Shown: one piece after another, positions 1 to 38,909 of the stretch
How positions within the stretch are numbered: position 1 is the stretch's first letter
Layout of the letters: each line of letters opens with the position of its first letter
Origin: a virus
Lineage: Duplodnaviria > Heunggongvirae > Uroviricota > Caudoviricetes
IMG/VR virus record: IMGVR_UViG_2630968766_000008
Location: 1 to 38,909 of that record
Direction: 5' to 3' (one strand)
DNA: 38,909 bases
Made by a program: the position numbers and the translations under genes
The notes under the pieces: model-generated
What the model was told of the DNA's origin: nothing
Databases searched by the model: none
The model's input: only the letters and a program-made list of their open reading frames with translations

Positions 1-1119
1 TCAAATAACCAACTTAACCCATTCCTGACCTCGAGTATCGTTATAGCGATCGGTGGTTGCCTGGACTTTATGTCCTAGTAATGTTTTTGTATCGATACCC
101 TGTGCACGGTACAGCCGTTCTGATAGAGAGCGTTGTTCATGAAATGTTGGCGGAGTTTTTCCTGCTGGTGGAATTATCCCAGCCAGATCCCGTGCTTTGG
201 CAAAGTAGTCGCTCAGGTTGTCTTTACTCATCGGCTTCGGTTGTTTCTGGTGCCGACTATGGATTAGATATGGACTTAATATTCTGTCTCGGCACCCATC
301 AATAACTTCTTTTAACGTTATCCCAATGGCATCACAGCGTAGTGTAAGCGGTAACGCCAGACGCATTCCGGTTTTTCCCTGGGTGATATGCAAGTGTTCG
401 TTCCACACATCTGAAAAACGCATGTGGCAAATGTCATCACGGCGCTGACCAGTAACAATCGCAAGAAGCATTGCGTTACGGATAAAGTGTTTTTCAGGCG
501 TTGCATTGTAAATTTTTTGCCAGTCTTCCATGGTGAGCCTGGCTCTGGTTACTTTAGGGATCGGTTTACGGGTAGCCTCCGGAGGATTCCATCCAGGAGG
601 AACTTCCCCTGCATGCTGTGCTTCTTTATAAATATCAACCCATAATCCACGATTTACTCTCGCTGTGCTGACCATGTCTTTATCCAGCCACTCATCCAGT
701 ATTAATGCAAAGTCTCTTACTTCCAGTTCTTTCAATGGGTGGTTTCCCAGACGGGAAACCAGGTATGCAGCCATTCGGGTTTTTTCTTTGTGAGTTGTAG
801 CTGCAATATCTCCATTTTTCAGTCGCGTGTCCTGTATTTTCAGATATCGATCAACCCATGCCTTTAATCTGATACCCCGACGTTTTGTTGCTGACGGACT
901 TTCATCAATTTTGCGCATGAAATATTCAGCTTCTGCTGCAGCTATTCGCTGATTGGCTGTGGAAGCTATTTTTTCTGCCTTACCTTTGTCTGTTCCGAGT
1001 CCGTGAAATTTTCCAGTCACAGGATTTTTATACTGGTAGTAAACTCTGCCAGTTCTGCGATCAAACTTTTCGTAAAGACCGGCTACGTCAGTGCTGTTTT
1101 TTCGTGGCCTCGGTGACAT
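1..1119 (-). CDS. int: Phage integrase, tyrosine recombinase (lambda Int family)
   Basis: 372-aa ORF whose stop codon is at positions 1-3; C-terminal region has the R...HxxR...Y catalytic layout typical of tyrosine recombinases (..HMRFSDV.., ..LLGHK.., ..TTDRYND..). Sits at the prophage edge next to an Xis-like gene. Confidence 0.9.
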   Translation of the reverse strand: MSPRPRKNSTDVAGLYEKFDRRTGRVYYQYKNPVTGKFHGLGTDKGKAEKIASTANQRIAAAEAEYFMRKIDESPSATKRRGIRLKAWVDRYLKIQDTRLKNGDIAATTHKEKTRMAAYLVSRLGNHPLKELEVRDFALILDEWLDKDMVSTARVNRGLWVDIYKEAQHAGEVPPGWNPPEATRKPIPKVTRARLTMEDWQKIYNATPEKHFIRNAMLLAIVTGQRRDDICHMRFSDVWNEHLHITQGKTGMRLALPLTLRCDAIGITLKEVIDGCRDRILSPYLIHSRHQKQPKPMSKDNLSDYFAKARDLAGIIPPAGKTPPTFHEQRSLSERLYRAQGIDTKTLLGHKVQATTDRYNDTRGQEWVKLVI

Positions 1120-1366
1120 GAGTTAAAATCTCCTTCAGTGCATCATCATCGCCAGTATGAATTTCCGGCGCAATTCCCGTTTCACCAGGCCCAACAAATA
1201 CTGCTCGGCGATCTATCAGCCAACGCCCACGAATTTTTTGTGGCCTTGGAACGATGTATCCTAGTTTTCCGTATTTCACCAGGGTAGTGTTTGTTATTGG
1301 GAGACTGAACCGTTTTGGTTTCCACTCGTCGAGCGTTATCAGGTACTGTTCGCTCATGGCTATCAC
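1088..1366 (-). CDS. xis: Excisionase (Xis-like DNA-binding protein)
   Basis: 92-aa ORF immediately upstream of and overlapping int by 32 nt; small basic protein with YLITLDEW...GRWLIDRRAV motif resembling phage excisionase/AlpA-type HTH. Start could be the second Met (1357). Confidence 0.7.
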   Translation of the reverse strand: MIAMSEQYLITLDEWKPKRFSLPITNTTLVKYGKLGYIVPRPQKIRGRWLIDRRAVFVGPGETGIAPEIHTGDDDALKEILTHVTEATKKQH

Positions 1367-1418
1367 TCCGGAACGCGCCAGTTGCAGAATATCAACGACA
1401 ACTGGCGACGGTTGAACA

Positions 1419-3860
1419 TTAAAAATCAGCCTGACTCGGGATCAGTTTTTGCCAGATAACTGAAACGTATTTTGCCTGGTAACGAGCGTCATCAAGTGCA
1501 TTATGGCGCTCACCTTCGAATGGGATAGCAGTTCTGGCATCGAAGTCTATGGCTTTCCCCAGCTCAACGATTGTGCGTACATCGCGATCGTTGCAGTAGC
1601 GCCACGGGCAGGGGATACCCTGTCGTTCGTATGAACGGCGTAAAATCACGTTGTCGAAGTTGGCCCCATTACCCCAGACCTGAACAAAAAATTCACCGGA
1701 GTTTTCGTCGATAAATTCCCGCAATTGCAGTAGTGCATCATCTAACGGGATTTCATCGGTCATAATGGCAGACTGCGCTTCACGTGATTGCTTTAGCCAC
1801 CATTTAATGACGTCACGATCAATGACTCCGCCAGCAGTATCCAGATCGATGGTCTTGCTAAATTCCGGTCCCATATCTCCGGTTTGTGGATCGAAAAATA
1901 TTGCGCCTATTGAGATAATCGGGGCATCTGGATTTTTTCCCATGGTTTCAAGGTCGATCATCAGATGAATCCCCGCTCTGCTGGTGGATGTGAGCTTATG
2001 ATGACCATTCACCTTAATTAAGGGATCTGTCGCCTCGCCAGTTTTATTATCGCTGGCGTGATGCTGATTGCCGCCAGGGTTCTCCTTGTGTGGATGTTCA
2101 GCGCCTTCCATTTCCTCCGGATCATTTTCCTGAACTTCAACCTGATTCTCTTCATCGAATGTTTCCTGGTATGTTGCGTCGCCCATCACCGCGCCACAAT
2201 CAGGGCAGTTGCCGCCACCGCTCTGACCGCAGGCGGTGCAGACTTTTTCCGGTTCCTGTTGCGCTACTGGTTCGGATTGTTTCGTTTCTGGCTCGTTTTG
2301 TAACGCATTTGGGCTGTTTTGTTCCGCTTTTTGGTCGTTCCGTTCCGATTCATGCTGGTTCTGGTTCACAGAATCGCGAGTCTGGATCCCCTTGACCCAT
2401 TTCGGATCATTAGGGTCGCTAATCCCCTCAACAAATTCACCACGCGATACAGCAAGTAACTTATCGGCGTCAGGCTGGCTGATATTGGCTGCCTGCATAA
2501 TTTTGTTTACTTCGTCAGCGGTGACTTTTACTTGGTTAGCGGAACTCACCTGCGACTGAGCATCCAGCGACTGCGCGTTCTGGCAATGTTCAGTTGTATC
2601 CGGTTCCATTGTTTCAGTTGTTGCCTGTTCACCTGCCATTGCGTCAGATGGTTGTGGTTTTTCTTCTTCTGTTTCACGCTCAGTAACCACCTCGCGGTTA
2701 ATTTCTTCCAGGATATCTTTTTCCGGCGTATGCCGGGCAGCTGTGAGAGTTTCCTTGCTGGGGTTCTCGTGATCAGTTTCTGTCAAATAGGCGTTGATAT
2801 ACCCCTGAAGGCGTCCCGGGTAGTGATAAAATTCAGGGTGTGCACTTCGGATAAGTGCAAAAATAGCGGCGCGGGAATAGTCCAGAATACCCGGGGTTGC
2901 ACGAAGTGCTGCGGACCATTCTTTGAACGGACTTTCTTTTTTCAGGACTACTTCTTTTGCGCGACGATAAACGCTGCCCGGAATTTCATAAATATTAAAA
3001 TCCATCGGAAGTGTGGCTGCTGCAATCTCCACATCCAGTGTGTCGAGGGTGTGTACTAAATTCGGATTGCGATCGGTTTTGTTCCCACCGCCAGCATTAG
3101 CACCGGAAGCCGTGCGGGTGATGCGTGAAACACGATTTCCTTTCATCCACTCTTTTGTCAGCAGACCCCGATCAGTGTAGTCAGCGTCCAGGTATGCTTC
3201 GAAAAAAGCAGTTATTAGTCCCAGGTCTGAATTACCAGGATTAGGGAAAACTTTGTCAGTGTCACGAACCAGTTTGTGGAGGTCGCGAATCTCCAGCGAG
3301 TCGAGCAGACTGGTTTTATGCGAAATAGCAAGGGCAGTAACAGCCGGTAGTTCTTCAGCCCGTGCAATGTGTAATGCCTGGAGTTCGTCGCGTGAAACGT
3401 GCGTTACTGGTTTTTCGCTGCCGTGTTGAGCAAGCCAACGAATGGGCAGTTCCTGACCGGAGACAGGCAGAAGCATGCTCTCCTCAATCTCAGTCATGTC
3501 TTCGCCGTTGATGTTGGTATTGTCAGTGCTGGCTGGTTTGTCCTGAACAGAGGGGGAAGGGCCGATAAATGTCATTGTGATGCCATCTTTCCCGCCTTTT
3601 TCATAGCGGTTGCAGAATTCAGTATCAAACACGCCTTCTGGCGGAAGGTCGTCAACAACGGGCAAATTGACGCGGACGGGTTTTTTAAAGTCGTCTTCAT
3701 CATAATCGTTGTCATCCATTGCGGTAATGCAGCGGGAGATTGCAACAGATAATTTTTTTGCTGTAGTCCAGTAAAAACCACCTTTAATTCCCAGGCGTTT
3801 TCTTACTTTGTCATTTTTTGCTTCGCAATATAGTGCAAATTCTTCTTTATCAGTGCTCAT
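1419..3860 (-). CDS. Large early-left protein with C-terminal DnaQ-like (DEDDh) 3'-5' exonuclease domain; sits where the ydfE remnant lies in Qin
   Basis: 813-aa ORF. C-terminal ~180 aa carry exonuclease motifs (MIDLETMG, ...WGNGANFD..., H..ALDDARYQAKY). A central CTACG..CPDCG cysteine pair suggests a zinc knuckle. Follows ydfD in the dic operon. Confidence 0.65.
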   Translation of the reverse strand: MSTDKEEFALYCEAKNDKVRKRLGIKGGFYWTTAKKLSVAISRCITAMDDNDYDEDDFKKPVRVNLPVVDDLPPEGVFDTEFCNRYEKGGKDGITMTFIGPSPSVQDKPASTDNTNINGEDMTEIEESMLLPVSGQELPIRWLAQHGSEKPVTHVSRDELQALHIARAEELPAVTALAISHKTSLLDSLEIRDLHKLVRDTDKVFPNPGNSDLGLITAFFEAYLDADYTDRGLLTKEWMKGNRVSRITRTASGANAGGGNKTDRNPNLVHTLDTLDVEIAAATLPMDFNIYEIPGSVYRRAKEVVLKKESPFKEWSAALRATPGILDYSRAAIFALIRSAHPEFYHYPGRLQGYINAYLTETDHENPSKETLTAARHTPEKDILEEINREVVTERETEEEKPQPSDAMAGEQATTETMEPDTTEHCQNAQSLDAQSQVSSANQVKVTADEVNKIMQAANISQPDADKLLAVSRGEFVEGISDPNDPKWVKGIQTRDSVNQNQHESERNDQKAEQNSPNALQNEPETKQSEPVAQQEPEKVCTACGQSGGGNCPDCGAVMGDATYQETFDEENQVEVQENDPEEMEGAEHPHKENPGGNQHHASDNKTGEATDPLIKVNGHHKLTSTSRAGIHLMIDLETMGKNPDAPIISIGAIFFDPQTGDMGPEFSKTIDLDTAGGVIDRDVIKWWLKQSREAQSAIMTDEIPLDDALLQLREFIDENSGEFFVQVWGNGANFDNVILRRSYERQGIPCPWRYCNDRDVRTIVELGKAIDFDARTAIPFEGERHNALDDARYQAKYVSVIWQKLIPSQADF

Positions 3861-3953
3861 TATTGGTAAACCTCATCACAGATTTAAGGGTGAACAAATC
3901 TCTGCCATTGCTGACATATAAGAATGAAACTGGATATTTATTACGGTGCTGTT

Positions 3954-4145
3954 TTAAAATCCTGCCGGGATTTCGTTATTATCCTGGTGAATAACTTTAT
4001 CGACCGGATAACAGTTGCCTGGAATTTTCTGTTCGGTTGCTGCTGCCATACATTCCTGCATTGTTCTGTGAACACTGACTGCAATATCAACTGGCTCTCC
4101 GGAAACAAGAAAAACCGTCAGAATAAGTGCAAATACTGGATTCAT
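3954..4145 (-). CDS. ydfD: YdfD-like small lysis protein (63 aa) with N-terminal hydrophobic helix
   Basis: 63-aa ORF (MNPVFALILTVFLVSG...) whose ATG overlaps the dicB stop as ATGA, the same arrangement as dicB-ydfD in the E. coli Qin prophage; size matches YdfD from memory. Confidence 0.6.
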   Translation of the reverse strand: MNPVFALILTVFLVSGEPVDIAVSVHRTMQECMAAATEQKIPGNCYPVDKVIHQDNNEIPAGF

Positions 4146-4330
4146 TGTGCACATCCTTTTGGCATCAGACGTAAACGGGCCAGCATTGAAACAATGCATA
4201 CTTTATTTAATAACTCCCGTTCGTGTTTTCTTTTGTTAATGGCATCTTCAGTAAATACAGGATTACTGATAGTGACACCAATTTCAAAACAACCTTCAGA
4301 CGTATTAACGTTTGGTAATAACGTTTTCAT
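4142..4330 (-). CDS. dicB: Cell division inhibitor DicB (MinC-activating)
   Basis: 62-aa ORF MKTLLPNVNTSEGCFEIGVTISNPVFTEDAINKRKHERELLNKVCIVSMLARLRLMPKGCAQ, nearly identical to my recollection of E. coli K-12 DicB; GAGGG Shine-Dalgarno 8 nt upstream; immediately downstream of the dicF sRNA. Confidence 0.8.
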   Translation of the reverse strand: MKTLLPNVNTSEGCFEIGVTISNPVFTEDAINKRKHERELLNKVCIVSMLARLRLMPKGCAQ

Positions 4331-4499
4331 TATCGCGCCCTCAACAATGAGTTTTGTGATGCGGTGCCTGGTGCCTCCAGGTGACGTTAACCAGTTAACA
4401 ATTAACGCCGGATACAGAGAATCCACCCATAACACTGTTTTTGGTTTTAACTGTTCCGCGTGCGCTTAGCCGCATTCACCGCATCACAAAATTCACTTT

Positions 4500-4557
4500 A
4501 AAAAGGGCGGCAGAGCAGTCACGGAGTAAAACTGATACCGCCAAACGTCACCAGAAA
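4500..4557 (-). ncRNA. dicF: DicF small RNA (ftsZ translational inhibitor) including its intrinsic terminator
   Basis: Reverse complement of 4500-4557 reads TTTCTGGTGACGTTTGGCGGTATCAGTTTTACTCCGTGACTGCTCTGCCGCCCTTTTT, which matches the DicF sequence as I recall it, ending in a GC-rich hairpin (GGCGG...CCGCC) plus U-run. Lies between ydfC and dicB as in Qin. Confidence 0.75.
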
Positions 4558-4898
4558 ATTGATAACAGAGGGCGTTGCAGCGGGGTTGTCACTTAAGCGT
4601 ATGGTCAACCTGACAACCCGGTGTCCTCAACGGGGGAAGGAATAACCCCGCCATACTTACCGCCGCGCCATTTCGCGGATTGCCACAACCGGAAGCGCAC
4701 GGTCGACGAAAATTTAACGACAGGCTATCTATGAACCAGCTACCTCGCCGTGCGCTTTCGCGTTATGGTCTGACTTTTCAGGGAAATATCCTTTCAGTAA
4801 ACTGTCAGTGCCGGATGCTCACCCGTGTCCGGCGCACGCACTCCACCTCACCCGTGGAGAACTCCTTAATTACCAACCTTAGCTTCGTTGGTTAGCTA

Positions 4899-5117
4899 TT
4901 AACGCGGGTATGTAATCATTCTGGCAATGCTTAATGCCGCTGCTTTTTCCAGCCTGGTGATATCCTGCTCCAGAGCGGACAGATTTTCAGCCTGCTTAGC
5001 CCTGGCTTCATTGGCCCATTTCAGATCCTGCGCTGCATTAATTTTCTGGCGCATCCACTCATAAAGTTCATCATCGGTATAGTCTGGCGCGATGATGACG
5101 GGTTCTCGTTTCTGCAT
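4899..5117 (-). CDS. ydfC: YdfC-like hypothetical protein (72 aa) of the dicB operon
   Basis: 72-aa ORF with strong AGGAG Shine-Dalgarno 5-6 nt upstream of ATG; size and position (upstream of dicF) match Qin ydfC. Confidence 0.55.
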   Translation of the reverse strand: MQKREPVIIAPDYTDDELYEWMRQKINAAQDLKWANEARAKQAENLSALEQDITRLEKAAALSIARMITYPR

Positions 5118-5188
5118 GTCGGCTCCTTGTGGTTAGCGTTGCCTGCTTTTAACCACGTCAGGCGAGGTGGTATCCTCTGAGGGGTCTG

Positions 5189-5545
5189 TTACTCGAGAGG
5201 AAATTGGTTATGAATACAATCAAGTTTTCTTGCCCAGAATGTGGTGGCGAAGTCTTTGACACATCCTTTAAACCGCAGGGCTCTGACAGTTTCGCGGGAG
5301 CCATCTGCAAAAATTGTGGTCACCTTGTAACTGAAGATGAGTCCTCGCAGTTCGATGACGAAATCGTTGACAATATCTTCGGTGCACTCACCAGAGACTT
5401 TCTGAAATAAAGACGCATACCGCTTAGTTACCGCTCTGATAACTCTTACCTGTCCGGCAATGGCGCTGATGTCAATATAAAGCGCCATTGCTGCTTCTTT
5501 GCCGATCCCGTGATGCCTTCCATTCTGATGTTTGACTTCGCCCAC
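5189..5545 (-). CDS. Hypothetical first gene of the leftward dicB operon (position of Qin ydfA/ydfB); start uncertain (GTG 5545 or ATG 5488)
   Basis: Open frame directly downstream of the leftward promoter; AGAGGA 7 nt before GTG. An antisense zinc-ribbon ORF on + (5210-5410) competes with it, so only one of the two is likely real. Confidence 0.3.
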   Translation of the reverse strand: MGEVKHQNGRHHGIGKEAAMALYIDISAIAGQVRVIRAVTKRYASLFQKVSGECTEDIVNDFVIELRGLIFSYKVTTIFADGSRETVRALRFKGCVKDFATTFWARKLDCIHNQFPLE

Positions 5546-5625
5546 TGAGAAATCCTCTGTTTCCCCTTAACGCCGGGTAGCGGAACTGTTTGCTGAGAAC
5601 ACCGTGCGGTGTCTTGATGGGTGGT

Positions 5626-5654
5626 AATTTAGTTTTCTCATGAATGTTGGTCAA
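5626..5654 (-). promoter_or_regulatory. Leftward early promoter (pL / dicB-operon promoter analogue) with operator repeat in the spacer
   Basis: On minus strand: TTGACC (5654-5649) - 17 nt - TAAATT (5631-5626); spacer contains TGAGAAAACT operator-like motif; a second copy TGAGAAAACTCA at 5665-5676. Confidence 0.5.
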
Positions 5655-5738
5655 GTATTTTTAATGAGAAAACTCAATATTTAATGCAAAATAAAGCCAA
5701 TACATTGAAATGTAAGGCTTTAAAATTTGTGAAGGGGG

Positions 5739-6146
5739 TTACTGATGTTTGTTACGTTTGCGAGCTTCTAGTAGCTCGGTGAATAGGCGATTAAAATTCT
5801 CAACGCGGGCACGGAGTTCGCTGATTTGTGCTTGCTGCTCTGATTTTGGAAGTGCGCGATACAATCGCAACATCTCCAACTCATCTTCCGATAAGTCTAA
5901 GGCGCTGTTGAGTGCAACTGGTGGATCTGGTGTTTTATCCTCGTCACCAAACAGTATCCAAGTTGGTGAACATTGCAATACCTCAGCCAGGCGATGCAAA
6001 TTTTGCCCGCGCGGGGCTGTATGGTCGCTTTCCCATAGTGAAATTGATGAGCCAGATACGCCAGCGGCTTTGCTTAAATCGTTTTGACTTAAACCAACCT
6101 GTTTGCGTCTTTCTCTAATTCGTTGACCTAAAGTTTTCTCGTTCAT
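5739..6146 (-). CDS. dicA: DicA-like repressor (XRE-family HTH, C2/cI analogue)
   Basis: 135-aa ORF; N-terminal HTH (QRIRERRKQVGLSQNDLSKAAGVSGSSISLWE) and conserved VLQCSPTWILFGDEDK segment as in E. coli DicA; divergent from Cro-like dicC. Confidence 0.85.
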   Translation of the reverse strand: MNEKTLGQRIRERRKQVGLSQNDLSKAAGVSGSSISLWESDHTAPRGQNLHRLAEVLQCSPTWILFGDEDKTPDPPVALNSALDLSEDELEMLRLYRALPKSEQQAQISELRARVENFNRLFTELLEARKRNKHQ

Positions 6147-6167
6147 ATTTAGATATCTTAATAACCC

Positions 6168-6209
6168 TTGACTTGAGATTCCTTGAGTGATTACTATTGA
6201 GAAAACTCA
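6168..6209 (+). promoter_or_regulatory. Rightward early promoter (pR analogue) with operator TGAGAAAACTCA
   Basis: TTGACT (6168-6173) - 17 nt - TTACTA/TACTAT, followed by palindromic-ended operator TGAGAAAACTCA at 6198-6209, the same 12-mer found twice left of dicA. Confidence 0.45.
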
Positions 6210-6223
6210 ACTTTGGAGGGGTG

Positions 6224-6451
6224 ATGTTTAAATCAGACGTAATTAATTTTTATGGGACGAAAGCCAAAGTAGCGAAAGCTGCTGGTGTTGATCCATCTGC
6301 TGTTTCTCAATGGGGGGAACTGGTTCCTGAAGGTCGCGCGATGCGCCTGCAAGAGGCATCCGGCGGGGAACTTCAGTACGACCCCAAAGTTTATGACGAA
6401 TATCGTAAGGCAAAGCGGGCGGGGCGGTTGAACAATGAAAATCACCCCTGA
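6224..6451 (+). CDS. dicC: DicC-like Cro-type regulator
   Basis: 75-aa ORF from ATG 6224 (GGAGG Shine-Dalgarno 5 nt upstream); sequence ...VPEGRAMRLQEASGGELQYDPKVYDEYRKAKRAGRL... resembles E. coli DicC; divergent to dicA. Confidence 0.75.
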   Translation: MFKSDVINFYGTKAKVAKAAGVDPSAVSQWGELVPEGRAMRLQEASGGELQYDPKVYDEYRKAKRAGRLNNENHP

Positions 6452-6986
6452 ACAGGTTTGTGAGGCTCTGGATGCCTGGGTATGTCGACCAGGAATGACA
6501 CAGGAGCAGGCGACGATATTAATCACGGAAGCATTCTGGGCTCTGAAAGAACGCCCGAACATCGATGTTCAACGCGTCACGTTTAATGATGGCGAGGTTG
6601 ATCAACGGGCGCTGGGCGTTAACCGGGTGAAGATATTCGAACGCTGGAAAGCTATCGACACCAGGGATAAGCGGGAAAAATTCACGGCGCTGATTCCGGC
6701 AATTATGGAGGCTATCCGGATCAGCGATTTCAGGTTGTATTGTGAAATTACTGACGGAAAAAGCATTACGTACATGATCGCCGGGTTAAACAAAGAATAT
6801 GGCGATGTGGTGGAGTCCGGGCTGCTTTTTGCGGATCCATCTGTTGTGGAACGTGAGACTGACGAGCTTATAGAAAAAGCTATTGCTTTCAAGCATGCGT
6901 ATCGTCAGCAATATCAATATTACTTTGCAGATAAACAAATGTCTGCCAGGGGTTCGTATGAGTATCGATGCACTACGATGGGCTAA
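6435..6986 (+). CDS. Hypothetical protein, possibly YdaT-family (occupies the cII position)
   Basis: 183-aa ORF directly after the Cro-like gene, overlapping it by 17 nt; assignment to the YdaT family is from positional analogy and vague motif memory only. Confidence 0.4.
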   Translation: MKITPEQVCEALDAWVCRPGMTQEQATILITEAFWALKERPNIDVQRVTFNDGEVDQRALGVNRVKIFERWKAIDTRDKREKFTALIPAIMEAIRISDFRLYCEITDGKSITYMIAGLNKEYGDVVESGLLFADPSVVERETDELIEKAIAFKHAYRQQYQYYFADKQMSARGSYEYRCTTMG

Positions 6987-7998
6987 AAAGGTGAAAACCG
7001 GCAGTTCATCCAGTAAGTCTGTATTGACCTGGCTTGCTGATATGTGCGGTGCCGATTTGTGTGCATACCCGTCTGTATCTGCACTGGCAGAAGTAACGGA
7101 ACTGAACAAAAAGACTGTGCAGGACAGCTTACGACACCTGATGGAGATTGGGTTAATTGTTGATACCGGTGAGAGAAAAGGCAGAACAAAGCAAATTGTG
7201 GTGTACCGACTTATCGGTGTAGAAGAAAGTGTTGCCGAGCCTGAATACACCCAAAAACGGGAGTCTTTAAAGGTGGGTAAAATTGGTGCTGTTAATAAAA
7301 ACAGTACCGAAAATGGTTATGTTTCAGCACAAAACAGACCCAAAAACGGAACTCTTAGCTGCATGGAAAATAACCAAAGACACCCAAATTTTCCATCAAA
7401 GACACCCAAAAACGGATCACGGAACCCAAAGGAACCCAAAGATCTAAACCCCACACATAACGCACGCGAGAGTGCTCCGACCAGTGAGCAGGAAGTTTTA
7501 TCGTTACAGGCAGCACCCCTTGTATTCCTGGATGGCCTGAGCGAACCCATCGGAAAATTTCCGATGACCGATAGCTGGTATCCGTCACGGGATTTTCGAC
7601 GACGGGCTGCGTTGTGGGGGATGGCTTTGCCGGAGACAGAATTTACACCTGCTGAACTTGCCGCCTTCCGGGACTACTGGGCAGCGGAGGGGAAAGTGTT
7701 TACGCAGATTCAGTGGGAGCAGAAATTCGCCCGTCACGTAAATCACGTCAGGGCGCAGGTTAAACCAGTCAGCAAGGGGGGGAGCCATGCAGCAGCACCA
7801 GGTGGCACCGCATCACGGGCAGTTCAGGAAATTCGGGCAGCACGTGAGCAGTGGGAACGTGAAAACGGATTTATCAGCGACGGAAACGGCGTGGAAGCTG
7901 TGGGAACTCATGGGGGATGTTTATTCGAACCGCTGGACCCAGAAGAACGGGGTCGCACCTTCGAAGCTCTGGATTGCACAGATTGGCGCGATGACTGA
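6958..7998 (+). CDS. Replication initiation protein (O-like N-terminal wHTH, DnaT-like C-terminal domain)
   Basis: ORF 6883-7998; likely start ATG 6958 (MSIDALRWAKKV...). N-terminus looks like a helix-turn-helix replication protein; C-terminal TDSWYPS...FTPAELAAFRDYW segment resembles the DnaT/primosomal domain fused to phage replication proteins. Confidence 0.6.
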   Translation: MSIDALRWAKKVKTGSSSSKSVLTWLADMCGADLCAYPSVSALAEVTELNKKTVQDSLRHLMEIGLIVDTGERKGRTKQIVVYRLIGVEESVAEPEYTQKRESLKVGKIGAVNKNSTENGYVSAQNRPKNGTLSCMENNQRHPNFPSKTPKNGSRNPKEPKDLNPTHNARESAPTSEQEVLSLQAAPLVFLDGLSEPIGKFPMTDSWYPSRDFRRRAALWGMALPETEFTPAELAAFRDYWAAEGKVFTQIQWEQKFARHVNHVRAQVKPVSKGGSHAAAPGGTASRAVQEIRAAREQWERENGFISDGNGVEAVGTHGGCLFEPLDPEERGRTFEALDCTDWRDD

Positions 7999-8452
7999 GC
8001 AGCAAATCCGACAGGTCTGCCGCCAGTGCATGGACCGCTGCCGGGCGGGTGAAACATGGCCTCCTGACCTGGCTGAGTTTGTGGCGTTGATTTCAGAAAG
8101 TGGAGCCAATCCATTCGGTCTGACGGTAGATGCCGTGATGGAAGAGTACCGCCGCTGGCGCAACGAGTCCTGGCGATACGACGGGAGCGATAAATACCCG
8201 TGGTCTCAGCCTGTGCTGTATCACATTTGCCTCGAGATGCGTTCAAAGGGGATTGAGCGCCAGATGACCGAAGGGGAATTAAAACGGCTTGCAGAACGGC
8301 AGCTGACGAAATGGGCAAAGCATGTTAGTAACGGCCTGAGCGTTCCGCCAGTCCGGCGACAACTGGAGGCACCCAAACGCCCGTCGGGGCCAACGCCAAT
8401 TGAGTTGCTGAAACAGGAATATGAACGCCGGAAAGCGGCTGGGTTTGTTTGA
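7787..8452 (+). CDS. Replication protein P-like (DnaB helicase loader); start uncertain (7787, 7910 or 7991)
   Basis: Segments WPPDLAEFVALI, YPWSQPVLYHICLEMRS, MTEGELKRLAERQL align by eye with lambda P (PSPGQFVAWC..., YPWKSNAHYWLV..., LTDAELRRKAADEL). ATG 7991 overlaps upstream stop as ATGACTGA. Confidence 0.55.
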   Translation: MQQHQVAPHHGQFRKFGQHVSSGNVKTDLSATETAWKLWELMGDVYSNRWTQKNGVAPSKLWIAQIGAMTEQQIRQVCRQCMDRCRAGETWPPDLAEFVALISESGANPFGLTVDAVMEEYRRWRNESWRYDGSDKYPWSQPVLYHICLEMRSKGIERQMTEGELKRLAERQLTKWAKHVSNGLSVPPVRRQLEAPKRPSGPTPIELLKQEYERRKAAGFV

Positions 8453-8484
8453 GTTGAGAAGTAATTTTTACCGGGAGGAAATTT

Positions 8485-9255
8485 ATGGAGACTGTTTTTG
8501 ACGCACTGAAAGCGATGGGAAAAGCCACGTCGGTAGAGCTGGCTGCGCGACTTGATATCAGTCGTGAAGAAGTGCTGAACGAACTATGGGAACTGAAAAA
8601 GGCTGGCTTCGTTGATAAAAGCGTATACACCTGGCGTGTGGCTGGCGAAGGTGAATCCGGGGTAGCCGAAGAGCAGCCAGCACAATCTGAAGTACAGGAT
8701 GTGCTAACCAGGGAGGTCGAACGAAAAGTTACCGCTGACATGATGATTGAGTTTATCGGTCAGGAGGGTGCTAAAACGTGTGAGGAACTGGCGGGTAAGT
8801 TCGGTGTCAGCACTCGCAAGGTTGCTTCCACGCTGGCGGTAGTAACCGCAACGGGGCGGCTGGCACGCGTAAACCAGAACGGTAAATTTCGCTACTGCAT
8901 GCCGGGCGAGAATTTACCAGCTGAGCCGAAAGCTGCACCGGTAACGAAAACGGCTGGTAAGGCATTTCCTCAGCCCGCAGGTGTTGCGTTACCAGTACAG
9001 GAGGCTGCAACACAGGAAGATATTAAAACAGAAACTGTGGCGGACATTGTGCAGTCGCTGCCATCGTTCACCGAAACGCGAGCGGATGACCTGATTTTAC
9101 CATCGCTGCATATGGCAAACCGCGAACTGCGTCGAGCGAAAAGTCATGTCCAGAAGTGGGAGCGTGTCTGCGCCGCGCTGCGTGAGCTGAACAGGCACCG
9201 GGATATTGTCCGACAGATTGTCGATTCTTCCCGCCGTGTTGTATCGGAAAAGTGA
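8485..9255 (+). CDS. Hypothetical protein with two winged-helix-like repeats
   Basis: 256-aa ORF with Shine-Dalgarno GGAGG; two repeats of a [16 protein letters not shown].../[16 protein letters not shown]... wHTH-like pattern. Confidence 0.5.
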
Positions 9256-9692
9256 TTGCCGGAGGCGCTTATGGCAAAAGTATTTACACAAGAAGAGCGG
9301 GAAAAATTAAAGGGCAGGTTGTTGAACTTGTACGCCAGAGTGGGCGCGAGACGTTACGACAACTGGAAGCTAAAACCGGGGCAACAAGATATCTGATGAG
9401 TGTTCTCGCAAGAGAGCTGGTTGCCAGTGGCGATGTATACAACTCTGGCTACGGGTTATTCCCGTCTGAACAGGCGCGTAAGGACTGGCAAAACGCCCGC
9501 AAAAAACTCTCGAGGGCAAAGCTGAAGAAAACATCTGTGGTTGATCCGGACCTTATCTGGTCGTTACCAGACGGAGAAATTCGCCGCTATGACAGGCGTC
9601 TGAACATAATCTGTCGCGAGTGCCGAAAGAGCGAAGCTATGCAGCGTGTACTGGCTTTCTATCAGGGTAATTTTCAGGAGGCGGTACTGTGA
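9252..9692 (+). CDS. Hypothetical wHTH-like protein (146 aa, GTG start overlapping upstream stop as GTGA); start uncertain
   Basis: N-terminal [32 protein letters not shown] repeats the wHTH pattern of the preceding gene, which supports this frame over a 41-aa alternative-frame ORF at 9271-9396. Confidence 0.45.
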
Positions 9693-9749
9693 GTGAAATT
9701 AGCTATCAGGCTTCAATTGCCGCTGGCATTCGCATCAAAGGAGAGGAGC

Positions 9750-10106
9750 ATGGAAATAAAACCAGAGGATGAGTTAAGCAATATCGTTTTATTTCCGATA
9801 AAAGAGGATGACCCTCGTAATCAGGTTAATTTTCTTTATGAGCCATCGGAAAGACCATATTGCCATCATGCTTCTGTCCGGGTTGACGAAAAAGAGCGTC
9901 AGGTCCGCTGTAAAATCTGCGGTGCAGTTGTGGAGCCATTTGACTGGATGCTCTCTGTGGCGAAAAGAGAAACCAGACTGGCAGATGATGTAAAACTATT
10001 GCGCCAGGAGGAACAGGAAAGGCGAAAAAATATAGAAAAGCTAATTCAGATTGAGCGTAATGCGAAAGCACGGATACGCAGGGTGACAAAATCCAGAACT
10101 GAATAA
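9750..10106 (+). CDS. Hypothetical zinc-ribbon protein with basic coiled C-terminus
   Basis: 118-aa from ATG 9750 with AAAGGAGAGGAG Shine-Dalgarno; CHH...CKICG cysteine/histidine cluster; K/R/E-rich C-terminal helix. Confidence 0.45.
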   Translation: MEIKPEDELSNIVLFPIKEDDPRNQVNFLYEPSERPYCHHASVRVDEKERQVRCKICGAVVEPFDWMLSVAKRETRLADDVKLLRQEEQERRKNIEKLIQIERNAKARIRRVTKSRTE

Positions 10107-10199
10107 TTAAATTTAGCACTGTTAAAAATTTAATCCTTAACCGGAGGGATTTCTGCACCCTCAGAACAGCAGGAGGCCACCCGAAAGGGTGGTAGTGAA

Positions 10200-10382
10200 A
10201 TGCGAAAGTTCAAAATAATTATTGAAACGGGAATAGCTGGTGGAGATTTTGAGGATGTATTCGAAGTGGACGATGACGCAACACCTGATGAAATTCATGA
10301 CGAAGCAAAAGAAATTTTCTTTAACTACTGCAATTACTCATATCACGAAATAAAAGACGAAGAGGAAGAACAAAATGGCTGA
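10200..10382 (+). CDS. Small highly acidic protein (60 aa)
   Basis: ORF rich in D/E (FEDVFEVDDDATPDEIHDEAKE...KDEEEEQNG); preceded by AGGAGG and a hairpin; stop overlaps next start. Confidence 0.35.
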   Translation: MRKFKIIIETGIAGGDFEDVFEVDDDATPDEIHDEAKEIFFNYCNYSYHEIKDEEEEQNG

Positions 10383-10551
10383 TTTTGGTTCAACTAAATA
10401 CAACGTCAGTTTTGAAGAATGGCATGAACTGTTAATGGACTATGCAGAGTTACGTGGTGGAAGTGCTGTTGATGCTGAAGCCTGGCGTGATGACTACGAA
10501 GCAGGAAAAACTCCGGTCGAAGCATATTGTGATGAGTGGGGCGATGATTGA
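10375..10551 (+). CDS. Small acidic protein (58 aa), translationally coupled to the previous ORF
   Basis: ATG overlaps upstream stop (ATGGCTGA); translation MADFGSTKYNVSFEEWHELLMDYAELRGGSAVDAEAWRDDYEAGKTPVEAYCDEWGDD; below the 60-aa cutoff of the supplied ORF track. Confidence 0.3.
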   Translation: MADFGSTKYNVSFEEWHELLMDYAELRGGSAVDAEAWRDDYEAGKTPVEAYCDEWGDD

Positions 10552-10736
10552 TTATGACCACAATTACCAGAGAACGACTGCTGGAAATGTTTGCGTGAAA
10601 AGGAGAGTTAAGTAAAATCGCCGCGGGTGCTTGAGGCTATCTGCCTCGGGCATGAACACCAACGGCAGATAGAGAAAAGCCCCAGTTAACATTACGCGTC
10701 CGGCAAGACGCTTAACATTAATCTGAGGCTCAATCT

Positions 10737-10949
10737 ATGAACGGCAAATCTAGGTTAGCCTCTTACGTGCCGAAAGGCAAGGAGAAGCAGGCTATGAAGC
10801 AGCAAAAGGCGATGTTAGTCGCCCTGATCGTCATCTGTATTACCGTCATTGTGACGGCACTGGTAACGAGGAAAGACCTCTGCGAGGTACGAATCCGAAC
10901 CGGCCAGACGGAGGTCGCTGTCTTCACAGCTTACGAACCTGAGGAGTAA
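10737..10949 (+). CDS. mok: Mok-like regulatory reading frame (in-frame N-terminal extension of hok)
   Basis: 70-aa ORF sharing stop with hok, as for mokC/hokC in E. coli K-12 (69/50 aa). Confidence 0.5.
   Translation: MNGKSRLASYVPKGKEKQAMKQQKAMLVALIVICITVIVTALVTRKDLCEVRIRTGQTEVAVFTAYEPEE
10794..10949 (+). CDS. hok: Hok/Gef family type I toxin (membrane-depolarising peptide)
   Basis: 51-aa MKQQKAMLVALIVICITVIVTALVTRKDLCEVRIRTGQTEVAVFTAYEPEE, very close to HokC/Gef; AAGGAGAAG Shine-Dalgarno; followed by strong intrinsic terminator. Confidence 0.85.
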   Translation: MKQQKAMLVALIVICITVIVTALVTRKDLCEVRIRTGQTEVAVFTAYEPEE

Positions 10950-11015
10950 GAGACCAGGCGAGGGAGAAATCCCTCGCCACCTCTGATGTGTCAGGCATCC
11001 TCAAAGCACCCGCAC

Positions 11016-11046
11016 TTAACCCGCTTCGGCGGGTTTTTGTTTTTAT
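11016..11046 (+). terminator. Rho-independent terminator after hok
   Basis: AACCCGCTTCGGCGGGTTTTTGTTTTT hairpin plus T-run. Confidence 0.65.
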
Positions 11047-11166
11047 TTTCAACGCGTTTGAAGTTTTAGATGGTGCCGGAATAGAATCAAAAATACTTAA
11101 GTAGCGCGCAGGGAGAAGAGGGATGGACCCCGAACAGGGGAGTGCTATTTATCTGGAAGGATTCTG

Positions 11167-11430
11167 TTGATGAAAATCGAAGAATTACGTGAAATTTTTA
11201 GTGAAGATGGCCTCTATACTGTGCGCGTTGAGAATGGCGCTATTGTCAGCCACTGCCGTATTAAATGTTTACAGTCTCAACAAAGGAAGAGTGGAGCTGC
11301 GTTAATTCATTTGGTGGATGGGCTTGTGACGGATGGTTTTATTTTGCGTGCAAATGAATTTGTCACATCGTTGCCGTCTCTGAAAGAAGCTGGGATTAAG
11401 GCTGGTTTTTCTGCTTTTGAAGATGAGTGA
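11167..11430 (+). CDS. Hypothetical small protein (Rem-like by position between hok and DUF968 gene)
   Basis: 87-aa ORF; synteny with Qin (hokD-rem-ydfU-quuQ) suggests a Rem counterpart, but sequence identity not verifiable from memory. Confidence 0.4.
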   Translation: MMKIEELREIFSEDGLYTVRVENGAIVSHCRIKCLQSQQRKSGAALIHLVDGLVTDGFILRANEFVTSLPSLKEAGIKAGFSAFEDE

Positions 11431-11496
11431 ATTCATCTACAATTCAGCGCAGGGCTGAACCCCTGTTGAGTAACACTGTGCCACCGGAGAAAGCCG

Positions 11497-11775
11497 ATGG
11501 CGCAAAATTCCAGACTACACAATTCTGATAATTCAGCCGTCTTTGCCAGCGGGCACGGGCGGCGTTCTCATGCATTCAAATCTGACTGGTTCCAGCACGA
11601 CCCATGCACTGAAGAACAGGCCGAATGGCTGATTCAGAACTACCGCAGGCGTGGGTACGAGTTTCAGAAAGACCTCAGTCTTGACTTCCGACATTGGATA
11701 ATCTCAGTCAGATTGCCTTACTCCGAACGCCAACCGCGTCCGTCCCGTACATTCCAGCAACGCATCTGGAGGTAA
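11497..11775 (+). CDS. Hypothetical protein (92 aa)
   Basis: GGAGAAAG Shine-Dalgarno 4 nt upstream of ATG; stop immediately precedes the DUF968 gene start. Confidence 0.45.
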   Translation: MAQNSRLHNSDNSAVFASGHGRRSHAFKSDWFQHDPCTEEQAEWLIQNYRRRGYEFQKDLSLDFRHWIISVRLPYSERQPRPSRTFQQRIWR

Positions 11776-11776
11776 C

Positions 11777-12832
11777 GTGCGGGTATTACTTCGACCTGTT
11801 CCGGTACCGGAACTCGGGCTGGTGGTCCTTAGGCCGGGCCGTGAATCCATGCAAGTATTTCATAACCCTCGAGTGCTGGTGGAGCCTGAACCGAAAAGCA
11901 TGCGCGGTCTGCCGTCCGGAGTCGTCCCTGCCGTTCGCCAGCCGCTGGCGGAGGATAAATCATTACTGCCATTTTTCAGCGATGAGCGGGTGATTCGTGC
12001 TGCTGGCGGCGCTGGGGCACTGTCTGACTGGCTGTTGCGTCATGTCAAATCCTGCCAGTGGCCTCATGGTGACTATCATCACAGTGAAATCGTCATACAT
12101 CGTTACGGTACCGGCGCGATGGTGTTGTGCTGGCACTGCGACAACCAGTTGCGTGACCAGACATCCGAATCACTCGGGCAACTTGCTCATCAAAACCTGT
12201 CAGCATGGATGATTGACGTCATACGCCATGCAATGAATGGCACGCAGGAGCGGGAATTGTCGCTGGCTGAATTATCCTGGTGGGCGGTCTGCAATCAGGT
12301 GGCGGACGCGCTTCCGGAGGCAGTATTACGTCGTTCTCTGGGGTTACGTGCGGAAAAAATCCGCTCCTTGTACCGCGAAAGCGACATCGTACCGGGAGAG
12401 CAGACCGCCACCAGCATACTGAAGCAGCGCACAAAAAATCTTGCGCCGTTGCCTCATGCCCACCAGCAAAACCCGCCACAGGAAAAGACGGTGGTCAGCA
12501 TTGCCGTTGATCCGGAGTCACCGGCTCAGTATCTCCAGCGCCAGAAACCACAACGGGAAGAGATGCCTGTATACACGCGTTGGGTAAAAACGCAGAAATG
12601 CATGACGTGCGGTAATCAGGCAGATGATCCGCATCACATCATTGGTCATGGACTGGGAGGGATGGGAACAAAGGCTGATGATTTGTTTGTTATTCCGCTG
12701 TGCCGTAAATGTCATAACGAACTGCACGCCGGGGTAAAAGATTTTGAAGAAAAACACGGCAGCCAGCTGTTGTTGCTGATTCGTTTTTTAATGCACGCGA
12801 GAAATTCGGGTGTCCTGAAGTGGAAAGCATGA
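11777..12832 (+). CDS. DUF968-family protein (YdfU-like) with C-terminal HNH-like Cys/His motif
   Basis: 351-aa ORF, GTG start after GGAGG; C-terminus CGNQADDPHHIIGHGLGG...CRKCHNELHAG; position upstream of rusA and Q matches ydfU in Qin-like prophages. Confidence 0.7.
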   Translation: MRVLLRPVPVPELGLVVLRPGRESMQVFHNPRVLVEPEPKSMRGLPSGVVPAVRQPLAEDKSLLPFFSDERVIRAAGGAGALSDWLLRHVKSCQWPHGDYHHSEIVIHRYGTGAMVLCWHCDNQLRDQTSESLGQLAHQNLSAWMIDVIRHAMNGTQERELSLAELSWWAVCNQVADALPEAVLRRSLGLRAEKIRSLYRESDIVPGEQTATSILKQRTKNLAPLPHAHQQNPPQEKTVVSIAVDPESPAQYLQRQKPQREEMPVYTRWVKTQKCMTCGNQADDPHHIIGHGLGGMGTKADDLFVIPLCRKCHNELHAGVKDFEEKHGSQLLLLIRFLMHARNSGVLKWKA

Positions 12833-13210
12833 ATGACTGAACGCATAGAATTTGTTTTGCCTTACCCGCCGACGGTGAATACCTACTGGCGACGTCATGG
12901 CAATACGTATTTCATCTCGGAGGCCGGAAAGCGTTATCGCCATGATGTGGCGCTAATTGTTCGCCAGCAGCGGTTGAAATTAAACCTGTCCGGAAGGCTG
13001 GCGATAAAGATTATTGCAGAGCCACCGGATAAGCGCCGTCGTGACCTGGACAATATCCTGAAAGCACCACTGGATGCGCTGACGCATGCCGGACTACTCA
13101 TAGACGACGAGCAGTTTGATGAAATTAATATTGTGCGCGGTCAGGTCGTTCCTGGTGGTCGGTTGGGCGTGAAGATTTACGAAATTACAGGTGATAACGA
13201 TGGCGCGTGA
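12833..13210 (+). CDS. rusA: Holliday junction resolvase RusA
   Basis: 125-aa ORF; [13 protein letters not shown]...[28 protein letters not shown] matches RusA motifs (LPWPPSNNRYY...PDRRRRDLDNLQKAAFDAL). Confidence 0.85.
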
Positions 13211-13586
13211 TATTCAGCAGGTTATGGAGCGGTGGGGAGCATGGGCTGCAAACAATCACGAAGATGTGTCATGGGCGTCAATAGCTGCTGGTTTTAAAGG
13301 ATTAATCCCGCCGAAAGTGAAATCACGCCCTCAGTGTTCTGATGATGATGCAATGATAATTTGTGGCTGTATGGCCCGGTTGAACAAGAAAAATCAGGAT
13401 TTGCACGATTTGTTGGTGGATTATTACGTAGGTGGAATGACTTTTATGGGGCTGGCACGAAAGCATGGGTGTTCGGATACCTGTATTGGCAAGCGCCTGC
13501 AGAAAGCGGAAGGGGTTATTGATGGCATGTTGATGATGCTTGATATCCGACTGGAGATGGACAGATACGTAGAACGAATCATGTAG
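13200..13586 (+). CDS. Late gene antiterminator Q (phage 82/21 type)
   Basis: [35 protein letters not shown]...[20 protein letters not shown]...[10 protein letters not shown] closely resembles Q82/QuuD-family antiterminators. Confidence 0.85.
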
Positions 13587-13590
13587 GAGC

Positions 13591-13620
13591 TTGACCAGAC
13601 ACATTGTCCGGGGCTATATT
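13591..13620 (+). promoter_or_regulatory. Late promoter pR' analogue (Q-modified)
   Basis: TTGACC (13591-13596) - 17/18 nt - TATATT (13615-13620) directly downstream of Q. Confidence 0.5.
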
Positions 13621-13682
13621 CCTCACGCGCCAGCAAAATCTGGCGTCGGGATTAGGAACCCCGGATTGAGACCGCGACAGAT

Positions 13683-13706
13683 ACACGCCGCGAGCGTGTT
13701 TTTTAT
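13683..13706 (+). terminator. tR'-like intrinsic terminator of the short late leader RNA
   Basis: ACACGCCGCGAGCGTGT hairpin followed by TTTTTTATT, ~80 nt downstream of the putative pR'. Confidence 0.5.
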
Positions 13707-13867
13707 TGTCGTATGCACGCGCACATCTGAATTATGGTGGGGCGTATGGGGGAGCTGAAAGGCTCGCCGGTTGGTTTCCCGGTAGTTCCTAACCCTGTAC
13801 GTCTCACCACCCGATGATTAGGAACCTGACGGTGGTGATAGTTTAGAAACCACTAGAGGGCGTCATT

Positions 13868-14431
13868 ATGACAACTCAAATCTCTGTTGAAACTCTCTCC
13901 CCGATCACCCATAACCAGATTCCTGTAATTACCACTGAACTTTTGGCGCAGCTTTATGGCACCGAAATTCTGAATATCCAGGTTAACTTCACCAGAAACA
14001 AAGAGCGTTTTGTCGCAGGAAAGCACTTTTTTAAAGCAGCGGGTGAGGAATTAAAAAAATTGCGACTTACTTTAAGTAAGTCACAAAATCCCATCTCTCC
14101 CAAAACCCGCTCCCTCATTCTCTGGACAGAACGAGGCGCAGCCCGTCACGCCAAAATGCTCGAGACCGATCAGGCGTGGGATGTGTTCGAAAAACTGGAA
14201 GACTGTTATTTCAGCCAGAAACAGCCACCAGCAGCACAAAACTCCCCCACCGAAAATGATGGATGCGCATTACTGATCCACTTCGATAAACACGGTCAGG
14301 TCGACTTCACGGAAAAAGTACCCGCCGATGCGATGGTATGCACTCTGGAACGGTTTAAATTTTATCTGGAACAACGCGGCTGGATCGTTGCCCGTAAAGA
14401 GCAGCTGGTGGAACGACTGATGCGGCTTTAA
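13868..14431 (+). CDS. ORF6N/antirepressor-like domain protein
   Basis: 187-aa ORF; N-terminal ~100 aa (ITTELLAQLYGTEILNIQVNFTRNKERFVAGKHFF...ILWTERGAARHAKML) resembles the ORF6N/KilA-N-type DNA-binding domain of phage antirepressors. Confidence 0.5.
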   Translation: MTTQISVETLSPITHNQIPVITTELLAQLYGTEILNIQVNFTRNKERFVAGKHFFKAAGEELKKLRLTLSKSQNPISPKTRSLILWTERGAARHAKMLETDQAWDVFEKLEDCYFSQKQPPAAQNSPTENDGCALLIHFDKHGQVDFTEKVPADAMVCTLERFKFYLEQRGWIVARKEQLVERLMRL

Positions 14432-14506
14432 AAATTTTCCCCGAACGCTTTACGATCGTAAAAAGTTGAATATCCTGTTAAGAGTGGTTACTACGCCACA
14501 CAGCTT

Positions 14507-14532
14507 AAACCCGCCGATGAGCGGGTTTTTTG
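14507..14532 (+). terminator. Rho-independent terminator
   Basis: AAACCCGCCGATGAGCGGGTTTTTTG. Confidence 0.55.
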
Positions 14533-14654
14533 TGCCCGAAAAGCGGTACAGGATGTTAAATGCGCTGGTGGTTGCGAATACAGGTCTTTCAGCTTGCTGG
14601 CTTTTTCGACAAGAGTTATTGGTATGTCACGTTAACCAGAAAAGGGAAAAAGAC

Positions 14655-14852
14655 ATGCTAAAACAGCAGGATATGACCGAAACTGCCAGAGTGGTATTTA
14701 ATGAATTAAGTGTCACCGAACCAGCGACCGTCGGGGAAATTGCGCAGAATACTTACCTTTCACGTGAACGCTGCCAGTTAATACTGACCCAGCTTGTTAT
14801 GGCGGGTCTGGCAGATTATCAGTTCGGTTGTTACAGACGCCTTCCGCAGTGA
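14655..14852 (+). CDS. Small winged-helix DNA-binding protein (65 aa)
   Basis: ATG 14655 with AGGGA upstream; ...ELSVTEPATVGEIAQNTYLSRERCQLILTQLVMAGL... HTH-like pattern; directly upstream of the methyltransferase. Confidence 0.4.
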   Translation: MLKQQDMTETARVVFNELSVTEPATVGEIAQNTYLSRERCQLILTQLVMAGLADYQFGCYRRLPQ

Positions 14853-15002
14853 AGGCTTTTTAATTTGTGGTAATGGGCGGCTGGTGGGTGTTAGCGGCAC
14901 CTGCCAGCCATCTGCTCATGCGTTGGGGTCACAAGCAAACCTCAGGCCCATCTGCTTTGCGCAAAAGCGGTATGAGCCTATCAGAGAAGCGCTTATTGAT
15001 CT

Positions 15003-16055
15003 ATGGCTAATACTGTAAAAATATCCAGTTGTGAGTTAATCAACGCTGATTGCCTGGAATTTATCCAGACCTTACCGGAAAACTCTGTCGATCTGATAGT
15101 CACAGACCCGCCATACTTTAAAGTGAAGCCCGAGAGCTGGGATAACCAGTGGAAGGGGGACGATGATTACCTGAAATGGCTCGACCAGTGTCTGGCGCAG
15201 TTCTGGCGGGTACTGAAGCCCGCCGGAAGTCTTTACCTGTTCTGTGGTCATCGCCTGGCATCTGACACCGAAATTATGATGCGTGAACGCTTTAATGTGC
15301 TGAATCACATTATCTGGGCGAAGCCGTCAGGACGCTGGAACAGGTGCAACAAGGAAAGCCTGCGGGCGTATTTCCCGGCAACAGAGCGCATTCTGTTTGC
15401 CGAACATTATCAGGGGCCATACCAGCCCAAAAATGACGGCTATGCGGCAAAAGAAAGGGAACTCAAACAGCACATAATGGCACCGCTGATATCGTATTTC
15501 AGGGATGCTCGTGCCGAACTGGGTATAACGGCAAAACAAATTGCCGAAGCCACAGGTAAGAAAAATATGGTTTCCCACTGGTTTGGTGCCAGTCAGTGGC
15601 AGTTGCCGAATGAGGCTGACTATCGGAAGTTACAGGCACTGTTTTCCCGTATAGCGGCAGAGAAGTTTCAGGAACAACAACTGGAACAACCACACCACCA
15701 GCTGGTGGCATCTTATGATTCACTGAATCGCAAATATTCTGAATTGCTGGATAAGTTTAAATCTCTCCGGCGCTATTTCTCCGTATCAGTCTCCGTGCCT
15801 TATACCGATGTCTGGATGCATAAACCCGTTCAGTTCTACCCGGGTAAACATCCGTGTGAGAAACCGGCGGATATGCTCAGGCAAATAATCAATGCCAGTA
15901 GTCGACCTGGTGATCTGGTTGCTGATTTTTTTATGGGATCCGGTTCCACAATAAAAGCAGCAATGGCGCTGGGGCGTCGGGCCTTAGGTGTTGAGCTTGA
16001 GTCAGAGCGGTTTAACCAGACGGTGAAAGAGGTAAGTGAACTGGTGGGGGAATAA
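15003..16055 (+). CDS. DNA methyltransferase (N6-adenine/N4-cytosine, DPPY catalytic motif)
   Basis: 350-aa ORF; motif IV VTDPPYF near N-terminus and SAM-binding FFMGSGSTIKAA near C-terminus (beta-class arrangement). Confidence 0.85.
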   Translation: MANTVKISSCELINADCLEFIQTLPENSVDLIVTDPPYFKVKPESWDNQWKGDDDYLKWLDQCLAQFWRVLKPAGSLYLFCGHRLASDTEIMMRERFNVLNHIIWAKPSGRWNRCNKESLRAYFPATERILFAEHYQGPYQPKNDGYAAKERELKQHIMAPLISYFRDARAELGITAKQIAEATGKKNMVSHWFGASQWQLPNEADYRKLQALFSRIAAEKFQEQQLEQPHHQLVASYDSLNRKYSELLDKFKSLRRYFSVSVSVPYTDVWMHKPVQFYPGKHPCEKPADMLRQIINASSRPGDLVADFFMGSGSTIKAAMALGRRALGVELESERFNQTVKEVSELVGE

Positions 16056-16105
16056 TTCTGGTGTCAGAGCTTTTATTCGCTAATTTTTTCACTGGGAGGC
16101 TATTT

Positions 16106-16363
16106 ATGCATTCACACCATCATCAAATATCTATGATCCCACTTACCATGAGTTCACCCATTAAAGGTTTTTCACTGTATGTAGAAAGCGAAGACATGGC
16201 TGTCGCTATAGCTGAGCTTGAAAATGCCTTATCACAGCTCAAGAATGGAGATAAGGCATTCAAAGAAAGTGGCACGCTGGTTGGTAACGTCAGAGCAAGT
16301 TATTGCTATCCTTACCGTCCTCATTGTGCCGCGAAAGGTCTTTATTGGGATGAAGGGGATTAA
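16106..16363 (+). CDS. Hypothetical protein (85 aa)
   Basis: ATG 16106 preceded by GGGAGG (7-nt spacer); stop overlaps the stop of the convergent minus-strand gene (TTAA). Confidence 0.35.
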   Translation: MHSHHHQISMIPLTMSSPIKGFSLYVESEDMAVAIAELENALSQLKNGDKAFKESGTLVGNVRASYCYPYRPHCAAKGLYWDEGD

Positions 16364-26115: not shown

Positions 26116-26456
26116 GAGAGACCACACTGTATTCACTGCTGTCTCAGTTGGCCGGAGGACAGGTTTATCCTTATGTGGTCCCGCTGACGGAGGGAAAGCC
26201 TGCGGTATCTCCGCCATGGCTGGTGTTTTCTGTGGTGTCTGACACGGCATCTGATGTGCTTGATGGTCAGGCTGAATCCAGAATTACCGTGCAGATCGAT
26301 GTCTGGGCAACAGTACCTGATGACGCAGATGATATCCGTGAGCAGGCGCTTGATGCGGTAAGGCAACTTGCACCCTCCGTTATTTCTAAAACTCAGGGTT
26401 ATGATCCTGATTCCCGTCTGAGCAGAGCCACGCTTGAATTTCAGGTAATAGCCTGA
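26112..26456 (+). CDS. Tail completion / tail terminator protein
   Basis: 114-aa ORF immediately before major tail protein gene. Confidence 0.6.
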   Translation: MRETTLYSLLSQLAGGQVYPYVVPLTEGKPAVSPPWLVFSVVSDTASDVLDGQAESRITVQIDVWATVPDDADDIREQALDAVRQLAPSVISKTQGYDPDSRLSRATLEFQVIA

Positions 26457-26475
26457 GATCGTTAATGATTTTACC

Positions 26476-26500
26476 CACCCGCCGCTGGCGGGTTTTTTTA
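26476..26500 (+). terminator. Hairpin terminator/attenuator
   Basis: CCCGCCGCTGGCGGGTTTTTTTATTTT. Confidence 0.5.
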
Positions 26501-26516
26501 TTTTCAGGAGACGAGT

Positions 26517-27221
26517 ATGTCCTCTAATTTTGAACGTTCTCAGCAGACCAAAGTCATGATCTCGTCTGCGCCGGTAACGGCAGAAACGCTGAGTTCTGCC
26601 AGTTTTCTTGAACTGAGCTGTACGATTAAAGAGGTGCAGTTTACCGCAGGACAAAAGCAGGATATTGATGTCACCACGCTGTGTTCTGTTGAGCAGGAAA
26701 ATATTAACGGCCTTGGTGCCGCGTCAGAGATTTCCATGTCAGGCAACTTTTACCTCAATGCTGCCCAGAACGCGTTGCGCAGTGCCTATGACAATGACAC
26801 CACGTATGGCTTTAAAGTTATTTTTCCGTCAGGCAACGGATTTACCTTTATGGCAGAGGTGCGTCAGCATACCTGGTCTGCAGGAACCAATGGTGTTGTG
26901 GCTGCAACGTTTTCCCTGCGTCTGAAAGGTAAACCTGTGCTGACGACAGAGCCGCTAAAAGTGAAGGTCGATTTAAACAGCACGCTGCAGGTTTCTGCCG
27001 GAGCGAAACTTGAAATGGCGGTTGAGGCTGCCGGTGGTGTGCCGCCTTATTCTTATGTCTGGAAGAAAGGTGGTTCTCCTGTTTCCGGACAGACGGCGGC
27101 AACGTTCAGTAAGGCATCCGCAGTATCCGGTGATGCGGGTGCATATACCTGCGAGATTTCTGATTCAGCAAGCCCGGTTAACAAGGTGACCTCCACTTCC
27201 TGCACTGTTACCGTCAGTTAA
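26517..27221 (+). CDS. V: Major tail protein V with C-terminal Ig-like domain
   Basis: 234-aa; C-terminal ~80 aa resemble a bacterial Ig-like decoration domain as in lambda gpV; followed by G/GT. Confidence 0.85.
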   Translation: MSSNFERSQQTKVMISSAPVTAETLSSASFLELSCTIKEVQFTAGQKQDIDVTTLCSVEQENINGLGAASEISMSGNFYLNAAQNALRSAYDNDTTYGFKVIFPSGNGFTFMAEVRQHTWSAGTNGVVAATFSLRLKGKPVLTTEPLKVKVDLNSTLQVSAGAKLEMAVEAAGGVPPYSYVWKKGGSPVSGQTAATFSKASAVSGDAGAYTCEISDSASPVNKVTSTSCTVTVS

Positions 27222-27607
27222 TGAGGATAGATGTGATGACTAAAAATATCCGTAATCTGGCACTGGCAACGATGTCGGGGTTTCGCCATAAAACTGTTGA
27301 TGTGCCTGAATGGGAAGGGGCAACGGTTGTATTACGGGAACCTTCTGCAGAAGCCTGGTTGCGCTGGCAGGAGATCGTTAAAGCAAAAGATGATGAGACA
27401 CCGTTATCCGTTGCGGAGCGCGCCCGCCGAAATCTGGAGGCAGATGTTGAACTGTTCATTGATGTTCTGTGTGATACCGGACTGCAACCTGTATTTTCAG
27501 AGGATGATCGTGAACAGGTGATTGCCGTGTATGGCCCGGTGCATGCGCGGCTTCTTCGGCAGTCTCTGGAACTGATCAGTGATGCCGGTGAGGTTAAAAA
27601 AAAGTAG
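27221..27607 (+). CDS. G: Tail assembly chaperone G
   Basis: 128-aa ORF ending ...GEVKKK* at an A-rich slippery run. Confidence 0.8.
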   Translation: MRIDVMTKNIRNLALATMSGFRHKTVDVPEWEGATVVLREPSAEAWLRWQEIVKAKDDETPLSVAERARRNLEADVELFIDVLCDTGLQPVFSEDDREQVIAVYGPVHARLLRQSLELISDAGEVKKK

Positions 27608-27909
27608 CGCTTCCGGGGATGCGTTTTCTGATGATGCTGGCGCTCAGGATGGGGCGCACATTGTCAGAGTTACGCCGGGAAATGTCTGCATCAGAAATCA
27701 TGATGTGGGCAGAATTTGACAGGTTCAGCCCGCTGGGTGACGAGCGGGCTGATATCCGGGCTGCCCAGATAGTTTCAGCTGTTTACGGTGCGCAGGGGGT
27801 CAAAGTGCCACTGAATGATGCGCTTCTTCAGTGGGAGAAGGAGCAGACAGAAGGCACCTCAGATCCATTTGCTGAGATTGAGAAGGCATTATTTGTTGCA
27901 GCTCGATGA
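27221..27909 (+). CDS. GT: Tail assembly chaperone GT fusion, made by -1 programmed ribosomal frameshift at A AAA AAG (27598-27604)
   Basis: The -1 frame is open from the slippery heptamer to 27909 (VALPGMRFLMMLAL...); conserved G/GT architecture upstream of the tape measure gene. Confidence 0.7.
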
Positions 27910-27966
27910 TCTTTTCACTTGACTGGATTATTATTCCCATTTTATTGAGAAAGTAAGGAAACATTG

Positions 27967-28308
27967 ATGGAATTTTTACTTATTTCAATAGTTTTGGGAC
28001 TAATTCCAGCTATTATTGCGAAAAGCAAAGGTCGCTCATTTTTAGGATGGTGGGTATATGGTGCGATGATCTTTATTGTTGCTCTGGTTCATTCGCTAGT
28101 AATCCAAAGAGATGAGAAGGCACATGAACAACAAATGGTAAGCAATGGCATGAAGAAATGCCCTTACTGTGCGGAGTTGATCAAAGAAGAGGCTATTAAA
28201 TGTAAGCATTGCGGTAGTGATTTAATTTGCAATGCAGATAGTTCCGTTTCACAAAAAACGGATGATGAATATCTTCAGGAAGCAAGGCGTAAGGCCGGAC
28301 TTCTTTAA
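27967..28308 (+). CDS. Membrane-anchored zinc-ribbon protein (moron between GT and tape measure)
   Basis: ATG 27967 after AGGAAA; two hydrophobic helices then CPYC...CKHCG zinc ribbon; AT-rich; own putative promoter (TTGACT 27918) and terminator. Confidence 0.55.
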
Positions 28309-28318
28309 AGAATACAAA

Positions 28319-28340
28319 AACCGCTTCGGCGGTTTTTTTT
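28319..28340 (+). terminator. Rho-independent terminator after the moron
   Basis: AAAACCGCTTCGGCGGTTTTTTTT. Confidence 0.6.
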
Positions 28341-28350
28341 CGTCCGGAGA

Positions 28351-31300
28351 ATGAGTGTGGCGACATTACGTGAACTGATTATTAAAATCTCGGCAAATTC
28401 CCGGTCATTCCAGTCAGAGATCTCCCGGGCTTCGCGTATGGGGCAGGATTACTACCGTACCATGCAGAACGGAGGCCGGCAGTCCGCTGCTGCATCCCGT
28501 GAAATGCGGCGTGCACTGGCAGAAGTGACGGATCAGATAAATACAGCTAAATCTTCGGCACTGAATATGGCGGGGGCATTTGCCGGAGCTTTTGCTACCG
28601 GTCATCTTATTTCTCTCGCCGATGAGTGGAATTCAGTAAATGCCCGTCTGAAGCAGGCTTCACAGTCCAGTGATGATTTTCAGGTATCACAACGTGAATT
28701 AATGGCAATCAGCCAGAGAACGGGAACGGCGTTTTCTGATAACGCCAGCCTTTTTGCCCGCTCTGCAGCTTCCATGCGGGAGTATGGCTACAGTTCTGAG
28801 GAGGTACTGAAAGTCACCGAGGCGATCTCCACGGGCCTGAAATTATCCGGTGCCAGTACAGCAGAAGCCAGTTCGGTGATCACGCAGTTCAGTCAGGCAC
28901 TGGCGCAGGGAGTGCTGCGCGGTGAAGAATTTAACTCTGTGAATGAGAACGGCGATCGTGTTATTCGTGCGCTGGCTGCGGGAATGGGTGTTGCCCGTAA
29001 AGATCTGAAGGCCATGGCGGATAACGGAAAACTGACCGCCGATAAGGTTGTTCCTGCACTGATTAGTCAGCTTGGGGCGTTGCGTGATGAATATGCAGCA
29101 ATGCCTGATACTGTTTCATCCTCTGCAACCAAAGTTGAAAACGCCTTTATGGCCTGGGTTGGTGGTGCGAACGAGGCAAGCGGAGTGACAAAGACACTCA
29201 CCGGGGTGTTGAATGGTGTTGCAGACAATATTGATACCGTGGCTGCTGCAGCTGGCGCACTGGTTGCCGTCGGGGTAGCCCGATATTTTGGCAATATGGC
29301 GTCGTCTGCTGGATCTGCAACTGCCGGATTAATTACTGCAGCCAGAAACGAAGTGGCTCTTGCTGAAGCGCAACTTCGGGGGACACAGATAGCAACCGCC
29401 AGGGCGCGTGCGGCGGTTTATCGTGCGCAACAGGCGGTTGTTGCTGCTCGCGGTACCGAAAGGCAGGCCGCAGCAGAAGCGAAGCTGACAGCTGCCCAGG
29501 CGTCACTTACCCGTAATATTGTGGCCAGAACAGCAGCACAGACAACGCTGAATAATGTTACGTCAGTGGGGAGCCGTTTGTTAAGTGGTGCGCTGGGGCT
29601 GGTTGGGGGTGTGCCGGGGCTTGTCATGCTGGGGGCCGCGGCCTGGTACACGATGTATCAGAATCAGGAGCAGGCCAGAGAATCAGCACGCCAGTATGCC
29701 GCAACAATCGACGAAATTCGCCAGAAAACGTCGGCAATGTCGCTTCCTGAAACGTCAGATAATGAAGAAAAGACGCGGCAGGCACTTGATGAGCAAAACA
29801 GGTTAATTGACGAGCAGAAAAGTAAGATTAAATCCTTACAGGAAAAAATTGCTGGCTATCAGTATGTGCTGGCAAACCCGGGCTGGACAACCGATAACGG
29901 TTTTATGATTAACCATATGACGTCGGTGAAAACTGTCACAGAAGGGCTTGCAGAAGCAACAAATCAACTGGCAGTTGAACAGTCTCGCCTCACTCAAATG
30001 CAGGGCAAAGCGCAATCTATTCAGGATGTGCTTGCCGGGCTGGAGGAGCGACGGGTGGCGTTGATCCGTCAACAGGCGGCGGAACAAAACAAAGCGTATC
30101 AGTCCCTGTTGATCATGAATGGGCAGCATACCGAGTTTAATCGTCTTCTCGGGCTTGGTAATGAATTACTTCAGCAGCGACAGGGGCTGGTGAATGCACC
30201 ATTACGGCTACCACAGGCAACCCTGGATGATAAACAGCAGACCGCACTGAATAACAGCGAGCGCGAACTGGCTCTGTCCCGCCTGAAGGGGGAAGCCCGT
30301 GAGCGTGCCCGACTGGGTTATGCTGCGGATGATCTCGGCTTTGTGGGAGAGGCGTATCAGACAGCCAGACAGAATTATATCAATAACTCACTGGATGCCT
30401 GGCGAAATAACCAGGCAAATAAACCCAAAGCGCATAAAAAGACCGAAGCGGAAAAAACAGAAGATATTTATAAACGGCTGATTAAACAGCAAAAAGAACA
30501 AATAGCACTGGCAGGGCAGAATACTGAACTGGCTAAGATGAAATATCAGGTCAGTCAGGGCGAATTATCAACCCTGTCAGAAGCGCAGAAAAAAACGCTT
30601 TTACAGAATGCGGCACTCATCGACCAGAAAAAGATTCGTGAGCAGCTTGCCGCGTATGAAAGCAGTCTGGCGGACAGTAATGCCAGCGCCCGGGCATCTG
30701 ACGACGCGCAGTTGCTGGGATATGGTGAAGGCTCACGGATGCGTGAACGACTCCAGGAAATGTGGAGTATCCGGCAGGCGTTTGAGCAGAAAAATAACGA
30801 GCTGCTGAGACAGTATCAGGCCGGAGAAATTGAAGAAGCCCTGTGGAAACAGGAGAAAGAACTGAATAAAAAATATCTGGAAGAGCGTCTCAGCGATCAG
30901 CAGGATTATTATGCAAAGGCTGATGCTTTACGCAGTAACTGGAATGCCGGACTCCAGGAGGGGCTGACGAACTGGGCAGACAGTGCCACTGATTATGCTT
31001 CGCAGGCGGCAGATGCTGTCGTTTCCACTATGGACGGGCTGGTATCAAATATTTCCGATGCACTGGCCGGAAATGTTGTGGACTGGAGAAACTGGGGGAG
31101 TTCAATTCTCCAGGAAGTTTCAAAAATTCTGATGAACGCTGCCATCGTTAACGGGCTGAAGTCACTTTCCAAAAGCATGTCCGGTGCCGGAGGATGGCTT
31201 GGTACAGTCGGCGACTGGCTGTCCGGTGCAGTGGCAAACGCAAAAGGTGGTGTTTATACATCGGCAAATCTGAGTGCTTACAGTAACACTATTGTGGATA

Positions 31301-31596
31301 CACCGACGTATTTTGCTTTTGCGAAAGGTGCCGGGTTGATGGGCGAGGCCGGGCCTGAAGCAATCATGCCACTGACACGGGCAGCGGACGGCTCTCTTGG
31401 GGTCAGGGCCATTGGAAATGTGAATGGTGGCGGTGGATTTGTTTATTCTCCCGTGTATCACATCAGCATTCAGAATCAAGGGAGCAATGGCGAGATAGAT
31501 GCGCGCTCAGCCAGGGGACTGGTGGATCTGATCGACAGCAGGGTTGTGTCAATTATGCAGTCATCACGTCGGGACGGAGGATTATGCAGTGCCTGA
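28351..31596 (+). CDS. H: Tail tape measure protein (lambda H-like)
   Basis: 1081-aa, Ala/Gln-rich coiled-coil protein in the canonical position between GT and M. Confidence 0.9.
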   Translation: MSVATLRELIIKISANSRSFQSEISRASRMGQDYYRTMQNGGRQSAAASREMRRALAEVTDQINTAKSSALNMAGAFAGAFATGHLISLADEWNSVNARLKQASQSSDDFQVSQRELMAISQRTGTAFSDNASLFARSAASMREYGYSSEEVLKVTEAISTGLKLSGASTAEASSVITQFSQALAQGVLRGEEFNSVNENGDRVIRALAAGMGVARKDLKAMADNGKLTADKVVPALISQLGALRDEYAAMPDTVSSSATKVENAFMAWVGGANEASGVTKTLTGVLNGVADNIDTVAAAAGALVAVGVARYFGNMASSAGSATAGLITAARNEVALAEAQLRGTQIATARARAAVYRAQQAVVAARGTERQAAAEAKLTAAQASLTRNIVARTAAQTTLNNVTSVGSRLLSGALGLVGGVPGLVMLGAAAWYTMYQNQEQARESARQYAATIDEIRQKTSAMSLPETSDNEEKTRQALDEQNRLIDEQKSKIKSLQEKIAGYQYVLANPGWTTDNGFMINHMTSVKTVTEGLAEATNQLAVEQSRLTQMQGKAQSIQDVLAGLEERRVALIRQQAAEQNKAYQSLLIMNGQHTEFNRLLGLGNELLQQRQGLVNAPLRLPQATLDDKQQTALNNSERELALSRLKGEARERARLGYAADDLGFVGEAYQTARQNYINNSLDAWRNNQANKPKAHKKTEAEKTEDIYKRLIKQQKEQIALAGQNTELAKMKYQVSQGELSTLSEAQKKTLLQNAALIDQKKIREQLAAYESSLADSNASARASDDAQLLGYGEGSRMRERLQEMWSIRQAFEQKNNELLRQYQAGEIEEALWKQEKELNKKYLEERLSDQQDYYAKADALRSNWNAGLQEGLTNWADSATDYASQAADAVVSTMDGLVSNISDALAGNVVDWRNWGSSILQEVSKILMNAAIVNGLKSLSKSMSGAGGWLGTVGDWLSGAVANAKGGVYTSANLSAYSNTIVDTPTYFAFAKGAGLMGEAGPEAIMPLTRAADGSLGVRAIGNVNGGGGFVYSPVYHISIQNQGSNGEIDARSARGLVDLIDSRVVSIMQSSRRDGGLCSA

Positions 31597-31930
31597 GTCT
31601 GAAGTTTTTAACTGGATCCCCCGCGAGGGGATGGAGACGACACGAAAGCCATCTGTTATTACGGTAAAGTTCGGTGACGGATATGAACAGCGACGGGCTG
31701 GTGGTCTGAATGCAGATCTGAAAACGTTTAAACCGGTATTTCGTGTCACGGATGAATATTCCCGTGCCGCGCTGGACAGTTTTTTATCCCGTCATGCCGG
31801 GGTTCGTGCTTTTTTGTGGCGTCCGCCAAAACACAACAGGACTGTCCGGGTTGTCTGCAGGGAGTGGAGCATTTCGGATAATGCCATGTATACCGATTTT
31901 AACTGTACCTTTGAAGAGGTCACTCACTGA
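31589..31930 (+). CDS. M: Minor tail protein M
   Basis: GTG 31589 after GGAGGA; ...VKFGDGYEQRRAGGLNADLKTF...FLWRPP... matches lambda M (VRFGDGYSQRAPAGLNANLKTY...FLWTPP). Confidence 0.8.
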   Translation: MPESEVFNWIPREGMETTRKPSVITVKFGDGYEQRRAGGLNADLKTFKPVFRVTDEYSRAALDSFLSRHAGVRAFLWRPPKHNRTVRVVCREWSISDNAMYTDFNCTFEEVTH

Positions 31931-32628
31931 TGCAGGATATACAGCAGGAAACACTCAATGAGTGCACTAAAACGGAGCAATCCGCGCTGGTCGTGCTCTG
32001 GGAAATTGATCTGACAGAGGTCGGCGGAGATCGTTATTTCTTCTGTAATGAGCAGAACGAAAAAGGTGAACCAGTCACCTGGCAGGGGCGGCAGTATCAG
32101 GCCTATCCCATTCAGGGAAGTGGATTTGAGATGAACGGCAAAGGAGCCAGTGCAAGGCCAACGCTGAAAGTCTCTAATCTGCACGGCATGGTCACCGGGA
32201 TGGCGGAAGACCTGCAGAGTCTGGTCGGCGGAACGGTGGTCAGGCGTAAGGTTTACGCCCGTTTTCTGGATGTGGTGAACTTCGTCAACGGAAACAGCGA
32301 AGCCGATCCGGAGCAGGAGGTGATCAGCCGCTGGCGCATCGAGCAGTGCAGCGAACTGAGCGCGGTGAGTGCCTCTTTTGTACTGTCCACGCCGACGGAA
32401 ACGGATGGTGCTGTTTTTCCGGGACGTACCATGCTGGCCAACACCTGCACCTGGACCTATCGCGGTGATGAGTGCGGTTATCACGGTCCGGCGGTTGCGG
32501 ATGAATATGACCAGCCGACGTCCGATATCACGAAGGATAAATGCAGCAAATGCCTGAGTGGTTGTAAGTTCCGCAATAACGTCGGCAACTTTGGCGGCTT
32601 CCTTTCCATTAACAAACTTTCGCAGTAA
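31930..32628 (+). CDS. L: Minor tail protein L
   Basis: 232-aa, near-identical to lambda L as recalled (MQDI.QETLNECT...CSKCLSGCKFRNNVGNFGGFLSINKLSQ). Confidence 0.9.
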   Translation: MQDIQQETLNECTKTEQSALVVLWEIDLTEVGGDRYFFCNEQNEKGEPVTWQGRQYQAYPIQGSGFEMNGKGASARPTLKVSNLHGMVTGMAEDLQSLVGGTVVRRKVYARFLDVVNFVNGNSEADPEQEVISRWRIEQCSELSAVSASFVLSTPTETDGAVFPGRTMLANTCTWTYRGDECGYHGPAVADEYDQPTSDITKDKCSKCLSGCKFRNNVGNFGGFLSINKLSQ

Positions 32629-32633
32629 ATCCC

Positions 32634-33377
32634 ATGACAGAGACAGAATCAGCGATTCTGGCGCACGCCCGGCGATGTGCGCCAGCGGAGTCGTGCGGCT
32701 TCGTGGTGAGAACGCCGGAAGGGGAAAGATATTTTCCCTGCGTGAATATCTCCGGTGAGCCGGAGGATTATTTCCGGATGTCGCCTGAGGACTGGCTGCA
32801 GGCAGAGATGCAGGGTGAGATTGTGGCGCTGGTCCACAGCCACCCCGGTGGTCTGCCCTGGCTGAGTGAGGCTGACCGGCGGCTGCAGGTGCAGAGTGAT
32901 TTGCCGTGGTGGCTGGTCTGCCGGGGTGAGATTCATAAATTCCGCTGTGTGCCGCATCTCACCGGGCGGCGCTTTGAGCACGGGGTGACGGACTGTTACA
33001 CGCTGTTCCGGGATGCTTACCATCTGGCGGGGATTGAGATGCCGGATTTTCATCGTGAGGATGACTGGTGGCGTCACGGTCAGAATCTCTATCTGGATAA
33101 TCTGGAGGCAACTGGGCTATATCAGGTGCCGTTGTCAGCGGCGCAGCCGGGCGATGTGCTGCTGTGCTGTTTTGGTTCATCGGTGCCGAATCATGCCGCT
33201 ATTTACTGCGGCGACGGCGAGCTGCTGAACCATATTCCTGAACAACTGAGCAAACGAGAGAGGTATACCGACAAATGGCAGCGACGCACACACTCCCTCT
33301 GGCGTCACCGGGCATGGCACGCATCTGCCTTTACGGGGATTTGCAACGATTTGGCCGCCGCATCGACCTTCGTGTGA
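32634..33377 (+). CDS. K: Tail tip assembly protein K (MPN/JAB plus NlpC/P60-like domains)
   Basis: MTETESAILAHARRCAPAESCGFVV...HSHPGG (JAB-type motif) and C-terminal Cys/His peptidase-like region; lambda K-like. Confidence 0.85.
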   Translation: MTETESAILAHARRCAPAESCGFVVRTPEGERYFPCVNISGEPEDYFRMSPEDWLQAEMQGEIVALVHSHPGGLPWLSEADRRLQVQSDLPWWLVCRGEIHKFRCVPHLTGRRFEHGVTDCYTLFRDAYHLAGIEMPDFHREDDWWRHGQNLYLDNLEATGLYQVPLSAAQPGDVLLCCFGSSVPNHAAIYCGDGELLNHIPEQLSKRERYTDKWQRRTHSLWRHRAWHASAFTGICNDLAAASTFV

Positions 33378-33922
33378 AAACGGGGGCCGAAGCCATCCGG
33401 GCGCTGGCCACACAGCTCCCGGCGTTTCGTCAGAAACTGAATGAGGGCTGGTATCAGGTGCGCATTGCCGGGCGTGATGCAGGCGAAAATGAATTATCTG
33501 CCCGTCTTAATGAGCCGCTGGCAAATGGTGCCGTGATCCACATCGTGCCGCGTCTGGCGGGAGCTAAAAGTGGCGGTGTGTTTCAGGTGGTGCTTGGGGC
33601 GGCGCTGATTGCGGTGGCATGGTGGAATCCTGTGAGTTGGCTGGGTGCCGCGGCTGTATCGGGCATGTATGCGGCAGGGGCCAGTATGATCCTGGGCGGA
33701 GTGGCGCAGATGCTGGCACCGAAAGCCAGGACGCCCACGGCAGCCAGTACAGATAACGGCAAACAGAACACGTATTTCTCCTCACTGGATAACATGGTTG
33801 CCCAGGGCAATGTTCTGCCGGTTCTGTACGGGGAAATGCGCGTGGGGTCACGCGTGGTTTCTCAGGAGATCAGCACGGCAGACGAAGGGGACGGTGGTCA
33901 GGTTGTGGTGATTGGTCGCTGA
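33275..33922 (+). CDS. I: Tail assembly protein I
   Basis: 215-aa, ubiquitin-like N-terminus and hydrophobic C-terminal half; ends ...TADEGDGGQVVVIGR; start may lie a little downstream, since 33275 overlaps K by 103 nt. Confidence 0.8.
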   Translation: MAATHTLPLASPGMARICLYGDLQRFGRRIDLRVKTGAEAIRALATQLPAFRQKLNEGWYQVRIAGRDAGENELSARLNEPLANGAVIHIVPRLAGAKSGGVFQVVLGAALIAVAWWNPVSWLGAAAVSGMYAAGASMILGGVAQMLAPKARTPTAASTDNGKQNTYFSSLDNMVAQGNVLPVLYGEMRVGSRVVSQEISTADEGDGGQVVVIGR

Positions 33923-33940
33923 TGCAAAATGTTTTATGTG

Positions 33941-33968
33941 AAACCGCCTGCGGGCGGTTTTGTCGTTT
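33941..33968 (+). terminator. Hairpin between I and J
   Basis: AAACCGCCTGCGGGCGGTTTTGTCGTTT. Confidence 0.4.
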
Positions 33969-33982
33969 ATGGAGCGTGAGGA

Positions 33983-36900
33983 ATGGGTAAAGGCAGCAGT
34001 AAGGGGCATACCCCGCGCGAAGCGAAGGACAACCTGAAATCATCCCAGATGCTGAGCGTGATAGACGCCATCAGTGAAGGGCCGATTGAAGGTCCGGTGG
34101 ACGGATTAAAAAGTGTGCTGCTGAACAGTACGCCAGTGCTGGACAGTGAGGGGAATACCAATATCTCCGGTGTCACGGTGGTGTTCCGGGCCGGTGAGCA
34201 GGAGCAGACACCGCCGGAGGGATTTGAATCCTCCGGCTCCGAGACGGTGCTGGGTACGGAAGTGAAGTACGACACGCCGATTACCCGGACCATCACGTCG
34301 GCAAACATCGACCGTCTGCGCTTTACCTTCGGTGTGCAGGCACTGGTGGAAACCACCTCAAAGGGTGACAGGAATCCGTCGGAAGTCCGTCTGCTGGTTC
34401 AGATACAGCGTAACGGTGGCTGGGTGACGGAAAAAGACATCACCATTAAGGGCAAAACCACCTCGCAGTATCTGGCCTCGGTGATGGTGGATAACCTGCC
34501 TCCGCGCCCGTTCAATATCCGGATGCGCAGGATGACACCGGACAGCACTACAGACCAGCTGCAGAACAAAACGCTCTGGTCGTCATACACCGAAATCATC
34601 GATGTGAAACAGTGCTACCCGAACACGGCACTGGTCGGCGTACAGGTGGACTCGGAGCAGTTCGGCAGCCAGCAGGTGAGTCGTAATTATCATCTTCGCG
34701 GGCGCATTCTGCAGGTGCCGTCGAACTATAACCCGCAGACGCGACAATACAGCGGTATCTGGGACGGAACGTTTAAGCCAGCATACAGCAATAACATGGC
34801 CTGGTGTCTGTGGGATATGCTGACCCATCCGCGCTACGGCATGGGGAAACGTCTTGGTGCGGCGGATGTGGACAAATGGGCGCTGTATGTCATCGGCCAG
34901 TACTGCGACCAGTCAGTGCCGGACGGCTTTGGCGGCACGGAGCCGCGCATCACCTGTAATGCGTACCTGACCACACAGCGCAAGGCGTGGGATGTGCTCA
35001 GTGATTTCTGCTCGGCGATGCGCTGTATGCCGGTATGGAACGGGCAGACGCTGACGTTCGTGCAGGACCGGCCATCGGATAAGGTGTGGACCTATAACCG
35101 CAGTAATGTGGTGATGCCGGAAGATGGCGCGCCGTTCCGCTACAGCTTCAGCGCCCTGAAGGACCGTCATAATGCCGTTGAGGTGAACTGGATTGACCCG
35201 GACAACGGCTGGGAGACGGCGACAGAGCTTGTTGAAGATACGCAGGCCATTGCCCGTTACGGTCGTAATGTCACGAAGATGGATGCCTTTGGCTGTACCA
35301 GCCGGGGGCAGGCACACCGCGCCGGGCTGTGGCTGATTAAAACGGAACTGCTGGAGACGCAGACCGTGGATTTCAGCGTGGGTGCTGAAGGGCTTCGCCA
35401 TGTACCGGGCGATGTCATTGAAATCTGCGATGATGACTATGCCGGTATCAGCACCGGTGGTCGCGTGCTGGCGGTGAACAGCCAGACCCGGACGCTGACG
35501 CTCGACCGTGAAATCACGCTGCCATCCTCCGGCACCACGCTGATAAGCCTGGTTGACGGTCAGGGTAATCCGGTCAGCGTGGAAGTTAAGTCCGTCACCG
35601 ACGGCGTGAAGGTGAAAGTGAGCCGTGTTCCTGACGGCGTTGCAGAATACAGCGTGTGGGGGCTGAAGCTACCGACGCTGCGCCAGCGCCTGTTCCGCTG
35701 TGTGAGTATCCGTGAGAATGACGACGGTACGTATGCCATCACCGCCGTGCAGCATGTACCGGCAAAAGAGGCCATCGTGGATAACGGGGCGCACTTTGAC
35801 GGCGACCAGAGCGGAACGGTAAACGGTGTCACGCCGCCAGCAGTACAGCACCTGACCGCCGAAGTCACCACAGACAGCGGGGAATATCAGGTGCTGGCGC
35901 GCTGGGACACGCCGAAGGTGGTGAAGGGCGTGAGCTTCCTGCTTCGCCTGACCGTGGCAGCGGATGACGGCAGTGAGCGGCTGGTCAGCACGGCCCGGAC
36001 GACGGAAACCACATACCGCTTCAGGCAACTGGCGCTGGGAAATTACAGGCTGACAGTCCGGGCGGCAAATGCCTGGGGGCAGCAGGGCGATCCGGCATCG
36101 GTATCGTTCCGGATTGCCGCACCGGCAGCGCCGTCGCGGATTGAGCTGACGCCGGGCTATTTTCAGATAACCGCCACGCCGCATCTTGCCGTTTATGACC
36201 CGACGGTACAGTTTGAATTCTGGTTCTCGGAAAAGCGGATTGCGGATATCAGGCAGGTTGAAACCACAGCCCGCTATCTTGGCACGGCGCTGTACTGGAT
36301 AGCTGCCAGTATCAATATCAAACCGGGCCATGATTATTATTTTTATATCCGCAGTGTGAACACCGTTGGCAAATCGGCATTTGTGGAGGCTGTTGGTCAG
36401 CCGAGTGATGATGCGTCCGGCTATCTGGATTTTTTCAAAGGAGAGATAGGGAAAACCCATCTGGCTCAGGAGCTGTGGACGCAGATTGATAACGGTCAGC
36501 TTGCGCCTGACCTGACTGAAATCAGGACGTCCATAACGGATGTCAGCAATGAAATAACACAGACCGTCAATAAGAAACTGGAAGACCAGAGTGCAGCGAT
36601 CCAGCAGATACAGAAGGTTCAGGTTGATACAAATAATAACCTGAACAGCATGTGGGCAGTGAAGCTGCAGCAGATGCAGGACGGACGCCTTTATATTGCG
36701 GGTATCGGTGCCGGTATTGAGAACACCCCCGACGGCATGCAGAGTCAGGTGCTGCTGGCTGCAGACCGGGTGGCATTTATTAACCCGGCGAATGGTAACA
36801 CCACTCCTGCACTGGTCACACAGGGCGGACAGACGTTTATTAATGAGGCGCTGATCAAGTTCCTTATTGCTCCCACGATTACCAGTGGTGGCAATCCTCC

Positions 36901-38909: not shown

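What the first reader, a model, noticed from the sequence alone, without database searches (positions are those of the whole stretch)
1419..3860. Intact 813-aa exonuclease-domain protein where Qin carries only a remnant
The early-left operon ends in a large protein with an unknown N-terminal two-thirds, a central CxxC...CxxC knuckle and a C-terminal DnaQ-like exonuclease domain. No RecT/Erf/Bet-like annealing protein is evident nearby, so its role (recombination, anti-defence, DNA-end processing) is open.
Basis: partly seen in the sequence, partly recalled or inferred. Interest (0 to 1): 0.4.

Follow-up and report, generated by a model that had tools for sequence, protein, structure and literature searches.

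The report
RecE-like protein with swapped exonuclease
This common E. coli prophage gene keeps the large non-catalytic front part of the recombination nuclease RecE but carries a 3'-to-5' exonuclease domain of the phage T4 DexA type in place of RecE's own nuclease and without its partner gene recT; its domains and family are already catalogued, but its function has never been tested.

Summary
The 813-aa ORF (1419-3860, minus strand) is real and intact. It is the last gene of the DicA/DicF/DicB-type early-left operon, directly upstream of xis-int.

**N-terminus.** The "unknown" N-terminal two-thirds (aa 58-615) is 59% identical to the non-catalytic part of Rac RecE, which includes the CxxC...CxxC knuckle.

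**C-terminus.** At codon 615 the similarity to RecE stops sharply. A DexA/Rv2179c-family DEDDh domain follows (PF16473, E=5e-66), with all five catalytic residues intact: D636, E638, D736, H786, D791.

**Association with recT.** In 80 related viral loci:
- all 64 DEDDh-type loci lack recT;
- PD-(D/E)XK-type loci carry a RecT-family gene (7 of 12 Rac-type by tblastn, 1 divergent by Pfam, 4 unchecked).

**Selection and structure.** Every folded module is under purifying selection (dN/dS 0.07-0.18). The N-terminal fold has no structural relatives.

**Phage context.** The window has no annealing protein and no Gam, but 19 Chi sites (1.8 expected). This matches the published "Tritos" nuclease-only class.

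**Qin.** YdfE is the remnant of an allele with the same C-terminal half but an unrelated N-terminus.

**Verdict.** It is most likely a 3'->5' DNA exonuclease made early in lytic growth. Its biological role (helping RecBCD, defence, or something else) is inferred, not shown. The architecture is catalogued but uncharacterised, so interest is moderate.

The parts
1419..3860 (-). Complete 813-aa ORF: a RecE-N::DEDDh chimeric exonuclease
   Evidence: ORF. (domains); 99.8% identical to a gene annotated 'exonuclease' in E. coli strain 165, with >=80% coverage in 1243 of 5426 complete E. coli genomes.
2016..3860 (-). aa 1-615: region homologous to the non-catalytic N-terminal ~590 aa of Rac RecE
   Evidence: BLASTP 59% identity, query 58-615 vs RecE 50-591. 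NF007259 positions 1-603 of 877. DNA homology to RecE+RecT-type loci ends at nt 2017, or 2027 in L080.
3294..3692 (-). aa 57-189: Pfam PF06630 'Exonuc_VIII', a non-catalytic RecE N-terminal domain despite its name
   Evidence: E=3.1e-36.
2667..3860 (-). aa 1-398: confidently folded N-terminal domains (about 1-100 alpha/beta; 110-250 and 258-398 helical) with no structural relatives
   Evidence: AlphaFold2 mean pLDDT 85. Foldseek best E=1.1 against PDB and 0.36 against BFVD. dN/dS 0.07-0.13.
2532..2666 (-). aa 399-443: part of acidic, low-confidence linker 1. The left mosaic junction with Tritos-type alleles lies at about codon 444.
   Evidence: pLDDT <50 for 399-440. dN/dS 0.29-0.62, computed over aa 366-443. 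for the junction.
2253..2531 (-). aa 444-536: 'module D', shared by RecE, the Tritos-type allele and this protein. Two short helices (448-457, 465-472), the rest low confidence.
   Evidence: shared. (structure). dN/dS 0.17-0.18.
2196..2240 (-). CxxC-x7-CxxC Cys knuckle (C541, C544, C552, C555)
   Evidence: Conserved in K-12 RecE and Tritos. Present in only 4 of 38 family representatives. Weak DZR hit, E=0.098.
1968..2195 (-). aa 556-631: acidic linker 2, containing the swap junction at codon ~615
   Evidence: 16 D+E vs 5 K+R. pLDDT <50. dN/dS 0.36-0.69. Junction.
1452..1967 (-). aa 632-803: DEDDh 3'-5' exonuclease domain of the DexA/Rv2179c family (PF16473)
   Evidence: E=4.7e-66. (8KEL, T4 DexA). 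(pLDDT >90 in most blocks). (Foldseek DexA E=1.7e-11, then RNase T). dN/dS 0.07-0.09.
1947..1955 (-). Exo motif I: D636 and E638 (M-I-D-L-E-T)
   Evidence: Invariant in alignment A1 including DexA D7/E9.
1653..1655 (-). Exo motif II: D736 (N-F-D-N)
   Evidence: Aligned with DexA D119 and invariant.
1488..1505 (-). Exo motif III: H786-x4-D791 (H-N-A-L-D-D)
   Evidence: Invariant.
3954..4556 (-). Upstream operon partners: DicF sRNA (4505-4556), DicB (within ORF 4142-4435), DUF1482/YdfD-like (within ORF 3954-4199)
   Evidence: Rfam RF00039, 76.7 bits. PF05358 and PF07358. The same order occurs in Qin and in loci L003 and L008-L010.
1..1366 (-). Downstream excisionase (1088-1366) and integrase (1-1119). 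No recT lies between them and the exonuclease (52-nt gap).
5739..6146 (-). DicA/CI-type HTH repressor at the head of the leftward operon. The only minus-strand promoter-like site is at 5654-5626.

Best explanation
The gene encodes a modular nuclease of the prophage early-left operon.

**Shown**
- Residues 1-615 are the non-catalytic scaffold of Rac RecE: three confidently folded N-terminal domains of unknown function, an acidic linker, a short conserved 'module D' and a Cys knuckle.
- At a sharp junction at codon ~615, RecE's PD-(D/E)XK 5'->3' nuclease is replaced by a DexA/Rv2179c-family DEDDh domain with a complete active site. The partner gene recT is absent.
- All folded modules are under purifying selection.

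**Inferred from family knowledge**
- The protein is a Mg2+-dependent 3'->5' exonuclease that acts on DNA 3' ends.
- It is produced when the DicA-type repressor is lifted, that is, on induction or infection.
- It cannot perform RecET-type end resection and annealing. Its polarity is opposite to RecE's and it has no annealing partner.

**Proposed, weakest step**
- This phage has no Gam and no annealing protein but many Chi sites, so it depends on host RecBCD-Chi-RecA.
- The enzyme would trim 3' single-stranded tails at phage DNA ends or breaks. That would make them blunt enough for RecBCD to load.
- The shared RecE-type N-terminal scaffold would bring whichever nuclease it carries to the same site or partner.
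For: **Architecture**
- PF16473 at aa 632-803, PF06630 at aa 57-189, 59% identity to RecE over aa 58-615, nothing after.
- Active site intact.
- Fold: top Foldseek hits are T4 DexA (E=1.7e-11), then RNase T bound to DNA. The only PDB sequence hit is DexA.
- DexA is a 3'-5' DNA exonuclease (PMC12153337; T4 record note).

**Swap junction**
- DNA identity of 92-94% to RecE+RecT-type loci ends at nt 2017 (codon 615) in L089, L082 and Rac, and at 2027 in L080.

**Association with recT**
- All 64 DEDDh-type viral loci lack recT. 56 of them have >=2.5 kb of downstream sequence.
- Of 12 PD-(D/E)XK-type loci, 7 carry a Rac-type recT. One of the 5 divergent loci (L080) has a RecT-family gene by Pfam.
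- The same dicB-DUF1482-exo-xis-int order occurs at three integration sites.

**Selection**
- dN/dS is 0.07-0.13 for the N-terminal domains, 0.17-0.18 for module D and 0.07-0.09 for DEDDh.

**Family survey**
- Of 84 long representatives, 14 carry DEDDh, 24 carry the RecE nuclease and 46 carry neither.

**Phage context**
- No SAP or Gam.
- 19 Chi sites, 14 on the + strand, against 1.8 expected.
- This matches the 'Tritos' class of PMC12315714: nuclease +, SAP -, SSB -, anti-RecBCD -, Chi-rich.

**Operon membership**
- No promoter or terminator between dicB and the gene.
Against: - No experiment exists on this protein.
- DnaQ-type 3'-5' exonucleases usually inhibit rather than promote homologous recombination (PMC12315714 citing Lovett 2011).
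- The same paper notes that DnaQ-type genes next to int often co-occur with separate complete Rec modules, and does not count those as Rec genes.
- Stand-alone homologues occupy the same slot next to xis-int without any RecE-like scaffold.
- Chi richness tracks the absence of anti-RecBCD in general, not this nuclease specifically (Table 1 of PMC12315714).
- An E. coli DexA homologue (EcD) was shown to protect against T4, which favours a defence reading for at least part of the family.
- The family founder Rv2179c is described as an exoribonuclease (Pfam name), so an RNA substrate is not excluded.
- The N-terminal scaffold's function is unknown even in RecE (PMC11610958). 'Targeting platform' is therefore conjecture.
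Confidence: 0.5

Rival explanations
1. Defence or superinfection-exclusion nuclease of the HREX type. The DexA-like domain degrades incoming DNA of phages with modified cytosines (T-even phages) while sparing unmodified host and prophage DNA.
For: - PMC12153337 reports that an E. coli DexA homologue, EcD, cleaves 5hmC DNA and T4 genomic DNA but not unmodified dsDNA. It protects cells from T4 even with leaky expression.
- Our domain is in the same family.
- The family is mostly prophage-borne next to int. Prophage ends commonly carry host-benefit genes, which is my own knowledge rather than a tool result.
Against: - The Trp that DexA uses for 5hmC recognition (W152) aligns with Cys756 here. Trp is kept only in some stand-alone ~190-aa homologues, the group that fits the published description of EcD (Ala78 plus Trp).
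- The D90 equivalent is retained (D708), unlike in EcD.
- The gene lies in a repressor-controlled lytic operon with no promoter of its own, so expression in lysogens is doubtful.
- There is no PADLOC match.
- EcD itself (HAK9828821.1) could not be retrieved for direct comparison.
- This reading does not explain the conserved 615-aa RecE scaffold.
Confidence: 0.2
2. Exoribonuclease. Like Rv2179c, RNase T or Orn, the domain trims RNA 3' ends, for example processing or degrading phage or host transcripts and sRNAs of the dicF-dicB operon, or degrading nucleotide or oligonucleotide immune signals (an anti-defence role).
For: - The Pfam family is named for the Rv2179c 3'-5' exoribonuclease.
- Foldseek also finds RNase T, Orn, ERI/3'hExo, REXO2 and the CBASS-associated Cap18.
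- PGAP names many relatives '3'-5' exoribonuclease'.
- The gene lies in the same operon as the sRNA DicF.
Against: - The closest solved relative by sequence and by structure is the DNA exonuclease DexA.
- The domain replaces a DNA nuclease on a RecE scaffold in a DNA-transaction slot.
- DicF maturation is attributed to RNase E and RNase III. This is my own knowledge and was not tested here.
- There is no evidence of any link to signalling nucleotides.
Confidence: 0.12
3. Classical exonuclease VIII (RecE): a 5'->3' dsDNA exonuclease for RecET-type recombination, as the public phage annotations state.
For: - Annotated 'exodeoxyribonuclease VIII' in ON470580.1, ON470612.1 and other records.
- PF06630 and NF007259 match the N-terminal 616 aa.
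Against: - The NF007259 score of 946 is below the 1269 cut-off, and the match stops at model position 603 of 877.
- There is no similarity to the RecE catalytic domain (RecE 592-866; 3H4R).
- The C-terminus is DEDDh instead.
- No recT is present.
- PF06630 is a non-catalytic domain. The exonuclease is the last ~260 aa of RecE (PMC11610958).
Confidence: 0.02
4. Non-functional chimera: an accidental fusion decaying in a cryptic prophage.
For: - Many truncated or IS-disrupted copies exist: ydfE in Qin, an O157:H7 fragment and numerous 'partial' proteins.
- ON470580.1 has the gene split into two CDS.
Against: - The ORF is intact here and at >=80% coverage in 1243 complete E. coli genomes.
- dN/dS is 0.07-0.18 in every folded module, while dS reaches 0.2-0.97.
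- The DEDDh architecture occurs in 14 separate 50%-identity clusters.
- The surrounding window encodes a complete-looking phage.
Confidence: 0.02

Closest known systems
RecE / exonuclease VIII of the Rac prophage (E. coli K-12 b1350; catalytic domain structure 3H4R)
   Same: - Residues 58-615 are 59% identical to RecE 50-591. This span includes PF06630, module D, the CxxC...CxxC knuckle and the acidic linkers.
- Both are early-left operon genes of a lambdoid prophage near xis-int.
- In both, the N-terminal region has unknown function.
   Different: - The catalytic domain is DEDDh (3'->5'), not PD-(D/E)XK (5'->3').
- There is no similarity beyond codon 615.
- No recT follows.
- It scores below the NCBIfam equivalog cut-off.
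T4 DexA (exonuclease A; PDB 8KEL/8KEN)
   Same: - Same Pfam family and fold. DexA is the only PDB sequence hit (E=3e-5) and the top Foldseek hit (E=1.7e-11).
- All DEDDh catalytic residues are conserved.
   Different: - Only ~26% identical.
- DexA is a stand-alone 227-aa protein with extra loops and helices.
- DexA W152 aligns with Cys756 here, and the D169 region cannot be aligned.
- Our domain is the C-terminus of an 813-aa protein in a temperate phage.
EcD / 'HREX' bacterial DexA homologue (PMC12153337)
   Same: - It is an E. coli DexA-family DEDDh exonuclease.
- The stand-alone enterobacterial homologues that fit its description are ~58-60% identical to our domain and are also prophage-borne next to xis-int.
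   Different: - EcD is described as a short protein with Ala78 at the DexA D90 position and a conserved Trp. Ours has D708 and Cys756 and carries a 630-aa N-terminal extension.
- EcD's sequence itself could not be obtained.
Phage Tritos TRITO_27 (823 aa) and its K-12 remnant YdfE (Qin); the 'Tritos' nuclease-only Rec-module class of Zheng et al. 2025 (PMC12315714)
   Same: - Same operon slot: dicF-dicB-ydfD-[gene]-xis-int.
- aa ~444-813 are >=92% identical in module D, the knuckle and the DEDDh domain, and 80% in linker 2.
- The phage-level features match: no SAP, no SSB, no anti-RecBCD, many Chi sites.
   Different: - The first ~245 aa are unrelated in sequence, and aa 263-365 are only ~39% identical.
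- This window has the RecE-type N-terminus, whereas Tritos and YdfE have another type.
- How the paper typed the Tritos nuclease could not be checked, because its supplements are not held.
Rv2179c of M. tuberculosis (founder of PF16473)
   Same: Same Pfam family, above the gathering score.
   Different: - Rv2179c is a stand-alone cellular protein described as an exoribonuclease.
- It was not recovered in PDB sequence or structure searches here, so similarity is distant.

Membership tests
DEDDh (DnaQ-like) 3'-5' exonucleases, Pfam PF16473 (Rv2179c-like / DexA family) | Profile match above the curated gathering score | tested here: met
   222.3 bits against a cut-off of 27, aa 632-803 covering positions 2-177 of the 177-position model.
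DEDDh (DnaQ-like) 3'-5' exonucleases, Pfam PF16473 (Rv2179c-like / DexA family) | Four acidic residues plus His in Exo motifs I-III (D, E, D, H-x4-D) | tested here: met
   D636, E638, D736, H786 and D791 are invariant with DexA D7, E9 and D119 and with 10 homologues.
DEDDh (DnaQ-like) 3'-5' exonucleases, Pfam PF16473 (Rv2179c-like / DexA family) | RNase H-like alpha/beta fold similar to solved members | tested here: met
   AlphaFold2 pLDDT >90 in most blocks of the domain. Foldseek gives DexA E=1.7e-11 with TM (target) 0.64-0.71, and RNase T about 1e-8 to 1e-9.
DEDDh (DnaQ-like) 3'-5' exonucleases, Pfam PF16473 (Rv2179c-like / DexA family) | Metal-dependent 3'->5' exonuclease activity | not testable with these tools
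   Needs an enzyme assay.
RecE / exodeoxyribonuclease VIII (NCBIfam NF007259 equivalog) | Whole-protein score at or above the equivalog cut-off | tested here: not met
   946.1 bits against a cut-off of 1269. The match covers only model positions 1-603 of 877.
RecE / exodeoxyribonuclease VIII (NCBIfam NF007259 equivalog) | C-terminal PD-(D/E)XK 5'->3' nuclease domain (RecE ~606-866, PDB 3H4R) | tested here: not met
   No similarity beyond query aa 615 / RecE 591. 3H4R was found only through RecE-type members of the alignment.
RecE / exodeoxyribonuclease VIII (NCBIfam NF007259 equivalog) | N-terminal PF06630 domain and downstream non-catalytic region | tested here: met
   PF06630 E=3.1e-36. 59% identity over 558 residues.
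RecE / exodeoxyribonuclease VIII (NCBIfam NF007259 equivalog) | Adjacent recT (annealing partner) gene | tested here: not met
   A 52-nt gap leads directly to xis, and no RecT family is present in the window. None of 64 DEDDh-type loci has recT.
HREX (EcD-type 5hmC-recognising exonuclease defence; PMC12153337) | DexA-family catalytic domain with intact active site | tested here: met
HREX (EcD-type 5hmC-recognising exonuclease defence; PMC12153337) | Trp equivalent to DexA W152 (5hmC stacking) | tested here: not met
   This position is Cys756 in the alignment. A Trp (W753) lies 3 residues upstream. Trp is present at this column in stand-alone homologues such as P0095, P0103 and P0117.
HREX (EcD-type 5hmC-recognising exonuclease defence; PMC12153337) | Acidic residue equivalent to DexA D169 | tested here: inconclusive
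   The loop differs in length and MAFFT places A770 there. Acidic residues are nearby, but the alignment is unreliable.
HREX (EcD-type 5hmC-recognising exonuclease defence; PMC12153337) | Loss of the tetramer contact (DexA D90 replaced, as in EcD A78) | tested here: not met
   D708 aligns with D90. The S87 equivalent is P705.
HREX (EcD-type 5hmC-recognising exonuclease defence; PMC12153337) | Protection against T4 and selective cleavage of 5hmC DNA | not testable with these tools
   Needs phage plating and nuclease assays.
'Tritos'-type nuclease-only Rec module of Chi-rich lambdoid phages (Zheng et al. 2025, PMC12315714) | Nuclease gene in the early-left operon with no SAP, SSB or anti-RecBCD gene | tested here: met
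   Pfam scan of all early ORFs. Class definition.
'Tritos'-type nuclease-only Rec module of Chi-rich lambdoid phages (Zheng et al. 2025, PMC12315714) | Many Chi sites, biased to the top strand | tested here: met
   14 on the + strand and 5 on the - strand, against 1.8 expected. None of 100 shuffles reached 19. The published class range is 21/6 to 7/2.
'Tritos'-type nuclease-only Rec module of Chi-rich lambdoid phages (Zheng et al. 2025, PMC12315714) | Homology to the Tritos nuclease itself | tested here: inconclusive
   aa 444-813 are 80-97% identical depending on the module. The first ~245 aa are unrelated.

The most novel reading that the evidence does not exclude
The ~400-aa folded N-terminal region shared with RecE has no structural relatives, and its function is unknown even in RecE. 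It may be a dedicated targeting platform that delivers interchangeable nucleases of opposite polarity to the same DNA structure or host partner. On this reading, the DEDDh version converts a phage from 'bring your own recombinase' (RecE+RecT) to 'feed the host RecBCD-Chi pathway' by blunting 3' tails. It would be the first phage-encoded helper, rather than inhibitor or substitute, of RecBCD.
Probability: 0.15. Interest if true: 0.65.

Novelty: new variant of a known kind. Interest (0 to 1): 0.4.

Why it matters
**An open question becomes testable.** RecE is a workhorse of recombineering, yet the function of its N-terminal ~600 residues is still described as unclear. Here the same scaffold is kept under strong purifying selection while carrying a nuclease of the opposite polarity and no RecT. 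So whatever the scaffold does is independent of RecET chemistry. This natural domain swap is present nearly full-length in about a quarter of complete E. coli genomes, and it gives a direct handle for partner pull-downs, domain-swap genetics and phenotypes in recBCD backgrounds.

**Relevance to phage recombination strategies.** It bears on how Chi-rich lambdoid phages without recombinases use host RecBCD.

**An annotation correction.** 'Exodeoxyribonuclease VIII' is assigned to these genes because of a non-catalytic domain (PF06630), and that label is wrong for their enzymology.

**Limits.** The family, its domains and the nuclease-only phage class are already catalogued, so the finding is useful but not surprising.

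Tried and rejected
- **YdfE direct comparison.** BLASTP against YdfE gave no similarity (E=4.2). The 'Qin remnant' claim had to be re-routed through the Tritos allele.
- **EcD sequence.** I tried to identify EcD (HAK9828821.1) among cluster members of 10 E. coli stand-alone homologues and did not find it. I could only infer from Ala78 plus Trp that it belongs to the ~190-aa stand-alone group.
- **N-terminal fold.** Foldseek against PDB and BFVD gave nothing significant. A profile search of PDB sequences found only RecE's C-terminal domain, through alignment members.
- **PADLOC.** No match for this protein.
- **Alignment-based locus search.** I replaced it with a single-protein query, which returns only close relatives (>=94% identity), so the co-occurrence survey is phylogenetically shallow.
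- **Supplements.** Those of PMC12315714 are not held, so how that paper typed the Tritos nuclease is unknown.
- **Literature searches.** One search was wasted because 'RecE' matched 'receptor', and one query errored.
- **Own promoter.** I looked for a promoter upstream of the gene, which would suggest moron-like expression in lysogens. None was found on the minus strand between 3861 and 5600. The scan is only a consensus match and cannot exclude one.
- **The Cys knuckle as a core feature.** Rejected, because only 4 of 38 family representatives have it.
- **'Neither' group.** I checked 10 of the 46 long representatives that have no detectable nuclease. They had only PF06630 or nothing, plus one RecE-N::RecT fusion. 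Some may be contig-end truncations, which I did not resolve.

Full report
**1. The observation.**
The window has an uninterrupted ORF at 1419..3860 on the minus strand (ATG start, 813 aa). A GAGG ribosome-binding motif lies 9 nt upstream of the start.

The ORF lies 93 nt downstream of a DUF1482/YdfD-like ORF and 52 nt upstream of an excisionase ORF, which is followed by a lambda-type integrase. Upstream on the same strand are DicB (PF05358), the sRNA DicF (RF00039, 4505-4556), a YdfC-like ORF and a DicA/CI-type HTH repressor.

The consensus scan finds no promoter-like site on the minus strand between the repressor region (5654-5626) and the gene. It also finds no convincing terminator between dicB and the gene.

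**2. Domains.**
Pfam places an Rv2179c-like 3'-5' exonuclease domain (PF16473) at aa 632-803 (E=4.7e-66).

The NCBIfam RecE equivalog NF007259 matches aa 1-616 to model positions 1-603 of 877. The score of 946 bits is below the 1269-bit cut-off.

BLASTP against K-12 RecE gives 59% identity over aa 58-615 (RecE 50-591) and nothing afterwards. RecE's exonuclease is its last ~260 residues, and the function of its N-terminal part is stated to be unclear (PMC11610958). PF06630 is thus a non-catalytic domain. The label 'exodeoxyribonuclease VIII' on near-identical genes in public phage records is an annotation carried over from the wrong part of the protein.

**3. The catalytic test.**
I aligned aa 620-813 with T4 DexA and ten homologues. 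D636 and E638 (motif I, MIDLET), D736 (motif II, NFDN), and H786 and D791 (motif III, H-x4-D) are invariant and correspond to DexA D7, E9 and D119.

The only PDB sequence hit is DexA (8KEL). An AlphaFold2 model of aa 441-813 has pLDDT >90 over most of aa 630-810. Its best Foldseek matches are DexA (E=1.7e-11), then RNase T-DNA complexes, the Cas2-DnaQ domain, oligoribonuclease and Cap18. The domain is an intact DEDDh exonuclease whose closest solved relative is a DNA exonuclease.

**4. Anatomy of the rest.**
AlphaFold2 on aa 1-440, using 62 sequences, gives mean pLDDT 85. There are three folded regions: about 1-100 (alpha/beta), 110-250 (helical) and 258-398 (helical). Residues 399-440 are disordered. 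Foldseek finds no significant relative in the PDB (best E=1.1) or in BFVD (best E=0.36). A profile search of PDB sequences finds only RecE's C-terminal domain.

Residues 444-536 ('module D') contain two short helices. Residues 490-626 are low confidence.

The Cys knuckle C541-x2-C544-x7-C552-x2-C555 is real and is shared with K-12 RecE and the Tritos protein. However, it occurs in only 4 of 38 family representatives, so it is an accessory, clade-restricted insert. The two linkers are acidic.

**5. A sharp domain swap linked to recT.**
- At the DNA level the window is 92-94% identical to RecE+RecT-type loci, from upstream of the start codon to nt 2017 (codon 615). Identity ends there in L089, L082 and Rac, and at nt 2027 in L080.
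- Among 80 viral-contig loci encoding close relatives of the N-terminal region, 64 have the DEDDh domain and none of these has recT. 56 of them have at least 2.5 kb of downstream sequence.
- 12 loci have a PD-(D/E)XK domain. Seven carry a Rac-type recT immediately downstream.
- The other five have a divergent PD-(D/E)XK domain. In the one examined (L080), this is a separate DUF3799 ORF followed by a RecT-family gene.
- The order dicB-DUF1482-exonuclease-xis-int, without recT, recurs at three different chromosomal integration sites.
- A second mosaic junction lies at about codon 444. Downstream of it, many E. coli and phage genes share ~93% nucleotide identity while having a different N-terminus.

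**6. Qin.**
K-12 Qin has the same operon: dicA-ydfABC-dicF-dicB-ydfD-ydfE'-IS2-intQ'. YdfE shows no similarity to our protein (E=4.2). It is 99% identical to the first 256 residues of the 823-aa phage Tritos protein. That protein is >=92% identical to ours in module D, the knuckle and the DEDDh domain, 80% identical in linker 2, and unrelated in its first ~245 residues. Qin therefore carries a remnant of the same gene slot and the same C-terminal class, but of an allele with a different N-terminal module.

**7. Is it functional?**
I computed Nei-Gojobori dN/dS against three divergent full-length alleles.
- N-terminal modules: 0.07-0.13. One recombinant block was saturated.
- Module D: 0.17-0.18.
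- DEDDh domain: 0.07-0.09.
- Linkers: 0.29-0.69.

dS varies from about 0.06 to 0.97 between modules, the signature of mosaic recombination.

The gene has >=80% coverage in 1243 of 5426 complete E. coli genomes. An exhaustive search of 1.84 billion cluster representatives finds only 219 relatives of the N-terminal region. Of 84 long representatives, 14 carry DEDDh, 24 carry the RecE nuclease and 46 carry neither by this test. Ten of the 46 were scanned; apart from one RecE-N::RecT fusion they showed only PF06630 or nothing. The chimera is thus an established, selected architecture in a small, mainly enterobacterial prophage family.

**8. Phage context.**
No ORF in the early or lysis regions matches RecT, Erf, Bet, Gam or SSB families. 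The window contains 19 Chi octamers, 14 on the + strand, against 1.8 expected. None of 100 shuffles reached that number.

Zheng et al. 2025 (PMC12315714) define exactly this combination as class B 'Tritos':
- nuclease +;
- SAP -;
- SSB -;
- anti-RecBCD -;
- many top-strand Chi sites.

They argue that such phages use host RecBCD and Chi for recombination-dependent growth. They report DnaQ-like 3'-5' nucleases in lambdoid early-left operons and note that such nucleases usually inhibit recombination. They also remark that DnaQ-type genes close to int often accompany complete Rec modules, and they do not count those as Rec genes.

Consistent with that, stand-alone ~190-aa homologues of our domain sit immediately upstream of xis-int in other lambdoid prophages of Salmonella and E. 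coli.

**9. Mechanism.**
*Shown:* the architecture, the intact active site, selection, the operon position and the exclusive association with absence of recT.

*Inferred from family knowledge:* a metal-dependent 3'->5' exonuclease, most probably on DNA, made early after induction. It is not a RecET-type recombinase, because its polarity is opposite and it has no annealing partner.

*Proposed:* in a Gam-less, Chi-rich phage the enzyme trims 3' tails so that RecBCD can enter phage DNA ends, and the RecE-type scaffold provides the localisation. This last step is conjecture. I give the whole statement 0.5, the enzymology about 0.8 and the RecBCD-helper role about 0.3.

**10. Rivals.**
The main rival is defence. 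PMC12153337 shows that an E. coli DexA homologue, EcD, degrades 5hmC DNA and protects against T4. Several points argue against transferring that result here:
- In our protein, DexA's 5hmC-stacking W152 aligns with Cys756 and the D90 equivalent is retained.
- The stand-alone group, not ours, fits the published description of EcD.
- The gene has no promoter of its own.
- PADLOC has no match.
- EcD itself could not be retrieved.

An RNA substrate or an anti-defence role is possible but unsupported. 'True Exo VIII' and 'decaying chimera' are contradicted.

**11. Novelty.**
The domains, the protein clusters (PHROGs 607, 2082 and 20376; PGAP 'exonuclease'), the DexA family and the nuclease-only, Chi-rich phage class are all already described. 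I did not find the following stated in the papers I could read:
- the explicit RecE-scaffold/DEDDh swap at codon 615;
- its strict anticorrelation with recT;
- the purifying selection on a scaffold with no structural relatives.

I rate it a new variant of a known kind, of moderate interest (0.4). Its main value is as a handle on the long-unexplained RecE N-terminus and as an annotation correction.

Noticed in passing
window, whole; sites listed (e.g. 10236, 11818, 11875, 14404, 14564, 14880, 15701, 19467, 21182, 21622, 21978): Chi (GCTGGTGG) occurs 19 times (14 on +, 5 on -) against 1.8 expected. The sites cluster between about 10 and 22 kb (nin/Q/lysis/terminase region). This fits the 'right-end clustered Chi' pattern published for lambdoid phages that lack anti-RecBCD.
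   Followed up: partly
window 13614-13814 (+) and ORF 13868-14431 (+): Rfam finds isrK, c4-a1b1 and C4 antisense RNA directly upstream of an ORF6N-domain protein, just after the Q antiterminator gene. This looks like a P1/P7-type C4-RNA-controlled antirepressor module inside a lambdoid prophage.
   Followed up: no
window 10625-10799 (+): A sok antitoxin RNA (RF01794, 107 bits) implies a hok/sok type I toxin-antitoxin locus in the nin region, as in Qin (hokD).
   Followed up: no
ON470580.1 (L004 20001-22444) and other phage records: Near-identical genes are annotated 'exodeoxyribonuclease VIII' on the strength of the non-catalytic PF06630 domain. In ON470580.1 the gene is split into two CDS (a 2-nt length difference from the window), which is either a frameshift or a sequencing error.
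   Followed up: partly
protein P0201 (703 aa): One representative has the RecE N-terminal PF06630 region fused directly to a RecT domain (PF03837), with no nuclease domain between them. It is either a natural deletion fusion or an assembly artefact.
   Followed up: no
L080 6830-11036: This variant locus has a RecE-N-type 835-aa ORF with no recognised C-terminal domain. It is followed by a separate 223-aa DUF3799 PD-(D/E)XK ORF (overlapping by 37 nt) and a divergent 350-aa RecT-family gene. It may be a split or frameshifted RecE, or a 'RecE-2'-like arrangement.
   Followed up: partly
window 16360-16884 (-), within the 16-17 kb block: A 174-aa ORF on the opposite strand has no Pfam match. It lies in the lowest-GC block of the window (GC 0.41, against about 0.45-0.61 elsewhere), between the DNA methylase gene and the lysis cassette. 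It could be a moron or accessory gene.
   Followed up: no
window 15003-16055 (+) and 18743-19093 (+): An N6/N4 DNA methylase gene lies upstream of the lysis genes. An HNH endonuclease gene lies immediately before the small terminase gene, which is the HK97-like HNH-assisted packaging arrangement.
   Followed up: no
L091-L096 4743-6570 (Salmonella prophages): The stand-alone DEDDh homologue (189 aa) is preceded by a DndB-like (PF14072) gene and by DUF2303 and YfdP genes, in a KpLE1/CPS-53-like early-left operon. It again sits directly upstream of a xis-like gene and int.
   Followed up: no

Follow-up and report, generated by a model that had tools for sequence, protein, structure and literature searches.

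A probable immunity and early-left region of the Qin kind, with a DicA-family repressor and a dicF-dicB operon, in a complete-looking prophage

We interpret positions 3954-6451 of a viral DNA of 38,909 nt (IMG/VR record IMGVR_UViG_2630968766_000008, analysed over its whole length and referred to below as the window) as the immunity and early-left region of a lambdoid prophage of the Qin, mEp460 and CP-933 kind, carrying a DicA-repressed dicBF operon, and we assign a probability of roughly 85% to this reading. Genes for YdfD, DicB, the DicF RNA, YdfC, a DicA-family repressor and a DicC-family Cro-like protein were all found in the Qin order, where the original prediction had placed them, and the outer limits of the stretch are the stop codons of ydfD (3954) and dicC (6451). 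The same prediction had described the locus as complete and as the module present in Qin. All the elements it named are there, but the Qin genes ydfA and ydfB are missing, and the equivalence with Qin holds for ydfC-dicF-dicB-ydfD while failing for the switch, where DicA is only 56% and DicC only 71% identical. Gene identities, order and intactness, the placement of operators and promoters, and the near-identity to characterised or functional relatives are established. A dic locus within a complete-looking prophage is a common and ordinary arrangement; dicBF in a functional phage has already been published, and the locus is of a known kind.

The leftward operon and its leader consist of the following elements.

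3954-4145, minus strand: ydfD, 63 aa, DUF1482 lysis protein family, 89% identical to K-12 YdfD
4142-4330, minus strand: dicB, encoding a 62-aa cell-division inhibitor, 97% identical to K-12 DicB
4505-4557, minus strand: DicF sRNA, including the 3' stem-loop and U-run terminator, identical to K-12 dicF (b1574)
4558-4898, minus strand: spacer between ydfC and dicF, after K-12 the precursor RNA that is processed to DicF, 97.7% identical to Qin
4899-5117, minus strand: ydfC, 72 aa, 71/72 residues (99%) identical to K-12 YdfC
5210-5410, plus strand: CxxC zinc-ribbon gene of the ECs_2282 family, oriented against the operon and in place of Qin ydfA/ydfB
5559-5619, minus strand: 5' leader of the operon, nearly invariant in alignments of three phages with different flanks

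From ydfC through ydfD the DNA is 96-98% identical to Qin. The alignment of dicF-dicB with K-12, which had been suggested as a check, gave 53/53 nucleotides for DicF and 60/62 residues for DicB, so that the mature 53-nt RNA has the target-pairing regions, terminator hairpin and TTTTT of its K-12 counterpart. Family models agree with these assignments: Rfam RF00039 scores 76.7 bits at 4505-4556 on the minus strand (gathering score 48, model positions 1-52 of 52, E 2.2e-15), DicB scores 134.3 bits against NF049927 (cutoff 100, positions 1-62 of 62), and YdfD scores 87.9 bits against the Pfam family DUF1482 (PF07358; cutoff 25). DicF lies between ydfC and dicB in a predicted polycistron driven from dicBp, with spacers 97-98% identical to Qin, and the ydfD start overlaps the dicB stop (ATGA). 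Processing of DicF by RNase III/E and repression of ftsZ translation are described in the K-12 literature, and K-12 data give no transcript extending past ydfD. From the identity of 60 of 62 residues we infer a MinC-dependent block of FtsZ ring formation by DicB in this system as well. No N-like antiterminator was identified. The possibility that the K-12 ydfE pseudogene is a remnant of the 813-aa exo gene found no support at the DNA level, where similarity to Qin ends about 84 nt past ydfD.

The operon departs from Qin in the segment upstream of ydfC, where 5125-5551 is unrelated to K-12 ydfA/ydfB (35% column identity). The gene found there scores 57 bits against NF047912 (cutoff 37) and is likewise annotated in RefSeq relatives; of 5426 complete E. 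coli genomes, 937 carry the variant containing it. Which strand of 5189-5545 is coding is less obvious from annotation, as PHROGs families exist for both strands and RefSeq annotation switches between them. Among 11 substitutions in seven alleles, seven are third-position and synonymous in the plus-strand ECs_2282 frame against three in the antisense ORF, a binomial estimate of p ~0.04 in what is a weak codon-position test, all copies being at least 95.8% identical. This holds throughout the phage and E. coli collections, where no more diverged copies were found. The ECs_2282 gene is followed by a plus-strand hairpin of its own (5455-5493, including a T-rich tail), and its transcript is predicted to end near 5495-5505. 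Lying inside the operon on the opposite strand, this gene could hinder leftward transcription, an observation that counts against our model.

The leader contains a 14-bp palindrome, ACACCGCACGGTGT, at 5599-5612. A put- or nut-like RNA element was considered but not supported: shuffled sequences fold as stably as 5546-5619 does (z = 0.07), and there is no Rfam match. It is in our opinion quite improbable that the ECs_2282 gene is more than a passive passenger and acts as a brake on leaky expression of dicF, dicB and ydfD in lysogens, with the leader palindrome as a second, immunity-independent control site. Such a brake would work by convergent transcription or antisense pairing, and the gene does sit between dicBp and ydfC; a control site in the leader would be common to heteroimmune phages.

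The switch itself, its promoters and candidate operators, and the first gene beyond it are arranged as follows.

5626-5654, minus strand: predicted dicBp-equivalent (PL-like) promoter, TTGACC, 17-nt spacer, TAAATT (consensus scan)
5628-5641: operator-like site over the dicBp -10, ATGAGAAAACTAAA on the minus strand, conserved in mEp460_ev081
5664-5677: operator-like site directly upstream of the dicBp -35, TTGAGTTTTCTCAT, conserved in mEp460_ev081
5739-6146, minus strand: DicA-family repressor, 135 aa, with an Xre-type HTH, 56% identical to K-12 DicA
6168-6197, plus strand: predicted dicCp-equivalent (PR-like) promoter, TTGACT, 18-nt spacer, TACTAT (consensus scan)
6197-6210: predicted operator, the perfect palindrome TTGAGTTTTCTCAA, abutting the dicCp -10 at a position matching that of the K-12 palindrome TGTTAGTCATAACTAACA
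6224-6451, plus strand: DicC-family Cro-like regulator, 75 aa, 71% identical to K-12 DicC
6435-6986, plus strand: YdaT-family or cII-like gene, the first gene past dicC on the rightward operon

A disrupted repressor gene would have spoken against a working switch, but the DicA-family ORF is uninterrupted and full-length (NF007257, 238.3 bits, cutoff 101, positions 1-135 of 135), as is the divergently transcribed DicC-family ORF (NF007282, 167.6 bits, cutoff 130, positions 1-75 of 75). In the Pfam analysis the repressor has an HTH_3 domain (PF01381, 60.9 bits) and neither an S24 peptidase nor any other second domain. The gene following dicC matches PF06254 (26.5 bits) and phrog_163, 'CII-like transcriptional activator' (E 8e-42); together with rem (see below) it belongs to the dic system, though both fall outside the stretch originally noted.

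Divergence from K-12 is concentrated in the parts of dicA and dicC that encode the HTH (52% and 63% nucleotide identity, respectively), while the rest of the locus is 90-100% identical. The -35 hexamer of the dicBp equivalent is conserved with K-12 dicBp, and the candidate operators lie where K-12 has operators of a different sequence. It is not expected that the repressor shares the operator specificity of Qin, given 56% identity, a diverged HTH and TTGAGTTTTCTCAA-type instead of TGTTAGTCATAACTAACA-type sites, and we regard the switch as of the DicA family but apparently heteroimmune to Qin. The motif TTGAG-N4-CTCAA, allowing up to two mismatches, has three sites over the entire 38.9 kb, against an expected 0.36, and each of them lies at one of the two promoters; a count of three was reached in 1 of 100 shuffles. 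That the immunity region is functional is plausible because one operator motif is present in three copies placed precisely at the two promoters, because mEp460_ev081, a phage described in the literature as functional, has a repressor and a Cro-like protein about 96% identical to these and conserves the operators, and because a homolog of the Rem antirepressor is present.

One could argue that DicA and DicC are not the master lysogeny switch, and that an Ant / C4-isrK type circuit or some other repressor rules while dicA controls dicBF only. There are indeed, at 13614-14431, an anti-repressor ORF and two RNAs, one a C4-type antisense RNA and the other isrK-like, and elsewhere in E. coli the dicBF block is joined to unrelated regulators, e.g. 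a LexA-family protein or an HTH protein of other length. We nevertheless think this extremely unlikely. The dicA/dicC pair occupies the exact position of cI/cro, with the exo arm on one side and the cII-like and replication genes on the other; an operator adjoins the -10 of the promoter from which dicC, the ydaT/cII-like gene and the genes for replication are read rightward; and a second repressor/Cro pair was not seen among the ORFs of the early region. An antirepressor, moreover, needs a repressor to act through, so that such a circuit would complement control by DicA and not replace it.

The Rem homolog (11167-11430, plus strand) lies downstream of hok/sok as in Qin, 218 nt past the hok stop. 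It is 71% identical to K-12 Rem (E 4e-41) and 72% identical to the Rem of mEp460_ev081. In Qin, Rem is the antirepressor of DicA, which has been shown for the K-12 pair only (PMC10448788), and a single-domain repressor lacking S24, accompanied by a Rem homolog, fits the antirepressor model of that study. We propose that the Rem homolog acts on the DicA-family repressor; it is no more than a candidate pairing, with Rem only 71-72% and DicA 56% identical to the characterised proteins. Control of rem by LexA was rejected, since there is no CTGT-N8-ACAG upstream of 11167 and the whole-window matches (18 vs 13.3 expected) are at chance level; no other obvious signal was seen upstream of rem. In these respects the system can be compared with GfoR/GfoA of Gifsy, which likewise has a short Xre-type repressor that lacks a RecA-cleavage domain and is relieved by a small antirepressor encoded elsewhere on the prophage, but where the antirepressors are LexA-controlled, unlike rem here with no LexA box upstream.

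The dic module had been described as joined to integration, excision, replication, lysis and morphogenesis genes, and this proved correct, all of them being full-length in the window: int (372 aa), an xis-like gene, exo, O/P-like replication genes, Q, holin, endolysin and Rz, as well as terminase, portal, protease, capsid, tail, tape measure, J and Lom genes. The gene set of an intact lambdoid prophage is present as judged inside the window, which runs from the int stop at base 1 to a point past lom and thus stops short of the right end and of the side tail fibre genes; att sites were not seen. None of the complete E. coli genomes contains the window itself, the best match to the first 25 kb among them being 97.8% identical over 89%.

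Could the prophage be defective despite its appearance, as are many of the CP-933/Sp prophages, with the dic module a host-domesticated toxic or regulatory cassette that is permanently repressed as in Qin? Large dicBF-bearing O157 prophages are called defective in the literature though they are lambda-sized, the closest chromosomal relatives have frameshifted int or DUF977 genes, the right end is absent from the window, and there is a 212-nt overlap between the ORFs resembling O and P. The overlap, however, is found in RefSeq relatives in the same arrangement, annotated without a frameshift, and int, the DUF977/Ren-like gene and about 40 more phage ORFs are full-length here with end-to-end family matches. 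As the immunity region also matches that of a phage termed functional in the literature, and isolated phages have structural genes 95-97% identical to the ones found here, we consider a defective prophage unlikely.

For the DicA-controlled region we suggest the following mechanism, in which the K-12 literature is our source for the binding of DNA, the processing, the targets and the action of Rem on DicA. The short, non-cleavable DicA-family repressor (5739-6146) would bind the three TTGAG-N4-CTCAA-type operators, one abutting the -10 of the rightward dicC promoter and two bracketing the -35 and covering the -10 of the leftward promoter, and in the lysogen would shut both promoters. If DicA were displaced, either by the antirepressor of the Rem type (11167-11430) or because the switch turned to the DicC (Cro-like) state, spontaneously or under stress, the rightward operon would be turned on, with dicC, the ydaT/cII-like gene and the genes for replication. 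The leftward transcript would run from the leader, antisense through the ECs_2282 gene, into ydfC, the DicF precursor, dicB and ydfD. DicB would then redirect MinC, so blocking FtsZ rings, and inhibit ManYZ, while YdfD would be lytic.

A small division inhibitor made on induction from a repressor-controlled leftward early operon is also found in lambda (Kil) and Rac (KilR). Neither has a sequence relationship to DicB, which works via MinC/ZipA, and the dic operon adds the DicF sRNA and YdfD. The position of the block directly behind a repressed PL-type promoter predicts, as for lambda Kil, that expression peaks on induction. The block might instead serve the lysogen, as a moron-like cassette in which low or stationary-phase levels of DicF and DicB provide superinfection exclusion (via ManYZ) and metabolic regulation. 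According to the literature, stationary-phase cells accumulate DicF while DicA represses the operon, and about 1% of cells show spontaneous firing of dicBp; protection by DicB against ManYZ-using phages is reported in PMC6832061 and forms part of the model in PMC10448788. Of 5426 E. coli genomes 4757 have kept the block, frequently as more than one copy. A lysogenic role is compatible with our main explanation, and the sequence does not separate it from a lytic one; as the alternative to a lytic role we find it possible, though somewhat doubtful.

Comparison with its relatives places the region between several known systems. It shares with Qin (K-12, b1569-b1576) the gene order and strands, the dicBp -35, the 5' leader, the operator positions and the order hok-rem-ydfU downstream. 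Qin differs in having TTAG-N6-CTAA-type operators, in the loss of its replication and morphogenesis genes, and in the presence of IS2 in ydfE/intQ, these modules being intact here. The phage mEp460_ev081 (LR597641), cited in PMC10448788 as a functional temperate phage with dicB, dicF, dicAC and rem, has the same architecture (int-xis-exo-ydfD-dicB-(dicF)-repressor-dicC-ydaT-like-replication ... hok-rem-Q), and its repressor and Cro-like protein are each 96% identical to those described here, with the three operators and the leader conserved. Identity is nevertheless 92% over only 70% of the 2.5-kb query, and its segment from leader to ydfC continues like K-12 ydfA, without the ECs_2282 segment. 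That variant of the leftward operon is instead shared with O157:H7 prophages (CP-933 / Sp) and the phages vB_EcoS-813R8, vB_EcoS-640R1 and Evi, in which the 427-nt segment is 97-99% identical (vB_EcoS-813R8 is 99% identical to 3954-5586), although in those prophages and isolated phages other immunity regions adjoin the operon, e.g. with RelE/ParE-family or LexA-family genes.

The region is a mosaic of the immunity region of mEp460_ev081, the operon variant of O157 prophages and the dicF-dicB core of Qin, and the dicBF cassette, found in isolated phages as well as in bacterial genomes, appears to have been shuffled between immunity types. Beyond correct annotation the significance is small. As an undamaged relative of Qin, however, the prophage reveals what Qin has lost, namely replication, packaging, head and tail genes and an intact int and exo, and it is a potential natural system in which control by DicA and Rem, or the role of DicB and DicF, could be followed during real phage induction, an idea already published.

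The original prediction of a Qin-type dic locus at 3954-6451 is confirmed as real, and the range has the stops of ydfD and dicC as its exact ends. The region was read on both strands and the entire window was scanned against Rfam, giving the following assignments.

4505-4556, minus strand: DicF (Rfam, 76.7 bits; gathering score 48)
5739-6146, minus strand: DicA-family repressor, 135 aa (NCBIfam, 238 bits; cutoff 101)
6224-6451, plus strand: DicC-family gene, 75 aa (NCBIfam, 167.6 bits; cutoff 130)

When aligned to the locus of Qin, the cryptic lambdoid prophage of E. coli K-12, mature DicF (53 nt) is identical at 53 of 53 positions, with nucleotide identities of 98.2% for ydfC, 97.7% for the ydfC-dicF spacer, 97.1% for the dicF-dicB spacer, 96.3% for dicB and 91.7% for ydfD. 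At the protein level, identity to K-12 is 60/62 for DicB (a 62 aa ORF; NCBIfam 134 bits, cutoff 100), 71/72 for YdfC and 56/63 for YdfD, which carries DUF1482 (Pfam), so that the anticipated agreement over the dicF-dicB stretch was found. A 247 nt segment of Aeromonas phage AP1 (MT713136.1, 254 kb; 249906-250152) is 98.4% identical to window positions 4321-4567, the DicF region, an unexpected match for that host that could stem from contamination or a chimeric assembly.

The claim that the module is the same as in K-12 holds for ydfC-dicF-dicB-ydfD but not for the remainder, as ydfA and ydfB are absent and the switch, judged by its sequence, is of another immunity type. The repressor gene is not disrupted, and an Xre-type HTH is the only domain found (Pfam). 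DicA and DicC are 56% and 71% identical to the K-12 proteins, and the HTH-coding parts are the most diverged (nucleotide identity of 52% over dicA codons 1-60 and 63% over the 5' half of dicC), whereas the 3' half of dicC is 90% identical; the intergenic regions of the switch cannot be aligned. Three operator-like sites and, by consensus scan, two promoters are predicted.

5628-5641: operator-like site, 2 mismatches to TTGAGTTTTCTCAA
5654-5626: predicted leftward promoter (TTGACC, 17 nt, TAAATT)
5664-5677: operator-like site, 1 mismatch to TTGAGTTTTCTCAA
6168-6197: predicted rightward promoter (TTGACT, 18 nt, TACTAT), ending at the next site
6197-6210: operator-like site TTGAGTTTTCTCAA, 14 nt, a perfect palindrome

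These are the only three sites with up to 2 mismatches in all 38.9 kb, where 0.36 would be expected (1 of 100 shuffles reached three). One lies directly upstream of the -35 box of the leftward promoter and one over its -10 box. In the alignment, the palindromes of K-12 Qin (TGTTAGTCATAACTAACA and variants) occupy the same three positions with a different sequence, from which we infer that operators and recognition-helix regions were swapped together. Such joint exchange is typical of lambdoid immunity modules, the sites being putative targets of binding. An unlike palindrome, TATTTAGATATCTTAATA, lies directly upstream of the dicA start codon (6146-6163) and also occurs in the temperate Escherichia phage mEp460_ev081 (LR597641); it may be either a regulator binding site or due to chance. 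The leader of the leftward operon (5559-5619) is near-invariant across the window, mEp460_ev081 and K-12, despite differing upstream operators and downstream genes. It contains a perfect 14-bp palindrome, ACACCGCACGGTGT (5599-5612), and the leader RNA fold is no more stable than usual (z = 0.07).

In place of ydfA and ydfB, the window has a segment (5125-5551) unrelated to either.

5189-5545, minus strand: ORF of 118 aa, or 99 aa from ATG 5488 (phrog_21318), in ydfA's place
5210-5410, plus strand: ECs_2282-family CxxC zinc-ribbon gene (NF047912, 57 bits; cutoff 37)
5455-5493, plus strand only: 13-bp hairpin followed by a T-rich tail, 45 nt past the zinc-ribbon gene stop

The variant with this segment is shared by 937 of the 5426 complete E. 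coli genomes, O157:H7 EDL933 among them. The zinc-ribbon gene is wholly overlapped by the minus-strand ORF, and PHROGs has families for either strand. RefSeq annotates the plus-strand gene in most genomes, and the minus-strand ORF in a strain with a premature stop in the plus-strand allele. A comparison of seven alleles gives 11 substitutions in the overlap, of which 7 fall at third positions of the plus frame and are synonymous there, compared to 3 synonymous in the minus frame (binomial estimate for the plus-frame third-position excess, p ~ 0.04). Substitutions and hairpin thus make the plus-strand gene the better supported, and the leftward transcript would therefore have to run antisense through it.

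The dic system reaches beyond 3954-6451.

6435-6986: YdaT-family/cII-like gene, overlapping the end of dicC
10625-10949: hok/sok-type toxin-antisense cassette (Rfam sok, 107 bits, at 10625-10799; Hok-like ORF inside 10737-10949)
11167-11430: homolog of Rem, the DicA antirepressor, directly after hok/sok and 71% identical to K-12 Rem

Two terminator-like hairpins separate the cassette from the rem homolog. Qin has the same hokD-rem order, with 83% nucleotide identity over ydfU-rem-hokD. Further along, just past the Q gene, Rfam has matches to c4-a1b1 (13614-13667), isrK (13627-13704) and C4 antisense RNA (13730-13814), and a 187 aa anti-repressor ORF (13868-14431; phrog_2379) follows them directly; together (13614-14431) they make up a putative second antirepressor-type circuit.

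The description as an apparently intact prophage is supported though unproven: within the window, which runs from the int stop to just past lom and leaves att sites and side tail fibres out of view, all expected lambdoid genes are full-length, with family matches end to end. These are an integrase (372 aa, Arm-binding and catalytic domains), a xis-position ORF and an 813-aa exonuclease; early and regulatory genes (replication genes of O-like and P-like type, Ren-like, DUF968/HNH, RusA, Q, anti-repressor, methyltransferase); holin, endolysin and Rz; packaging and head genes (HNH, TerS, TerL, portal, protease, major capsid, adaptors); and tail genes (major tail protein, chaperone, tape measure, L, K, J, Lom). 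Parts of isolated phages match the structural half at 95-97% identity. Both int and DUF977, which carry frameshifts in the closest chromosomal relative (strain EC332), are intact here. Between the O-like ORF (6883-7998) and the longest P-like ORF (7787-8452), which are read in different frames and are each matched by phrog_15931, there is an overlap of 212 nt; a defect is unlikely here, since P in RefSeq relatives begins at the ATG corresponding to 7991. The exonuclease (1419-3860), before which DNA similarity to Qin ends, is fusion-like, with an ExoVIII-family N-terminal part (946 bits, below the NCBIfam equivalog cutoff of 1269) and a Rv2179c-like 3'-5' exoribonuclease C-terminal domain (222 bits).

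Among the 5426 complete E. coli genomes, 4757 contain parts of the 2.5-kb dic locus (median 2 places per genome) and 112 contain at least 80% of it (best match 99.4%); that many strains have dicBF in several prophages has been described (Balasubramanian et al. 2016, PMC5069750). Matching phage records number 62, among them vB_EcoS-813R8 and vB_EcoS-640R1 (99% over 3954-5586), Evi, HannyBb, PPompW prophages and Tritos, where DicF is already annotated. In six loci examined for junctions (E. coli M19, 13E0725, AR202.2, 1428_w1, EDL933, RM9131), the neighbour of the ydfC/ECs_2282 segment is the same DicA variant, a different HTH protein, a protein of the LexA family or a RelE/ParE toxin gene. As the same block adjoins different regulators across genomes, the dicBF cassette recombines freely with immunity regions by modular exchange.

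The same layout (int-xis-exo-ydfD-dicB-...-repressor-dicC-ydaT-like-replication-...-hok-rem-Q) is found in mEp460_ev081, with which the window shares 96% identity in the repressor and likewise in the Cro-like protein; all three operators and the leader are conserved there. It has been called a functional temperate phage in a study which also reports that K-12 DicA is without RecA-cleavage features, that Rem relieves its repression 165-fold, resulting in DicB/DicF-dependent filamentation, and that dicBp switches on spontaneously in ~1% of cells in a DicC-dependent manner (Ragunathan et al., PMC10448788). By homology, this DicA/Rem/DicC mechanism may carry over to the window. The original reading is thus upheld with corrections. 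The sequence is near-identical to many database entries, and the element type and its regulation have been published before, as has its presence in a functional temperate phage.

Follow-up and report, generated by a model that had tools for sequence, protein, structure and literature searches.

A predicted folded RNA cassette precedes DicF in a Qin-like prophage and recurs upstream of other seed-plus-terminator RNAs

A 190-nt precursor species of the small RNA DicF was reportedly described by Faubladier in 1990. In Escherichia coli K-12, both this species and the mature 53-nt form are cut from the dicBp transcript, with RNase III making the 5' end of the former and RNase E that of the latter, and a terminated transcript of 1146 nt and a read-through transcript of 1608 nt both exist (Ragunathan 2023, PMC10448788). 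The sRNA is Hfq-dependent and pairs through its 3' region with ftsZ and pykA mRNA and through its 5' end with xylR mRNA (PMC5069750). Another structured RNA of a lambdoid early operon, the put element of phage HK022, is ~74 nt long and consists of two stem-loops and a triplex (PMC9378689).

The window analysed here, i.e., the whole stretch of 38,909 nucleotides (positions 1 to 38,909 of IMG/VR record IMGVR_UViG_2630968766_000008, Caudoviricetes), contains a dicBF-type early-left operon of a Qin-like lambdoid prophage with an authentic DicF and, probably, a conserved cassette for sRNA biogenesis. Its genes follow an order like that of K-12 Qin (repressor, ydfC, a 341-nt gap, dicF, dicB, ydfD, exonuclease), and the K-12-like operon context assumed in the preliminary description of this DNA was confirmed by gene order, Pfam matches and annotation. 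The operon has the following features.

5739-6146, minus strand: DicA-like cI-type repressor gene, 135 aa (ORF), at the head of the early-left region
5626-5654, minus strand: promoter-like site TTGACC, 17 nt, TAAATT (consensus scan), candidate equivalent of dicBp / PL
4899-5117, minus strand: ydfC, 72 aa (ORF; 'protein YdfC' in K-12 and in the 100%-identical E. coli HS4 locus)
4505-4557, minus strand: DicF sRNA, 53 nt (Rfam and K-12 identity)
4500-4504, minus strand: U tail (five U) of the DicF intrinsic terminator (sequence; same as in K-12)
4142-4330, minus strand: dicB, 62 aa (Pfam DicB PF05358, 5e-40, full length)
3954-4145, minus strand: ydfD (DUF1482; Pfam PF07358, 8e-25; K-12 and HS4 annotation)
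1419-3860, minus strand: exonuclease VIII-like gene, 813 aa (Pfam Exonuc_VIII and Rv2179c-like), farther down the early-left operon

The repressor gene, which matches Pfam HTH_3 (1e-16) and Phage_CI_repr, is placed as dicA is in K-12. The promoter-like site lies between this gene and the operon, ~1.12 kb upstream of the DicF 3' end, a position that fits the 1146-nt ydfABC-dicF transcript of K-12 (PMC10448788); since it comes from a consensus scan only, it is not evidence of function. DicF sits between ydfC and dicB in this repressor-controlled prophage operon, with dicB downstream of the DicF terminator in the same order as in K-12. Pfam searches assigned no family to ydfC or to a 118-aa ORF upstream of the gap, and found no N-like family among the ORFs between the repressor and the structured module described below. 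The prophage is a different one from K-12 Qin and apparently more complete: the exonuclease gene (annotated 'exonuclease' in HS4) occupies the place of the ydfE/IS2 remnant, and a Zn-ribbon ORF or the 118-aa ORF stands where K-12 has ydfA and ydfB.

The preliminary description had read the minus strand of 4500-4557 as DicF with its terminator, and this reading is exact in its coordinates. The Rfam model RF00039 matched the minus strand at 4556-4505 over its full length (1-52 of 52) with 76.7 bits against a gathering score of 48 (E = 2e-15), and no non-canonical pairs were flagged. The comparison with K-12 dicF proposed in that description was run against the annotated gene of MG1655 (b1574; NC_000913 1649382-1649434), and 4557-4505 is identical to it at 53 of 53 positions, including both target-pairing regions (as defined in PMC5069750). 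The terminator hairpin, with a predicted fold of -15.9 kcal/mol, is followed by UUUUU; a simple terminator scan did not list it because the scan's loop rule is 3-8 nt. DicF is present in 3975 of the 5426 complete E. coli genomes, and the window adds one more copy of a 35-year-old sRNA carried by about three quarters of the sequenced strains. This copy, the K-12-like layout, the gap lacking a credible ORF and the hairpin behind ydfC are all known biology.

With the stop codon of ydfC ending at 4899 and DicF beginning at 4557, the gap spans 341 nt (4558-4898). The gap of K-12 measures 340 nt, the window having one extra C in a hairpin, and the two are 97-98% identical, with eight substitutions and one 1-nt indel; the pattern of substitutions fits RNA pairing. 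All ORFs in the gap are short (31 aa on the sense strand; 71, 37 and 51 aa on the opposite strand), and a coding function was rejected on the grounds that the two ORFs tested against Pfam matched no family and that the 1-nt indel between close relatives would frameshift both ORFs spanning it. A search of 4558-4898 against Rfam 15 (4227 covariance models) returned nothing at E <= 10. Downstream of DicF, the Rfam search gave only a sub-threshold match to STnc100. The gap had been described as an untranslated spacer of ~340 nt with no credible ORF; its length and the lack of a credible ORF stand, but the word spacer understates the region, whose 3' 195 nt form a conserved long helix and a 116-nt four-way junction. 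From 5' to 3', the gap contains the following elements.

4872-4892, minus strand: hairpin behind ydfC, ACCAAC (4892-4887) with GUUGGU (4877-4872), 9-nt loop, without a U tract
4859-4841 and 4833-4810, minus strand: two hairpins whose loops both contain CACGGGUGAG (minimum-energy fold)
4770-4808, minus strand: irregular hairpin iv (minimum-energy fold)
4683-4768, minus strand: long helix v of ~23 bp, 4768-4745 with 4706-4683 (predicted folds)
4574-4689, minus strand: conserved 116-nt structured domain (the module), a four-way junction with a pseudoknot (covariance model R1)
4558-4573, minus strand: single-stranded linker GCCCUCUGUUAUCAAU with a putative RNase E cut AAU/UUU at its 3' end (4558/4557)

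The hairpin that had been noticed right after the ydfC stop is real in that its stem can be read in the sequence, beginning 7 nt past the stop codon, and is maintained by compensatory change: C4891-G4873 is U-A in K-12 and in five other unique variants (AUCAAC/GUUAGU) and U.G in one. The change from C-G to U-A agrees with the register given in the preliminary description and not with that of the minimum-energy fold. Its position and its maintained stem could suit an intrinsic terminator or an RNase III site that starts DicF processing, either of which we regard as very unlikely. The stem has only 6 bp, is flanked by the A/U-rich AAUUAAGG in place of a U tract, and is absent from the list of the terminator scan. 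A typical RNase III substrate is also longer than six base pairs. The published 190-nt product places the cut ~200 nt downstream of this hairpin (PMC10448788). The earlier suggestion of an RNase-processed precursor holds for the gap, which is part of the precursor in agreement with the same study, but not for the hairpin, which is not the documented processing site. Most likely, the hairpin is a separate small element that serves as a 3' stabiliser or marks a module boundary; immediately past it lie a ~630-bp insertion and the points at which the homology of other phages breaks off. The pairs of the two hairpins that follow are preserved in 39-43 of 44 variants with little variation, and those of the almost invariant irregular hairpin in 42-44 of 44. 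The hairpin at 4833-4810 is also found between early-left genes of Stx phages, and a nut-like role for the CACGGGUGAG hairpins was dropped because the copy in Stx phages lies among ordinary early genes and not near N.

The last ~195 nt of the gap form a conserved cassette, in which the predicted ~23-bp helix is followed directly by the 116-nt four-way junction with its loop-to-junction pseudoknot. Pairs between the 3' strand of the long helix and the upstream region, when simply counted, were no more numerous than in shuffles; as this crude measure did not discriminate, the duplex energy was used instead and amounted to -35.5 kcal/mol against -23.2 +/- 3.2 in shuffles, 1 of 300 of which was as low. 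Of 13 lambdoid lineages, 11 have an equivalent helix with another sequence, and compensatory changes occur at 13 of 26 positions of the helix. The module is composed of the following helices.

4689-4682 with 4581-4574, minus strand: closing helix
4678-4674 with 4667-4663, minus strand: H1
4661-4659 with 4622-4620, minus strand: P2
4656-4651 (GUAUGG) with 4604-4599 (CCAUAC, loop of H3), minus strand: pseudoknot
4650-4646 with 4635-4631, minus strand: H2, with a C/U-rich loop
4619-4608 with 4598-4583, minus strand: H3

Covariance model R1 matches the window only once (154.4 bits, E = 8e-62), and the rightward operon lacks a copy. In the MAFFT alignment (A2), 93.4% of the cells are paired, compared with 33-53% in slid controls, and 17 pairs are changed on both sides, compared with 7.1 +/- 1.7 in shuffles (0 of 500); the alignment fitted to the model (A3) gave 96.3% paired and 19 both-side changes against 7.8. 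H1, H2 and H3 are recovered by RNAalifold, and the module folded in isolation adopts the same architecture. All 65 variants of H2 form a hairpin, the loop of which stays C/U-rich in nearly all lineages despite the changes in the stem, and the free position of the pseudoknot is U-A in 214, C-G in 106 and U.G in 3 instances with no mismatch. G.U pairs are frequent in the helices, and therefore the structure belongs to the DicF-sense strand. Family members were retrieved by patterns fixing two sequence blocks, so the invariance of these blocks is partly by construction; pattern matches lacking the second anchor block were all unrelated chance matches and were discarded, and loci L132, L293 and L334 were also removed from the family.

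These data bear on the explanation that takes the gap for a passive, untranslated spacer or for what is left of lost genes, conserved only through recent common descent and horizontal spread of the prophage segment. Most E. coli copies are indeed 95-100% identical, the 5' 200 nt of the gap are mosaic and replaced in many relatives, no ORF was seen in the preliminary description, and the two ORFs tested have no protein family. The 17-19 pairs changed on both sides with pairing kept, however, are far above shuffles, and the slid controls collapse. Moreover, H2, H3 and the long helix differ in sequence and share the same geometry in copies from Erwinia, Izhakiella, Citrobacter, Trabulsiella and of P1 type, and the domain recombines as a unit with differing upstream and downstream partners. 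We therefore disfavour the passive spacer and consider it hardly credible.

The topology of the module resembles a cloverleaf, and a tRNA- or tmRNA-like element was considered and rejected: ARAGORN found no gene in 4300-5000, and Rfam gave no match at E <= 10. The modules of Ayreon, P1, Erwinia, Izhakiella and the terminator-less loci likewise matched no Rfam family. For the 190-nt RNA of the window, the nearest-neighbour minimum-energy fold (-69.9 kcal/mol) is of another kind, which speaks against the cassette model: it pairs the 5' half of the module with the 3' arm of the DicF terminator, and the fold with module and terminator both formed reaches -61.7 kcal/mol with the pseudoknot not counted. 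A terminator/antiterminator switch operating through GGCGGUA, a motif of the module and of the 5' arm of the terminator, is predicted for the DicF cargo; it was not adopted, because it is not predicted for the Ayreon or Izhakiella RNAs.

Given the identity to K-12, the steps known from the K-12 literature would apply to the window copy: transcription from a repressor-controlled promoter upstream of ydfC, an RNase III cut yielding the 190-nt species, an RNase E cut at AAU/UUU yielding the 53-nt Hfq-dependent sRNA, and a 3' end set by the intrinsic terminator. The AAU/UUU at the 3' end of the linker presumably fits the RNase E preference RN/WUU. The predicted position of this cut, 4558/4557, follows from the annotated 5' end of K-12 DicF and its dependence on RNase E (PMC10448788). 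If the 190 nt are measured from the 3' end of DicF, the 5' end of this species falls at 4690-4695, inside the 3' strand of the long helix and 1-6 nt upstream of the closing helix. The marker of the RNase III site is unreadable in the supplement of PMC10448788, so the agreement with the edge of the module depends on the nominal 190 nt being accurate; two transcriptome-wide RNase III papers citing DicF give no coordinates.

The long helix is likely the substrate and entry site of RNase III. Its base, CCAUAAC/GUUGUGG, takes up the 5' arm of the closing helix of the module, and the intact helix would hold GUUGUGG. Cleavage would free GUUGUGG to pair with CUGCAAC downstream, thereby closing the junction. 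In this state, the 190-nt RNA would start with a compact folded domain shielding the 5' end of the molecule, and RNase E would have access to the AU-rich linker, 16 nt past this domain. This provides a concrete structural model, with coordinates, for the cutting of DicF out of its mRNA, and the folded precursor domain suggests why a stable 190-nt form exists.

In lambdoid prophages of several genera, some ten different cargos of the seed-plus-terminator kind follow the module, and an intrinsic terminator lies 20-110 nt downstream of it in ~97% of instances. Examples of seeds other than that of DicF are CCAUGUUGAUUACC, CAGCCACUGC and AUUGCUGUGUGUAG, and the Rfam DicF model did not recognise the cargos of Ayreon and P1. 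Judged by comparison of the copies, the conserved unit of the family is this predicted folded precursor domain and not DicF. The occurrence of the same cassette before some ten other seed-plus-terminator RNAs indicates a general phage platform that would release small RNAs from the early-left mRNA. The family points to uncharacterised DicF-like sRNAs with other seeds in pathogenic E. coli, Citrobacter, Erwinia and P1-type plasmid prophages. The Pas sRNAs (2026 preprint) were examined as possible relatives and are unrelated, being located in the late Q/holin region. At four loci (L166, L157, L278 and L181) neither a terminator nor an sRNA follows the module, and release of an sRNA therefore cannot be its sole role.

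The helix and junction could be an uncatalogued mobile RNA that temperate Enterobacterales phages carry and that acts on the host machinery in its own right, DicF being one of about ten interchangeable cargos, a reading that we advance tentatively and hold to be somewhat doubtful. The invariant junction nucleotides and the pseudoknot are not obviously needed by a processing scaffold, which suggests a specific binding partner. The own function could be that of a protein-independent processive antiterminator, or of a stable ~135-nt RNA arising from the same cuts that make DicF.

As a cis-acting processive antiterminator comparable to HK022 put or Bacillus EAR, the 116-nt domain would bind the transcribing RNA polymerase and allow read-through of the sRNA's own and later terminators, reaching dicB, the recombination genes and xis/int, or ban in P1. 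Every copy of the domain is in an early operon under repressor control, and ~97% of the instances have, 20-110 nt further downstream, an intrinsic terminator standing before essential early genes; no N-type antiterminator gene was seen between the repressor gene and the module, either in the window or in cdtI; and the invariant junction and loop nucleotides, the covarying helices and the pseudoknot are what is expected of an RNA binding a fixed host partner. The coexistence of the 1146-nt terminated and the 1608-nt read-through transcripts in K-12 (PMC10448788) would agree with such a role, and HK022 putL is also closely trailed by terminator-like hairpins. Homology to put was nevertheless rejected: putL was located via a published primer, BLAST of the gap against HK022 gave chance 9-11-mers only, and covariance model R1 has no match in HK022. 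No Rfam family, EAR included, matched at E <= 10, some copies have no terminator after them, and the window holds one copy, its rightward operon lacking one, in contrast to HK022 with its putL and putR. An RNase III cut just upstream is by itself no argument against antitermination, because put stays bound after cleavage. On balance, we find an antiterminator unlikely. The analysis raises the question of how early-left genes such as dicB are transcribed past the DicF terminator in phages that apparently lack an N protein.

The second possibility is that the module is itself the functional product, in which case the RNase III and RNase E cuts would release a structured and stable ~135-nt RNA (4690-4558), either to act in trans or to bind a host protein, DicF and the other cargos being variable add-ons. 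In its favour, the module is conserved across the family and the cargo varies or, in some members, is entirely missing, and the C/U-rich loop of H2 is of a kind that could pair with purine-rich stretches, e.g., Shine-Dalgarno sequences. The probes of the published Northern blots were directed at DicF and would have missed a ~135-nt fragment (PMC10448788). Such an RNA has not been reported, however, the 5' product of RNase E cleavage is usually degraded, and the idea derives from the pattern of conservation only, which makes it improbable in our estimation.

We return to the sRNA-biogenesis cassette that we favour and compare it with its closest described counterparts. The 190-nt DicF species of K-12 (PMC10448788) is the same molecule, extending over ~4692-4500 and composed of module, linker and DicF; in the limited literature searched it figures as a processing intermediate, with no description of its conserved fold or of its presence upstream of other RNAs. 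The leader of the P1 ban operon, whose 'dicF-like region' is annotated in AF234172, carries this module in a version with compensatory changes in H2, in H3 and in the pseudoknot (C and G in place of 4655 U and 4600 A of the window), followed by an intrinsic terminator, but has no DicF, the Rfam DicF model finding nothing there. It also lacks the long upstream helix and has a closing helix of different sequence. The P1 module starts ~25-35 nt past the C1-controlled Pban start, which places it again near a 5' end. Other sRNAs cut by RNase E or RNase III, e.g., those derived from 3'-UTRs (PMC9438474), are likewise freed from a polycistronic transcript and have an intrinsic terminator as their 3' end; a large structured cassette moving between phages with exchangeable seeds, as proposed here, was not found described for them. 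With HK022 put, the module shares its position between the promoter and terminators in the early operon of a lambdoid phage apparently lacking N, and both are structured RNAs with conserved unpaired nucleotides. Unlike put, the module spans 116 nt, is predicted to fold into a four-way junction with a pseudoknot, and is present in one copy per phage instead of two.

DicF is close to certain at 4557-4505 on the minus strand, judging from its sequence. The Rfam model RF00039 matches 4556-4505 over its full length (76.7 bits against a gathering threshold of 48, E = 2e-15), 53/53 nt of 4557-4505 are identical to dicF of Escherichia coli K-12 MG1655 (1649382-1649434), and the terminator tail UUUUU (4504-4500) is the same in the alignment with K-12, which bears out the fully conserved DicF that the preliminary description had placed at 4500-4557. 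Its gene neighbours are those of the dicBF operon in the K-12 prophage Qin:

6197-6451 (+): P22-Cro-like gene, opposite the DicA-like repressor gene
5739-6146 (-): DicA-like HTH repressor gene, facing the P22-Cro-like gene
4899-5117 (-): ydfC
4142-4330 (-): dicB (Pfam DicB, 5e-40)
after dicB in the operon: ydfD (DUF1482)
1419-3860 (-): exonuclease VIII-like gene

At the place of ydfA and ydfB in K-12, the operon strand has a 118-aa ORF without a Pfam family (5189-5545, -), antisense to which runs a 68-aa zinc-ribbon ORF (5204-5410, +), named 'ECs_2282 family putative zinc-binding protein' in RefSeq for strain HS4; either one may be the real gene. The dicF-dicB intergenic region (4353-4493, -) matches STnc100 below the threshold (38.8 bits against 47), as do the loci of mEp460 and Evi and, in part, that of P1.

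The element was thus named correctly, and it is very common and long known. The segment of 691 nt that runs from ydfC to dicF has matches in 4606 of the 5426 complete E. coli genomes, at up to 10 places per genome, and is 100% identical in one strain, HS4; the DicF segment alone occurs at 6700 places in 3975 complete E. coli genomes. DicF is also present in several sequenced temperate phages and is labelled in the Tritos record. Since RefSeq (PGAP) has an ncRNA feature in K-12 only, and no DicF feature in most E. coli genomes (hits H116-H125), DicF is systematically unannotated.

According to Ragunathan et al. 2023 (PMC10448788), whose work confirms Faubladier et al. 1990, DicF derives from a polycistronic transcript whose start, dicBp, lies upstream of ydfA; they detected no internal promoter, and there are two transcripts, a terminated one of 1146 nt and a read-through one of 1608 nt. 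RNase III makes the 5' end of the 190-nt species, and the 53-nt form requires RNase E (PMC10448788). The 3' region of DicF represses ftsZ and pykA and its 5' end represses xylR, with the help of Hfq (PMC5069750). If the nominal 190 nt are measured from the DicF 3' end, the RNase III-made end falls at about 4690-4695, a position that depends on this length.

The ~340-nt untranslated spacer reported between ydfC and DicF measures 341 nt in the window (4558-4898) and 340 nt in K-12. It contains no credible ORF, only short ones, of which two were tested and belong to no Pfam family; two of the short ORFs span a 1-nt indel by which the window differs from K-12. The hairpin after the ydfC stop is likewise present (ACCAAC at 4892-4887, a 9-nt loop, GUUGGU at 4877-4872), and its arms AUCAAC/GUUAGU in K-12 and five other unique variants represent a compensatory C-G to U-A change, which matches the pairing register originally proposed and not that of the minimum-energy fold. 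The preliminary description had linked this hairpin to an RNase-processed precursor. The precursor is real and involves RNase III and RNase E (PMC10448788), but the hairpin is not its documented processing site, as the 190-nt end lies 200 nt downstream; with only 6 bp and no U tract, it is not the terminator either.

Just past the hairpin (~4878; locus L004, 1755-2373), an insertion of ~630 bp with two small hypothetical ORFs is present in phage Evi, in the PPompW phages and in some E. coli genomes, and the homology of other phages to the gap begins at the same point; the hairpin is therefore a boundary of mosaic recombination. Two copies of the 10-mer CACGGGUGAG, 29 nt apart (4847-4856 and 4818-4827, -), each lie in the loop of a hairpin rich in G+C; the second of these hairpins reappears between early-left genes of Stx phages, e.g., TL-2011c and phi367, at whose loci no link to an N gene was found.

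A BLAST search with the gap alone showed that its segments travel independently among phages. Some phages without ydfC retain its last ~270 nt together with dicF, and a ~120-nt piece (about 4581-4689) is found without DicF in phages Ayreon, cdtI, 2H10, Stx2c phages, P1 and P7. Its place in Ayreon and cdtI is the early-left operon, a few hundred nt past the repressor gene; the P1 record labels it 'dicF-like region', and there it stands first in the ban operon, just 3' of the C1-controlled promoter Pban. In Ayreon and P1 a short segment and then an intrinsic terminator follow the piece, and the Rfam DicF model has no match at either locus. Viral, genome and metagenome collections were scanned with patterns on the two most conserved blocks, and pattern matches without the second anchor block were discarded as unrelated chance matches. 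The resulting family comprises more than 320 instances (about 110 unique sequences) from Escherichia, Shigella, Citrobacter, Trabulsiella, Erwinia, Izhakiella, P1-like elements and gut metagenomes; the invariance of the two anchor blocks is partly by construction, while the helices lie outside the patterns except for two nt of H3. The family shares a pseudoknotted junction, arranged in the window as follows:

4689-4574 (-): conserved domain, 116 nt
4689-4682 with 4581-4574 (-): closing helix, GUUGUGGC with GCUGCAAC
H1: CCGCG/CGCGG
P2: invariant helix of 3 bp, GGU/ACC
H2: variable hairpin of 5-7 bp with a C/U-rich loop
H3: helix of 9 bp with a 3-bp extension
4656-4651 with 4604-4599 (-): pseudoknot, GUAUGG (strand between P2 and H2) with CCAUAC (H3 loop)

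The junction is conserved at the level of pairing. In a MAFFT alignment of 46 well-separated sequences made without structure fitting, 93.4% of cells are paired and 17 pairs are changed on both sides, against 7.1 +/- 1.7 in shuffled alignments (0/500) and 33-53% paired cells in slid controls. The alignment fitted to the covariance model, which is hence biased towards the structure, gives 96.3%, 19 pairs against 7.8 +/- 1.8 (0/500), and 34-52%. From the first alignment RNAalifold independently recovered H1, H2 and H3 and added P2 and the H3 extension; it did not find the closing helix and the pseudoknot. The isolated 127-nt window sequence is predicted to fold into exactly this architecture, and the same prediction holds for the RNAs of Ayreon and Izhakiella within their full context. 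All 65 of 65 distinct H2 variants form the hairpin despite differing stems, and three H3 pairs are doubly changed in Izhakiella and four in the group of locus L166. At the one pseudoknot position free of the search patterns, the 323 instances have U-A (214), C-G (106) or U.G (3) and nothing else, with both U-A and C-G in lambdoid and P1-like lineages. Such covariation contradicts the notion that the gap is a passive spacer, which we regard as highly improbable. The many G.U pairs assign the fold to the DicF-sense transcript.

The H2 loop (4636-4645, -) reads UUAUUCCUU in the window and UCCUCC or CUUCCUU elsewhere, with changes in the stem; it resembles an anti-Shine-Dalgarno motif and is followed by GAGGA in the window. 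In the minimum-energy fold of the 190-nt RNA (4500-4692, -), GGCGCGGCGGUAAGUAUGGCGGGG of the domain pairs with the 3' half of DicF. This nearest-neighbour fold, in which the 5' half of the domain engages the 3' arm of the DicF terminator, has -69.9 kcal/mol against -61.7 kcal/mol for the domain plus terminator with the pseudoknot not counted. The motif GGCGGUA is common to the domain and the terminator 5' arm. As a mechanism, the alternative fold was set aside as unexplained because it is not predicted for other cargos.

The RNA 3' of the domain is exchangeable. About 97% of instances continue with a variable 12-30-nt segment and an intrinsic terminator whose first nucleotides are usually UUUGGCGG, and about ten seed types were counted: canonical DicF, a short type with the DicF 5' seed and a different terminator, a type that keeps the ftsZ-pairing 3' region of DicF behind a different 5' seed, several unrelated seeds (e.g., CCAUGUUGAUUACC, CAGCCACUGC and AUUGCUGUGUGUAG) and the P1 type. 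Since complete E. coli genomes contain the domain at 8964 places (4315 genomes) against the 6700 places of the DicF segment, about a quarter of its copies carry non-DicF cargo. Unusually long cargo terminator hairpins (-27 to -33 kcal/mol) in L143 (Trabulsiella), L145 (Erwinia), L146 (Izhakiella) and L052 enclose GGAGG, 7-9 nt and AUG (AUGUUCUACCG...), which looks like the start of a tiny ORF in the stem. A few domain copies have no terminator, and one of them leads directly to a ribosome-binding site and an ORF. At the terminator-less loci L166 (5132-5800), L157, L278 and L252, a long non-coding stretch follows, with at least its first 120 nt alike between loci whose domains differ considerably; Rfam has no family for it, and it may be another structured RNA.

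In all lineages inspected, the domain and its upstream helix lie in the early-left operon, 3' of a cI-type repressor gene and 5' of kil/dicB, recombination or xis-int genes. The position of the domain just 5' of a terminator blocking essential early genes, with no N-like gene evident and with invariant unpaired nucleotides that suggest a fixed host partner, would suit an antiterminator acting like put or EAR. We consider this unlikely, as the domain has no similarity to put, occurs once per phage (one hit of the covariance model in the window, 154 bits) and in some copies precedes no terminator.

Other RNA families are matched elsewhere in the window. At 10625-10799 (+), the sok antitoxin RNA is matched over the full length of its Rfam model (107 bits), which indicates a hok/sok-type type I toxin-antitoxin locus, and hokD is annotated near its equivalent in the identical HS4 prophage. 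Three adjacent Rfam matches at 13614-13814 (+), to c4-a1b1 target sites, isrK and C4 antisense RNA, represent a P1/P7-type immI-like antirepressor control region within a lambdoid prophage; phage Ayreon has the same C4/isrK pair near its domain copy.

Upstream of the domain, a long helix of about 23 bp (4768-4745 with 4706-4683) is predicted in the window, and its 3' strand ends in GUUGUGG, which is also the arm of the closing helix, so the two helices are mutually exclusive. Counting pairs to the upstream region, as a first test, showed no excess over shuffled controls; in a fairer one, based on energy, the best single duplex in the window reaches -35.5 kcal/mol against -23.2 +/- 3.2 shuffled. 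Of 13 lambdoid lineages whose upstream sequence is intact, 11 have an equivalent helix (-27 to -35 kcal/mol, z -2.5 to -6.0). The inner part of the helix varies compensatorily among lineages, e.g., GAAAGCGCACGG/CCGUGCGCUUCC versus GAGAGCAUUG/CAGUGCUCUC, and close relatives also show single C-G to U-A swaps; both partners have changed at 13 of 26 positions, a count biased towards pairing because pairs were set per sequence by duplex prediction. P1-type copies gave no long helix in the duplex-energy test, and their transcript starts ~25-35 nt 5' of the domain.

We hypothesize, and think it rather probable, that the long helix and the junction domain form a cassette for processing of the DicF RNA. 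The long helix would be the RNase III substrate, and cleavage would free GUUGUGG and let the junction close, so that the 190-nt RNA would begin with a compact domain shielding its 5' end, which would agree with the stability of this RNA in stationary phase. RNase E would have access to the AU-rich linker 16 nt past the domain and cut it at AAU↓UUU, a site that presumably fits the RNase E preference RN↓WUU. P1 fits the cassette model because transcription initiation, not cleavage, gives the same 5'-proximal arrangement. That the released ~135-nt domain is the real product seems quite improbable to us, even though published DicF probes are blind to this fragment.

Rfam 15 has no family for the 116-nt domain, and ARAGORN gave no tRNA-like gene there. 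A limited set of full-text literature searches, including searches for the sequence itself, did not find the cassette described, and specialists may know it. DicF, the dicBF operon and the 190-nt precursor are already known; the mobile structured cassette with exchangeable sRNA cargo appears undescribed, the label in the P1 record being the only hint of it.

Follow-up and report, generated by a model that had tools for sequence, protein, structure and literature searches.

A probable nested antisense gene pair in the immunity region of a Qin-like lambdoid prophage

Results

Genes and features of the locus

The window analysed here, a stretch of viral DNA 38,909 nucleotides in length, is a lambdoid prophage of the DicA/DicC type (Qin-like), as indicated by its NCBIfam, Pfam and Rfam matches. 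In Qin, DicA represses dicBp, and the pair DicA/DicC acts like CI/Cro (PMC10448788). The features that surround the locus of interest are collected in Table 1. Reading leftward from the dicBp-like promoter, one encounters a minus-strand ORF, ydfC, the DicF RNA, dicB, ydfD and an exonuclease gene; DicB and ydfD were assigned by Pfam. The segment 5120–5700 is 100% identical to a part of the E. coli SC516 chromosome, and positions 5560–5700 are 95–98% identical to the dicA-ydfA intergenic region of Qin.

Table 1. Coordinates of genes and sequence elements at the locus (positions in the window)
Feature	Position	Strand	Details
DicF RNA	4505–4556		Rfam, 76.7 bits
ydfC, next gene of the leftward operon	4899–5117	-	PGAP annotation in homologous locus L001; phrog_1744
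Promoter-like element	5140–5176	+	-35 TTAACC (5149–5154), 16-nt spacer, extended -10 TGgTATCCT (5168–5176)
Minus gene, 99 aa, phrog_21318	5189–5488	-	First gene past the dicBp-like promoter
Ribosome-binding site GAGAGGAA of the plus gene	5195–5202	+	AGGA at 5198–5201, 8 nt before the ATG
Zinc-ribbon gene (plus gene), 66 aa, ECs_2282 family	5210–5410	+	NF047912; PGAP annotation in L001
Inverted repeat	5455–5493	+	13-bp stem, 13-nt loop, 45 nt past the plus stop codon
dicBp/pL-like promoter	5626–5654	-	TTGACC, 17 nt, TAAATT (consensus scan)
DicA-type repressor gene dicA	5739–6146	-	NF007257, 238 bits
dicC	6197–6451	+	NCBIfam match, 167 bits

The initial annotation had drawn attention to a plus-strand ORF of 66 codons with two cysteine knuckles, running antisense to the first gene of the leftward operon. 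That ORF is confirmed. It reads from ATG 5210 to a TAA at 5408–5410, and its product, MNTIKFSCPECGGEVFDTSFKPQGSDSFAGAICKNCGHLVTEDESSQFDDEIVDNIFGALTRDFLK, carries CPECGG at residues 8–13 and CKNCGH at residues 33–38. The cysteines of the two knuckles (C8-P-E-C11 and C33-K-N-C36) form a putative Cys4 zinc site, and the C-terminal half of the protein is acidic and helical by prediction.

The codons of the two frames are in exact register: position 1 of each plus codon faces position 3 of a minus codon, and position 2 faces position 2. The last 66 codons of the minus ORF coincide exactly with the plus gene, which is fully nested. An alternative GTG start at 5545 would lengthen the minus protein to 118 residues (5189–5545). 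The match to the PHROG family is strong (E=1.8e-65), and it pairs minus residues 20–118 with profile positions 1–99 of 99. SNPs between 5489 and 5545 are without codon periodicity; for this reason, ATG 5488, which gives the 99-residue form, is the likelier start.

Annotation of the region is divided. PGAP calls the plus ORF where it is intact (SC516) and the 99-residue minus ORF alone in an O157:H7 genome, while the 118-residue minus ORF is called in DFAST and RAST phage records. The conflict is systematic, with PGAP on one strand and DFAST, RAST and PHROGs on the other. Literature searches found no paper on the locus or on either gene. Close relatives of the O157:H7 copy carry a plus-frame nonsense allele.

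Codon usage had been held against the minus frame on account of its rare codons. The minus ORF does hold more of them (14/118, among them AGA x4, GGA x4 and CGA x1, vs. 2/66 in the plus ORF), but this does not discriminate between the strands. The codon adaptation index, for which the window's own long ORFs served as reference, is 0.76 for the plus frame and 0.71–0.75 for the minus frame; because both values fall within the range of neighbouring genes (0.56–0.78), codon usage fails to separate the two.

The zinc-ribbon protein and its family

The plus protein belongs to NCBIfam family NF047912 (“ECs_2282 family putative zinc-binding protein”), which it matches with 57.3 bits against a curated cut-off of 37; residues 4–59 align with model positions 1–56 of 60. 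It is like the other members in length (62–68 aa), in both CxxC pairs and in the end-to-end match. PGAP uses the same family name for the identical protein WP_001092153.1. Thus, the family of the plus gene had been catalogued beforehand, by name alone, and the gene itself is no new find. For NF047912, no function, structure or paper was found, and its description is silent on antisense nesting. The score above the cut-off, together with the invariance of all four cysteines in every homologue found, down to approximately 40% identity, bears out the earlier view that the motif pair is beyond chance.

Other searches with the plus protein added little. It fell below every cut-off of the Pfam zinc-ribbon models (DUF5795, TFIIB, Zn_ribbon_3 and others), which were uninformative; the PDB sequence search returned chance matches alone (e.g., T4 lysozyme), and PADLOC returned weak matches alone (E values of 0.0019 and 0.0091). 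An AF2 model built without metal is of low confidence (pLDDT 58.6). Assignment as a Lar-like restriction alleviation protein was considered and rejected: phrog_6422 gave E=0.0098 with no matched stretch, and there was no match to Lar in Pfam.

Homologues and counting methods

Homologues were collected by protein searches, exact-protein look-ups and pattern scans, which yielded 141 full-region loci representing 49 unique haplotypes. They come from E. coli, Citrobacter, Klebsiella, Enterobacter-type prophages and Serratia, and include a soil-metagenome relative with approximately 40% identity (L146). Four loci (L157–L160) were added later, and two more (L161 and L162) were obtained by an exhaustive HMM search with the minus protein. 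Viral contigs scanned with two remote minus-frame proteins (P0045 and P0046) gave no match; the exact-protein look-up then succeeded. Five pattern matches (L148–L152: IleRS, a methyltransferase, an SMC-like protein and an SNF2 helicase) were discarded as unrelated proteins that share the CxxC or CGHVVTED motif alone.

One frameshifted copy (L145) was set aside ahead of alignment. In the 46 unique haplotypes aligned, there are no frame-breaking indels over approximately 280 nt; the single deletion in L002, of 12 nt, is in frame. The initial annotation had suggested such a comparison, and had named synonymous-site conservation in the minus frame alone, with indels that break the plus frame, as the pattern that would speak against a plus gene; neither was seen across these 46 haplotypes.

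Both ORFs are present in the 46 haplotypes and in L157, L109, L161 and L162. Exceptions occur both ways. On the plus side, there are two nonsense alleles, E14* (5249 G>T) in 21 of the 141 loci, distributed over three haplotypes, and E44* in one locus. On the minus side, the gene has been lost in L158–L160. Given how common E14* is, the plus gene can evidently be dispensed with in some cryptic prophages, among them the one in the O157:H7 genome examined.

Two conventional measures were abandoned. Pairwise dN/dS could not be used because the frames are inseparable, with both third positions varying; it was replaced by counts of site classes on a tree, by analysis of the non-overlapping N-terminus of the minus gene and by a contrast between two classes of loci. 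The openness of the ORFs likewise ceased to be evidence: the P values of 0.013 and 0.003 obtained under uniform codon choice were lost once the codon usage of the window was modelled, the simulation then giving approximately 0.11 for the minus frame and 0.2–0.7 for the plus frame.

Selection on the plus frame

A first line of evidence concerns the cysteine codons. Each TGY codon of the plus frame faces an Ala or Thr codon, RCA, of the minus frame, the third base of which is four-fold degenerate. The cysteine codons never change at these sites, and when selection on the minus frame only was simulated along the inferred tree, all four cysteines were kept in 0 of 1000 runs (P<0.001). An alignment of nine sequences that includes the homologue with approximately 40% identity has 15 invariant columns, with all four cysteines among them; alignments of closer homologues have 26–32. 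At that distance, conservation is higher for the plus protein (57 bits) than for the minus translation (37 bits).

The second line of evidence comes from substitution rates. On the tree, changes inside the overlap that are silent in the minus frame and alter the plus protein amount to 1.44 per site, compared with 2.90 per site for minus-synonymous changes outside it. This corresponds to a ratio of 0.50 (approximate 95% CI 0.34–0.71; ratio and interval calculated by hand from the tree counts), so that evolution at minus-synonymous sites is half as fast in the overlap as outside it. For SNPs in the overlap between E. coli copies that are close relatives, plus positions 3, 1 and 2 account for 16:5:2. 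The plus stop codon (TAA or TAG) occupies one alignment column in 6 of the 6 divergent homologues aligned.

The third line of evidence is provided by stand-alone copies of the plus gene. The three loci in question (L158–L160) lie in non-prophage surroundings and have 46–53% identity; all keep the promoter, the ribosome-binding site and the ORF, while the minus N-terminus is frameshifted in L158 and absent from L159 and L160. Their substitutions at plus positions 1, 2 and 3 (6:10:36) follow the classic single-frame pattern.

These observations bear on the possibility that the minus gene of the early operon is alone functional, the plus ORF having arisen by chance and the NCBIfam family having been built from shadow translations. 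Some facts would fit it: DFAST, RAST and, in O157:H7, PGAP call the minus ORF; a plus nonsense allele is common; and the AF2 model of the plus protein is of low confidence. Against these stand the unchanging cysteine codons, the halved rate at minus-synonymous sites, the plus-only copies with a broken or absent minus gene, and plus-strand promoter, ribosome-binding site and ATG sequences that are conserved even beyond the limits of the minus ORF. Comparative data already contradict this explanation, and we regard it as highly improbable. The plus gene, which the initial annotation had proposed as real, is almost certainly genuine, judging by its family membership, its conserved cysteines and expression signals, and the existence of stand-alone copies.

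Selection on the minus frame

A different alternative is that the plus zinc-ribbon gene alone is functional, and that the minus ORF is a shadow picked up by annotators and PHROGs. A shadow ORF in this register would stay open because minus stop codons arise solely opposite the rare plus codons TTA, CTA and TCA, and with selection on the plus frame alone, an open minus frame is indeed not unlikely, at the P of approximately 0.11 given above. The minus frame is open across the plus ORF even in L158–L160, which have no usable minus N-terminus. The better conservation of the plus protein at large distance and the preference of E. coli SNPs for plus position 3 also agree with this explanation, as does the near-neutral rate of plus-synonymous changes. 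Changes in the overlap that are synonymous in the plus frame and non-synonymous in the minus frame reach 0.79 of the neutral rate, a reduction that is not significant. Constraint on the minus protein inside the overlap is weak, a mild effect. In the minus-only stretch, the E. coli SNPs (7:6:3) have no clear position-3 bias.

What speaks against a shadow ORF is, first, the part of the minus gene that lies beyond the plus gene. Over approximately 26 N-terminal codons outside the overlap, 11 divergent sequences give pS of 0.643 and pN of 0.317, i.e., a ratio of 0.49, compared with pN/pS of 1.02 and 1.01 in control frames over the same codons. On the tree of 46 haplotypes, changes in this stretch at minus positions 3, 2 and 1 number 59:31:37, while the plus-phase control gives a ratio of approximately 0.92. 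The N-terminal pattern TL.VD.SA.AGQT..VEA is recognisable out to the most distant homologues, L161 and L162.

The signals for translation are also conserved in position. In most lineages, the minus start codon occupies one alignment column, with GGAGG, AGGAG or GAGGTG cores ahead of it. In the window itself, the ribosome-binding site ahead of the minus ATG is poor, and the ATG lies inside a hairpin. No minus stop codon occurs in the 46 unique haplotypes, and in the L090 and L005 lineages the minus ORF is extended further upstream rather than truncated. In each prophage examined, the minus ORF is co-oriented with the adjacent early genes, being placed after dicBp or the repressor gene or, in L003 and L004, downstream of a cro-like gene.

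Loci with and without a minus gene provide a natural contrast inside the overlap. Changes that alter the plus protein and are silent in the minus frame (NS) were compared with changes that alter both proteins (NN). With both ORFs intact, NS:NN is 35:28; the value falls to 3:16 in loci without the minus gene (Fisher p=0.003, with three sequences as the control). Correspondingly, changes at plus positions 1, 2 and 3 number 40:14:70 with both ORFs and, as stated, 6:10:36 without the minus gene; positions 1 and 2 alone (40:14 vs. 6:10) give p=0.014. The excess of NS changes is thus confined to loci with an intact minus ORF, and a footprint of the minus frame is seen in those loci alone.

The minus protein is rare, forming 8 clusters at 50% identity among 1.84 billion proteins. 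Every prophage copy of its gene that was examined also has the antisense zinc-ribbon ORF, which is retained even in L161 and L162. The AF2 model of the minus protein (pLDDT 69, pTM 0.50) has an alpha-alpha-beta-beta-alpha fold, with helices at residues 7–23, 33–50 and 77–95 and a beta-hairpin at 51–73. Foldseek searches with this model against PDB and BFVD found no match with E<0.1, and PADLOC found no match for the minus protein. On the comparative evidence, the minus gene is, in our judgement, likely genuine, and the explanation by a shadow ORF correspondingly unlikely.

The plus-strand transcription unit

The plus gene is preceded by an element with the architecture of a promoter, from which transcription is predicted to start near 5183. 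The element was absent from the list produced by a simple consensus scan, as its 8 of 12 consensus matches fall below the threshold. Across homologues, it takes the form TTnACC, 16–17 nt, TGnTATCYT, and hexamers and spacing persist despite a diverged spacer even in stand-alone copies (TTAACA-16-TGaTATCCT in L159 and TTTACT-17-TGgTATCCT in L160). An AGGA or GGAG core lies 7–9 nt ahead of the plus ATG in every homologue. Promoter and ribosome-binding site are also kept in L003 and L004, in which the region falls outside the minus ORF. The supplements of a TSS study of EDL933 contained no match to the plus promoter sequence. Conservation of this kind leads us to infer that the element has promoter activity. 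It and the dicBp-like promoter face each other, approximately 440 bp apart.

The 37-nt element is common to the ydfB-ydfC spacer of Qin and was found in 43 phage records, the carriers being temperate phages of Escherichia, Shigella, Salmonella, Klebsiella, Cronobacter, Hafnia and Providencia. The cargo behind the promoter and leader varies among syntenic prophages. In the window, it is the zinc ribbon; in mEp460_ev081, the element and an identical AAGAAGGAAAT leader precede an unrelated plus-strand ORF of 66 aa; and in a Qin-type prophage (L163), the element precedes a plus-strand ORF of 106 aa that PGAP leaves unannotated and that looks by eye like a membrane protein. The borders of the exchanged module are at approximately 5177 and 5560, between two shared promoter regions; homology to Qin resumes at the latter position, in the dicBp region. 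Thus, the module comprises 380 bp between convergent promoter regions.

The inverted repeat downstream of the plus gene spans the minus ATG (5486–5488). Its core stem, GCGCU/AGCGY, is present in 12 homologues. One stem pair is GU in six sequences, GC in four and AU in two; it forms on plus-strand RNA, whereas minus-strand RNA would have a C-A mismatch in 6 of the 12. Covariation contributes little (term of -0.17 to -0.61), and the U-tract is weak. For these reasons, the repeat is treated as a conserved inverted repeat and not as a proven terminator, although it is possibly the 3′ end or terminator of the plus transcript. The plus gene may accordingly be pictured as a self-contained, moron-like cassette, which would consist of a sigma-70 promoter with extended -10, a ribosome-binding site, the ORF and a 3′ hairpin.

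The same features suggest a further explanation, according to which the plus unit is mainly an antisense RNA that restrains the first gene and the toxic dicF/dicB, with the peptide playing a minor part or, in certain lineages, being dispensable. In its favour, both the promoter and the 3′ hairpin, which covers the start of the minus gene, are conserved, and the promoter opposes the leftward operon in many phages that differ in cargo; moreover, the E14* allele retains the transcription unit and loses the protein. This has to be set against the strong constraint on the plus protein, evident in the cysteine codons and in stand-alone copies that have no operon to regulate. An antisense RNA as the main function appears rather improbable to us; a regulatory effect of the transcript is compatible with two coding strands and is thus no true alternative to them.

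Discussion

The comparative analysis described above suggests that the stretch 5189–5488 is probably a genuine, fully nested antisense gene pair read from face-to-face promoters. The substitution patterns reveal a separate trace of purifying selection in each of the two frames, and, as judged from the genomes compared, the pair is co-inherited in the immunity regions of temperate phages of Escherichia, Citrobacter, Klebsiella, Enterobacter-type hosts and Serratia. Two possibilities had been proposed at the outset, a plus-strand gene in place of the minus ORF or overlapping antisense genes. Selection in both frames and the coding character of the minus N-terminus outside the overlap favour the latter.

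The new point is not either gene by itself but the nesting of a zinc-ribbon gene antisense in a second conserved gene. PHROG 21318, to which the minus gene has a full-profile match here, treats that gene as an ordinary single-strand phage gene.

Antisense overlapping genes have been reported in E. coli O157:H7, where nog1/citC, asa, pop/ompA, ano/ECs2385 and laoB are supported by RNA-seq, Ribo-seq and phenotypes (PMC9927249; PMC7103648; PMC5960689; bioRxiv 10.1101/2020.11.18.388249). The present pair resembles these cases in having one protein-coding ORF inside another on the opposite strand, the inner one being equipped with promoter-like and ribosome-binding signals of its own. It differs from them in being known from sequence comparison, in its occurrence in several genera, in the selection detected in both frames and in having a natural control in the form of minus-gene loss. 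The O157:H7 genes have been described as young and taxonomically restricted. Long antisense coding overlaps are disputed in bacteria and phages alike, since most candidates are of recent origin and have no evolutionary support; against this background, the pair appears to be an unusually well-conserved member of a contested class.

Two other kinds of phage element invite comparison. The moron concept is reportedly that of Juhala and Hendrix, and the sieB-type slot of lambdoid prophages is exemplified by sieB of Rac, which is oriented against kilR/racR. Like morons and the occupants of the sieB slot, the plus unit is a small accessory gene with its own putative promoter and 3′ hairpin, which lies within an early operon or opposed to it and is exchanged as a cassette. 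Unlike morons, which normally lie between genes, this cargo is superimposed on a gene of the operon, and both strands of the cassette appear to be coding. Antisense RNAs of temperate phages include OOP of lambda, directed against cII, and sar of P22, directed against ant; these are non-coding and cover part of their target. The predicted plus transcript would resemble them in being short, in coming from a constitutive promoter and in its complementarity to an early mRNA, and would be distinguished by being itself an mRNA that spans the whole target gene.

With respect to the zinc-ribbon protein, a parallel in layout is offered by YacG, a small zinc-ribbon inhibitor of gyrase. The plus protein has a YacG-like length of approximately 65 aa, an N-terminal Cys4 zinc ribbon starting with CPxCG and an acidic C-terminal tail. 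The likeness is one of architecture alone, and searches of Pfam, NCBIfam and PDB gave no match indicating homology to YacG. Our guess, made with low confidence, is that the zinc-ribbon protein might use its acidic C-terminal segment to bind a partner of host or phage origin.

The arrangement of promoters suggests how two coding strands could be used. In the lysogen, DicA would shut dicBp while the plus promoter would yield the zinc-ribbon mRNA; the plus gene should be expressible in that state because its promoter is its own and points against the early-left operon. Upon derepression, dicBp would transcribe the minus gene and then ydfC, dicF and dicB, reading through the cassette. Convergent transcription together with full complementarity would make the two messages mutually antagonistic. 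Since the plus transcript would be complementary to the whole minus message, including the start codon, it may, by transcriptional interference or antisense pairing, further limit leaky expression of the toxic dicB operon. One stretch of DNA would, on this model, serve different proteins in two states of the life cycle. The model as a whole, i.e., a dual-coding, time-sharing switch of 200 bp, long maintained in prophages of several enterobacterial genera, that makes a zinc-ribbon protein in the lysogen and an early lytic protein thereafter, each state silencing the other strand, is offered tentatively; we would place its probability slightly short of even.

The small size of the pair, its occurrence in several genera and the availability of natural controls, namely plus-only copies and minus-only alleles, make dual coding directly testable here. 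The putative portable promoter, which sets varied cargo against the toxic dicF/dicB operon, bears on the silencing of that operon in cryptic prophages.

Nonsense alleles and domain context of the antisense ORF pair

In related loci, the plus-strand zinc-ribbon gene is interrupted by two independent nonsense alleles. The first, E14*, arises from a G>T substitution at window position 5249 and is present in 21 of the 141 loci, distributed over three haplotypes; the same substitution replaces F with L in the minus frame. The second, E44*, occurs in L086. In an O157:H7 genome that carries a close copy, the minus-strand ORF is the only one annotated by PGAP.

The minus-strand gene carries long, unrelated N-terminal extensions in two prophages, L090 and L005 (table), and the one in L090 contains a CxxC of its own (KCKSCG). 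Because of these extensions, the conserved 95-aa part of the minus-strand gene may act as a C-terminal domain.

Two metagenome contigs are of interest here, L152 for a similar motif and L146 for a homologue. Over 41 aa, the zinc ribbon of the L152 helicase shares 37% identity with the knuckles of the ECs_2282 family; the match came via a search pattern and is therefore biased, but could hint at the origin of the fold. The L146 homologue adjoins a large ORF that resembles, by appearance, an IS transposase. An antisense ORF of 91 aa with an ATG start is open here too; the neighboring genes are co-oriented with the zinc-ribbon gene, not with the antisense ORF.

Within the leftward operon of the window, the sub-threshold STnc100 match overlaps the region upstream of dicB. 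Only the last 62 codons of the dicB frame fall within the DicB match from Pfam and within the gene that PGAP annotates.

Coordinates of features in the window and in related loci (L-numbers)
Feature	Location	Strand	Description
DicF RNA	window 4505-4556	-	Rfam RF00039, 76.7 bits
STnc100, sub-threshold match	window 4353-4493	-	38.8 bits vs gathering score 47
dicB reading frame	window 4142-4435	-	open 97 codons from GTG
37-nt element TGCCTGCTTTTAACCACGTCAGGCGAGGTGGTATCCT	window 5140-5176; L156 1500-1537; L163 800-837
66-aa ORF MTKEEFVSYIFDKT...	L156 1570-1770	+	phage mEp460_ev081; same promoter and leader as window
106-aa ORF	L163 872-1192	+	Qin-type E. coli prophage; behind shared promoter element, then ribosome-binding site
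Extended minus-strand gene	L090 1495-1890	-	Enterobacter-type prophage; 131 aa
Extended minus-strand gene	L005 2995-3546	-	Citrobacter freundii prophage; 174-183 aa
SNF2-type helicase with N-terminal zinc ribbon (CPHCG ... ECGHVVTEDEL)	L152 1483-3075	+	metagenome contig
Zinc-ribbon homologue	L146 1486-1761		soil-metagenome contig, 54% GC; ~40% identity to zinc-ribbon gene

A shared putative promoter element with different downstream ORFs

The 37-nt element is common to 43 phage records from at least 8 genera. Directly downstream of it, three prophage types carry different plus-strand ORFs, all oriented against the leftward operon. The mEp460_ev081 ORF is unrelated to the zinc-ribbon gene, and the same promoter and leader precede both; it matches nothing in Pfam or PADLOC, and it runs convergently into the ydfA-side genes with a 32-nt overlap. 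The L163 ORF, which is absent from the PGAP annotation and has no Pfam match, looks by eye like a membrane protein; its opposite strand holds an overlapping 205-aa ORF. The 37-nt element appears to be a portable promoter plus leader that serves a cargo slot.

Follow-up and report, generated by a model that had tools for sequence, protein, structure and literature searches.

A DicA-like repressor gene and its probable 14-bp operators in a Qin/mEp460-like lambdoid prophage

Genes and promoters of the immunity region

The window, by which we mean the whole 38,909-nucleotide stretch of viral DNA analysed here, is an E. coli Qin/mEp460-like lambdoid prophage. Over positions 5400-6500, identity reaches 100% with strain SC516 and about 91% with phages mEp460 and HannyBb; no match to SC516 at a fixed offset extends across the first 12.4 kb of the window. 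The prophage appears to be more complete than Qin. The following genes and features make up the region, from left to right.

Left of dicB: ydfD, exo, xis and int
4142-4330, minus strand: dicB, cell-division inhibitor gene (open reading frame with MKTLLPNVNTSEG...; PGAP annotates dicB at the SC516 locus, L001)
4505-4556, minus strand: DicF sRNA (Rfam RF00039, 76.7 bits)
4899-5117, minus strand: ydfC (open reading frame; SC516 annotation)
5626-5654, minus strand: PL-like promoter, counterpart of dicBp (-35 TTGACC at 5654-5649, 17-nt spacer, -10 TAAATT at 5631-5626)
5692-5722, minus strand: terminator-like hairpin, 3' of the dicA stop codon and followed by a U-rich tail (RNA fold)
5739-6146, minus strand: dicA-like repressor gene, 135 aa (HTH_3 N-terminal domain, DicA-type C-terminal half)
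6168-6197, plus strand: PR-like promoter, counterpart of dicCp (-35 TTGACT at 6168-6173, 18-nt spacer, -10 TACTAT at 6192-6197)
6224-6451, plus strand: dicC/cro-like gene, 75 aa (P22_Cro PF14549, E 1.1e-17; Cro/CI family according to PGAP)
Right of dicC: YdaT-like gene, then replication genes
11167-11427, plus strand: Rem-like gene, candidate antirepressor (tblastn with K-12 Rem, 70% identity, E 1.5e-34)

The repressor matches Pfam HTH_3 with an E-value of 1.2e-16, and HTH families are its sole Pfam matches; the same search found neither an S24 peptidase nor a RecA-cleavage domain in the 135-aa protein. Over its whole length it is 56% identical to DicA of E. coli K-12, and its C-terminal motifs are kept in 13 homologues. 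A gap-free alignment over residues 1-72 links its N-terminal domain to the P22 C2 repressor (PDB 1adr and 2r1j, E 2e-15). A consensus scan of positions 5350-6450 returned only two sigma-70-like promoters, the PL-like and the PR-like one. The hairpin at 5692-5722, which sits between dicA on one side and OL2 and PL on the other and is conserved in the haplotypes described below, presumably acts as a terminator. Upstream of dicA itself, there is no Shine-Dalgarno sequence and no good -35 hexamer, in every immunity type that we compared.

Five dyads around the repressor gene

The initial annotation had described three copies of the 12-mer TGAGAAAACTCA flanking the dicA-like gene. A motif search of the window recovered it exactly at two positions on the plus strand, 5665-5676 and 6198-6209. 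The third copy is not exact: it reads TGAGAAAACTAA on the minus strand at 5629-5640 and matches at 11 of 12 positions, the interval 5631-5640 given for it being the exact 10-nt part of this copy. Adding one base on either side turns each of the three copies into a 14-bp dyad, TTGAG-N4-CTCAA. The proposal of TTGAG/CTCAA half-sites around an A-tract proved correct. TTGAG was also the half-site picked in the window by an unbiased de novo search, in which every 5-mer h was scored as h-N4-rc(h) with up to 2 mismatches, in zones extending 100 nt to the right and 150 nt to the left of dicA. This search returned five sites, listed here under lambda-like names.

5628-5641: OL1, TTTAGTTTTCTCAT (minus strand ATGAGAAAACTAAA; plus strand TTTAG-TTTT-CTCAT)
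5664-5677: OL2, ATGAGAAAACTCAA, that is ATGAG-AAAA-CTCAA
6148-6161: OR3 candidate, TTTAGATATCTTAA, two mismatches with both half-sites imperfect, centre ATAT
6173-6186: OR2 candidate, TTGAGATTCCTTGA, two half-site mismatches, centre ATTC
6197-6210: OR1, TTGAGAAAACTCAA, that is TTGAG-AAAA-CTCAA, a perfect dyad

The three sites noted at the outset are thus real, but two more, OR2 and OR3, had been overlooked, and OR3 was also recovered by a palindrome search. Looking for further copies, which had been proposed as a check, yielded these two weaker dyads and no third OL site, none being present between the PL leader (5560) and the dicA stop codon (5738) with 3 mismatches allowed. The 9-mer GAGAAAACT also occurs on the minus strand at 6132-6140, in dicA codons 3-5; we took this fourth copy to be a chance occurrence, because 4 of its 10 half-site positions are mismatched and it is not conserved in the Buttiauxella dicA genes.

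The placement of the dyads relative to the promoters is precise. OR1 overlaps the final T of the PR -10 and spans the predicted transcription start, its 12-mer beginning one base past the -10, while the PL coordinates place OL1, the inverted copy, over the spacer and -10 of PL. Both positions agree with the earlier description of an inverted copy in the leftward spacer and a direct copy just after the rightward -10. The first base of OR2 coincides with the final T of the PR -35, OR3 starts 2 bp away from the dicA ATG, and OL2 lies upstream of the PL -35, so that the OL1/OL2 pair flanks this hexamer. From centre to centre, the sites are spaced by 24 bp (OR1-OR2), 25 bp (OR2-OR3) and 36 bp (OL1-OL2). 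The AAAA centre is common to the three strong sites, OR1, OL1 and OL2, which share an identical asymmetric GAGAAAACT core in both E. coli and Buttiauxella, and OR1 and OL1 have the same orientation relative to their own promoters. Judged by their sequences, OR2 and OR3 are probably weaker than these three. OR3 also contains a -10-like TAAGAT, 7 nt from the dicA ATG, suggesting, by analogy with lambda PRM, that the dicA mRNA may be leaderless.

Conservation, covariation and alternative readings

Conservation was assessed in 84 loci whose repressor is 96-100% identical to that of the window, comprising the window itself, the mEp460 locus (L007), an E. coli locus (L008), two metagenome-assembled contigs (L009 and L010) and IMG/VR viral contigs; they collapse into 48 distinct haplotypes. 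The number of minor-allele haplotypes per column is 0.33 in the operators versus 4.47 in the neighbouring non-coding DNA (Mann-Whitney p = 9e-11), and the comparison with neighbouring non-coding columns gives p = 1e-6 for the three 12-mers alone. The 14-mers and the promoter hexamers are almost fixed, and the variable columns fall at 5619-5624, 5642-5648, 5655-5658, 5663, 5678-5680, 6187, 6193-6195 and 6211-6213. OL1 is near-invariant between hypervariable flanks (5619-5624 and 5642-5648), the conserved block of OL2 is limited by the variable columns 5663 and 5678, and OR1 is almost invariant with hypervariable columns 6195 and 6211-6213 alongside. Since variation begins directly outside the 14-mers, the functional unit is 14 bp and not 12, and the idea of the 12-mer as the unit has to be abandoned. 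OR2 is conserved across haplotypes as well. All 14 columns of OR3 are invariant; this may instead come from the dicA promoter, the start-codon context or a leaderless start.

Comparison with other immunity types showed that the half-site changes together with the recognition helix of the repressor (residues 31-37), as listed below.

Window and mEp460: half-site TTGAG, helix SGSSISL
Buttiauxella L011 and L012: half-site TTGAG, helix SDSSISL (repressor 75-76% identical, flanks diverged)
K-12 and Citrobacter L016: half-site TTAGT/C, helix SHVSVSQ
L003, L005, L017 and L019: half-site TTAGG/A, helix (A/S)HVTISQ
L021: half-site ATAAC, helix SSVSVFK

In all types, the de novo 5-mer search places the type-specific half-sites at the same positions. 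For K-12 its top 5-mer was TGTTA, which represents the same extended sites in an offset register, with TTAGC second at a slightly lower score. A cross-matrix of sites and types gave 4-5 TTGAG-type sites in window-type loci versus 0 in every other type; reciprocally, the window contains no TTAGC-, TTAGG- or TTAGA-type site and two TTAGT matches with 2 mismatches, and L011 contains one TTAG-type match. The OR2 position is occupied by a type-specific dyad elsewhere too, for example TTAGGTTTCTCTAC in L003, and the two OL-type sites lie 36 bp apart in L003, L005 and L016, against 34-35 bp in the rest of the loci scored. Between types, the repressor scaffold is invariant and residues 31-37 of helix 3 change. 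DNA homology with the other types breaks at about 5620/5633 and returns at about 6301/6314, and these breakpoints indicate that the swapped immunity cassette is exactly OL1, OL2, dicA, OR1-3 and the N-terminal HTH of dicC. Because the operators and both HTHs are inherited as one cassette, the covariation cannot assign the sites to DicA as against DicC.

This last point bears on the possibility that the DicC/Cro-like protein, or another phage regulator, is the main or sole reader of the sites, the DicA-like repressor binding elsewhere. Lambdoid Cro proteins and their repressors use common operators (PMC10448788), and the heterologous cassette also takes in the N-terminal HTH of DicC, which varies together with the operators. 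However, the equivalent K-12 operator, Oc, depends on DicA in vivo (PMC3441716), and the 5-4-5 geometry of the dyads fits the operator of P22 C2 (PMC5175364), to which the N-terminal domain of the repressor aligns without gaps. We therefore consider exclusive reading by DicC or another regulator improbable. It is moreover not a true rival, since joint use by both proteins is the expected case, and the DicC/Cro-like protein is likely a second reader of the same operators. An even smaller likelihood attaches to the proposal that the OL1/OL2 inverted repeat is an RNA or DNA hairpin, such as a structure at the 3' end of the dicA transcript or an attenuator. The two arms, 5627-5644 and 5661-5678, are 89% complementary and form an 11-bp stem in the minus-strand RNA, the whole region having a z-score of -4.46; yet two copies of an operator that is itself palindromic will always be complementary. 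The 22-nt loop would enclose the PL -35, no U-tract follows, and a better terminator-like hairpin, that at 5692-5722, lies upstream in the dicA transcript. PL transcripts begin downstream of OL1 and would not include the structure, and OR1 shares the sequence without having a partner arm. We rejected this candidate, which folds but would rarely be transcribed and leaves OR1 unexplained.

The least probable alternative is that the repeats reflect chance, or the similarity of A/T-rich promoter regions, without a specific function. The repeat as such is not rare, as Markov simulations predict about 3.8 pairs of repeated 12-mers within 700 bp in 39 kb, and across the whole window TTGAG-N4-CTCAA with up to 2 mismatches matches 18 times versus 18.95 expected. 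What chance does not account for is the clustering. Five of these 18 loose matches, among them all those with no more than 1 mismatch, lie in a 583-bp stretch around the repressor gene, and a cluster of five was found in 0 of 500 first-order Markov simulations, in which the maximum was 4. Conservation drops sharply where the 14-mers end, the same dyad is kept in Buttiauxella although the flanks have diverged, and the half-sites covary with the immunity type. The chance reading is effectively refuted: the motif repeats are real, and the comparative data remove the remaining doubt.

A heteroimmune relative of the DicA and P22 C2 switches

Taken together, these data make it very probable that the TGAGAAAACTCA 12-mers are the cores of 14-bp operators for the DicA-like, P22-C2-type repressor encoded between them, and the operators probably also serve the divergent DicC/Cro-like protein. 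The OL/OR-like layout proposed at the outset, in which a repressor controls two divergent early promoters, is borne out by the positions of the K-12 counterparts, by the haplotype conservation and by the covariation of half-site and helix. By analogy with characterized switches, a repressor dimer on OR1 would cover PR from the -10 to the start site and block dicC, the ydaT-like gene and the replication genes, while a dimer on OL1 would cover the PL spacer and -10 and block the ydfC-DicF-dicB-ydfD-exo-xis-int operon. OL2, OR2 and OR3 would be auxiliary sites, contributing to cooperative repression, to autoregulation of a weak dicA promoter or to DicC action. As the repressor lacks a RecA-cleavable domain, derepression could proceed through the Rem-like antirepressor (11167-11427) or through a flip of the DicA/DicC bistable switch, as in K-12 (PMC10448788).

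This reading would define, for the immunity type of the window, a likely operator code, TTGAG-N4-CTCAA, and a map of five sites. At least 786 of 5,426 complete E. coli genomes carry this type, as does the viable phage mEp460, and the DicF sRNA and the division inhibitor DicB are under its control. The set of types forms a small natural series, in which changes at recognition-helix residues 32, 33 and 37 can be set against changes in the half-site, and which may help to predict which Qin-like prophages are heteroimmune. A search of the literature with the operator string matched only unrelated eukaryotic papers. To the model of the lambdoid switch itself, the locus adds nothing conceptually new.

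The closest known system is the Qin prophage of E. coli K-12, where DicA acts as the repressor of dicCp and also of dicBp, the dicBF promoter situated immediately downstream of dicA (PMC10448788). Its operator Oc, a 20-bp inverted repeat, TTGTTAGTCATAACTAACAA, overlaps the dicCp -10; DicA needs it to bind in vivo, one A-to-C substitution in an Oc half-site is enough to abolish binding, and the dicC transcription start has been mapped by 5'RACE (PMC3441716). A repressor site for DicA at dicC also emerged from Reg-Seq (PMC7567609). In K-12 sequence, the Oc core TTAGTTATGACTAA lies one base past the dicCp -10, TATCTT, and another dyad, TTAGCCATGACTAA, falls within the dicBp spacer and -10, upstream of ydfA and with a -35 of TTGACC. 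OR1 of the window stands at the position of Oc and OL1 at that of the dicBp dyad, with 5-4-5 geometry in both; the PR -35 is identical, the PL region aligns without gaps to the dicBp region, and Oa of K-12, TTAGCTAATGCTAA, is the positional counterpart of OR3. In the in vivo K-12 assay, Oc alone was bound and Om and Oa, the counterparts of OR2 and OR3, were unbound in isolation (PMC3441716), and the DicA site at dicBp carries a low-evidence rating with its location unknown (PMC7567609); the case for the OL sites, OR2 and OR3 is for these reasons a comparative one. The comparison across types also points to the position at which DicA should bind the K-12 dicB promoter. The likeness extends to the gene order (ydfC-DicF-dicB, PL, dicA, PR, dicC and a ydaT-like gene), to the 135-aa length of the repressor and to the presence of a Rem-like antirepressor gene, Rem being known to derepress dicBp in K-12 (PMC10448788). 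In agreement with the missing Shine-Dalgarno sequence and good -35 in the window, dicA of K-12 has no recognisable promoter, and it is activated by DicA bound at Oc (PMC3441716). By contrast, the half-site is TTGAG in the window versus TTAGT/C in K-12, which has no TTGAG-type sites, the recognition helix is SGSSISL versus SHVSVSQ, and the whole immunity cassette, from about 5620/5633 to 6301/6314, is non-homologous DNA. Because half-site, recognition helix and immunity DNA all differ, the window is heteroimmune to K-12 Qin.

With P22, the window shares the 5-4-5 operator geometry and a Cro partner of the P22_Cro family. The P22 operator consists of two 5-bp half-sites and an A/T-rich, non-contacted 4-bp centre (PMC5175364, PMC4267663); on the operator ATTTAAGATATCTTAAAT, Val33 and Gln37 of C2 make base contacts with the TTAA(G) half-site (PMC5175364), and an A-tract centre gives the highest affinity (PMC4267663). 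The two systems differ in half-site (TTGAG here, TTAAG in P22) and in helix residues 31-37 (SGSSISL here, SNVAISQ in C2). The replacements from C2 to the window include Val33 to Ser, Gln37 to Leu and Asn46 to Arg, and those of the acidic residues E44 by Ala and E48 by Gln. The window repressor is a 135-aa protein without a RecA-cleavable C-terminal domain, as opposed to 216 aa for C2, and its OL comprises two sites 36 bp apart around the -35 instead of three in tandem. An analogy with Arg43 of the 434 repressor was dropped, because BLASTP gave no alignment between that protein and the N-terminal domain, and the Asn46 position of P22, at the mouth of the central minor groove and occupied by Arg46 in the window repressor, was used instead. 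That the operator centre is read unlike that of P22 C2, with an arginine sensing the shape of the narrow A-tract minor groove, seems to us conceivable but unlikely. The asymmetric core shared by the three strong sites, the common orientation of OR1 and OL1, and Arg46 together with the loss of E44 and E48 would hint at it. If it were true, such a readout, combined with a two-site OL clamping the -35 at 36 bp and perhaps with OL-OR looping over about 570 bp by a small repressor that lacks the lambda-type C-terminal domain, would make the switch mechanistically unlike the textbook cases of lambda and P22.

The lambda CI/Cro switch resembles that of the window in its divergent repressor and cro genes, in three OR-type dyads spaced by 24-25 bp, of which OR2 and OR3 are candidates, in a promoter-proximal site that would block PR, and in a repressor gene without a Shine-Dalgarno sequence, possibly leaderless as for PRM. 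It differs in its unrelated repressor C-terminal domain and in its operators of 17 bp, versus 14 bp here; in addition, the window shows just two OL sites, and its induction would use an antirepressor rather than autocleavage. In this last respect, the window recalls, by description, GfoR and GfhR of the Salmonella Gifsy prophages, short non-cleavable lambdoid repressors that are freed by an antirepressor (PMC10448788). We conclude that the switch of the window belongs to the known DicA/P22-C2 repressor-operator family, as a heteroimmune member with a new specificity rather than a new kind of system.

The dicBF transcript and the frames downstream of PL

The leftward promoter-like site PL, counterpart of K-12 dicBp, reads toward ydfC, DicF and dicB. 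The initial ~60 nt of its predicted transcript (5560-5619) are ~95% conserved between heteroimmune types, K-12 included, and contain a small hairpin, ACACC-GTGC-GGTGT, at 5599-5612. This conserved leader, with its hairpin, might act as a nut-like or processing element of dicBF. Further along, between dicB and DicF, we found a perfect 15-nt inverted repeat, TTTTGTGATGCGGTG / CACCGCATCACAAAA, whose arms (4352-4366 and 4477-4491) are separated by 110 nt and which may serve as a structure for processing the dicBF RNA.

Just downstream of PL, two intact ORFs overlap in antisense:

5204-5410, plus strand: zinc-ribbon ORF (CxxC...CxxC) of 68 aa, annotated by PGAP as ECs_2282 family
5189-5545, minus strand: ORF of 118 aa that occupies the place of K-12 ydfA and ydfB and has a plausible ribosome-binding site

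In strain 2011C_4247, which carries another immunity type, a stop codon lies inside the zinc-ribbon frame, and the PGAP annotation is given instead to the minus-strand ORF, 96% identical to the candidate 118-aa ORF of the window.

Replication-gene repeats, hok/sok and candidate antirepressor-related elements

Within the O-like replication gene, ACCCAAAAACGG(A) is present in three direct copies, at 7249, 7338 and 7404, with related repeats at 7375 and 7397 (overall span 7249-7415, plus strand). These repeats are probably origin iterons. Further features were detected on the same strand:

10625-10799, plus strand: sok antisense RNA (Rfam, 107 bits)
11167-11427, plus strand: homologue of Rem, the antirepressor of the K-12 Qin prophage (tblastn, 70% identity), downstream of the hokD/sok locus
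13614-13814, plus strand: isrK Hfq-binding RNA and C4 antisense RNA with its a1/b1 target elements, in tandem (Rfam)

Strain SC516 carries a near-identical prophage, in which PGAP annotates hokD near the position corresponding to sok; taken together, these matches indicate that the window carries a hok/sok toxin-antitoxin locus. In phages P1 and P7, an antisense RNA of the C4 family controls the antirepressor, raising the possibility that this prophage has, in the isrK-C4 tandem, a second module for antirepressor control.

The repressor and the start of its gene

Residues 42-48 of the DicA-like repressor are encoded at 6003-6023 (minus strand). In the related P22 repressor C2, E42, E44, N46 and E48 surround the non-contacted centre of the operator, whereas H42, A44, R46 and Q48 occupy these positions in the window's repressor. 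Arg46 is found together with the strictly conserved AAAA centre of the three strong operator sites (OR1, OL1 and OL2), in both E. coli and Buttiauxella.

At the start of dicA (6146-6161), no Shine-Dalgarno sequence was found in any immunity type compared, and a -10-like TAAGAT (6159-6154, minus strand) lies inside OR3, a weaker candidate operator dyad, 7 nt upstream of the ATG. This arrangement suggests that the dicA mRNA may be leaderless, like the lambda cI mRNA initiated at PRM.

Follow-up and report, generated by a model that had tools for sequence, protein, structure and literature searches.

Gene content and genomic setting

The window analysed here is the whole of a 38,909-nucleotide stretch of Caudoviricetes DNA (IMG/VR record IMGVR_UViG_2630968766_000008). 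Between positions 8,485 and 10,106, its forward strand carries an intact ydaW gene, a frameshifted lygF gene and a gene for a small zinc-knuckle protein. This segment comes from a Rac/Qin-like lambdoid prophage of E. coli, where it forms a mosaic part of the early rightward (pR-type) operon. The three genes directly follow the replication genes and take the slot occupied by ren in lambda; the gene order is O-like, P, ydaW, lygF in the window and O, P, ren in lambda. The first-pass annotation had correctly read the region as early-right operon, with the replication genes on one side and Q on the other, and both the 256-aa open reading frame at 8485-9255 and the Cys/His protein ending at 10106 that it described are present. 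Its statement that no family was recognisable has to be withdrawn, as the families are DUF1627 (YdaW), DUF977 (LygF, phrog_142) and phrog_1621 (the zinc-knuckle protein). These are recognised and common phage families, ordinary rather than new. Identity to annotated E. coli prophages is 99-100% across the region, and part of the 2-kb region is matched by 4595 of the 5426 complete E. coli genomes (85%).

The first-pass annotation had also considered homology to replication or recombination accessory proteins such as NinB or NinE. None of the three proteins matches the NinB, NinE, NinG or NinH families of Pfam and PHROG, or any protein with an established mechanism in replication or recombination; the named homologue that did emerge is lambda Ren. 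Searches of PDB sequences with all three proteins returned only noise at E>0.1, and the NCBIfam search gave nothing specific. The hok/sok module lies 0.5 kb downstream.

YdaW, a full-length DUF1627 protein

The ydaW gene (8485..9255, forward strand) encodes 256 amino acids, and its ATG is preceded by GGGAGG 7 nt upstream. With 328.2 bits (E=8.4e-99), the product far exceeds the PF07789 gathering score of 28.1; it covers the whole 155-position profile and matches phrog_630 at full length (1e-134; positions 1-252 of 253). Its identity to the database clusters that bear the DUF1627 name is 95%. Taken together, the AlphaFold2 model and a 45-sequence family alignment reveal the full DUF1627 architecture, namely two winged-helix (wHTH) domains, a SIPxFT motif and a basic C-terminal helix, with disordered linkers between the confidently predicted domains.

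The first domain (aa 1-55; 8485..8649) is acidic (pI 5.05), is modelled as H-H-H-E-E with a pLDDT of 94-97, and gives weak matches to HTH_11, TrmB and MarR. The second (aa 81-140; 8725..8904; pLDDT 94-96) is basic (pI 9.5) and resembles Ren and LygF: it matches phrog_142 at 1.3e-5, the LygF N-terminus at 6e-4 by BLASTP, and an alignment of LygF and Ren at E=3.3e-5 by hhalign. These two domains and the N-terminus of LygF, a protein that matches DUF977 and phrog_142 at full length, are the three repeated wHTH units that had been noticed at first pass. The DUF977 family has previously been assigned to the winged helices by HHpred and COMPASS (PMC2686095). The repeat pattern holds at the level of the fold, whereas homology at the level of sequence is clear only for units 2 and 3; wHTH1 compares weakly with the other units (hhalign E=4e-3), and BLASTP finds no alignment between it and the rest of YdaW.

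Within a disordered linker lies the motif VQSLPSFT (9049..9072), the local form of the family consensus SIPxFT ("IPSFT"), which is conserved throughout the 45-sequence alignment and retained even in mini-YdaW proteins of 118-159 aa that lack wHTH2. A reading of this motif as clamp- or SSB-tail-like was rejected for its poor fit to those consensuses. The protein ends in a strongly basic helix (aa 208-255; 9106..9249; pI 11.4; pLDDT 90-96) with the consensus EIRRTKxxLxxLExxRxAxR, in which R216 is invariant in the 45-sequence alignment. Homology between this helix and that of LygF, both of which show DLIxxSL...EIRR, was also considered and dropped (BLASTP E=3.3; hhalign aligned no helices). A Foldseek comparison of the YdaW model with the PDB recovers only generic winged helices, and the best structural matches include the protein-binding tandem winged helices of ESCRT-II, ScpB and DDRGK1.

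The Rac prophage of E. coli K-12 carries a member of the same DUF1627 family (YdaW, b1361) at the same place, after ydaV or P. Residues 1-154 of this protein are 66% identical to the window copy, and wHTH1 is nearly identical. The K-12 form is a 186-aa truncation that has the two wHTH domains only and lacks both the IPSFT motif and the C-terminal helix, whereas the window copy is full-length. K-12 ydaW came out of an overexpression screen as a blocker hit against RcaT, the toxin of retron-Sen2 (bioRxiv 10.1101/2020.06.22.160242). This is the one hint at a function for YdaW, and it belongs to the truncated K-12 protein and not to the full-length form found here. The cro-like repressor DicC scored in the screen as well, so that the RcaT hit may reflect a non-specific HTH effect.

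A frameshifted lygF gene

The second gene, lygF (9271..9692, forward strand), is a pseudogene created by a single-nucleotide deletion. Alignment to intact alleles locates the lesion at 9302..9306, where the window has five A residues and intact alleles have six; the break falls at codon 12/13, and the reading frame from the native ATG is thus interrupted. The native start is ATG 9271, preceded by GGAGG at 9261-9265. Judged from the alignment, two overlapping open reading frames are the halves of the broken gene: a 41-aa frame (9271..9396) begins with codons 1-12 of native LygF and then runs on out of frame, and a 146-aa frame (9252..9692) is the LygF frame lengthened at its 5' side as far as a chance GTG that overlaps the ydaW stop codon. 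The latter passes the PF06163 gathering score (85.5 bits against 22.1; 4e-24; profile positions 12-134), and the Pfam match begins only at its residue 18. The 146-aa gene proposed at first pass is therefore not a real gene, and PGAP annotates an identical copy in SC516 as a frameshifted DUF977 pseudogene. The suspicion that had fallen on its start, and the Shine-Dalgarno sequence noted before 9271, were both well founded; the apparent choice between 9252 and 9271 results from the 1-nt deletion and not from alternative initiation.

The lesion is rare. The exact A5 allele occurs in only 2 of the 1286 complete E. coli genomes with a 70-mer match, the closest relatives having A6, and among 80 LygF loci in IMG/VR, A6 was found in 64 and A5 in one. 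It follows from the broken state of the gene that at least lygF is dispensable for this prophage. Once repaired, LygF is 99% identical to DUF977 proteins in the databases and matches phrog_142 at 2.8e-48 over positions 1-115 of 116. Apart from the A5 deletion, the window allele corresponds to the LygF/DUF977 proteins annotated in prophages of E. coli and Salmonella, whose name, in use for Rac-SA53 and in many phage records, comes without functional content. The name LygF stands on at least 20 phage records, and a literature search for it returned only announcements of Salmonella genomes and papers on lysozyme that have no bearing on the gene.

A mobile zinc-knuckle gene of the nin region

The third gene (9750..10106, forward strand) encodes a 118-aa protein of phrog_1621 (3e-55), composed of a zinc knuckle and a basic helix. 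Its start is likely ATG 9750 rather than GTG 9693, since most homologues begin at the corresponding methionine; the sequence GGAGAGGAG lies upstream of this ATG. The Cys/His cluster with a basic helical tail that had been described at first pass is confirmed by 32 aligned homologues and the predicted model. The putative zinc ligands C38, H40, C54 and C57 (CxH...CxxC; 9861..9920) are invariant in these homologues, the model places small beta strands at residues 43-46 and 51-54, and a long basic helix spans residues 63-117 (55 residues; 9936..10100; pI 10.5). A near-invariant stretch of the helix reads LRxEExxRRxNIEKLIQIERNAKARIRR.

The knuckle recalls the TFIIB-type zinc ribbon (PF08271) and other small phage zinc ribbons such as Lar, in which a small beta knuckle likewise carries the four metal ligands. 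The N-terminal ribbon of TFIIB is the top structural match, at a sub-threshold Foldseek E of 0.28 (to 1pft), and the protein scores 21.5 bits against PF08271, below the gathering cut-off of 29. In contrast to the TFIIB ribbon and Lar, it uses CxH...CxxC ligands, and its conserved acidic N-terminal peptide and 55-residue basic helix have no counterpart there. Profile searches gave no match to Lar, DksA/TraR or the lambda Nin proteins, and Foldseek searches of the PDB and BFVD with the model found only sub-threshold zinc ribbons.

We found 150 homologues, the named ones all from Enterobacterales. In Serratia, Yersinia and Klebsiella prophages they follow RusA, NinG, NinH or YbcO and stand just before Q, which marks the zinc protein as an independent, mobile gene of the nin region.

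Three independent genes

The first-pass annotation had implicitly grouped the three genes, a grouping that their distribution in related prophages does not bear out. Of the 80 IMG/VR LygF loci, about half have YdaW upstream and about half have the zinc protein downstream; every combination occurs, and no conserved co-occurrence of all three was found. Because all combinations occur, and as far as gene order in relatives can tell, the three genes are mutually independent and not one system. A genome scan for YdaW used a 12-sequence alignment as its query. YdaW is found after both DnaC-type and lambda-P-type helicase loaders, LygF follows it in only 1 of 13 loci (12 of the 13 being non-E. coli), and in Citrobacter and Raoultella a phrog_142 gene lies upstream of YdaW. 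Phage 640R1 has LygF without YdaW. Other cargo was seen in relatives of this neighbourhood: one assembly has a DUF262 protein plus an AAA ATPase behind DUF977, and in E. ruysiae YdaW is succeeded by a protein of 689 aa.

Relationship to lambda Ren

The classical phenotype of lambda Ren is protection of the phage from Rex exclusion. To our knowledge no mechanism is available for this protection, a question that is more than 40 years old.

By sequence, LygF is a member of the Ren family with clear homology to lambda Ren. The 96-aa lambda protein belongs to phrog_142 ('Ren-like exclusion protein'; 1.6e-41), so that the two share a full-length PHROG profile. They also share one plan, an N-terminal winged helix followed by a basic C-terminal motif (xECRxSxAMxRVLAxY), as well as their basic charge and a place in the pR operon behind the replication genes. 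Across the C-terminal motif NLVFKECRQSAAMKRVLAVY, 12 of 20 residues are identical (BLASTP E=4e-7), and the natural Ren of phage PhiR30_1 carries the LygF tail RVLAFYRGNFQ at its end. LygF differs in its length of 140 aa, in a 10-residue N-terminal extension and in a basic insert that separates the modules by about 30-40 residues, and identity is low outside the C-terminal motif. It should be kept in mind that the family is defined by the protection that lambda Ren gives from Rex exclusion, whereas LygF is placed in it by sequence and the window copy is frameshifted.

YdaW stands further away. Mini-YdaW proteins, with one wHTH domain, the motif and the helix, follow the same plan as Ren, whereas the likeness of YdaW itself to Ren and LygF (E 1e-5 to 1e-3) is limited to the winged helix, which is among the very common folds. 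In a bacterial two-hybrid study, the Rex proteins interacted with both lambda O and Ren (bioRxiv 10.1101/2021.04.19.439022). No rexAB was seen adjoining the repressor of this prophage, and any Ren-like role would thus be directed at systems on other elements.

Possible functions of the early-operon proteins

We favour, on balance, an overall explanation in which the region is an early-operon mosaic of three independent genes with a Ren-like adaptor role. The functional part of this reading is more tentative: it is possible, by analogy with Ren, that these small early-operon proteins act as adaptors against exclusion or defence systems. They would be non-enzymatic and produced early in lytic growth. 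YdaW and LygF might bind a component of a host- or prophage-encoded exclusion or abortive-infection system, as Ren may do; alternatively, they could bind the replication-associated DNA-protein complexes that trigger exclusion or abortive infection. The winged helix, together with the basic helix at the C-terminus, would provide the contact, with the outcome that the phage's own replication would no longer set off cell suicide. Points in favour are the phrog_142 genes upstream of YdaW in Citrobacter and Raoultella, the Ren-like plan of the mini-YdaW proteins, the two-hybrid result for Rex and Ren, the RcaT hit and the non-essential nature of ren. Points against are the possible non-specific HTH effect in the RcaT screen, the lack of a neighbouring rexAB, the commonness of the shared fold, the generic structure matches and the broken lygF. 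The modelled architecture of the zinc protein would fit a nucleic-acid or protein clamp acting late in the nin region.

An extension of this proposal, which we regard as unlikely, is that YdaW, LygF/Ren and perhaps the zinc protein form a diversifying toolkit of counter-defence adaptors after the replication genes. Each adaptor would then disarm its own abortive-infection sensor or toxin, of the kind that intermediates of phage replication set off, with Rex as the target for Ren and RcaT-type retron toxins as targets for YdaW, and the duplication of the winged helix from mini-YdaW to YdaW would broaden the range of targets.

The main rival to the counter-defence adaptor reading holds that YdaW and LygF, like Ren, are replication accessories that adjust the initiation of phage replication by binding DnaB or the origin-initiator-loader complex. 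Whatever replication module is present, the genes are always found right behind it. However, initiators and loaders of unrelated types precede YdaW and LygF, which argues against a specific protein partner; ren is non-essential and dispensable for lambda growth (PMC10695390) and is not needed for P-lethality and replicative killing (PMC3640518). The occurrence of LygF without YdaW in phage 640R1 and the broken lygF of the window also speak against this role, which we hold to be somewhat improbable.

A further alternative is that the winged helices bind operators as sequence-specific transcription factors and regulate phage or host genes. The wHTH is a classical repressor and activator fold, YdaW has been named among predicted E. 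coli transcription factors (PMC9308461), weak matches to MarR, ArsR, TrmB and MntR models exist, and one Serratia neighbour of YdaW resembles a late-promoter activator. Against this, every HTH-family match lies far under its curated cut-off, wHTH1 is acidic, and the best structural matches include the protein-binding domains named above. Moreover, no operator or iteron repeats were found in or beside the three genes, the only iterons being those inside the O-like gene, and the interval 8300-10500 shows neither promoter-like nor convincing terminator-like sites. Regulation of this kind is distinctly unlikely.

The suggestion, which takes up the first-pass idea of an accessory hotspot, that the genes are prophage-encoded defence or superinfection-exclusion cargo appears very improbable. 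It could draw on the defence-like cargo accepted by the neighbourhood in relatives and on the nearby hok/sok, but PADLOC-DB 2.0 gave only weak CARF/Csa3 matches to the HTH segment of YdaW (1e-5) and none for LygF, the zinc protein or Ren. Furthermore, genes in a lytic early operon without a promoter of their own would be silent in the lysogen, and the named homologue Ren protects the phage from exclusion and does not itself exclude.

Finally, a functional 9252/9271 arrangement, by programmed frameshifting or by coupled re-initiation at GTG 9252 or ATG 9396, is scarcely credible: the GTGA overlap with the ydaW stop, the TGATG overlap of ATG 9396 with the stop of the 41-aa frame and the cost of only 12 native residues for use of GTG 9252 would suit it, yet the A5 allele is rare and A6 is found in the closest relatives, there is no in-frame slippery heptamer and no Shine-Dalgarno sequence before 9252, the A-run is short, an 18-codon open stretch arises by chance in about 40% of cases ((61/64)^18), and a product from ATG 9396 would miss half of the winged helix.

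Significance

The window itself adds nothing special on the Ren question, as it holds typical alleles and a broken Ren homologue. The practical gains lie in a corrected gene model, in which the apparent dual start is a frameshift, in the assignment of the third gene to the nin region, and in the recognition that the three genes do not make up a single system. Among the uncharacterised genes of E. coli prophages, DUF1627 and DUF977 rank with the commonest. Given the share of complete genomes that match part of the 2-kb region, a defined function for these two families would annotate thousands of genomes, and it could add a class of anti-abortive-infection proteins.

Genomic Setting of the Three Genes

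The three genes at 8485-10106 belong to a lambdoid (Rac/Qin-like) E. coli prophage and form an ordinary stretch of it. Over a 2-kb region round them, the annotated E. coli relative SC516 is 100% identical save for one indel; of 5426 complete E. coli genomes, 4595 share part of the region, with coverage of at least 80% in 319. As compiled from the ORF list of the window and the PGAP annotation of SC516, the gene order runs from a cI-like repressor (minus strand), cro-like and YdaT/CII-like genes, through a DnaT-domain initiator and a lambda-P-like loader, to the three genes and then to DUF7167, hok/sok, DUF968, RusA and Q. This order places them in the early rightward operon, immediately behind the replication genes, as the first-pass annotation had proposed; in lambda, the corresponding slot is occupied by ren. 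No promoter of their own was found within this lytic early operon.

The neighborhood has several further features. Iteron-like direct repeats at 7241-7440 (core ACACCCAAAAACGG, at least five copies, irregular spacing) lie within the initiator gene and are probably the prophage replication origin, by analogy with ori-lambda within gene O. The mechanical ORF of the P-like loader (7787-8452, 221 aa) overlaps the initiator ORF (6883-7998) by ~210 nt; its start is uncertain, since the Pfam match opens at residue 60 and PGAP begins the gene at ~7991 (153 aa). A full-length hok/sok type I toxin-antitoxin locus (10625-10799; Rfam, sok 107 bits), whose Hok peptide ORF ends at 10949, lies ~0.5 kb downstream of the three genes, and the DicF sRNA (77 bits) is found in the dicB region at 4505-4556 on the minus strand. 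Directly past rusA, an isrK sRNA, C4 antisense RNA and a1/b1 target cluster (13614-13814, plus strand) occupies the position of Q in SC516, so that the late-control region differs between the two prophages; an ARAGORN search of the window turned up no counterpart of the four tRNA genes past Q in SC516.

A Full-Length YdaW

The first gene, ydaW, is an intact 256-aa ORF (8485-9255, GGGAGG upstream) whose product matches Pfam DUF1627 (PF07789; 8.4e-99; 328 bits, cut-off 28) and, over its full length, phrog_630. The window protein represents YdaW at full length; its counterpart in the K-12 Rac prophage is a 186-aa truncation, with 66% identity to residues 1-154 of the window protein. Near the start of the gene, at 8495-8499, the window has T5 and SC516 has T6; the PGAP start of the SC516 gene is therefore Met11, and the window is not exactly SC516. 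In this comparison, the window allele is the intact one.

Among 1.84 billion cluster representatives there are 189 YdaW-related clusters, many of them full-length at 20-50% identity. With 45 of these relatives as input, AlphaFold2 (mean pLDDT 81) models two confident winged helices, at residues 1-55 (wHTH1) and 81-140 (wHTH2); the linkers are disordered, and residues 208-255 form a long helix. Conserved across the family alignment are a SIPxFT motif (residues 191-196 in the window copy) and, within the helix, an invariant Arg216. The first winged helix is acidic (pI 5.05), the second basic (9.5) and the C-terminal helix very basic (11.4). Some relatives are shorter, at 118-159 aa, and have wHTH1, the motif and the helix but no other part; wHTH2 is thus an insertion, the simpler plan being winged helix plus basic helix.

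A Frameshifted lygF Related to ren

The second gene, lygF, is a pseudogene in the window copy. The first-pass annotation had seen a 146-aa gene with a start at either 9252 or 9271, an ambiguity that disappears on comparison with intact lygF of phages Rac-SA53 and vB_EcoS-640R1: the native start is ATG 9271, with GGAGG ahead, and at 9302-9306 the A6 run of the intact genes has lost one A to become A5. The 41-aa ORF (9271-9396) is thus the native N-terminus followed by out-of-frame sequence, and the 146-aa ORF (9252-9692), whose match to Pfam DUF977 (4e-24) begins only at its residue 18, is the native frame stretched upstream to a chance GTG. PGAP labels the identical SC516 copy a frameshifted DUF977 pseudogene, and LygF, once repaired, shares 99% identity with DUF977 database proteins 140-141 aa long.

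The A5 allele is rare. Among the 1286 complete genomes matching a 70-mer that spans the site, SC516 and EC332 alone match it exactly; the closest relatives overall carry A6, as do 64 of 80 IMG/VR loci (A5 in 1), and an exact-pattern scan recovers A5 in 5 IMG/VR contigs. At 9394-9398 (TGATG), the stop of the 41-aa ORF overlaps an ATG in the LygF frame (Met49 of the 146-aa ORF), where termination-reinitiation could in principle give an N-terminally truncated LygF with half of the winged helix missing.

Profile and pairwise comparisons show LygF to be a homologue of lambda Ren. Both repaired LygF (2.8e-48, full length) and Ren (1.6e-41) match phrog_142, the "Ren-like exclusion protein" family, and they share a C-terminal motif (E=4e-7), one of whose two versions is NLVFKECRQSAAMKRVLAVY. 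Both are basic, with a winged helix and then this shared C-terminal module; LygF, unlike Ren, has an additional N-terminal segment and a basic insert. A winged-helix fold was assigned to DUF977 earlier by HHpred and COMPASS (PMC2686095). Since Ren of phage PhiR30_1 (2285-2578 of locus L186) joins a lambda-Ren-type body to a LygF-type tail (RVLAFYRGNFQ), the 3' end common to ren and lygF may mark a recombination joint between mosaic modules.

The three winged-helix-like units proposed at first pass hold at fold level, and the second and third are also homologous in sequence: YdaW 81-140 aligns with the LygF N-terminus in BLASTP (E=6e-4, 37% identity over 46 residues), with phrog_142 (1.3e-5) and, in hhalign, with the LygF and Ren alignment (E=3.3e-5). 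The first unit is marginally similar to the others (hhalign, E=4e-3) and has no BLASTP match to the rest of YdaW; neither program aligned the YdaW and LygF C-terminal helices significantly.

A Zinc Protein of the nin Region

The third gene (9750-10106) encodes a 118-aa zinc protein, with GGAGAGGAG ahead of a start Met that is the one used by most homologues. It matches phrog_1621 (3e-55) and no Pfam family above threshold (TFIIB zinc ribbon, 21.5 bits; cut-off 29). Its homologues number 150, and those with a named organism are all from Enterobacterales. Invariant in their alignment are C38, H40, C54 and C57, as is the N-terminal peptide TETExELSNVVxFP; much of the helix LRxEExxRRxNIEKLIQIERNAKARIRR is invariant too. 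In the model (pLDDT 75), an acidic disordered N-terminus leads into a small beta knuckle, and a helix of 55 residues follows; a Foldseek search of PDB and BFVD returned nothing significant (top match a TFIIB ribbon, E=0.28). In Serratia, Yersinia and Klebsiella, the homologues occupy the distal end of the nin region, directly behind RusA, NinG, NinH or YbcO; stop and start codons overlap in most cases, and one small ORF separates the homologues from Q. This placement identifies the zinc gene as a true nin-region gene that stands beside lygF by chance in the window.

Where the first-pass annotation recognized no family, the genes fall in DUF1627, DUF977 and phrog_1621, which are named and well populated; its observation was largely right and its interpretation partly so.

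Independence of the Three Genes

The three genes do not make one system. Of the 80 IMG/VR LygF loci, about half have YdaW upstream and about half have the zinc protein downstream, in all combinations. A survey of YdaW relatives covered 13 genome loci, 12 of them outside E. coli: YdaW stands behind replication genes in every one, the loader being DnaC-like or lambda-P-like, and is followed by LygF only in E. albertii. Citrobacter and Raoultella have a different phrog_142 protein ahead of YdaW, and Enterobacter a weakly Lar-like zinc ribbon behind it. The combination of winged helix and zinc ribbon is a recurrent theme of the post-replication slot across genera.

Small proteins adjoining distant YdaW genes (L007 3662-3991; L016 3506-3799 and 3778-4017; L014 4599-4856) include winged-helix ones (phrog_142 or phrog_1687) and CPxCG zinc ribbons, one weakly Lar-like (22.7 bits, under the cut-off of 28.6). 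Elsewhere, prophages of E. coli and E. ruysiae carry large cargo in the slot just past DUF977 or YdaW, and this cargo looks like an anti-phage defence island: L183 (4607-7810) has a third gene beside those for a DUF262 protein and an AAA ATPase, and L006 (5004-7073) has a 689-aa protein.

Candidate Function

Anatomy and hints from the literature lead us to favor, tentatively, a Ren-like counter-exclusion role. In classical work, Toothman and Herskowitz (1980) reportedly found that ren mutants turn sensitive to Rex exclusion. The ren gene is non-essential (PMC10695390), and in a bacterial two-hybrid assay Rex proteins contact O and Ren, the latter regarded by those authors as "likely involved in DNA replication" (bioRxiv 10.1101/2021.04.19.439022). 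K-12 ydaW and the cro-like repressor dicC were both blocker hits against RcaT, the toxin of retron-Sen2, in an overexpression screen (bioRxiv 10.1101/2020.06.22.160242), and a list of predicted transcription factors of unknown function includes YdaW (PMC9308461). A replication-accessory role ranks second and seems to us somewhat doubtful; sequence-specific regulation, third in rank, is rather improbable. A defence role is unlikely because PADLOC matches are absent and the genes lie in the lytic operon. Counter-exclusion is favored because the proteins are small and non-enzymatic and combine winged helix and basic helix, and because their genes belong to the lytic early operon and have no separate promoter.

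What the first reader, a model, noticed from the sequence alone, without database searches (positions are those of the whole stretch)
10165..10551. Pair of translationally coupled small acidic proteins, the first with a hairpin between an AGGAGG and its start codon
The 60-aa and 58-aa ORFs are both strongly acidic (D/E-rich) and overlap as ATGGCTGA. Small acidic early phage proteins are often DNA mimics or other anti-defence factors. Upstream, an AGGAGG at 10170-10175 is separated from the ATG at 10200 by a stable hairpin (CCACCC-GAAA-GGGTGG). This could bring the two into functional spacing (as in T4 gene 38) or regulate translation.
Basis: partly seen in the sequence, partly recalled or inferred. 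Interest (0 to 1): 0.45.

Follow-up and report, generated by a model that had tools for sequence, protein, structure and literature searches.

The report
Split ribosome site before acidic gene pair
Two real, conserved, very acidic small prophage genes of unknown function are preceded by a widespread portable leader whose hairpin sits between a strong ribosome-binding sequence and the start codon, the layout known from two phage T4 genes.

Summary
The window is an E. coli lambdoid (Qin/Rac-like) prophage.

**The genes.** ORF1 (10200-10382) is Pfam DUF7167. ORF2 (10375-10551) has no Pfam family and matches phrog_519. Both are under purifying selection (pN/pS 0.18 and 0.24). They are the two most acidic ORFs in the window (net -14 and -12) and overlap as ATGGCTGA. 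Confident AlphaFold models (beta-beta-alpha; three-helix bundle) match no solved structure, including no DNA mimic. Each family occurs without the other in distant phages. Function stays unknown.

**The hairpin.** It belongs to a ~70-nt leader that:
- is absent from Rfam;
- is present in 2604 of 5426 complete E. coli genomes, up to 6 copies each;
- precedes at least five unrelated gene families.

In four of those families the 6-9 nt between hairpin and AUG have no Shine-Dalgarno complementarity. The only one is the AGGAGG abutting the hairpin, 23 nt from the AUG in the window. This matches the split ribosome-binding sites of T4 genes 38 and 25.

Covariation is consistent with the hairpin but not significant. 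The translational reading is supported; the anti-defence reading is untested.

The parts
10107..10199 (+). Untranslated leader between the 137-aa upstream gene and ORF1. The conserved portable core is about 10126-10199.
   Evidence: The core is found in 2604 of 5426 complete E. coli genomes, at 4102 places; 28 of the 30 rows shown lie under no annotated feature and 2 under a DUF4014 gene. It precedes at least 5 unrelated gene families. There is no Rfam match and no promoter or terminator consensus.
10144..10162 (+). Leader hairpin 1: GAGGG 10144-10148, loop AUUUCUGCA, CCCUC 10158-10162. It encloses a second GGAGG. Its role is unknown.
   Evidence: It is predicted in the MFE and centroid folds. 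All 3' arm variants seen are G:U-compatible. One lineage restores 5 bp in a shifted register.
10171..10176 (+). Shine-Dalgarno sequence AGGAGG, 23 nt upstream of the ORF1 start codon.
   Evidence: Duplex with the 16S 3' tail scores -9.8 kcal/mol, the best within 35 nt of the start. AGGAGG is kept in 114 of 131 leader copies, and the rest retain a GGAG or GGAA core.
10177..10192 (+). Hairpin 2: CCACCC-GAAA-GGGUGG (6 bp plus G10176:U10193) between the Shine-Dalgarno sequence and the start codon.
   Evidence: Folding: -16.3 kcal/mol for the 41-nt context, z -3.9. All 36 distinct upstream regions of DUF7167 genes (151 instances) fold a hairpin here, -5.4 to -16.9 kcal/mol. The window variant differs from the common CCGCCC/GGGCGG by a compensatory G:C to A:U change.
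10193..10199 (+). 7-nt spacer UAGUGAA between the hairpin base and the AUG. This is the effective SD-AUG spacing once the hairpin is looped out.
   Evidence: The spacer has no anti-SD complementarity (-0.4 kcal/mol). Spacers are 6-9 nt in four gene families.
10200..10382 (+). ORF1: 60 aa, DUF7167 family, net charge -14.
   Evidence: Pfam PF23768, E 2.4e-14, 53.6 bits against a cut-off of 24.4. phrog_1997. pN/pS 0.18 with a third-position bias. The N-terminus MRKFK is conserved in distant homologues. AlphaFold pLDDT 87, beta-hairpin plus helix plus acidic tail.
10362..10366 (+). Internal Shine-Dalgarno sequence GAGGA for ORF2, inside the codons of ORF1's acidic tail.
   Evidence: GAGGA is read directly from the sequence, 8 nt before the ATG at 10375. 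The overlapping 7-mer AGAGGAA (10361-10367) scores -6.0 kcal/mol with 7 nt to the ATG.
10375..10551 (+). ORF2: 58 aa, unnamed family (phrog_519), net charge -12. Its start overlaps the ORF1 stop (ATGGCTGA, 10375-10382).
   Evidence: phrog_519, E 3e-22; no Pfam match. pN/pS 0.24. The junction is kept in 62 of 65 instances. AlphaFold pLDDT 88, three-helix bundle. There are 69 cluster representatives among 1.84 billion, mostly about 35-85 aa with three longer.
10554..10598 (+). 14-codon remnant ORF (MTTITRERLLEMFA*). It marks the recombination or deletion junction that ends the cassette.
   Evidence: Homology of most relatives stops at 10551. In relatives, ORF2 is followed by an ATGA-coupled gene that begins MSEI, as does the annotated Ead/Ea22-like gene in ArgO145.

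Best explanation
The locus is a small accessory-gene cassette in the early-right (post-replication, nin-like) region of an E. coli lambdoid prophage.

**Mechanism proposed.** A portable leader of about 70 nt supplies a split ribosome-binding site. A strong, single-stranded AGGAGG is followed directly by a stable 6-7 bp tetraloop hairpin. Only 7 unstructured nucleotides separate the base of that hairpin from the AUG of ORF1. When the hairpin forms, the linear distance of 23 nt, too long for initiation, becomes an effective distance of about 7 nt. The 30S subunit can then use the distant Shine-Dalgarno sequence. ORF2 is translated by coupling: its AUG overlaps ORF1's stop codon and it has its own GAGGA inside ORF1's last codons.

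**The products.** They are two independent, compactly folded, highly acidic mini-proteins: DUF7167 (beta-beta-alpha) and a three-helix bundle. Most probably they are early accessory factors that act by binding another protein. Their target is unknown.

**Shown here.**
- The anatomy of the leader and the two ORFs.
- That both ORFs are real coding genes.
- The conservation and portability of the leader.
- The absence of any other Shine-Dalgarno sequence before the start codon.
- The predicted stability of the hairpin.

**Inferred, not shown.**
- That the hairpin enhances initiation.
- That ORF2 translation is coupled to ORF1.
- Any activity of the proteins.
For: **Architecture of the window copy.**
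- The only strong Shine-Dalgarno sequence within 35 nt is AGGAGG, 22-23 nt upstream (-9.8 kcal/mol). Neighbouring genes have theirs at 2-8 nt.
- The intervening 23-24 nt fold at -11.5 to -13.6 kcal/mol. The 41-nt context has z -3.9.

**Portability of the leader.**
- A scan anchored only on the upstream 25-mer, so not on the hairpin, gave 133 copies and 70 distinct sequences.
- These precede DUF7167, an M[TA]ELTK family, a 72-aa membrane protein, a 158-aa family and a 173-aa family.
- In the first four families (110 copies) the spacer after the hairpin is 6-9 nt and has essentially no anti-SD complementarity. Only the fifth carries its own GGAG.

**The hairpin across relatives.**
- Every one of 36 distinct DUF7167 upstream regions keeps a hairpin at this position.
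- The stem is the most polymorphic part of the leader (pi 0.20 and 0.11 against 0.02-0.05 for hairpin 1, the Shine-Dalgarno sequence and the spacer). Even so, 89-96% of stem cells pair.
- Two stem positions show compensatory double changes, and C-to-U changes giving G:U pairs predominate.
- In phage ArgO145 the upstream half of the leader is missing, but the Shine-Dalgarno sequence, hairpin and spacer are retained before DUF7167.
- DUF7167 relatives in Citrobacter and Klebsiella that lack the leader have an ordinary, closely spaced ribosome-binding site.

**Precedent.** T4 gene 38 goes from 22 to 5 nt and gene 25 from 27 to 11 nt. In both, mutations that destabilise the stem lower initiation (PMC3014915).

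**The genes are real.**
- pN/pS is 0.18 and 0.24 with a third-position bias. Other frames give 0.5-2.1.
- Pfam and PHROG matches.
- Confident models, pLDDT 87 and 88.
Against: - No experiment was possible.
- Formal covariation is not significant: 2 pairs show double changes, and 80-99 of 500 shuffles do as well.
- The copies are 90-100% identical, so conservation partly reflects recent common descent and recombination.
- Variants with an A.C mismatch or a weakened stem are not rare (4-9 copies each).
- The 3' arm (GGUGGUA in the window) has moderate anti-SD complementarity (-6.2 kcal/mol at 5 nt). The hairpin could therefore also be read as masking a proximal weak site.
- A few leader copies are followed by no ORF at the expected distance. 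These are junctions with other modules, IS1 insertions or pseudogenes.
- Nothing indicates what the proteins bind.
Confidence: 0.6

Rival explanations
1. The hairpin, or the whole two-hairpin leader, is a negative or conditional translational operator. It could mask the SD-like 3' arm, or be bound by a phage or host RNA-binding protein. Genes carrying the leader would then be repressed or timed rather than enhanced.
For: - The 3' arm GGUGGUA pairs with the anti-SD at -6.2 kcal/mol at ideal spacing and lies inside the stem.
- Hairpin 1 hides a second GGAGG, and its CCCUC arm could alternatively pair with the real Shine-Dalgarno sequence.
- The identical leader sits before up to six genes per genome, as expected for a shared operator.
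- The loop is usually a GAAA tetraloop. From my own knowledge, this is a fold that arginine-rich peptides such as lambda N recognise.
Against: - In the common variant the 3' arm is GGGCGG, a poorer Shine-Dalgarno sequence.
- The upstream AGGAGG is predicted to be single-stranded in the MFE and centroid folds.
- The loop sequence is not strictly conserved: GGCA, UAAA, GGAA, AAAA and GAUA all occur.
- No boxA-like partner is conserved, and no candidate binding protein was identified.
Confidence: 0.15
2. The leader is mainly a recombination linker or an mRNA processing and stability element. On this view a conserved intergenic sequence lets lambdoid phages swap accessory cassettes, or its AU-rich 5' part is cut and the hairpins protect the new 5' end. 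The position of the hairpin relative to the AUG would then be incidental.
For: - The same DUF7167-ORF2 cassette lies in the nin-like region here and in the early-left Ea22 region of ArgO145.
- Homology breakpoints fall just after the hairpin and just after ORF2.
- Some copies abut unrelated modules with no ORF.
- The 5' part of the leader is AU-rich and the sequence is highly conserved throughout.
Against: - A pure linker would not explain why four unrelated downstream gene families lack any Shine-Dalgarno sequence of their own.
- Nor would it explain why all four start 6-9 nt after the hairpin.
- Nor why ArgO145 keeps only the Shine-Dalgarno sequence plus hairpin part.
- The two roles are not mutually exclusive.
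Confidence: 0.15
3. ORF1 and/or ORF2 are DNA mimics or other anti-defence factors that inhibit a host nuclease or restriction system.
For: - Extreme acidity: net -14 and -12, 28-32% D/E.
- Small size, and location in early operons among accessory genes.
- Distant DUF7167 homologues sit next to exonuclease or recombination genes in Klebsiella and Enterococcus phages.
- ORF2 relatives occur in virulent Vi01-like phages.
Against: - BFVD matches are all uncharacterised proteins.
- No hits in PADLOC, NCBIfam or PDB sequences.
- No paper mentions DUF7167.
- The conserved residues of DUF7167 look structural: hydrophobic core and helix cap.
- Acidity alone is weak evidence.
Confidence: 0.2

Closest known systems
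Split ribosome-binding sites of bacteriophage T4 genes 38 and 25 (Nivinskas et al. 1999; Malys and Nivinskas 2009, as reviewed in PMC3014915)
   Same: The Shine-Dalgarno sequence is too far from the AUG in the linear sequence: 22 and 27 nt in T4, 23 nt here. A local hairpin occupies the gap. Looping it out leaves a working spacing: 5 and 11 nt in T4, 7 nt here.
   Different: - Unrelated sequence and a different phage group (temperate lambdoid prophages).
- Here the element is a portable leader reused before at least five unrelated genes, present in about half of complete E. coli genomes. It is not tied to one gene.
- It comes with a second upstream hairpin.
- Its function is not tested experimentally.
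E. coli thrS split ribosome-binding site (Sacerdot et al., as cited in PMC3936740)
   Same: The ribosome accommodates a stable hairpin within its binding site without unfolding it.
   Different: In thrS the hairpin is a tRNA-like operator bound by ThrRS for feedback repression. No such regulator is known here.
Pfam DUF7167 (PF23768) / phrog_1997
   Same: ORF1 is a full-length member, matching profile positions 1-60 of 60.
   Different: The family has no known function. Relatives outside E. coli lack both the leader and ORF2.
Small acidic phage DNA-mimic inhibitors (T7 Ocr and gp5.9, phi29 p56, T4 Arn; named from my own knowledge)
   Same: Size (50-120 aa), strong negative charge and early expression.
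   Different: No detectable sequence or fold similarity. No evidence for a target.
exo-xis region small ORFs of lambda and Stx phages (orf60a, orf61, orf63, ea22, ea8.5; PMC8614690, PMC7093339, listed)
   Same: Small early accessory genes in the same kind of genomic neighbourhood. In ArgO145 the pair sits among Ead/Ea22-like genes.
   Different: Lambda is absent from the 36 ORF1 tblastn hits and from the ORF2 rows shown. Neither ORF matches a solved chain by sequence, and ORF2's fold matches none. Whether the solved Orf63, Ea22 or Ea8.5 structures were among the chains compared was not checked.

Membership tests
T4 gene 38/25-type split ribosome-binding site | A strong Shine-Dalgarno sequence lies at a non-functional linear distance (over about 15 nt) from the start codon. 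| tested here: met
   AGGAGG 10171-10176 and ATG 10200 are separated by 23 nt.
T4 gene 38/25-type split ribosome-binding site | The intervening sequence forms a stable local hairpin, and looping it out leaves canonical spacing. | tested here: met
   The spacer folds at -11.5 to -13.6 kcal/mol, with z -3.9. Seven nt remain here, and 6-9 nt in three other gene families.
T4 gene 38/25-type split ribosome-binding site | No alternative accessible Shine-Dalgarno sequence at normal spacing. | tested here: met
   The spacer scores -0.4 kcal/mol against the anti-SD. The only proximal SD-like run (GGUGGUA, -6.2) is the 3' arm of the stem.
T4 gene 38/25-type split ribosome-binding site | The structure is conserved among relatives, with compensatory changes. 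| tested here: inconclusive
   A hairpin is present in all 36 distinct DUF7167 upstream regions, and 95-96% of cells pair. Only 2 pairs show double changes, and the shuffle controls are not significant.
T4 gene 38/25-type split ribosome-binding site | Stem-destabilising mutations reduce initiation and compensatory mutations restore it. | not testable with these tools
   This needs reporter fusions or toeprinting.
Pfam DUF7167 | Score above the Pfam gathering threshold over the whole domain. | tested here: met
   53.6 bits against a cut-off of 24.4, covering profile positions 1-60 of 60.
DNA-mimic anti-defence proteins | High density of acidic residues. | tested here: met
   32% and 28% D/E, pI about 4.06.
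DNA-mimic anti-defence proteins | Sequence or fold relationship to a known mimic. | tested here: not met
DNA-mimic anti-defence proteins | Binds and inhibits a DNA-binding enzyme, or rescues phage from a defence system. | not testable with these tools
   This needs binding and plating assays.
Lambdoid nut/boxB antitermination site | A boxA element plus a boxB hairpin, once downstream of each early promoter. | tested here: not met
   No boxA is conserved across copies. There are up to six copies per genome, always directly before a start codon. There is no Rfam hit.

The most novel reading that the evidence does not exclude
The identical SD+hairpin leader, shared by unrelated accessory genes in several co-resident prophages (up to six copies per cell), is a common post-transcriptional operator. 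A phage or host RNA-binding factor would recognise the tetraloop hairpin and switch a cross-prophage set of accessory genes on or off together. The acidic DUF7167/ORF2 pair would be among its main outputs.
Probability: 0.12. Interest if true: 0.7.

Novelty: new member of a known kind. Interest (0 to 1): 0.4.

Why it matters
**Translation.** Split ribosome-binding sites are textbook curiosities known from two T4 genes. If confirmed, this one would be far more widespread: it occurs in about 48% of complete E. coli genomes and is reused before at least five gene families.

**Annotation.** Start-codon and ribosome-site predictors that expect 5-10 nt spacing may mis-handle such genes. Several database entries extend DUF7167 to 78-93 aa.

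**Phage genome evolution.** The leader is a ready-made, self-contained initiation cassette. It also marks the junctions at which lambdoid phages exchange accessory genes.

**The proteins.** The two acidic proteins are abundant and conserved, and I found nothing about them in the papers searched (0 papers for 'DUF7167'). They are reasonable candidates for a host-interaction screen.

Tried and rejected
- **Mis-typed scan.** My first collection scan returned nothing because I wrote GAAAGGNGG instead of GAAAGGGNGG. This is not evidence of absence; IMG/VR holds at least 370 DUF7167 loci.
- **16-mer scan of one genome per species.** Most hits were chance matches in unrelated phyla. Only E. coli, Shigella and Citrobacter were real.
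- **Rfam.** Nothing over the leader at gathering or E-value thresholds.
- **Promoter and terminator scan.** Nothing in the leader. The hairpin has no U-tract, so it is not an intrinsic terminator on either strand.
- **nut/boxB reading.** Rejected; see the membership test.
- **Obligate heterodimer or toxin-antitoxin reading of the pair.** Weakened. Each family occurs alone in other phages, and Citrobacter and Klebsiella DUF7167 genes are followed by unrelated genes.
- **Apparent ORF2-DUF551 fusion (H14).** This is only a 3' remnant of ORF2 upstream of the DUF551 gene.
- **Literature searches.** The family name, the accessions and the hairpin sequence found nothing relevant.
- **Loose regex for hairpins.** It picked up spurious sequences. 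I redid the count on a filtered list.
- **Diversity comparison for ORF2.** Unreliable because downstream regions in that set differ. I did not use it.
- **K-12 Rac.** It lacks the pair.

Full report
**Context.** The window is an E. coli lambdoid prophage of the Qin/Rac type. The stretch 10100-10620 is 100% identical to E. coli SC516. RefSeq annotates the gene order there as repressor, Cro, YdaT-like, DnaT-like, P, DUF1627, DUF977, hypothetical, 'DUF7167 family protein', hypothetical, hokD, DUF968, RusA, Q. The finding therefore lies in the early-right operon, between the replication genes and the Q antiterminator, in a nin-like accessory region.

**Checking the observation.**
- ORF1 is 10200-10382 (60 aa) and ORF2 is 10375-10551 (58 aa). 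They overlap as ATGGCTGA.
- The hairpin is CCACCC (10177-82), GAAA, GGGTGG (10187-92), with a further possible G10176:U10193 pair.
- Seven bases (TAGTGAA) separate the hairpin from the ATG.
- The motif occurs once in the window and never in 100 shuffles.
- The 41-nt context folds at -16.3 kcal/mol with z -3.9.
- A scan for SD, stable hairpin and ORF start found five other matches in the window. Their spacers fold less stably (-6.5 to -12.1 against -13.6 kcal/mol). I judged from the ORF list that each falls inside a longer ORF, but did not check annotation.
- Both proteins are strongly acidic: net -14 and -12, pI about 4.06. They are the two most negatively charged ORFs of at least 50 aa in the window.

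**Are the ORFs genes?** Yes.
- ORF1 matches Pfam DUF7167 over the whole profile (53.6 bits against a cut-off of 24.4) and phrog_1997.
- ORF2 has no Pfam family but matches phrog_519 (E 3e-22).
- Across 42 distinct indel-free copies, polymorphism is concentrated at third codon positions. pN/pS is 0.18 for ORF1 and 0.24 for ORF2. The same DNA read in the other frames gives 0.5-2.1.
- The N-terminus MRKFK is conserved in homologues from Klebsiella, Citrobacter, Pseudomonas and Enterococcus phages. This fixes the start codon at 10200.
- The overlap ATGGCTGA is kept in 62 of 65 instances.
- A GAGGA inside ORF1's acidic tail lies 8 nt before the ORF2 ATG (one search scores the overlapping 7-mer AGAGGAA at -6.0 kcal/mol).

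**What the proteins are.**
- AlphaFold2 gives confident models. ORF1 (pLDDT 87) is a beta-hairpin packed on a helix with a disordered acidic tail. ORF2 (pLDDT 88) is a three-helix bundle.
- Foldseek against BFVD finds only other uncharacterised phage proteins of about 57 aa.
- There are no sequence matches in the PDB, NCBIfam or PADLOC.
- No paper in the searchable library mentions DUF7167.

**Distribution of the two protein families.**
- DUF7167 has distant homologues next to exonuclease or recombination genes in a Klebsiella phage of the Guernseyvirinae and in large Enterococcus phages of the Herelleviridae.
- ORF2's family is small: 69 cluster representatives among 1.84 billion, mostly about 35-85 aa, with three longer outliers.
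- ORF2 relatives also occur in virulent Vi01-like Ackermannviridae, just after the capsid gene.
- In Citrobacter and Klebsiella prophages, DUF7167 is followed by unrelated genes.
- The pairing is therefore specific to the E. coli lineage. The two proteins need not work as a complex.
- Their function remains unknown. Acidity and early expression are compatible with a DNA mimic or another protein-binding inhibitor, but no test made here supports that specifically.

**The hairpin belongs to a larger, portable leader.**
- In phage ArgO145 the same gene pair lies in the early-left Ea22 region. Its hairpin there is CCGCCC-GAAA-GGGCGG, so the window differs by a compensatory G:C to A:U change.
- In the same phage, the same leader with the same kind of hairpin also precedes an unrelated gene.
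- Further phages show it before yet other genes.
- To sample without bias towards the hairpin, I scanned metagenome and genome collections with an anchor taken only from the upstream part of the leader. This gave 133 copies and 70 distinct sequences.
- These copies precede five gene families:
  - DUF7167, with 7 nt from the hairpin to the AUG;
  - an M[TA]ELTK family, 9 nt;
  - a 72-aa membrane protein, 6 nt;
  - a 158-aa family, 9 nt;
  - a 173-aa family, 11 nt.
- The core leader occurs in 2604 of 5426 complete E. coli genomes, at 4102 places and up to six per genome. Of the 30 rows shown, 28 lie under no annotated feature and 2 under a DUF4014 gene.
- Across one genome per species, the 16-mer anchor gave real hits only in E. 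coli, Shigella and Citrobacter; a Klebsiella and a Citrobacter-type DUF7167 locus that I read directly have no leader.
- Rfam has no family for it. It contains no promoter or terminator consensus. A text search for its sequence found no paper.

**Why I read it as a split ribosome-binding site.**
- In the four families without their own Shine-Dalgarno sequence (110 copies), the 6-9 nt between hairpin and AUG have essentially no complementarity to the 16S rRNA tail (+2.2 to -1.2 kcal/mol). The AGGAGG abutting the hairpin scores -9.7. Only the fifth family has its own GGAG.
- Neighbouring genes in the window have their Shine-Dalgarno sequences 2-8 nt from the start.
- All 36 distinct upstream regions of DUF7167 genes (151 copies, partly collected through the protein and so independently of the leader) fold a hairpin at the same place, -5.4 to -16.9 kcal/mol.
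- ArgO145 has lost the upstream half of the leader but keeps the Shine-Dalgarno sequence, hairpin and spacer.
- DUF7167 relatives that lack the leader use an ordinary, close Shine-Dalgarno sequence.
- This is the architecture shown experimentally for T4 gene 38 (22 to 5 nt) and gene 25 (27 to 11 nt). There, destabilising the stem lowers initiation (PMC3014915).
- The ribosome is also known to accommodate a hairpin within the thrS site (PMC3936740).

**Limits of the RNA evidence.**
- The copies are closely related, and formal covariation is not significant. Two stem positions show double changes, and 80-99 of 500 shuffles do as well.
- The supportive signals are modest:
  - The stem is the most polymorphic part of the leader, yet 89-96% of stem cells pair.
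  - Among changed stem cells in distinct stems, 17 remain paired and 13 are broken.
  - C-to-U changes, which give G:U in the plus-strand RNA, outnumber G-to-A changes 16 to 9.
- Mismatched (A.C) variants occur in several copies.
- The 3' arm of the window's stem has moderate anti-SD complementarity. A masking or operator role cannot be excluded.
- The breakpoints of homology lie just after the hairpin and just after ORF2. The leader therefore also behaves as a recombination junction.
- Some copies are followed by pseudogenes, IS1 or other modules.

**Verdict.**
- The translational interpretation is well supported by comparative anatomy but untested.
- The anti-defence interpretation of the proteins is open.
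- The element is best filed as a new, widespread example of a known kind, the T4-type split ribosome-binding site, attached here to a conserved cassette of two acidic proteins of unknown function.

Noticed in passing
window 10554-10598: A 14-codon remnant ORF (MTTITRERLLEMFA*) directly follows ORF2. It resembles the N-terminus of the leader-associated 173-aa family (M[GE]ITKERLLEIANL). It marks a deletion or recombination junction with the hok/sok module. In most relatives ORF2 is instead followed by an ATGA-coupled gene that begins MSEI, as the annotated Ead/Ea22-like gene does in ArgO145.
   Followed up: partly
window 10625-10949: A complete type I toxin-antitoxin locus: sok RNA (Rfam, 107 bits) overlapping mok/hokD (Pfam Hok/gef), immediately downstream of the cassette.
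   Followed up: partly
window 4505-4556 (-), 13614-13814 (+): DicF sRNA lies in the immunity-left region. IsrK and a P1-type C4 antisense RNA, with its a1/b1 targets, lie just after the Q-like gene.
   Followed up: no
window 10144-10162; L216: Leader hairpin 1 (GAGGG/CCCUC) encloses a second GGAGG. Its CCCUC arm could alternatively pair with the real Shine-Dalgarno sequence. One lineage (GGAGTG...CACTCTC) restores a 5-bp helix in a register shifted by 2. Its function is unknown.
   Followed up: partly
L081, L110, L175, L067, L084 (metagenome contigs): In several copies DUF7167 is a pseudogene (ATG changed to ATA or AGG, TGC changed to TGA, or premature stops) while the downstream ORF2 remains intact.
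   Followed up: partly
L022, L036 (Shigella flexneri, E. coli ECMA0423); L039, L104: In these leader copies the sequence right after the hairpin switches to an unrelated module. One example is a 228-aa ORF (MTSINIFMTVADFKRPK...) that starts 61 nt further on. This shows that the 3' base of the hairpin is a recombination junction.
   Followed up: partly
window 9693-10106: The upstream gene (phrog_1621) has a weak zinc-ribbon match (CxxC...CxxC, TFIIB-type, below threshold). RefSeq starts it at the internal ATG 9750, which has an AAGGAGA 5 nt upstream.
   Followed up: no
window 9252-9692: The DUF977 gene is intact as an ORF in the window, but RefSeq marks it 'frameshifted' in the matching SC516 prophage.
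   Followed up: no
protein database entries P0001, P0003-P0006 and others: Many database gene calls extend DUF7167 at the N-terminus to 78-93 aa. The likely reason is that gene callers find no Shine-Dalgarno sequence at normal spacing before the true ATG.
   Followed up: no
L270 1201-1277 (phage phiSTEC1575-Stx2k): A 77-bp remnant of the 3' end of ORF2 (93.5% identical) survives upstream of a DUF551 gene. This is another sign of frequent recombination at the ORF2 stop / ATGA junction.
   Followed up: yes

Follow-up and report, generated by a model that had tools for sequence, protein, structure and literature searches.

From its sequence, we are highly confident that the window, a stretch of 38,909 nucleotides of viral DNA (IMG/VR record IMGVR_UViG_2630968766_000008), carries a complete and probably functional hok/mok/sok type I toxin-antitoxin cassette of the hokD/hokW type, extending from promoter to terminator. 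The cassette occupies positions of about 10590-11046 (Table 1) and is located in the early-right region, from the replication genes to nin, of a Qin/lambda-like E. coli prophage. The system is already known, being nearly identical to the published hokW-sokW locus, and its mechanism raises no new question. What is added here is a fine map of the cassette and the placement of its Sok gene by homology.

Table 1. Features of the hok/mok/sok cassette, in window coordinates
Feature	Position	Strand	Description
hok promoter, most likely placement	10590-10618	+	weak -35 TTTGCG (10590-10595) or TTGCGT (10591-10596); -10 TAAAAT (10613-10618)
Full-length hok mRNA	10625-11043	+	about 417-422 nt, from the most likely +1 G10625 to the terminator U-run
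tac (translational activator element)	10625-10636	+	GGGUGCUUGAGG; pairs with fbi in the full-length RNA and with ucb in the 3'-truncated RNA
Metastable 5' hairpin of the nascent transcript	10628-10652	+	10628-10637 with 10643-10652; the nascent fold adds 10627-10653
Predicted Sok RNA	10675-10745	-	about 71 nt; unpaired 5' tail, long hairpin, then GGGGCUUUU
ucb (upstream complementary box, anti-SD of mok)	10677-10683	+	AAGCCCC; pairs with the mok SD in the full-length RNA and with tac in the 3'-truncated RNA
mok Shine-Dalgarno (SD) element	10725-10730	+	GAGGCU; GAGG (10725-10728) 8 nt before the ATG
mok reading frame	10737-10949	+	70 aa; 19-aa N-terminal extension, in frame with hok
Sok promoter, placed by homology	10752-10780	-	-35 TTGCCT (10780-10775), 17-nt spacer, -10 TAACCT (10757-10752)
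dcb (downstream complementary box)	10757-10762	+	AGCCUC; pairs with the mok SD
hok Shine-Dalgarno element	10780-10784	+	AGGAG; 9 nt before the ATG, read from the sequence
hok toxin gene	10794-10949	+	51 aa, Pfam PF01848
Tyr47 codon and candidate TadA site	10932-10937	+	TAC then GAA, UACG motif; candidate A-to-I site A10933, Tyr to Cys
G+C-rich 3'-UTR hairpin	10957-10978	+	GGCGAGGGA-GAAA-UCCCUCGCC; present in MFE folds, between the stop codon and fbi
fbi (fold-back inhibitory element)	10999-11011	+	CCUCAAAGCACCC, with one bulged A; complementary to tac
Intrinsic terminator of the hok mRNA	11018-11046	+	found by terminator scan

Toxin gene, mok frame and terminator

A preliminary description of the window had recognized hok with an in-frame mok extension and a strong terminator at the end of the locus, and both hold. 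The list of open reading frames contains an ATG-initiated ORF of 70 aa at 10737-10949 on the plus strand, which is the mok frame. The hok ATG at 10794 is internal to this ORF and in the same frame, 57 nt or 19 codons downstream of its start, and opens the 51-aa Hok sequence (MKQQKAMLVALIVICITVIVTALVTRKDLCEVRIRTGQTEVAVFTAYEPEE). The whole Pfam model HOK_GEF (PF01848, positions 1-42 of 42) matched Hok with an E-value of 1.5e-23 and a score of 82.6 bits, for a cut-off of 22. The NCBIfam Hok models gave scores under their curated cut-offs (48.6 versus 73), and these matches were therefore left out of the evidence. Hok is identical to K-12-type HokD at 49 of 51 positions and to HokW at 45 of 51, and the RefSeq name for the protein identical to that of the window is HokD (WP_000813267.1). 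The conserved Cys30, in the LCE motif, and the TAC-GAA site of Tyr47 are both kept. At the 3' end of the locus, the terminator scan found a 7-bp stem with 5 G-C pairs (AACCCGCTTCGGCGGGTT, 11018-11035) followed by TTTGTTTTTA, which is the sole terminator-like site in 10300-11300. Together with the Pfam match and the Rfam match presented below, this terminator confirms the hok/mok locus beyond chance.

To compare the elements of the cassette between relatives, we used a MAFFT alignment of 33 loci from Escherichia, Shigella, Kluyvera, Citrobacter, Pseudocitrobacter, Photorhabdus, Pantoea and Erwinia. The copies of Photorhabdus, Pantoea and Erwinia were missed by the Hok regular expression, and their frames were taken from tblastn instead. 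The mok Shine-Dalgarno element GAGGCU is invariant in this alignment. An upstream ATG in frame with hok is the rule in Escherichia and in the Photorhabdus relatives; mok is out of frame with hok in the R1-type plasmid locus (L145) and in a Rac-like phage locus. Since the two frames coincide in the window, Mok contains the whole Hok sequence. As judged from the sequence, mok is present, with its own Shine-Dalgarno element and a 70-aa ORF ending at the hok stop codon, and its translational coupling to hok is putative.

Codon 47 and the codon that follows it read TAC-GAA in 31/33 loci and TAT or GAG in none, while TGC, a hard-coded Cys, stands at codon 47 in 2/33. The UACG editing motif of TadA has been described as a feature of the hok family (bioRxiv 10.1101/2025.08.07.668861). 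By extension from the family, the hok copy of the window may also undergo A-to-I editing.

Start and promoter of the hok mRNA

The hok mRNA had been expected to span 10560-11046. Its 3' end stands, while its 5' end is most likely G10625 and not 10560, because a conserved -10 box precedes a GGG at this place: TAAAAT ends 7 nt before G10625. This box aligns as TAnnAT in 32/33 loci, the exception being GAAAAT in a Citrobacter locus, with A2 and T6 invariant, and in the 33 loci it is found 6 nt upstream of an invariant GGG. The Rfam model RF01794 begins to match at the same nucleotide (10625-10799, plus strand, 107.1 bits for a gathering score of 59, E=1.5e-23, model positions 1-157 of 157). In addition, the homology arm of primer YO-351 (GCGGGTGCTTGAGG..., Takada 2021) is an exact match to 10623-10672. 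Positions 10560-10624 would thus be outside the mRNA and would comprise the hok promoter and a spacer behind the upstream ORF, whose stop codon is at 10551. A generic sigma-70 scan called neither the hok nor the Sok promoter and returned only an unrelated site at 11058-11087. Both promoters were therefore assigned by homology and conservation, and position and conservation together make the hok promoter of Table 1 the most likely one.

Folding switch of the hok mRNA

The 422-nt RNA 10625-11046 has a predicted folding energy of -173.2 kcal/mol (z=-7.0 relative to 100 shuffled sequences), with pairing between its 5' end and the 3' UTR. Folding the whole 5' flank against the whole 3' flank as a duplex was too unspecific, so we used motif-anchored extraction of the elements. 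The tac/fbi fold-back elements, which had been proposed by analogy with known hok loci, were recovered: a 12-bp helix between tac and fbi closes the MFE fold of the 422-nt RNA. When the register allows 0 or 1 bulge, all 12 pairs form in 29/33 loci. Compensatory changes are seen at position 4, where U:A becomes C:G, and at positions 11 and 12, where A:U replaces G:C; G:U pairs occur as intermediates, and 18 distinct tac/fbi combinations occur among the 33 loci. The uncorrected alignment count, in which 91.9% of cells are paired compared to 31-55% in slid controls, is too low because the loci that lack the bulged A sit one column off.

Before the 3' end is made, the first 31-52 nt of the nascent transcript fold into a metastable 5' hairpin with a predicted energy of -18.8 to -19.0 kcal/mol. 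Across the 33 loci, 96.4% of the cells of this hairpin are paired, against 29-53% in slid controls. Position 10628 undergoes U:A to C:G changes in the metastable hairpin as well as in tac/fbi. Such coupled covariation is what would be expected from the metastable nascent structure of R1 hok (PMC9841398).

Two further states were obtained by folding. In the closed state, given by the full-length RNA, the mok SD is paired with ucb, and 10761-10766 sequester the hok SD. In the open state, given by RNAs cut at or before 10998, tac moves onto ucb and the mok SD onto dcb. Removal of the 3' end alone reproduces this conformational switch in the folding. Both predicted states agree exactly with those published for R1 hok (PMC9841398). 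The pairing of the mok SD with dcb forms only in the 3'-truncated fold, where it makes the Sok-target hairpin 10725-10762, and all five G-C/A-U pairs of this stem are found in 33/33 loci. The tac/ucb helix is 99.6% paired over the 33 loci and invariant, and it therefore brings no covariation information.

Downstream of the hok stop codon, an equivalent GGCGGGGA...TCCCCGCC hairpin is present in 33/33 loci, with occasional compensatory changes such as GGTGGGG/CCCCACC. In the window this 3'-UTR hairpin is a plausible stop for 3' exonucleolytic trimming. The apical loop predicted for the Sok target (10741-10748, ACGGCAAA) shows no YUNR (U-turn) motif by inspection; a CUAG at 10750-10753 is paired in the MFE fold. 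In hokW (CUGA) and in locus L002 (CUCA), a YUNR motif is found near the mok ATG. A U-turn in the Sok-target loop is an accessory and not a defining feature of these systems.

The Sok antisense RNA

The minus-strand Sok gene was located by homology with sokW, whose promoter is validated by mutation. Its predicted promoter, TTGCCT-17-TAACCT, is identical to that of sokW. In the preliminary description, no convincing Sok promoter could be assigned by eye. That reading and the generic scan missed it because it is weak, with 4/6 matches to the sigma-70 consensus in the -35 hexamer and 3/6 in the -10 hexamer. Among the 33 loci, the -35 hexamer reads TTGCCT (TTGCTT in one) or TTGACC in all 33, with a 17-nt spacing in all, and the -10 hexamer reads TAnnnT in 28/33; this conservation is confounded because the same bases serve dcb, the hok SD hairpin and mok codons. 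The mutational support comes from a promoter-less sokW in which primer YO-421 turns TAACCT into GAGCCG and whose antitoxin activity is lost (Takada 2021, PMC8621323).

The predicted transcription start, G10745, is the 7th nucleotide after the -10 hexamer, and the predicted end is the U-run 10678-10675, both ends being uncertain by a few nucleotides. The resulting length of 71 nt equals the length reported for sokW. The predicted RNA folds with an energy of -31.4 kcal/mol (z=-4.9) and leaves about 10 nt unpaired at its 5' end. It would span both the mok SD (10725-10728) and the mok start codon (10737). An antisense RNA running from the minus strand across the mok initiation region had been anticipated at about 10730-10800; strand and target agree with this expectation, while the predicted body, 10745-10675, is mostly upstream of that interval, which consequently covers the Sok 5' tail and the promoter and not the body of the RNA.

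The name of RF01794, "sok antitoxin", and its match to the plus strand could be taken to mean that 10625-10799 is itself the Sok gene and that a minus-strand RNA is unneeded. We consider this reading scarcely credible. The model matches the hok-sense strand in 4/4 loci tested, including an R1-type plasmid locus and hokW. The helices of its consensus correspond to the tac/ucb and SDmok/dcb stems, and in the window its match stops at the hok start codon. An RNA from the sense strand cannot pair with the mRNA. Moreover, a fragment corresponding to positions 10643-10797 of the window gave back part of the protection by sokW, and this antitoxin activity needs the minus-strand -10 (Takada 2021, PMC8621323). 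RF01794, though named "sok", thus models the leader of the hok mRNA and not the antisense RNA, and its match was rejected as a plus-strand Sok gene. The Sok gene is best placed on the minus strand, as predicted above.

Comparison with known hok loci

The closest characterized relative is hokW-sokW of Sakai prophage 5 and of 933W-type Stx2 phages. The leader 10625-10735 is identical at 111 of 111 positions, and the -35, spacer and -10 of the Sok promoter are the same in sequence and position. Over the entire cassette, identity is about 92.6%, and both loci have mok in frame. Primers and probes of Takada 2021, or their locus-specific parts (YO-349, the YO-351 arm, YO-541 and YO-597), match the window exactly, and an Stx2-phage locus (L063) matches all Takada 2021 primers. 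The two systems differ at 8 of 15 bases in the block 10736-10750, which holds the Sok 5' tail and the mok start, and at the Hok C-terminus (TAYEPEE in the window versus VDYESEK in HokW). In the window a canonical terminator directly follows fbi, whereas the hokW copy of Stx2 phages diverges there. They also differ in phage position, the window copy lying between the replication genes and the nin/Q region and that of Stx2 phage I near the ea/int end.

In hokD (relF) of the K-12 Qin prophage, the closely similar Hok is encoded in a Qin-like context with DicF, dicB, ydfC and ydfD, common to both. In the K-12-type hokD loci (L012 and L013), homology to the window starts only at 10780, the hok SD, and relE sequence lies upstream; tac, ucb, the mok start, the Sok body and the Sok -10 are absent. 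What is a relic in K-12 is thus preserved in the window in its intact, ancestral form. The chromosomal hokC/sokC (gef) locus has mok in frame, the same tac and fbi and the same mRNA plan, while it lacks an 18-nt insert in the Sok hairpin region and a 1-nt deletion in its Sok -10 leaves (C)ACTCT.

The hok/sok (parB) locus of plasmid R1/IncF follows the same plan, from tac, the metastable hairpin, ucb, the mok SD and dcb onward to the Sok promoter, the hok SD, the 3' hairpin, fbi and the terminator. Its representative of the IncFII R1 type (L145) has the Sok promoter TTGCCT-17-TATCCT at the same place and matches RF01794 with a similar score. The blastn alignment with the window is confined to 47 nt (10752-10798), at 87%. 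The R1/IncF Hok, of 52 aa, is much more diverged, the mok frame differs from that of hok, unlike in the window, and R1 hok/sok sits on a plasmid while the window copy is in a prophage. The switch mechanism of the R1 hok mRNA has been described (PMC9841398).

These comparisons bear on whether the cassette could be a silent relic like K-12 hokA-E, one that no longer kills or in which the Sok promoter or the mRNA switch is dead. We regard this as improbable. The chromosomal hok loci tested by Pedersen and Gerdes gave no post-segregational killing (summarised in bioRxiv 10.1101/2025.08.07.668861), the hok and Sok promoters are weak by consensus, and the K-12-type hokD copies of the same family are truncated. 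Against this, every element examined in the window is intact and pairs as expected, and the cassette contains no IS, frameshift or truncation; mutations inactivating the leader, which the preliminary description had named as a possible objection, were not found in any leader element examined. The functional hokW-sokW has an identical leader and the same two Sok hexamers (PMC8621323), and 42 of 45 tested Hok homologues were toxic, HokD included (bioRxiv 10.1101/2025.08.07.668861). A complete and probably functional cassette accounts better for this state of preservation.

Prophage context and distribution

A 501-nt query covering the cassette has a 100% identical counterpart in the chromosome of E. 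coli SC516; the sole RefSeq annotation there is a "hokD" CDS. Positions 1-13167 of the window are 97.3% identical to a lambdoid prophage of SC516 with the order int, xis, exo, ydfD, dicB, DicF, ydfC, repressor/cro, replication genes, DUF7167, hokD, DUF968 and RusA. The window as a whole is not this prophage: the correspondence is limited to 1-13167, 17809-18282 (95.1%) and 18726-25438 (98.7%), and the window has another Q/lysis module and lacks the four tRNAs of SC516.

Related cassettes were found in 4718 of 5426 complete E. coli genomes; the median number of places per genome is 2 and the maximum 9. Matches were also obtained in 101 deposited phage records, in at least 594 IMG/VR stretches and in 1450 plasmid records. 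In other genomes, homology usually begins at 10585-10606 (positions 26-47 of the query) and ends at 11021-11060. These limits correspond to the extent of the promoter-to-terminator module.

A variable block in the Sok tail and mok start

The 15-nt block 10736-10750 takes in the target loop together with the Sok 5' tail and the initial codons of mok. When 66 close relatives are compared, the 10-nt stretch that varies most along the mRNA lies in this block, of which at least 11 alleles are seen. Mean pairwise divergence is 0.40 in the block, while the remainder of the leader gives 0.11 and the third codon positions of hok 0.077. Co-resident copies of the cassette were compared in two genomes, and in both they carry different alleles of the block. 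We tentatively suggest, as a possibility somewhat short of even, that the block is a diversifying specificity determinant: cassettes would represent recognition alleles whose copies are not neutralised by each other's Sok, and the window type would be distinct from sokW. Its variability may also reflect relaxed constraint on a loop or patchy recombination. Absence of cross-talk has already been published for R1 hok and the K-12 Sok RNAs. If the block does determine specificity, co-resident copies, or the copy of an incoming phage, would escape neutralisation by a foreign Sok RNA.

Proposed mechanism and roles

The elements of the following scheme are present in the sequence, and their action is transposed from R1 and hokW. 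The weak hok promoter would produce a stable mRNA of about 420 nt from G10625, and the 5' hairpin of the nascent RNA would hold tac. In the complete RNA, tac would be paired with fbi, ucb would hide the mok SD and the hok SD would be paired, so that the mRNA would be neither translated nor bound by Sok. Slow 3' trimming would take off the terminator and fbi, allowing tac to capture ucb and the mok SD to pair with dcb. In the opened mRNA, mok would be translated, and thereby the coupled or in-frame hok, and the Sok target would be exposed. The minus-strand promoter TTGCCT-17-TAACCT would meanwhile make Sok, an unstable RNA of about 71 nt (10745 to 10675) whose free 5' tail would pair with the target loop around the mok start. 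RNase III would destroy the duplex, with the help of Hfq in hokW. Once Sok is not replenished, Mok and Hok would be made and the 51-aa Hok would insert into the inner membrane. In Sp5 the trigger is RecA-dependent prophage induction; loss of the element or shut-off of transcription by an infecting phage could have the same effect. The UACG codon of Tyr47 may add a safeguard through TadA editing.

This scheme draws on hokW-sokW of Sakai prophage 5, a working type I toxin-antitoxin system with demonstrated toxicity and with antitoxin activity from its own promoter (PMC8621323). The antitoxin action of sokW depends on RNase III and Hfq (PMC8621323). After mitomycin C treatment, Sok is lost and HokW is produced in a RecA-dependent manner, accumulating in the inner membrane of cells carrying Sp5 (PMC8621323). 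The 3' processing of the hok mRNA, the cleavage of the duplex by RNase III and the toxicity of Hok are known from hokW-sokW and R1 (PMC8621323, PMC9841398).

The biological role of the cassette could be to help lysis when its own prophage is induced, or it could mainly serve as an addiction/stabilisation module or as an abortive-infection defence. We give the latter a substantial probability, a little below one half. Classically, hok/sok is credited with maintaining mobile elements and with defence against phages, and hok genes are about 4-fold enriched in prophages (bioRxiv 10.1101/2025.08.07.668861); the R1 system is a plasmid stabiliser. Yet hok is not enriched beside defence systems (bioRxiv 10.1101/2025.08.07.668861), and the sole direct test, made with a near-identical prophage copy, points to lysis: with hokW-sokW present, lysis occurred about 40 min earlier after induction, and release was two-fold higher, the phage yield being halved when the locus was absent (PMC8621323). 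The sequence does not discriminate between the two roles, which are not mutually exclusive.

The value of the map is mainly one of annotation, since RefSeq has the hokD CDS only, without mok, Sok or the mRNA. Because the Rfam "sok" model marks the sense-strand leader, an automated pipeline would put the antitoxin on the wrong strand. The map, with its promoters, tac, ucb, dcb, fbi, Sok ends and editing codon, is transferable to thousands of prophage copies in E. coli. The locus of the window also offers a picture of K-12 hokD before relBE displaced its leader, and a natural allele for asking whether Sok recognition tails confer copy-specific immunity.

Strand of the Rfam sok model

The Rfam family named "sok antitoxin (CssrC)", RF01794, matched the hok-sense strand in all the loci tested, namely the window, the Stx2-phage hokW-sokW locus L063, the related locus L064 and the IncFII R1-type plasmid locus L145. 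The model's consensus helices are two stems of the hok leader, tac/ucb and mok-SD/dcb. A pipeline labelling an RF01794 match as the Sok RNA would put the antitoxin on the wrong strand. A separate Rfam match in L063, to sRNA-Xcc1 (RF02221; 597-685, +; 69 bits), lies near the attachment site of Stx2 converting phage I and has no relation to hok.

On identical sequence in the SC516 prophage (NZ_CP025048.1 4650928-4651428; L001 12001-12501), the sole RefSeq annotation is a hokD CDS, with no mok, Sok RNA or regulatory features over that interval. For hok in the plasmid locus L145, the annotated start is an internal one at 582 instead of the ATG at 543.

Near-identical E. coli-type hok cassettes were observed in assemblies (L004, L010, L038, L050, L055 and L062) whose labels read Veillonella parvula MAG, Xanthomonas pisi, Acinetobacter idrijaensis, Candidatus Scatousia, Haemophilus MAG and Collinsella, and also in an "Actinobacillus phage" (phage match H30). 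Most of these cassettes are located on short contigs, and contamination or mis-binning seems a likelier origin than true hosts.

Genomic neighbourhood

Features identified in the window and the compared hok loci
Feature	Locus	Position	Strand	Evidence or context
DicF sRNA, full-length	window	4505-4556	-	Rfam, 76.7 bits
RF01794 match	window	10625-10799	+	Rfam
Sigma-70-like site TTGAAG-18-TAGAAT	window	11058-11087	+	directly 3' of hok terminator
86-aa ORF	window	11170-11430	+	after sigma-70-like site
Q antiterminator, 131 aa	window	13191-13586		Pfam Phage_antitermQ
c4-a1b1	window	13614-13667	+	Rfam, downstream of Q
isrK	window	13627-13704	+	Rfam, downstream of Q
C4 antisense RNA	window	13730-13814	+	Rfam, downstream of Q
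ORF6N-domain protein	window	13868-14431		after c4-a1b1/isrK/C4 matches
RF01794 match	L063	3037-3211	hok-sense	Rfam
RF01794 match	L064	1518-1694	hok-sense	Rfam
RF01794 match	L145	374-545	hok-sense	Rfam

The window's prophage and that of SC516 are 97-99% identical on both flanks and differ in the Q-to-lysis module (window 13167-18726 versus L001 14608-17790). Following Q in the SC516 prophage are four tRNA genes, those for Ile, Lys, Thr and Gly; ARAGORN found none across the whole window. At the Q position, the segment 13191-14431 looks like a P1 immI/Gifsy-1 isrK-type antirepressor module under antisense control. The 86-aa ORF shares 62% identity with a protein of a Rac-like phage whose record calls it "Rem, prophage antirepressor" and shows the same hok-then-rem gene order as the window. 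The left arm is Qin-like, since DicF adjoins dicB/ydfD/ydfC homologues.

Sok 5' tails

In its 5' tail, Sok of the hokW type (GTGTTCAGCATG) is nearly identical to chromosomal sokC (GTGTTCAGCATA), as read from the Sok 5' regions of the related loci L006 and L031. Judging from this likeness, sokC could conceivably cross-talk with hokW-type loci, but not with the allele of the window.
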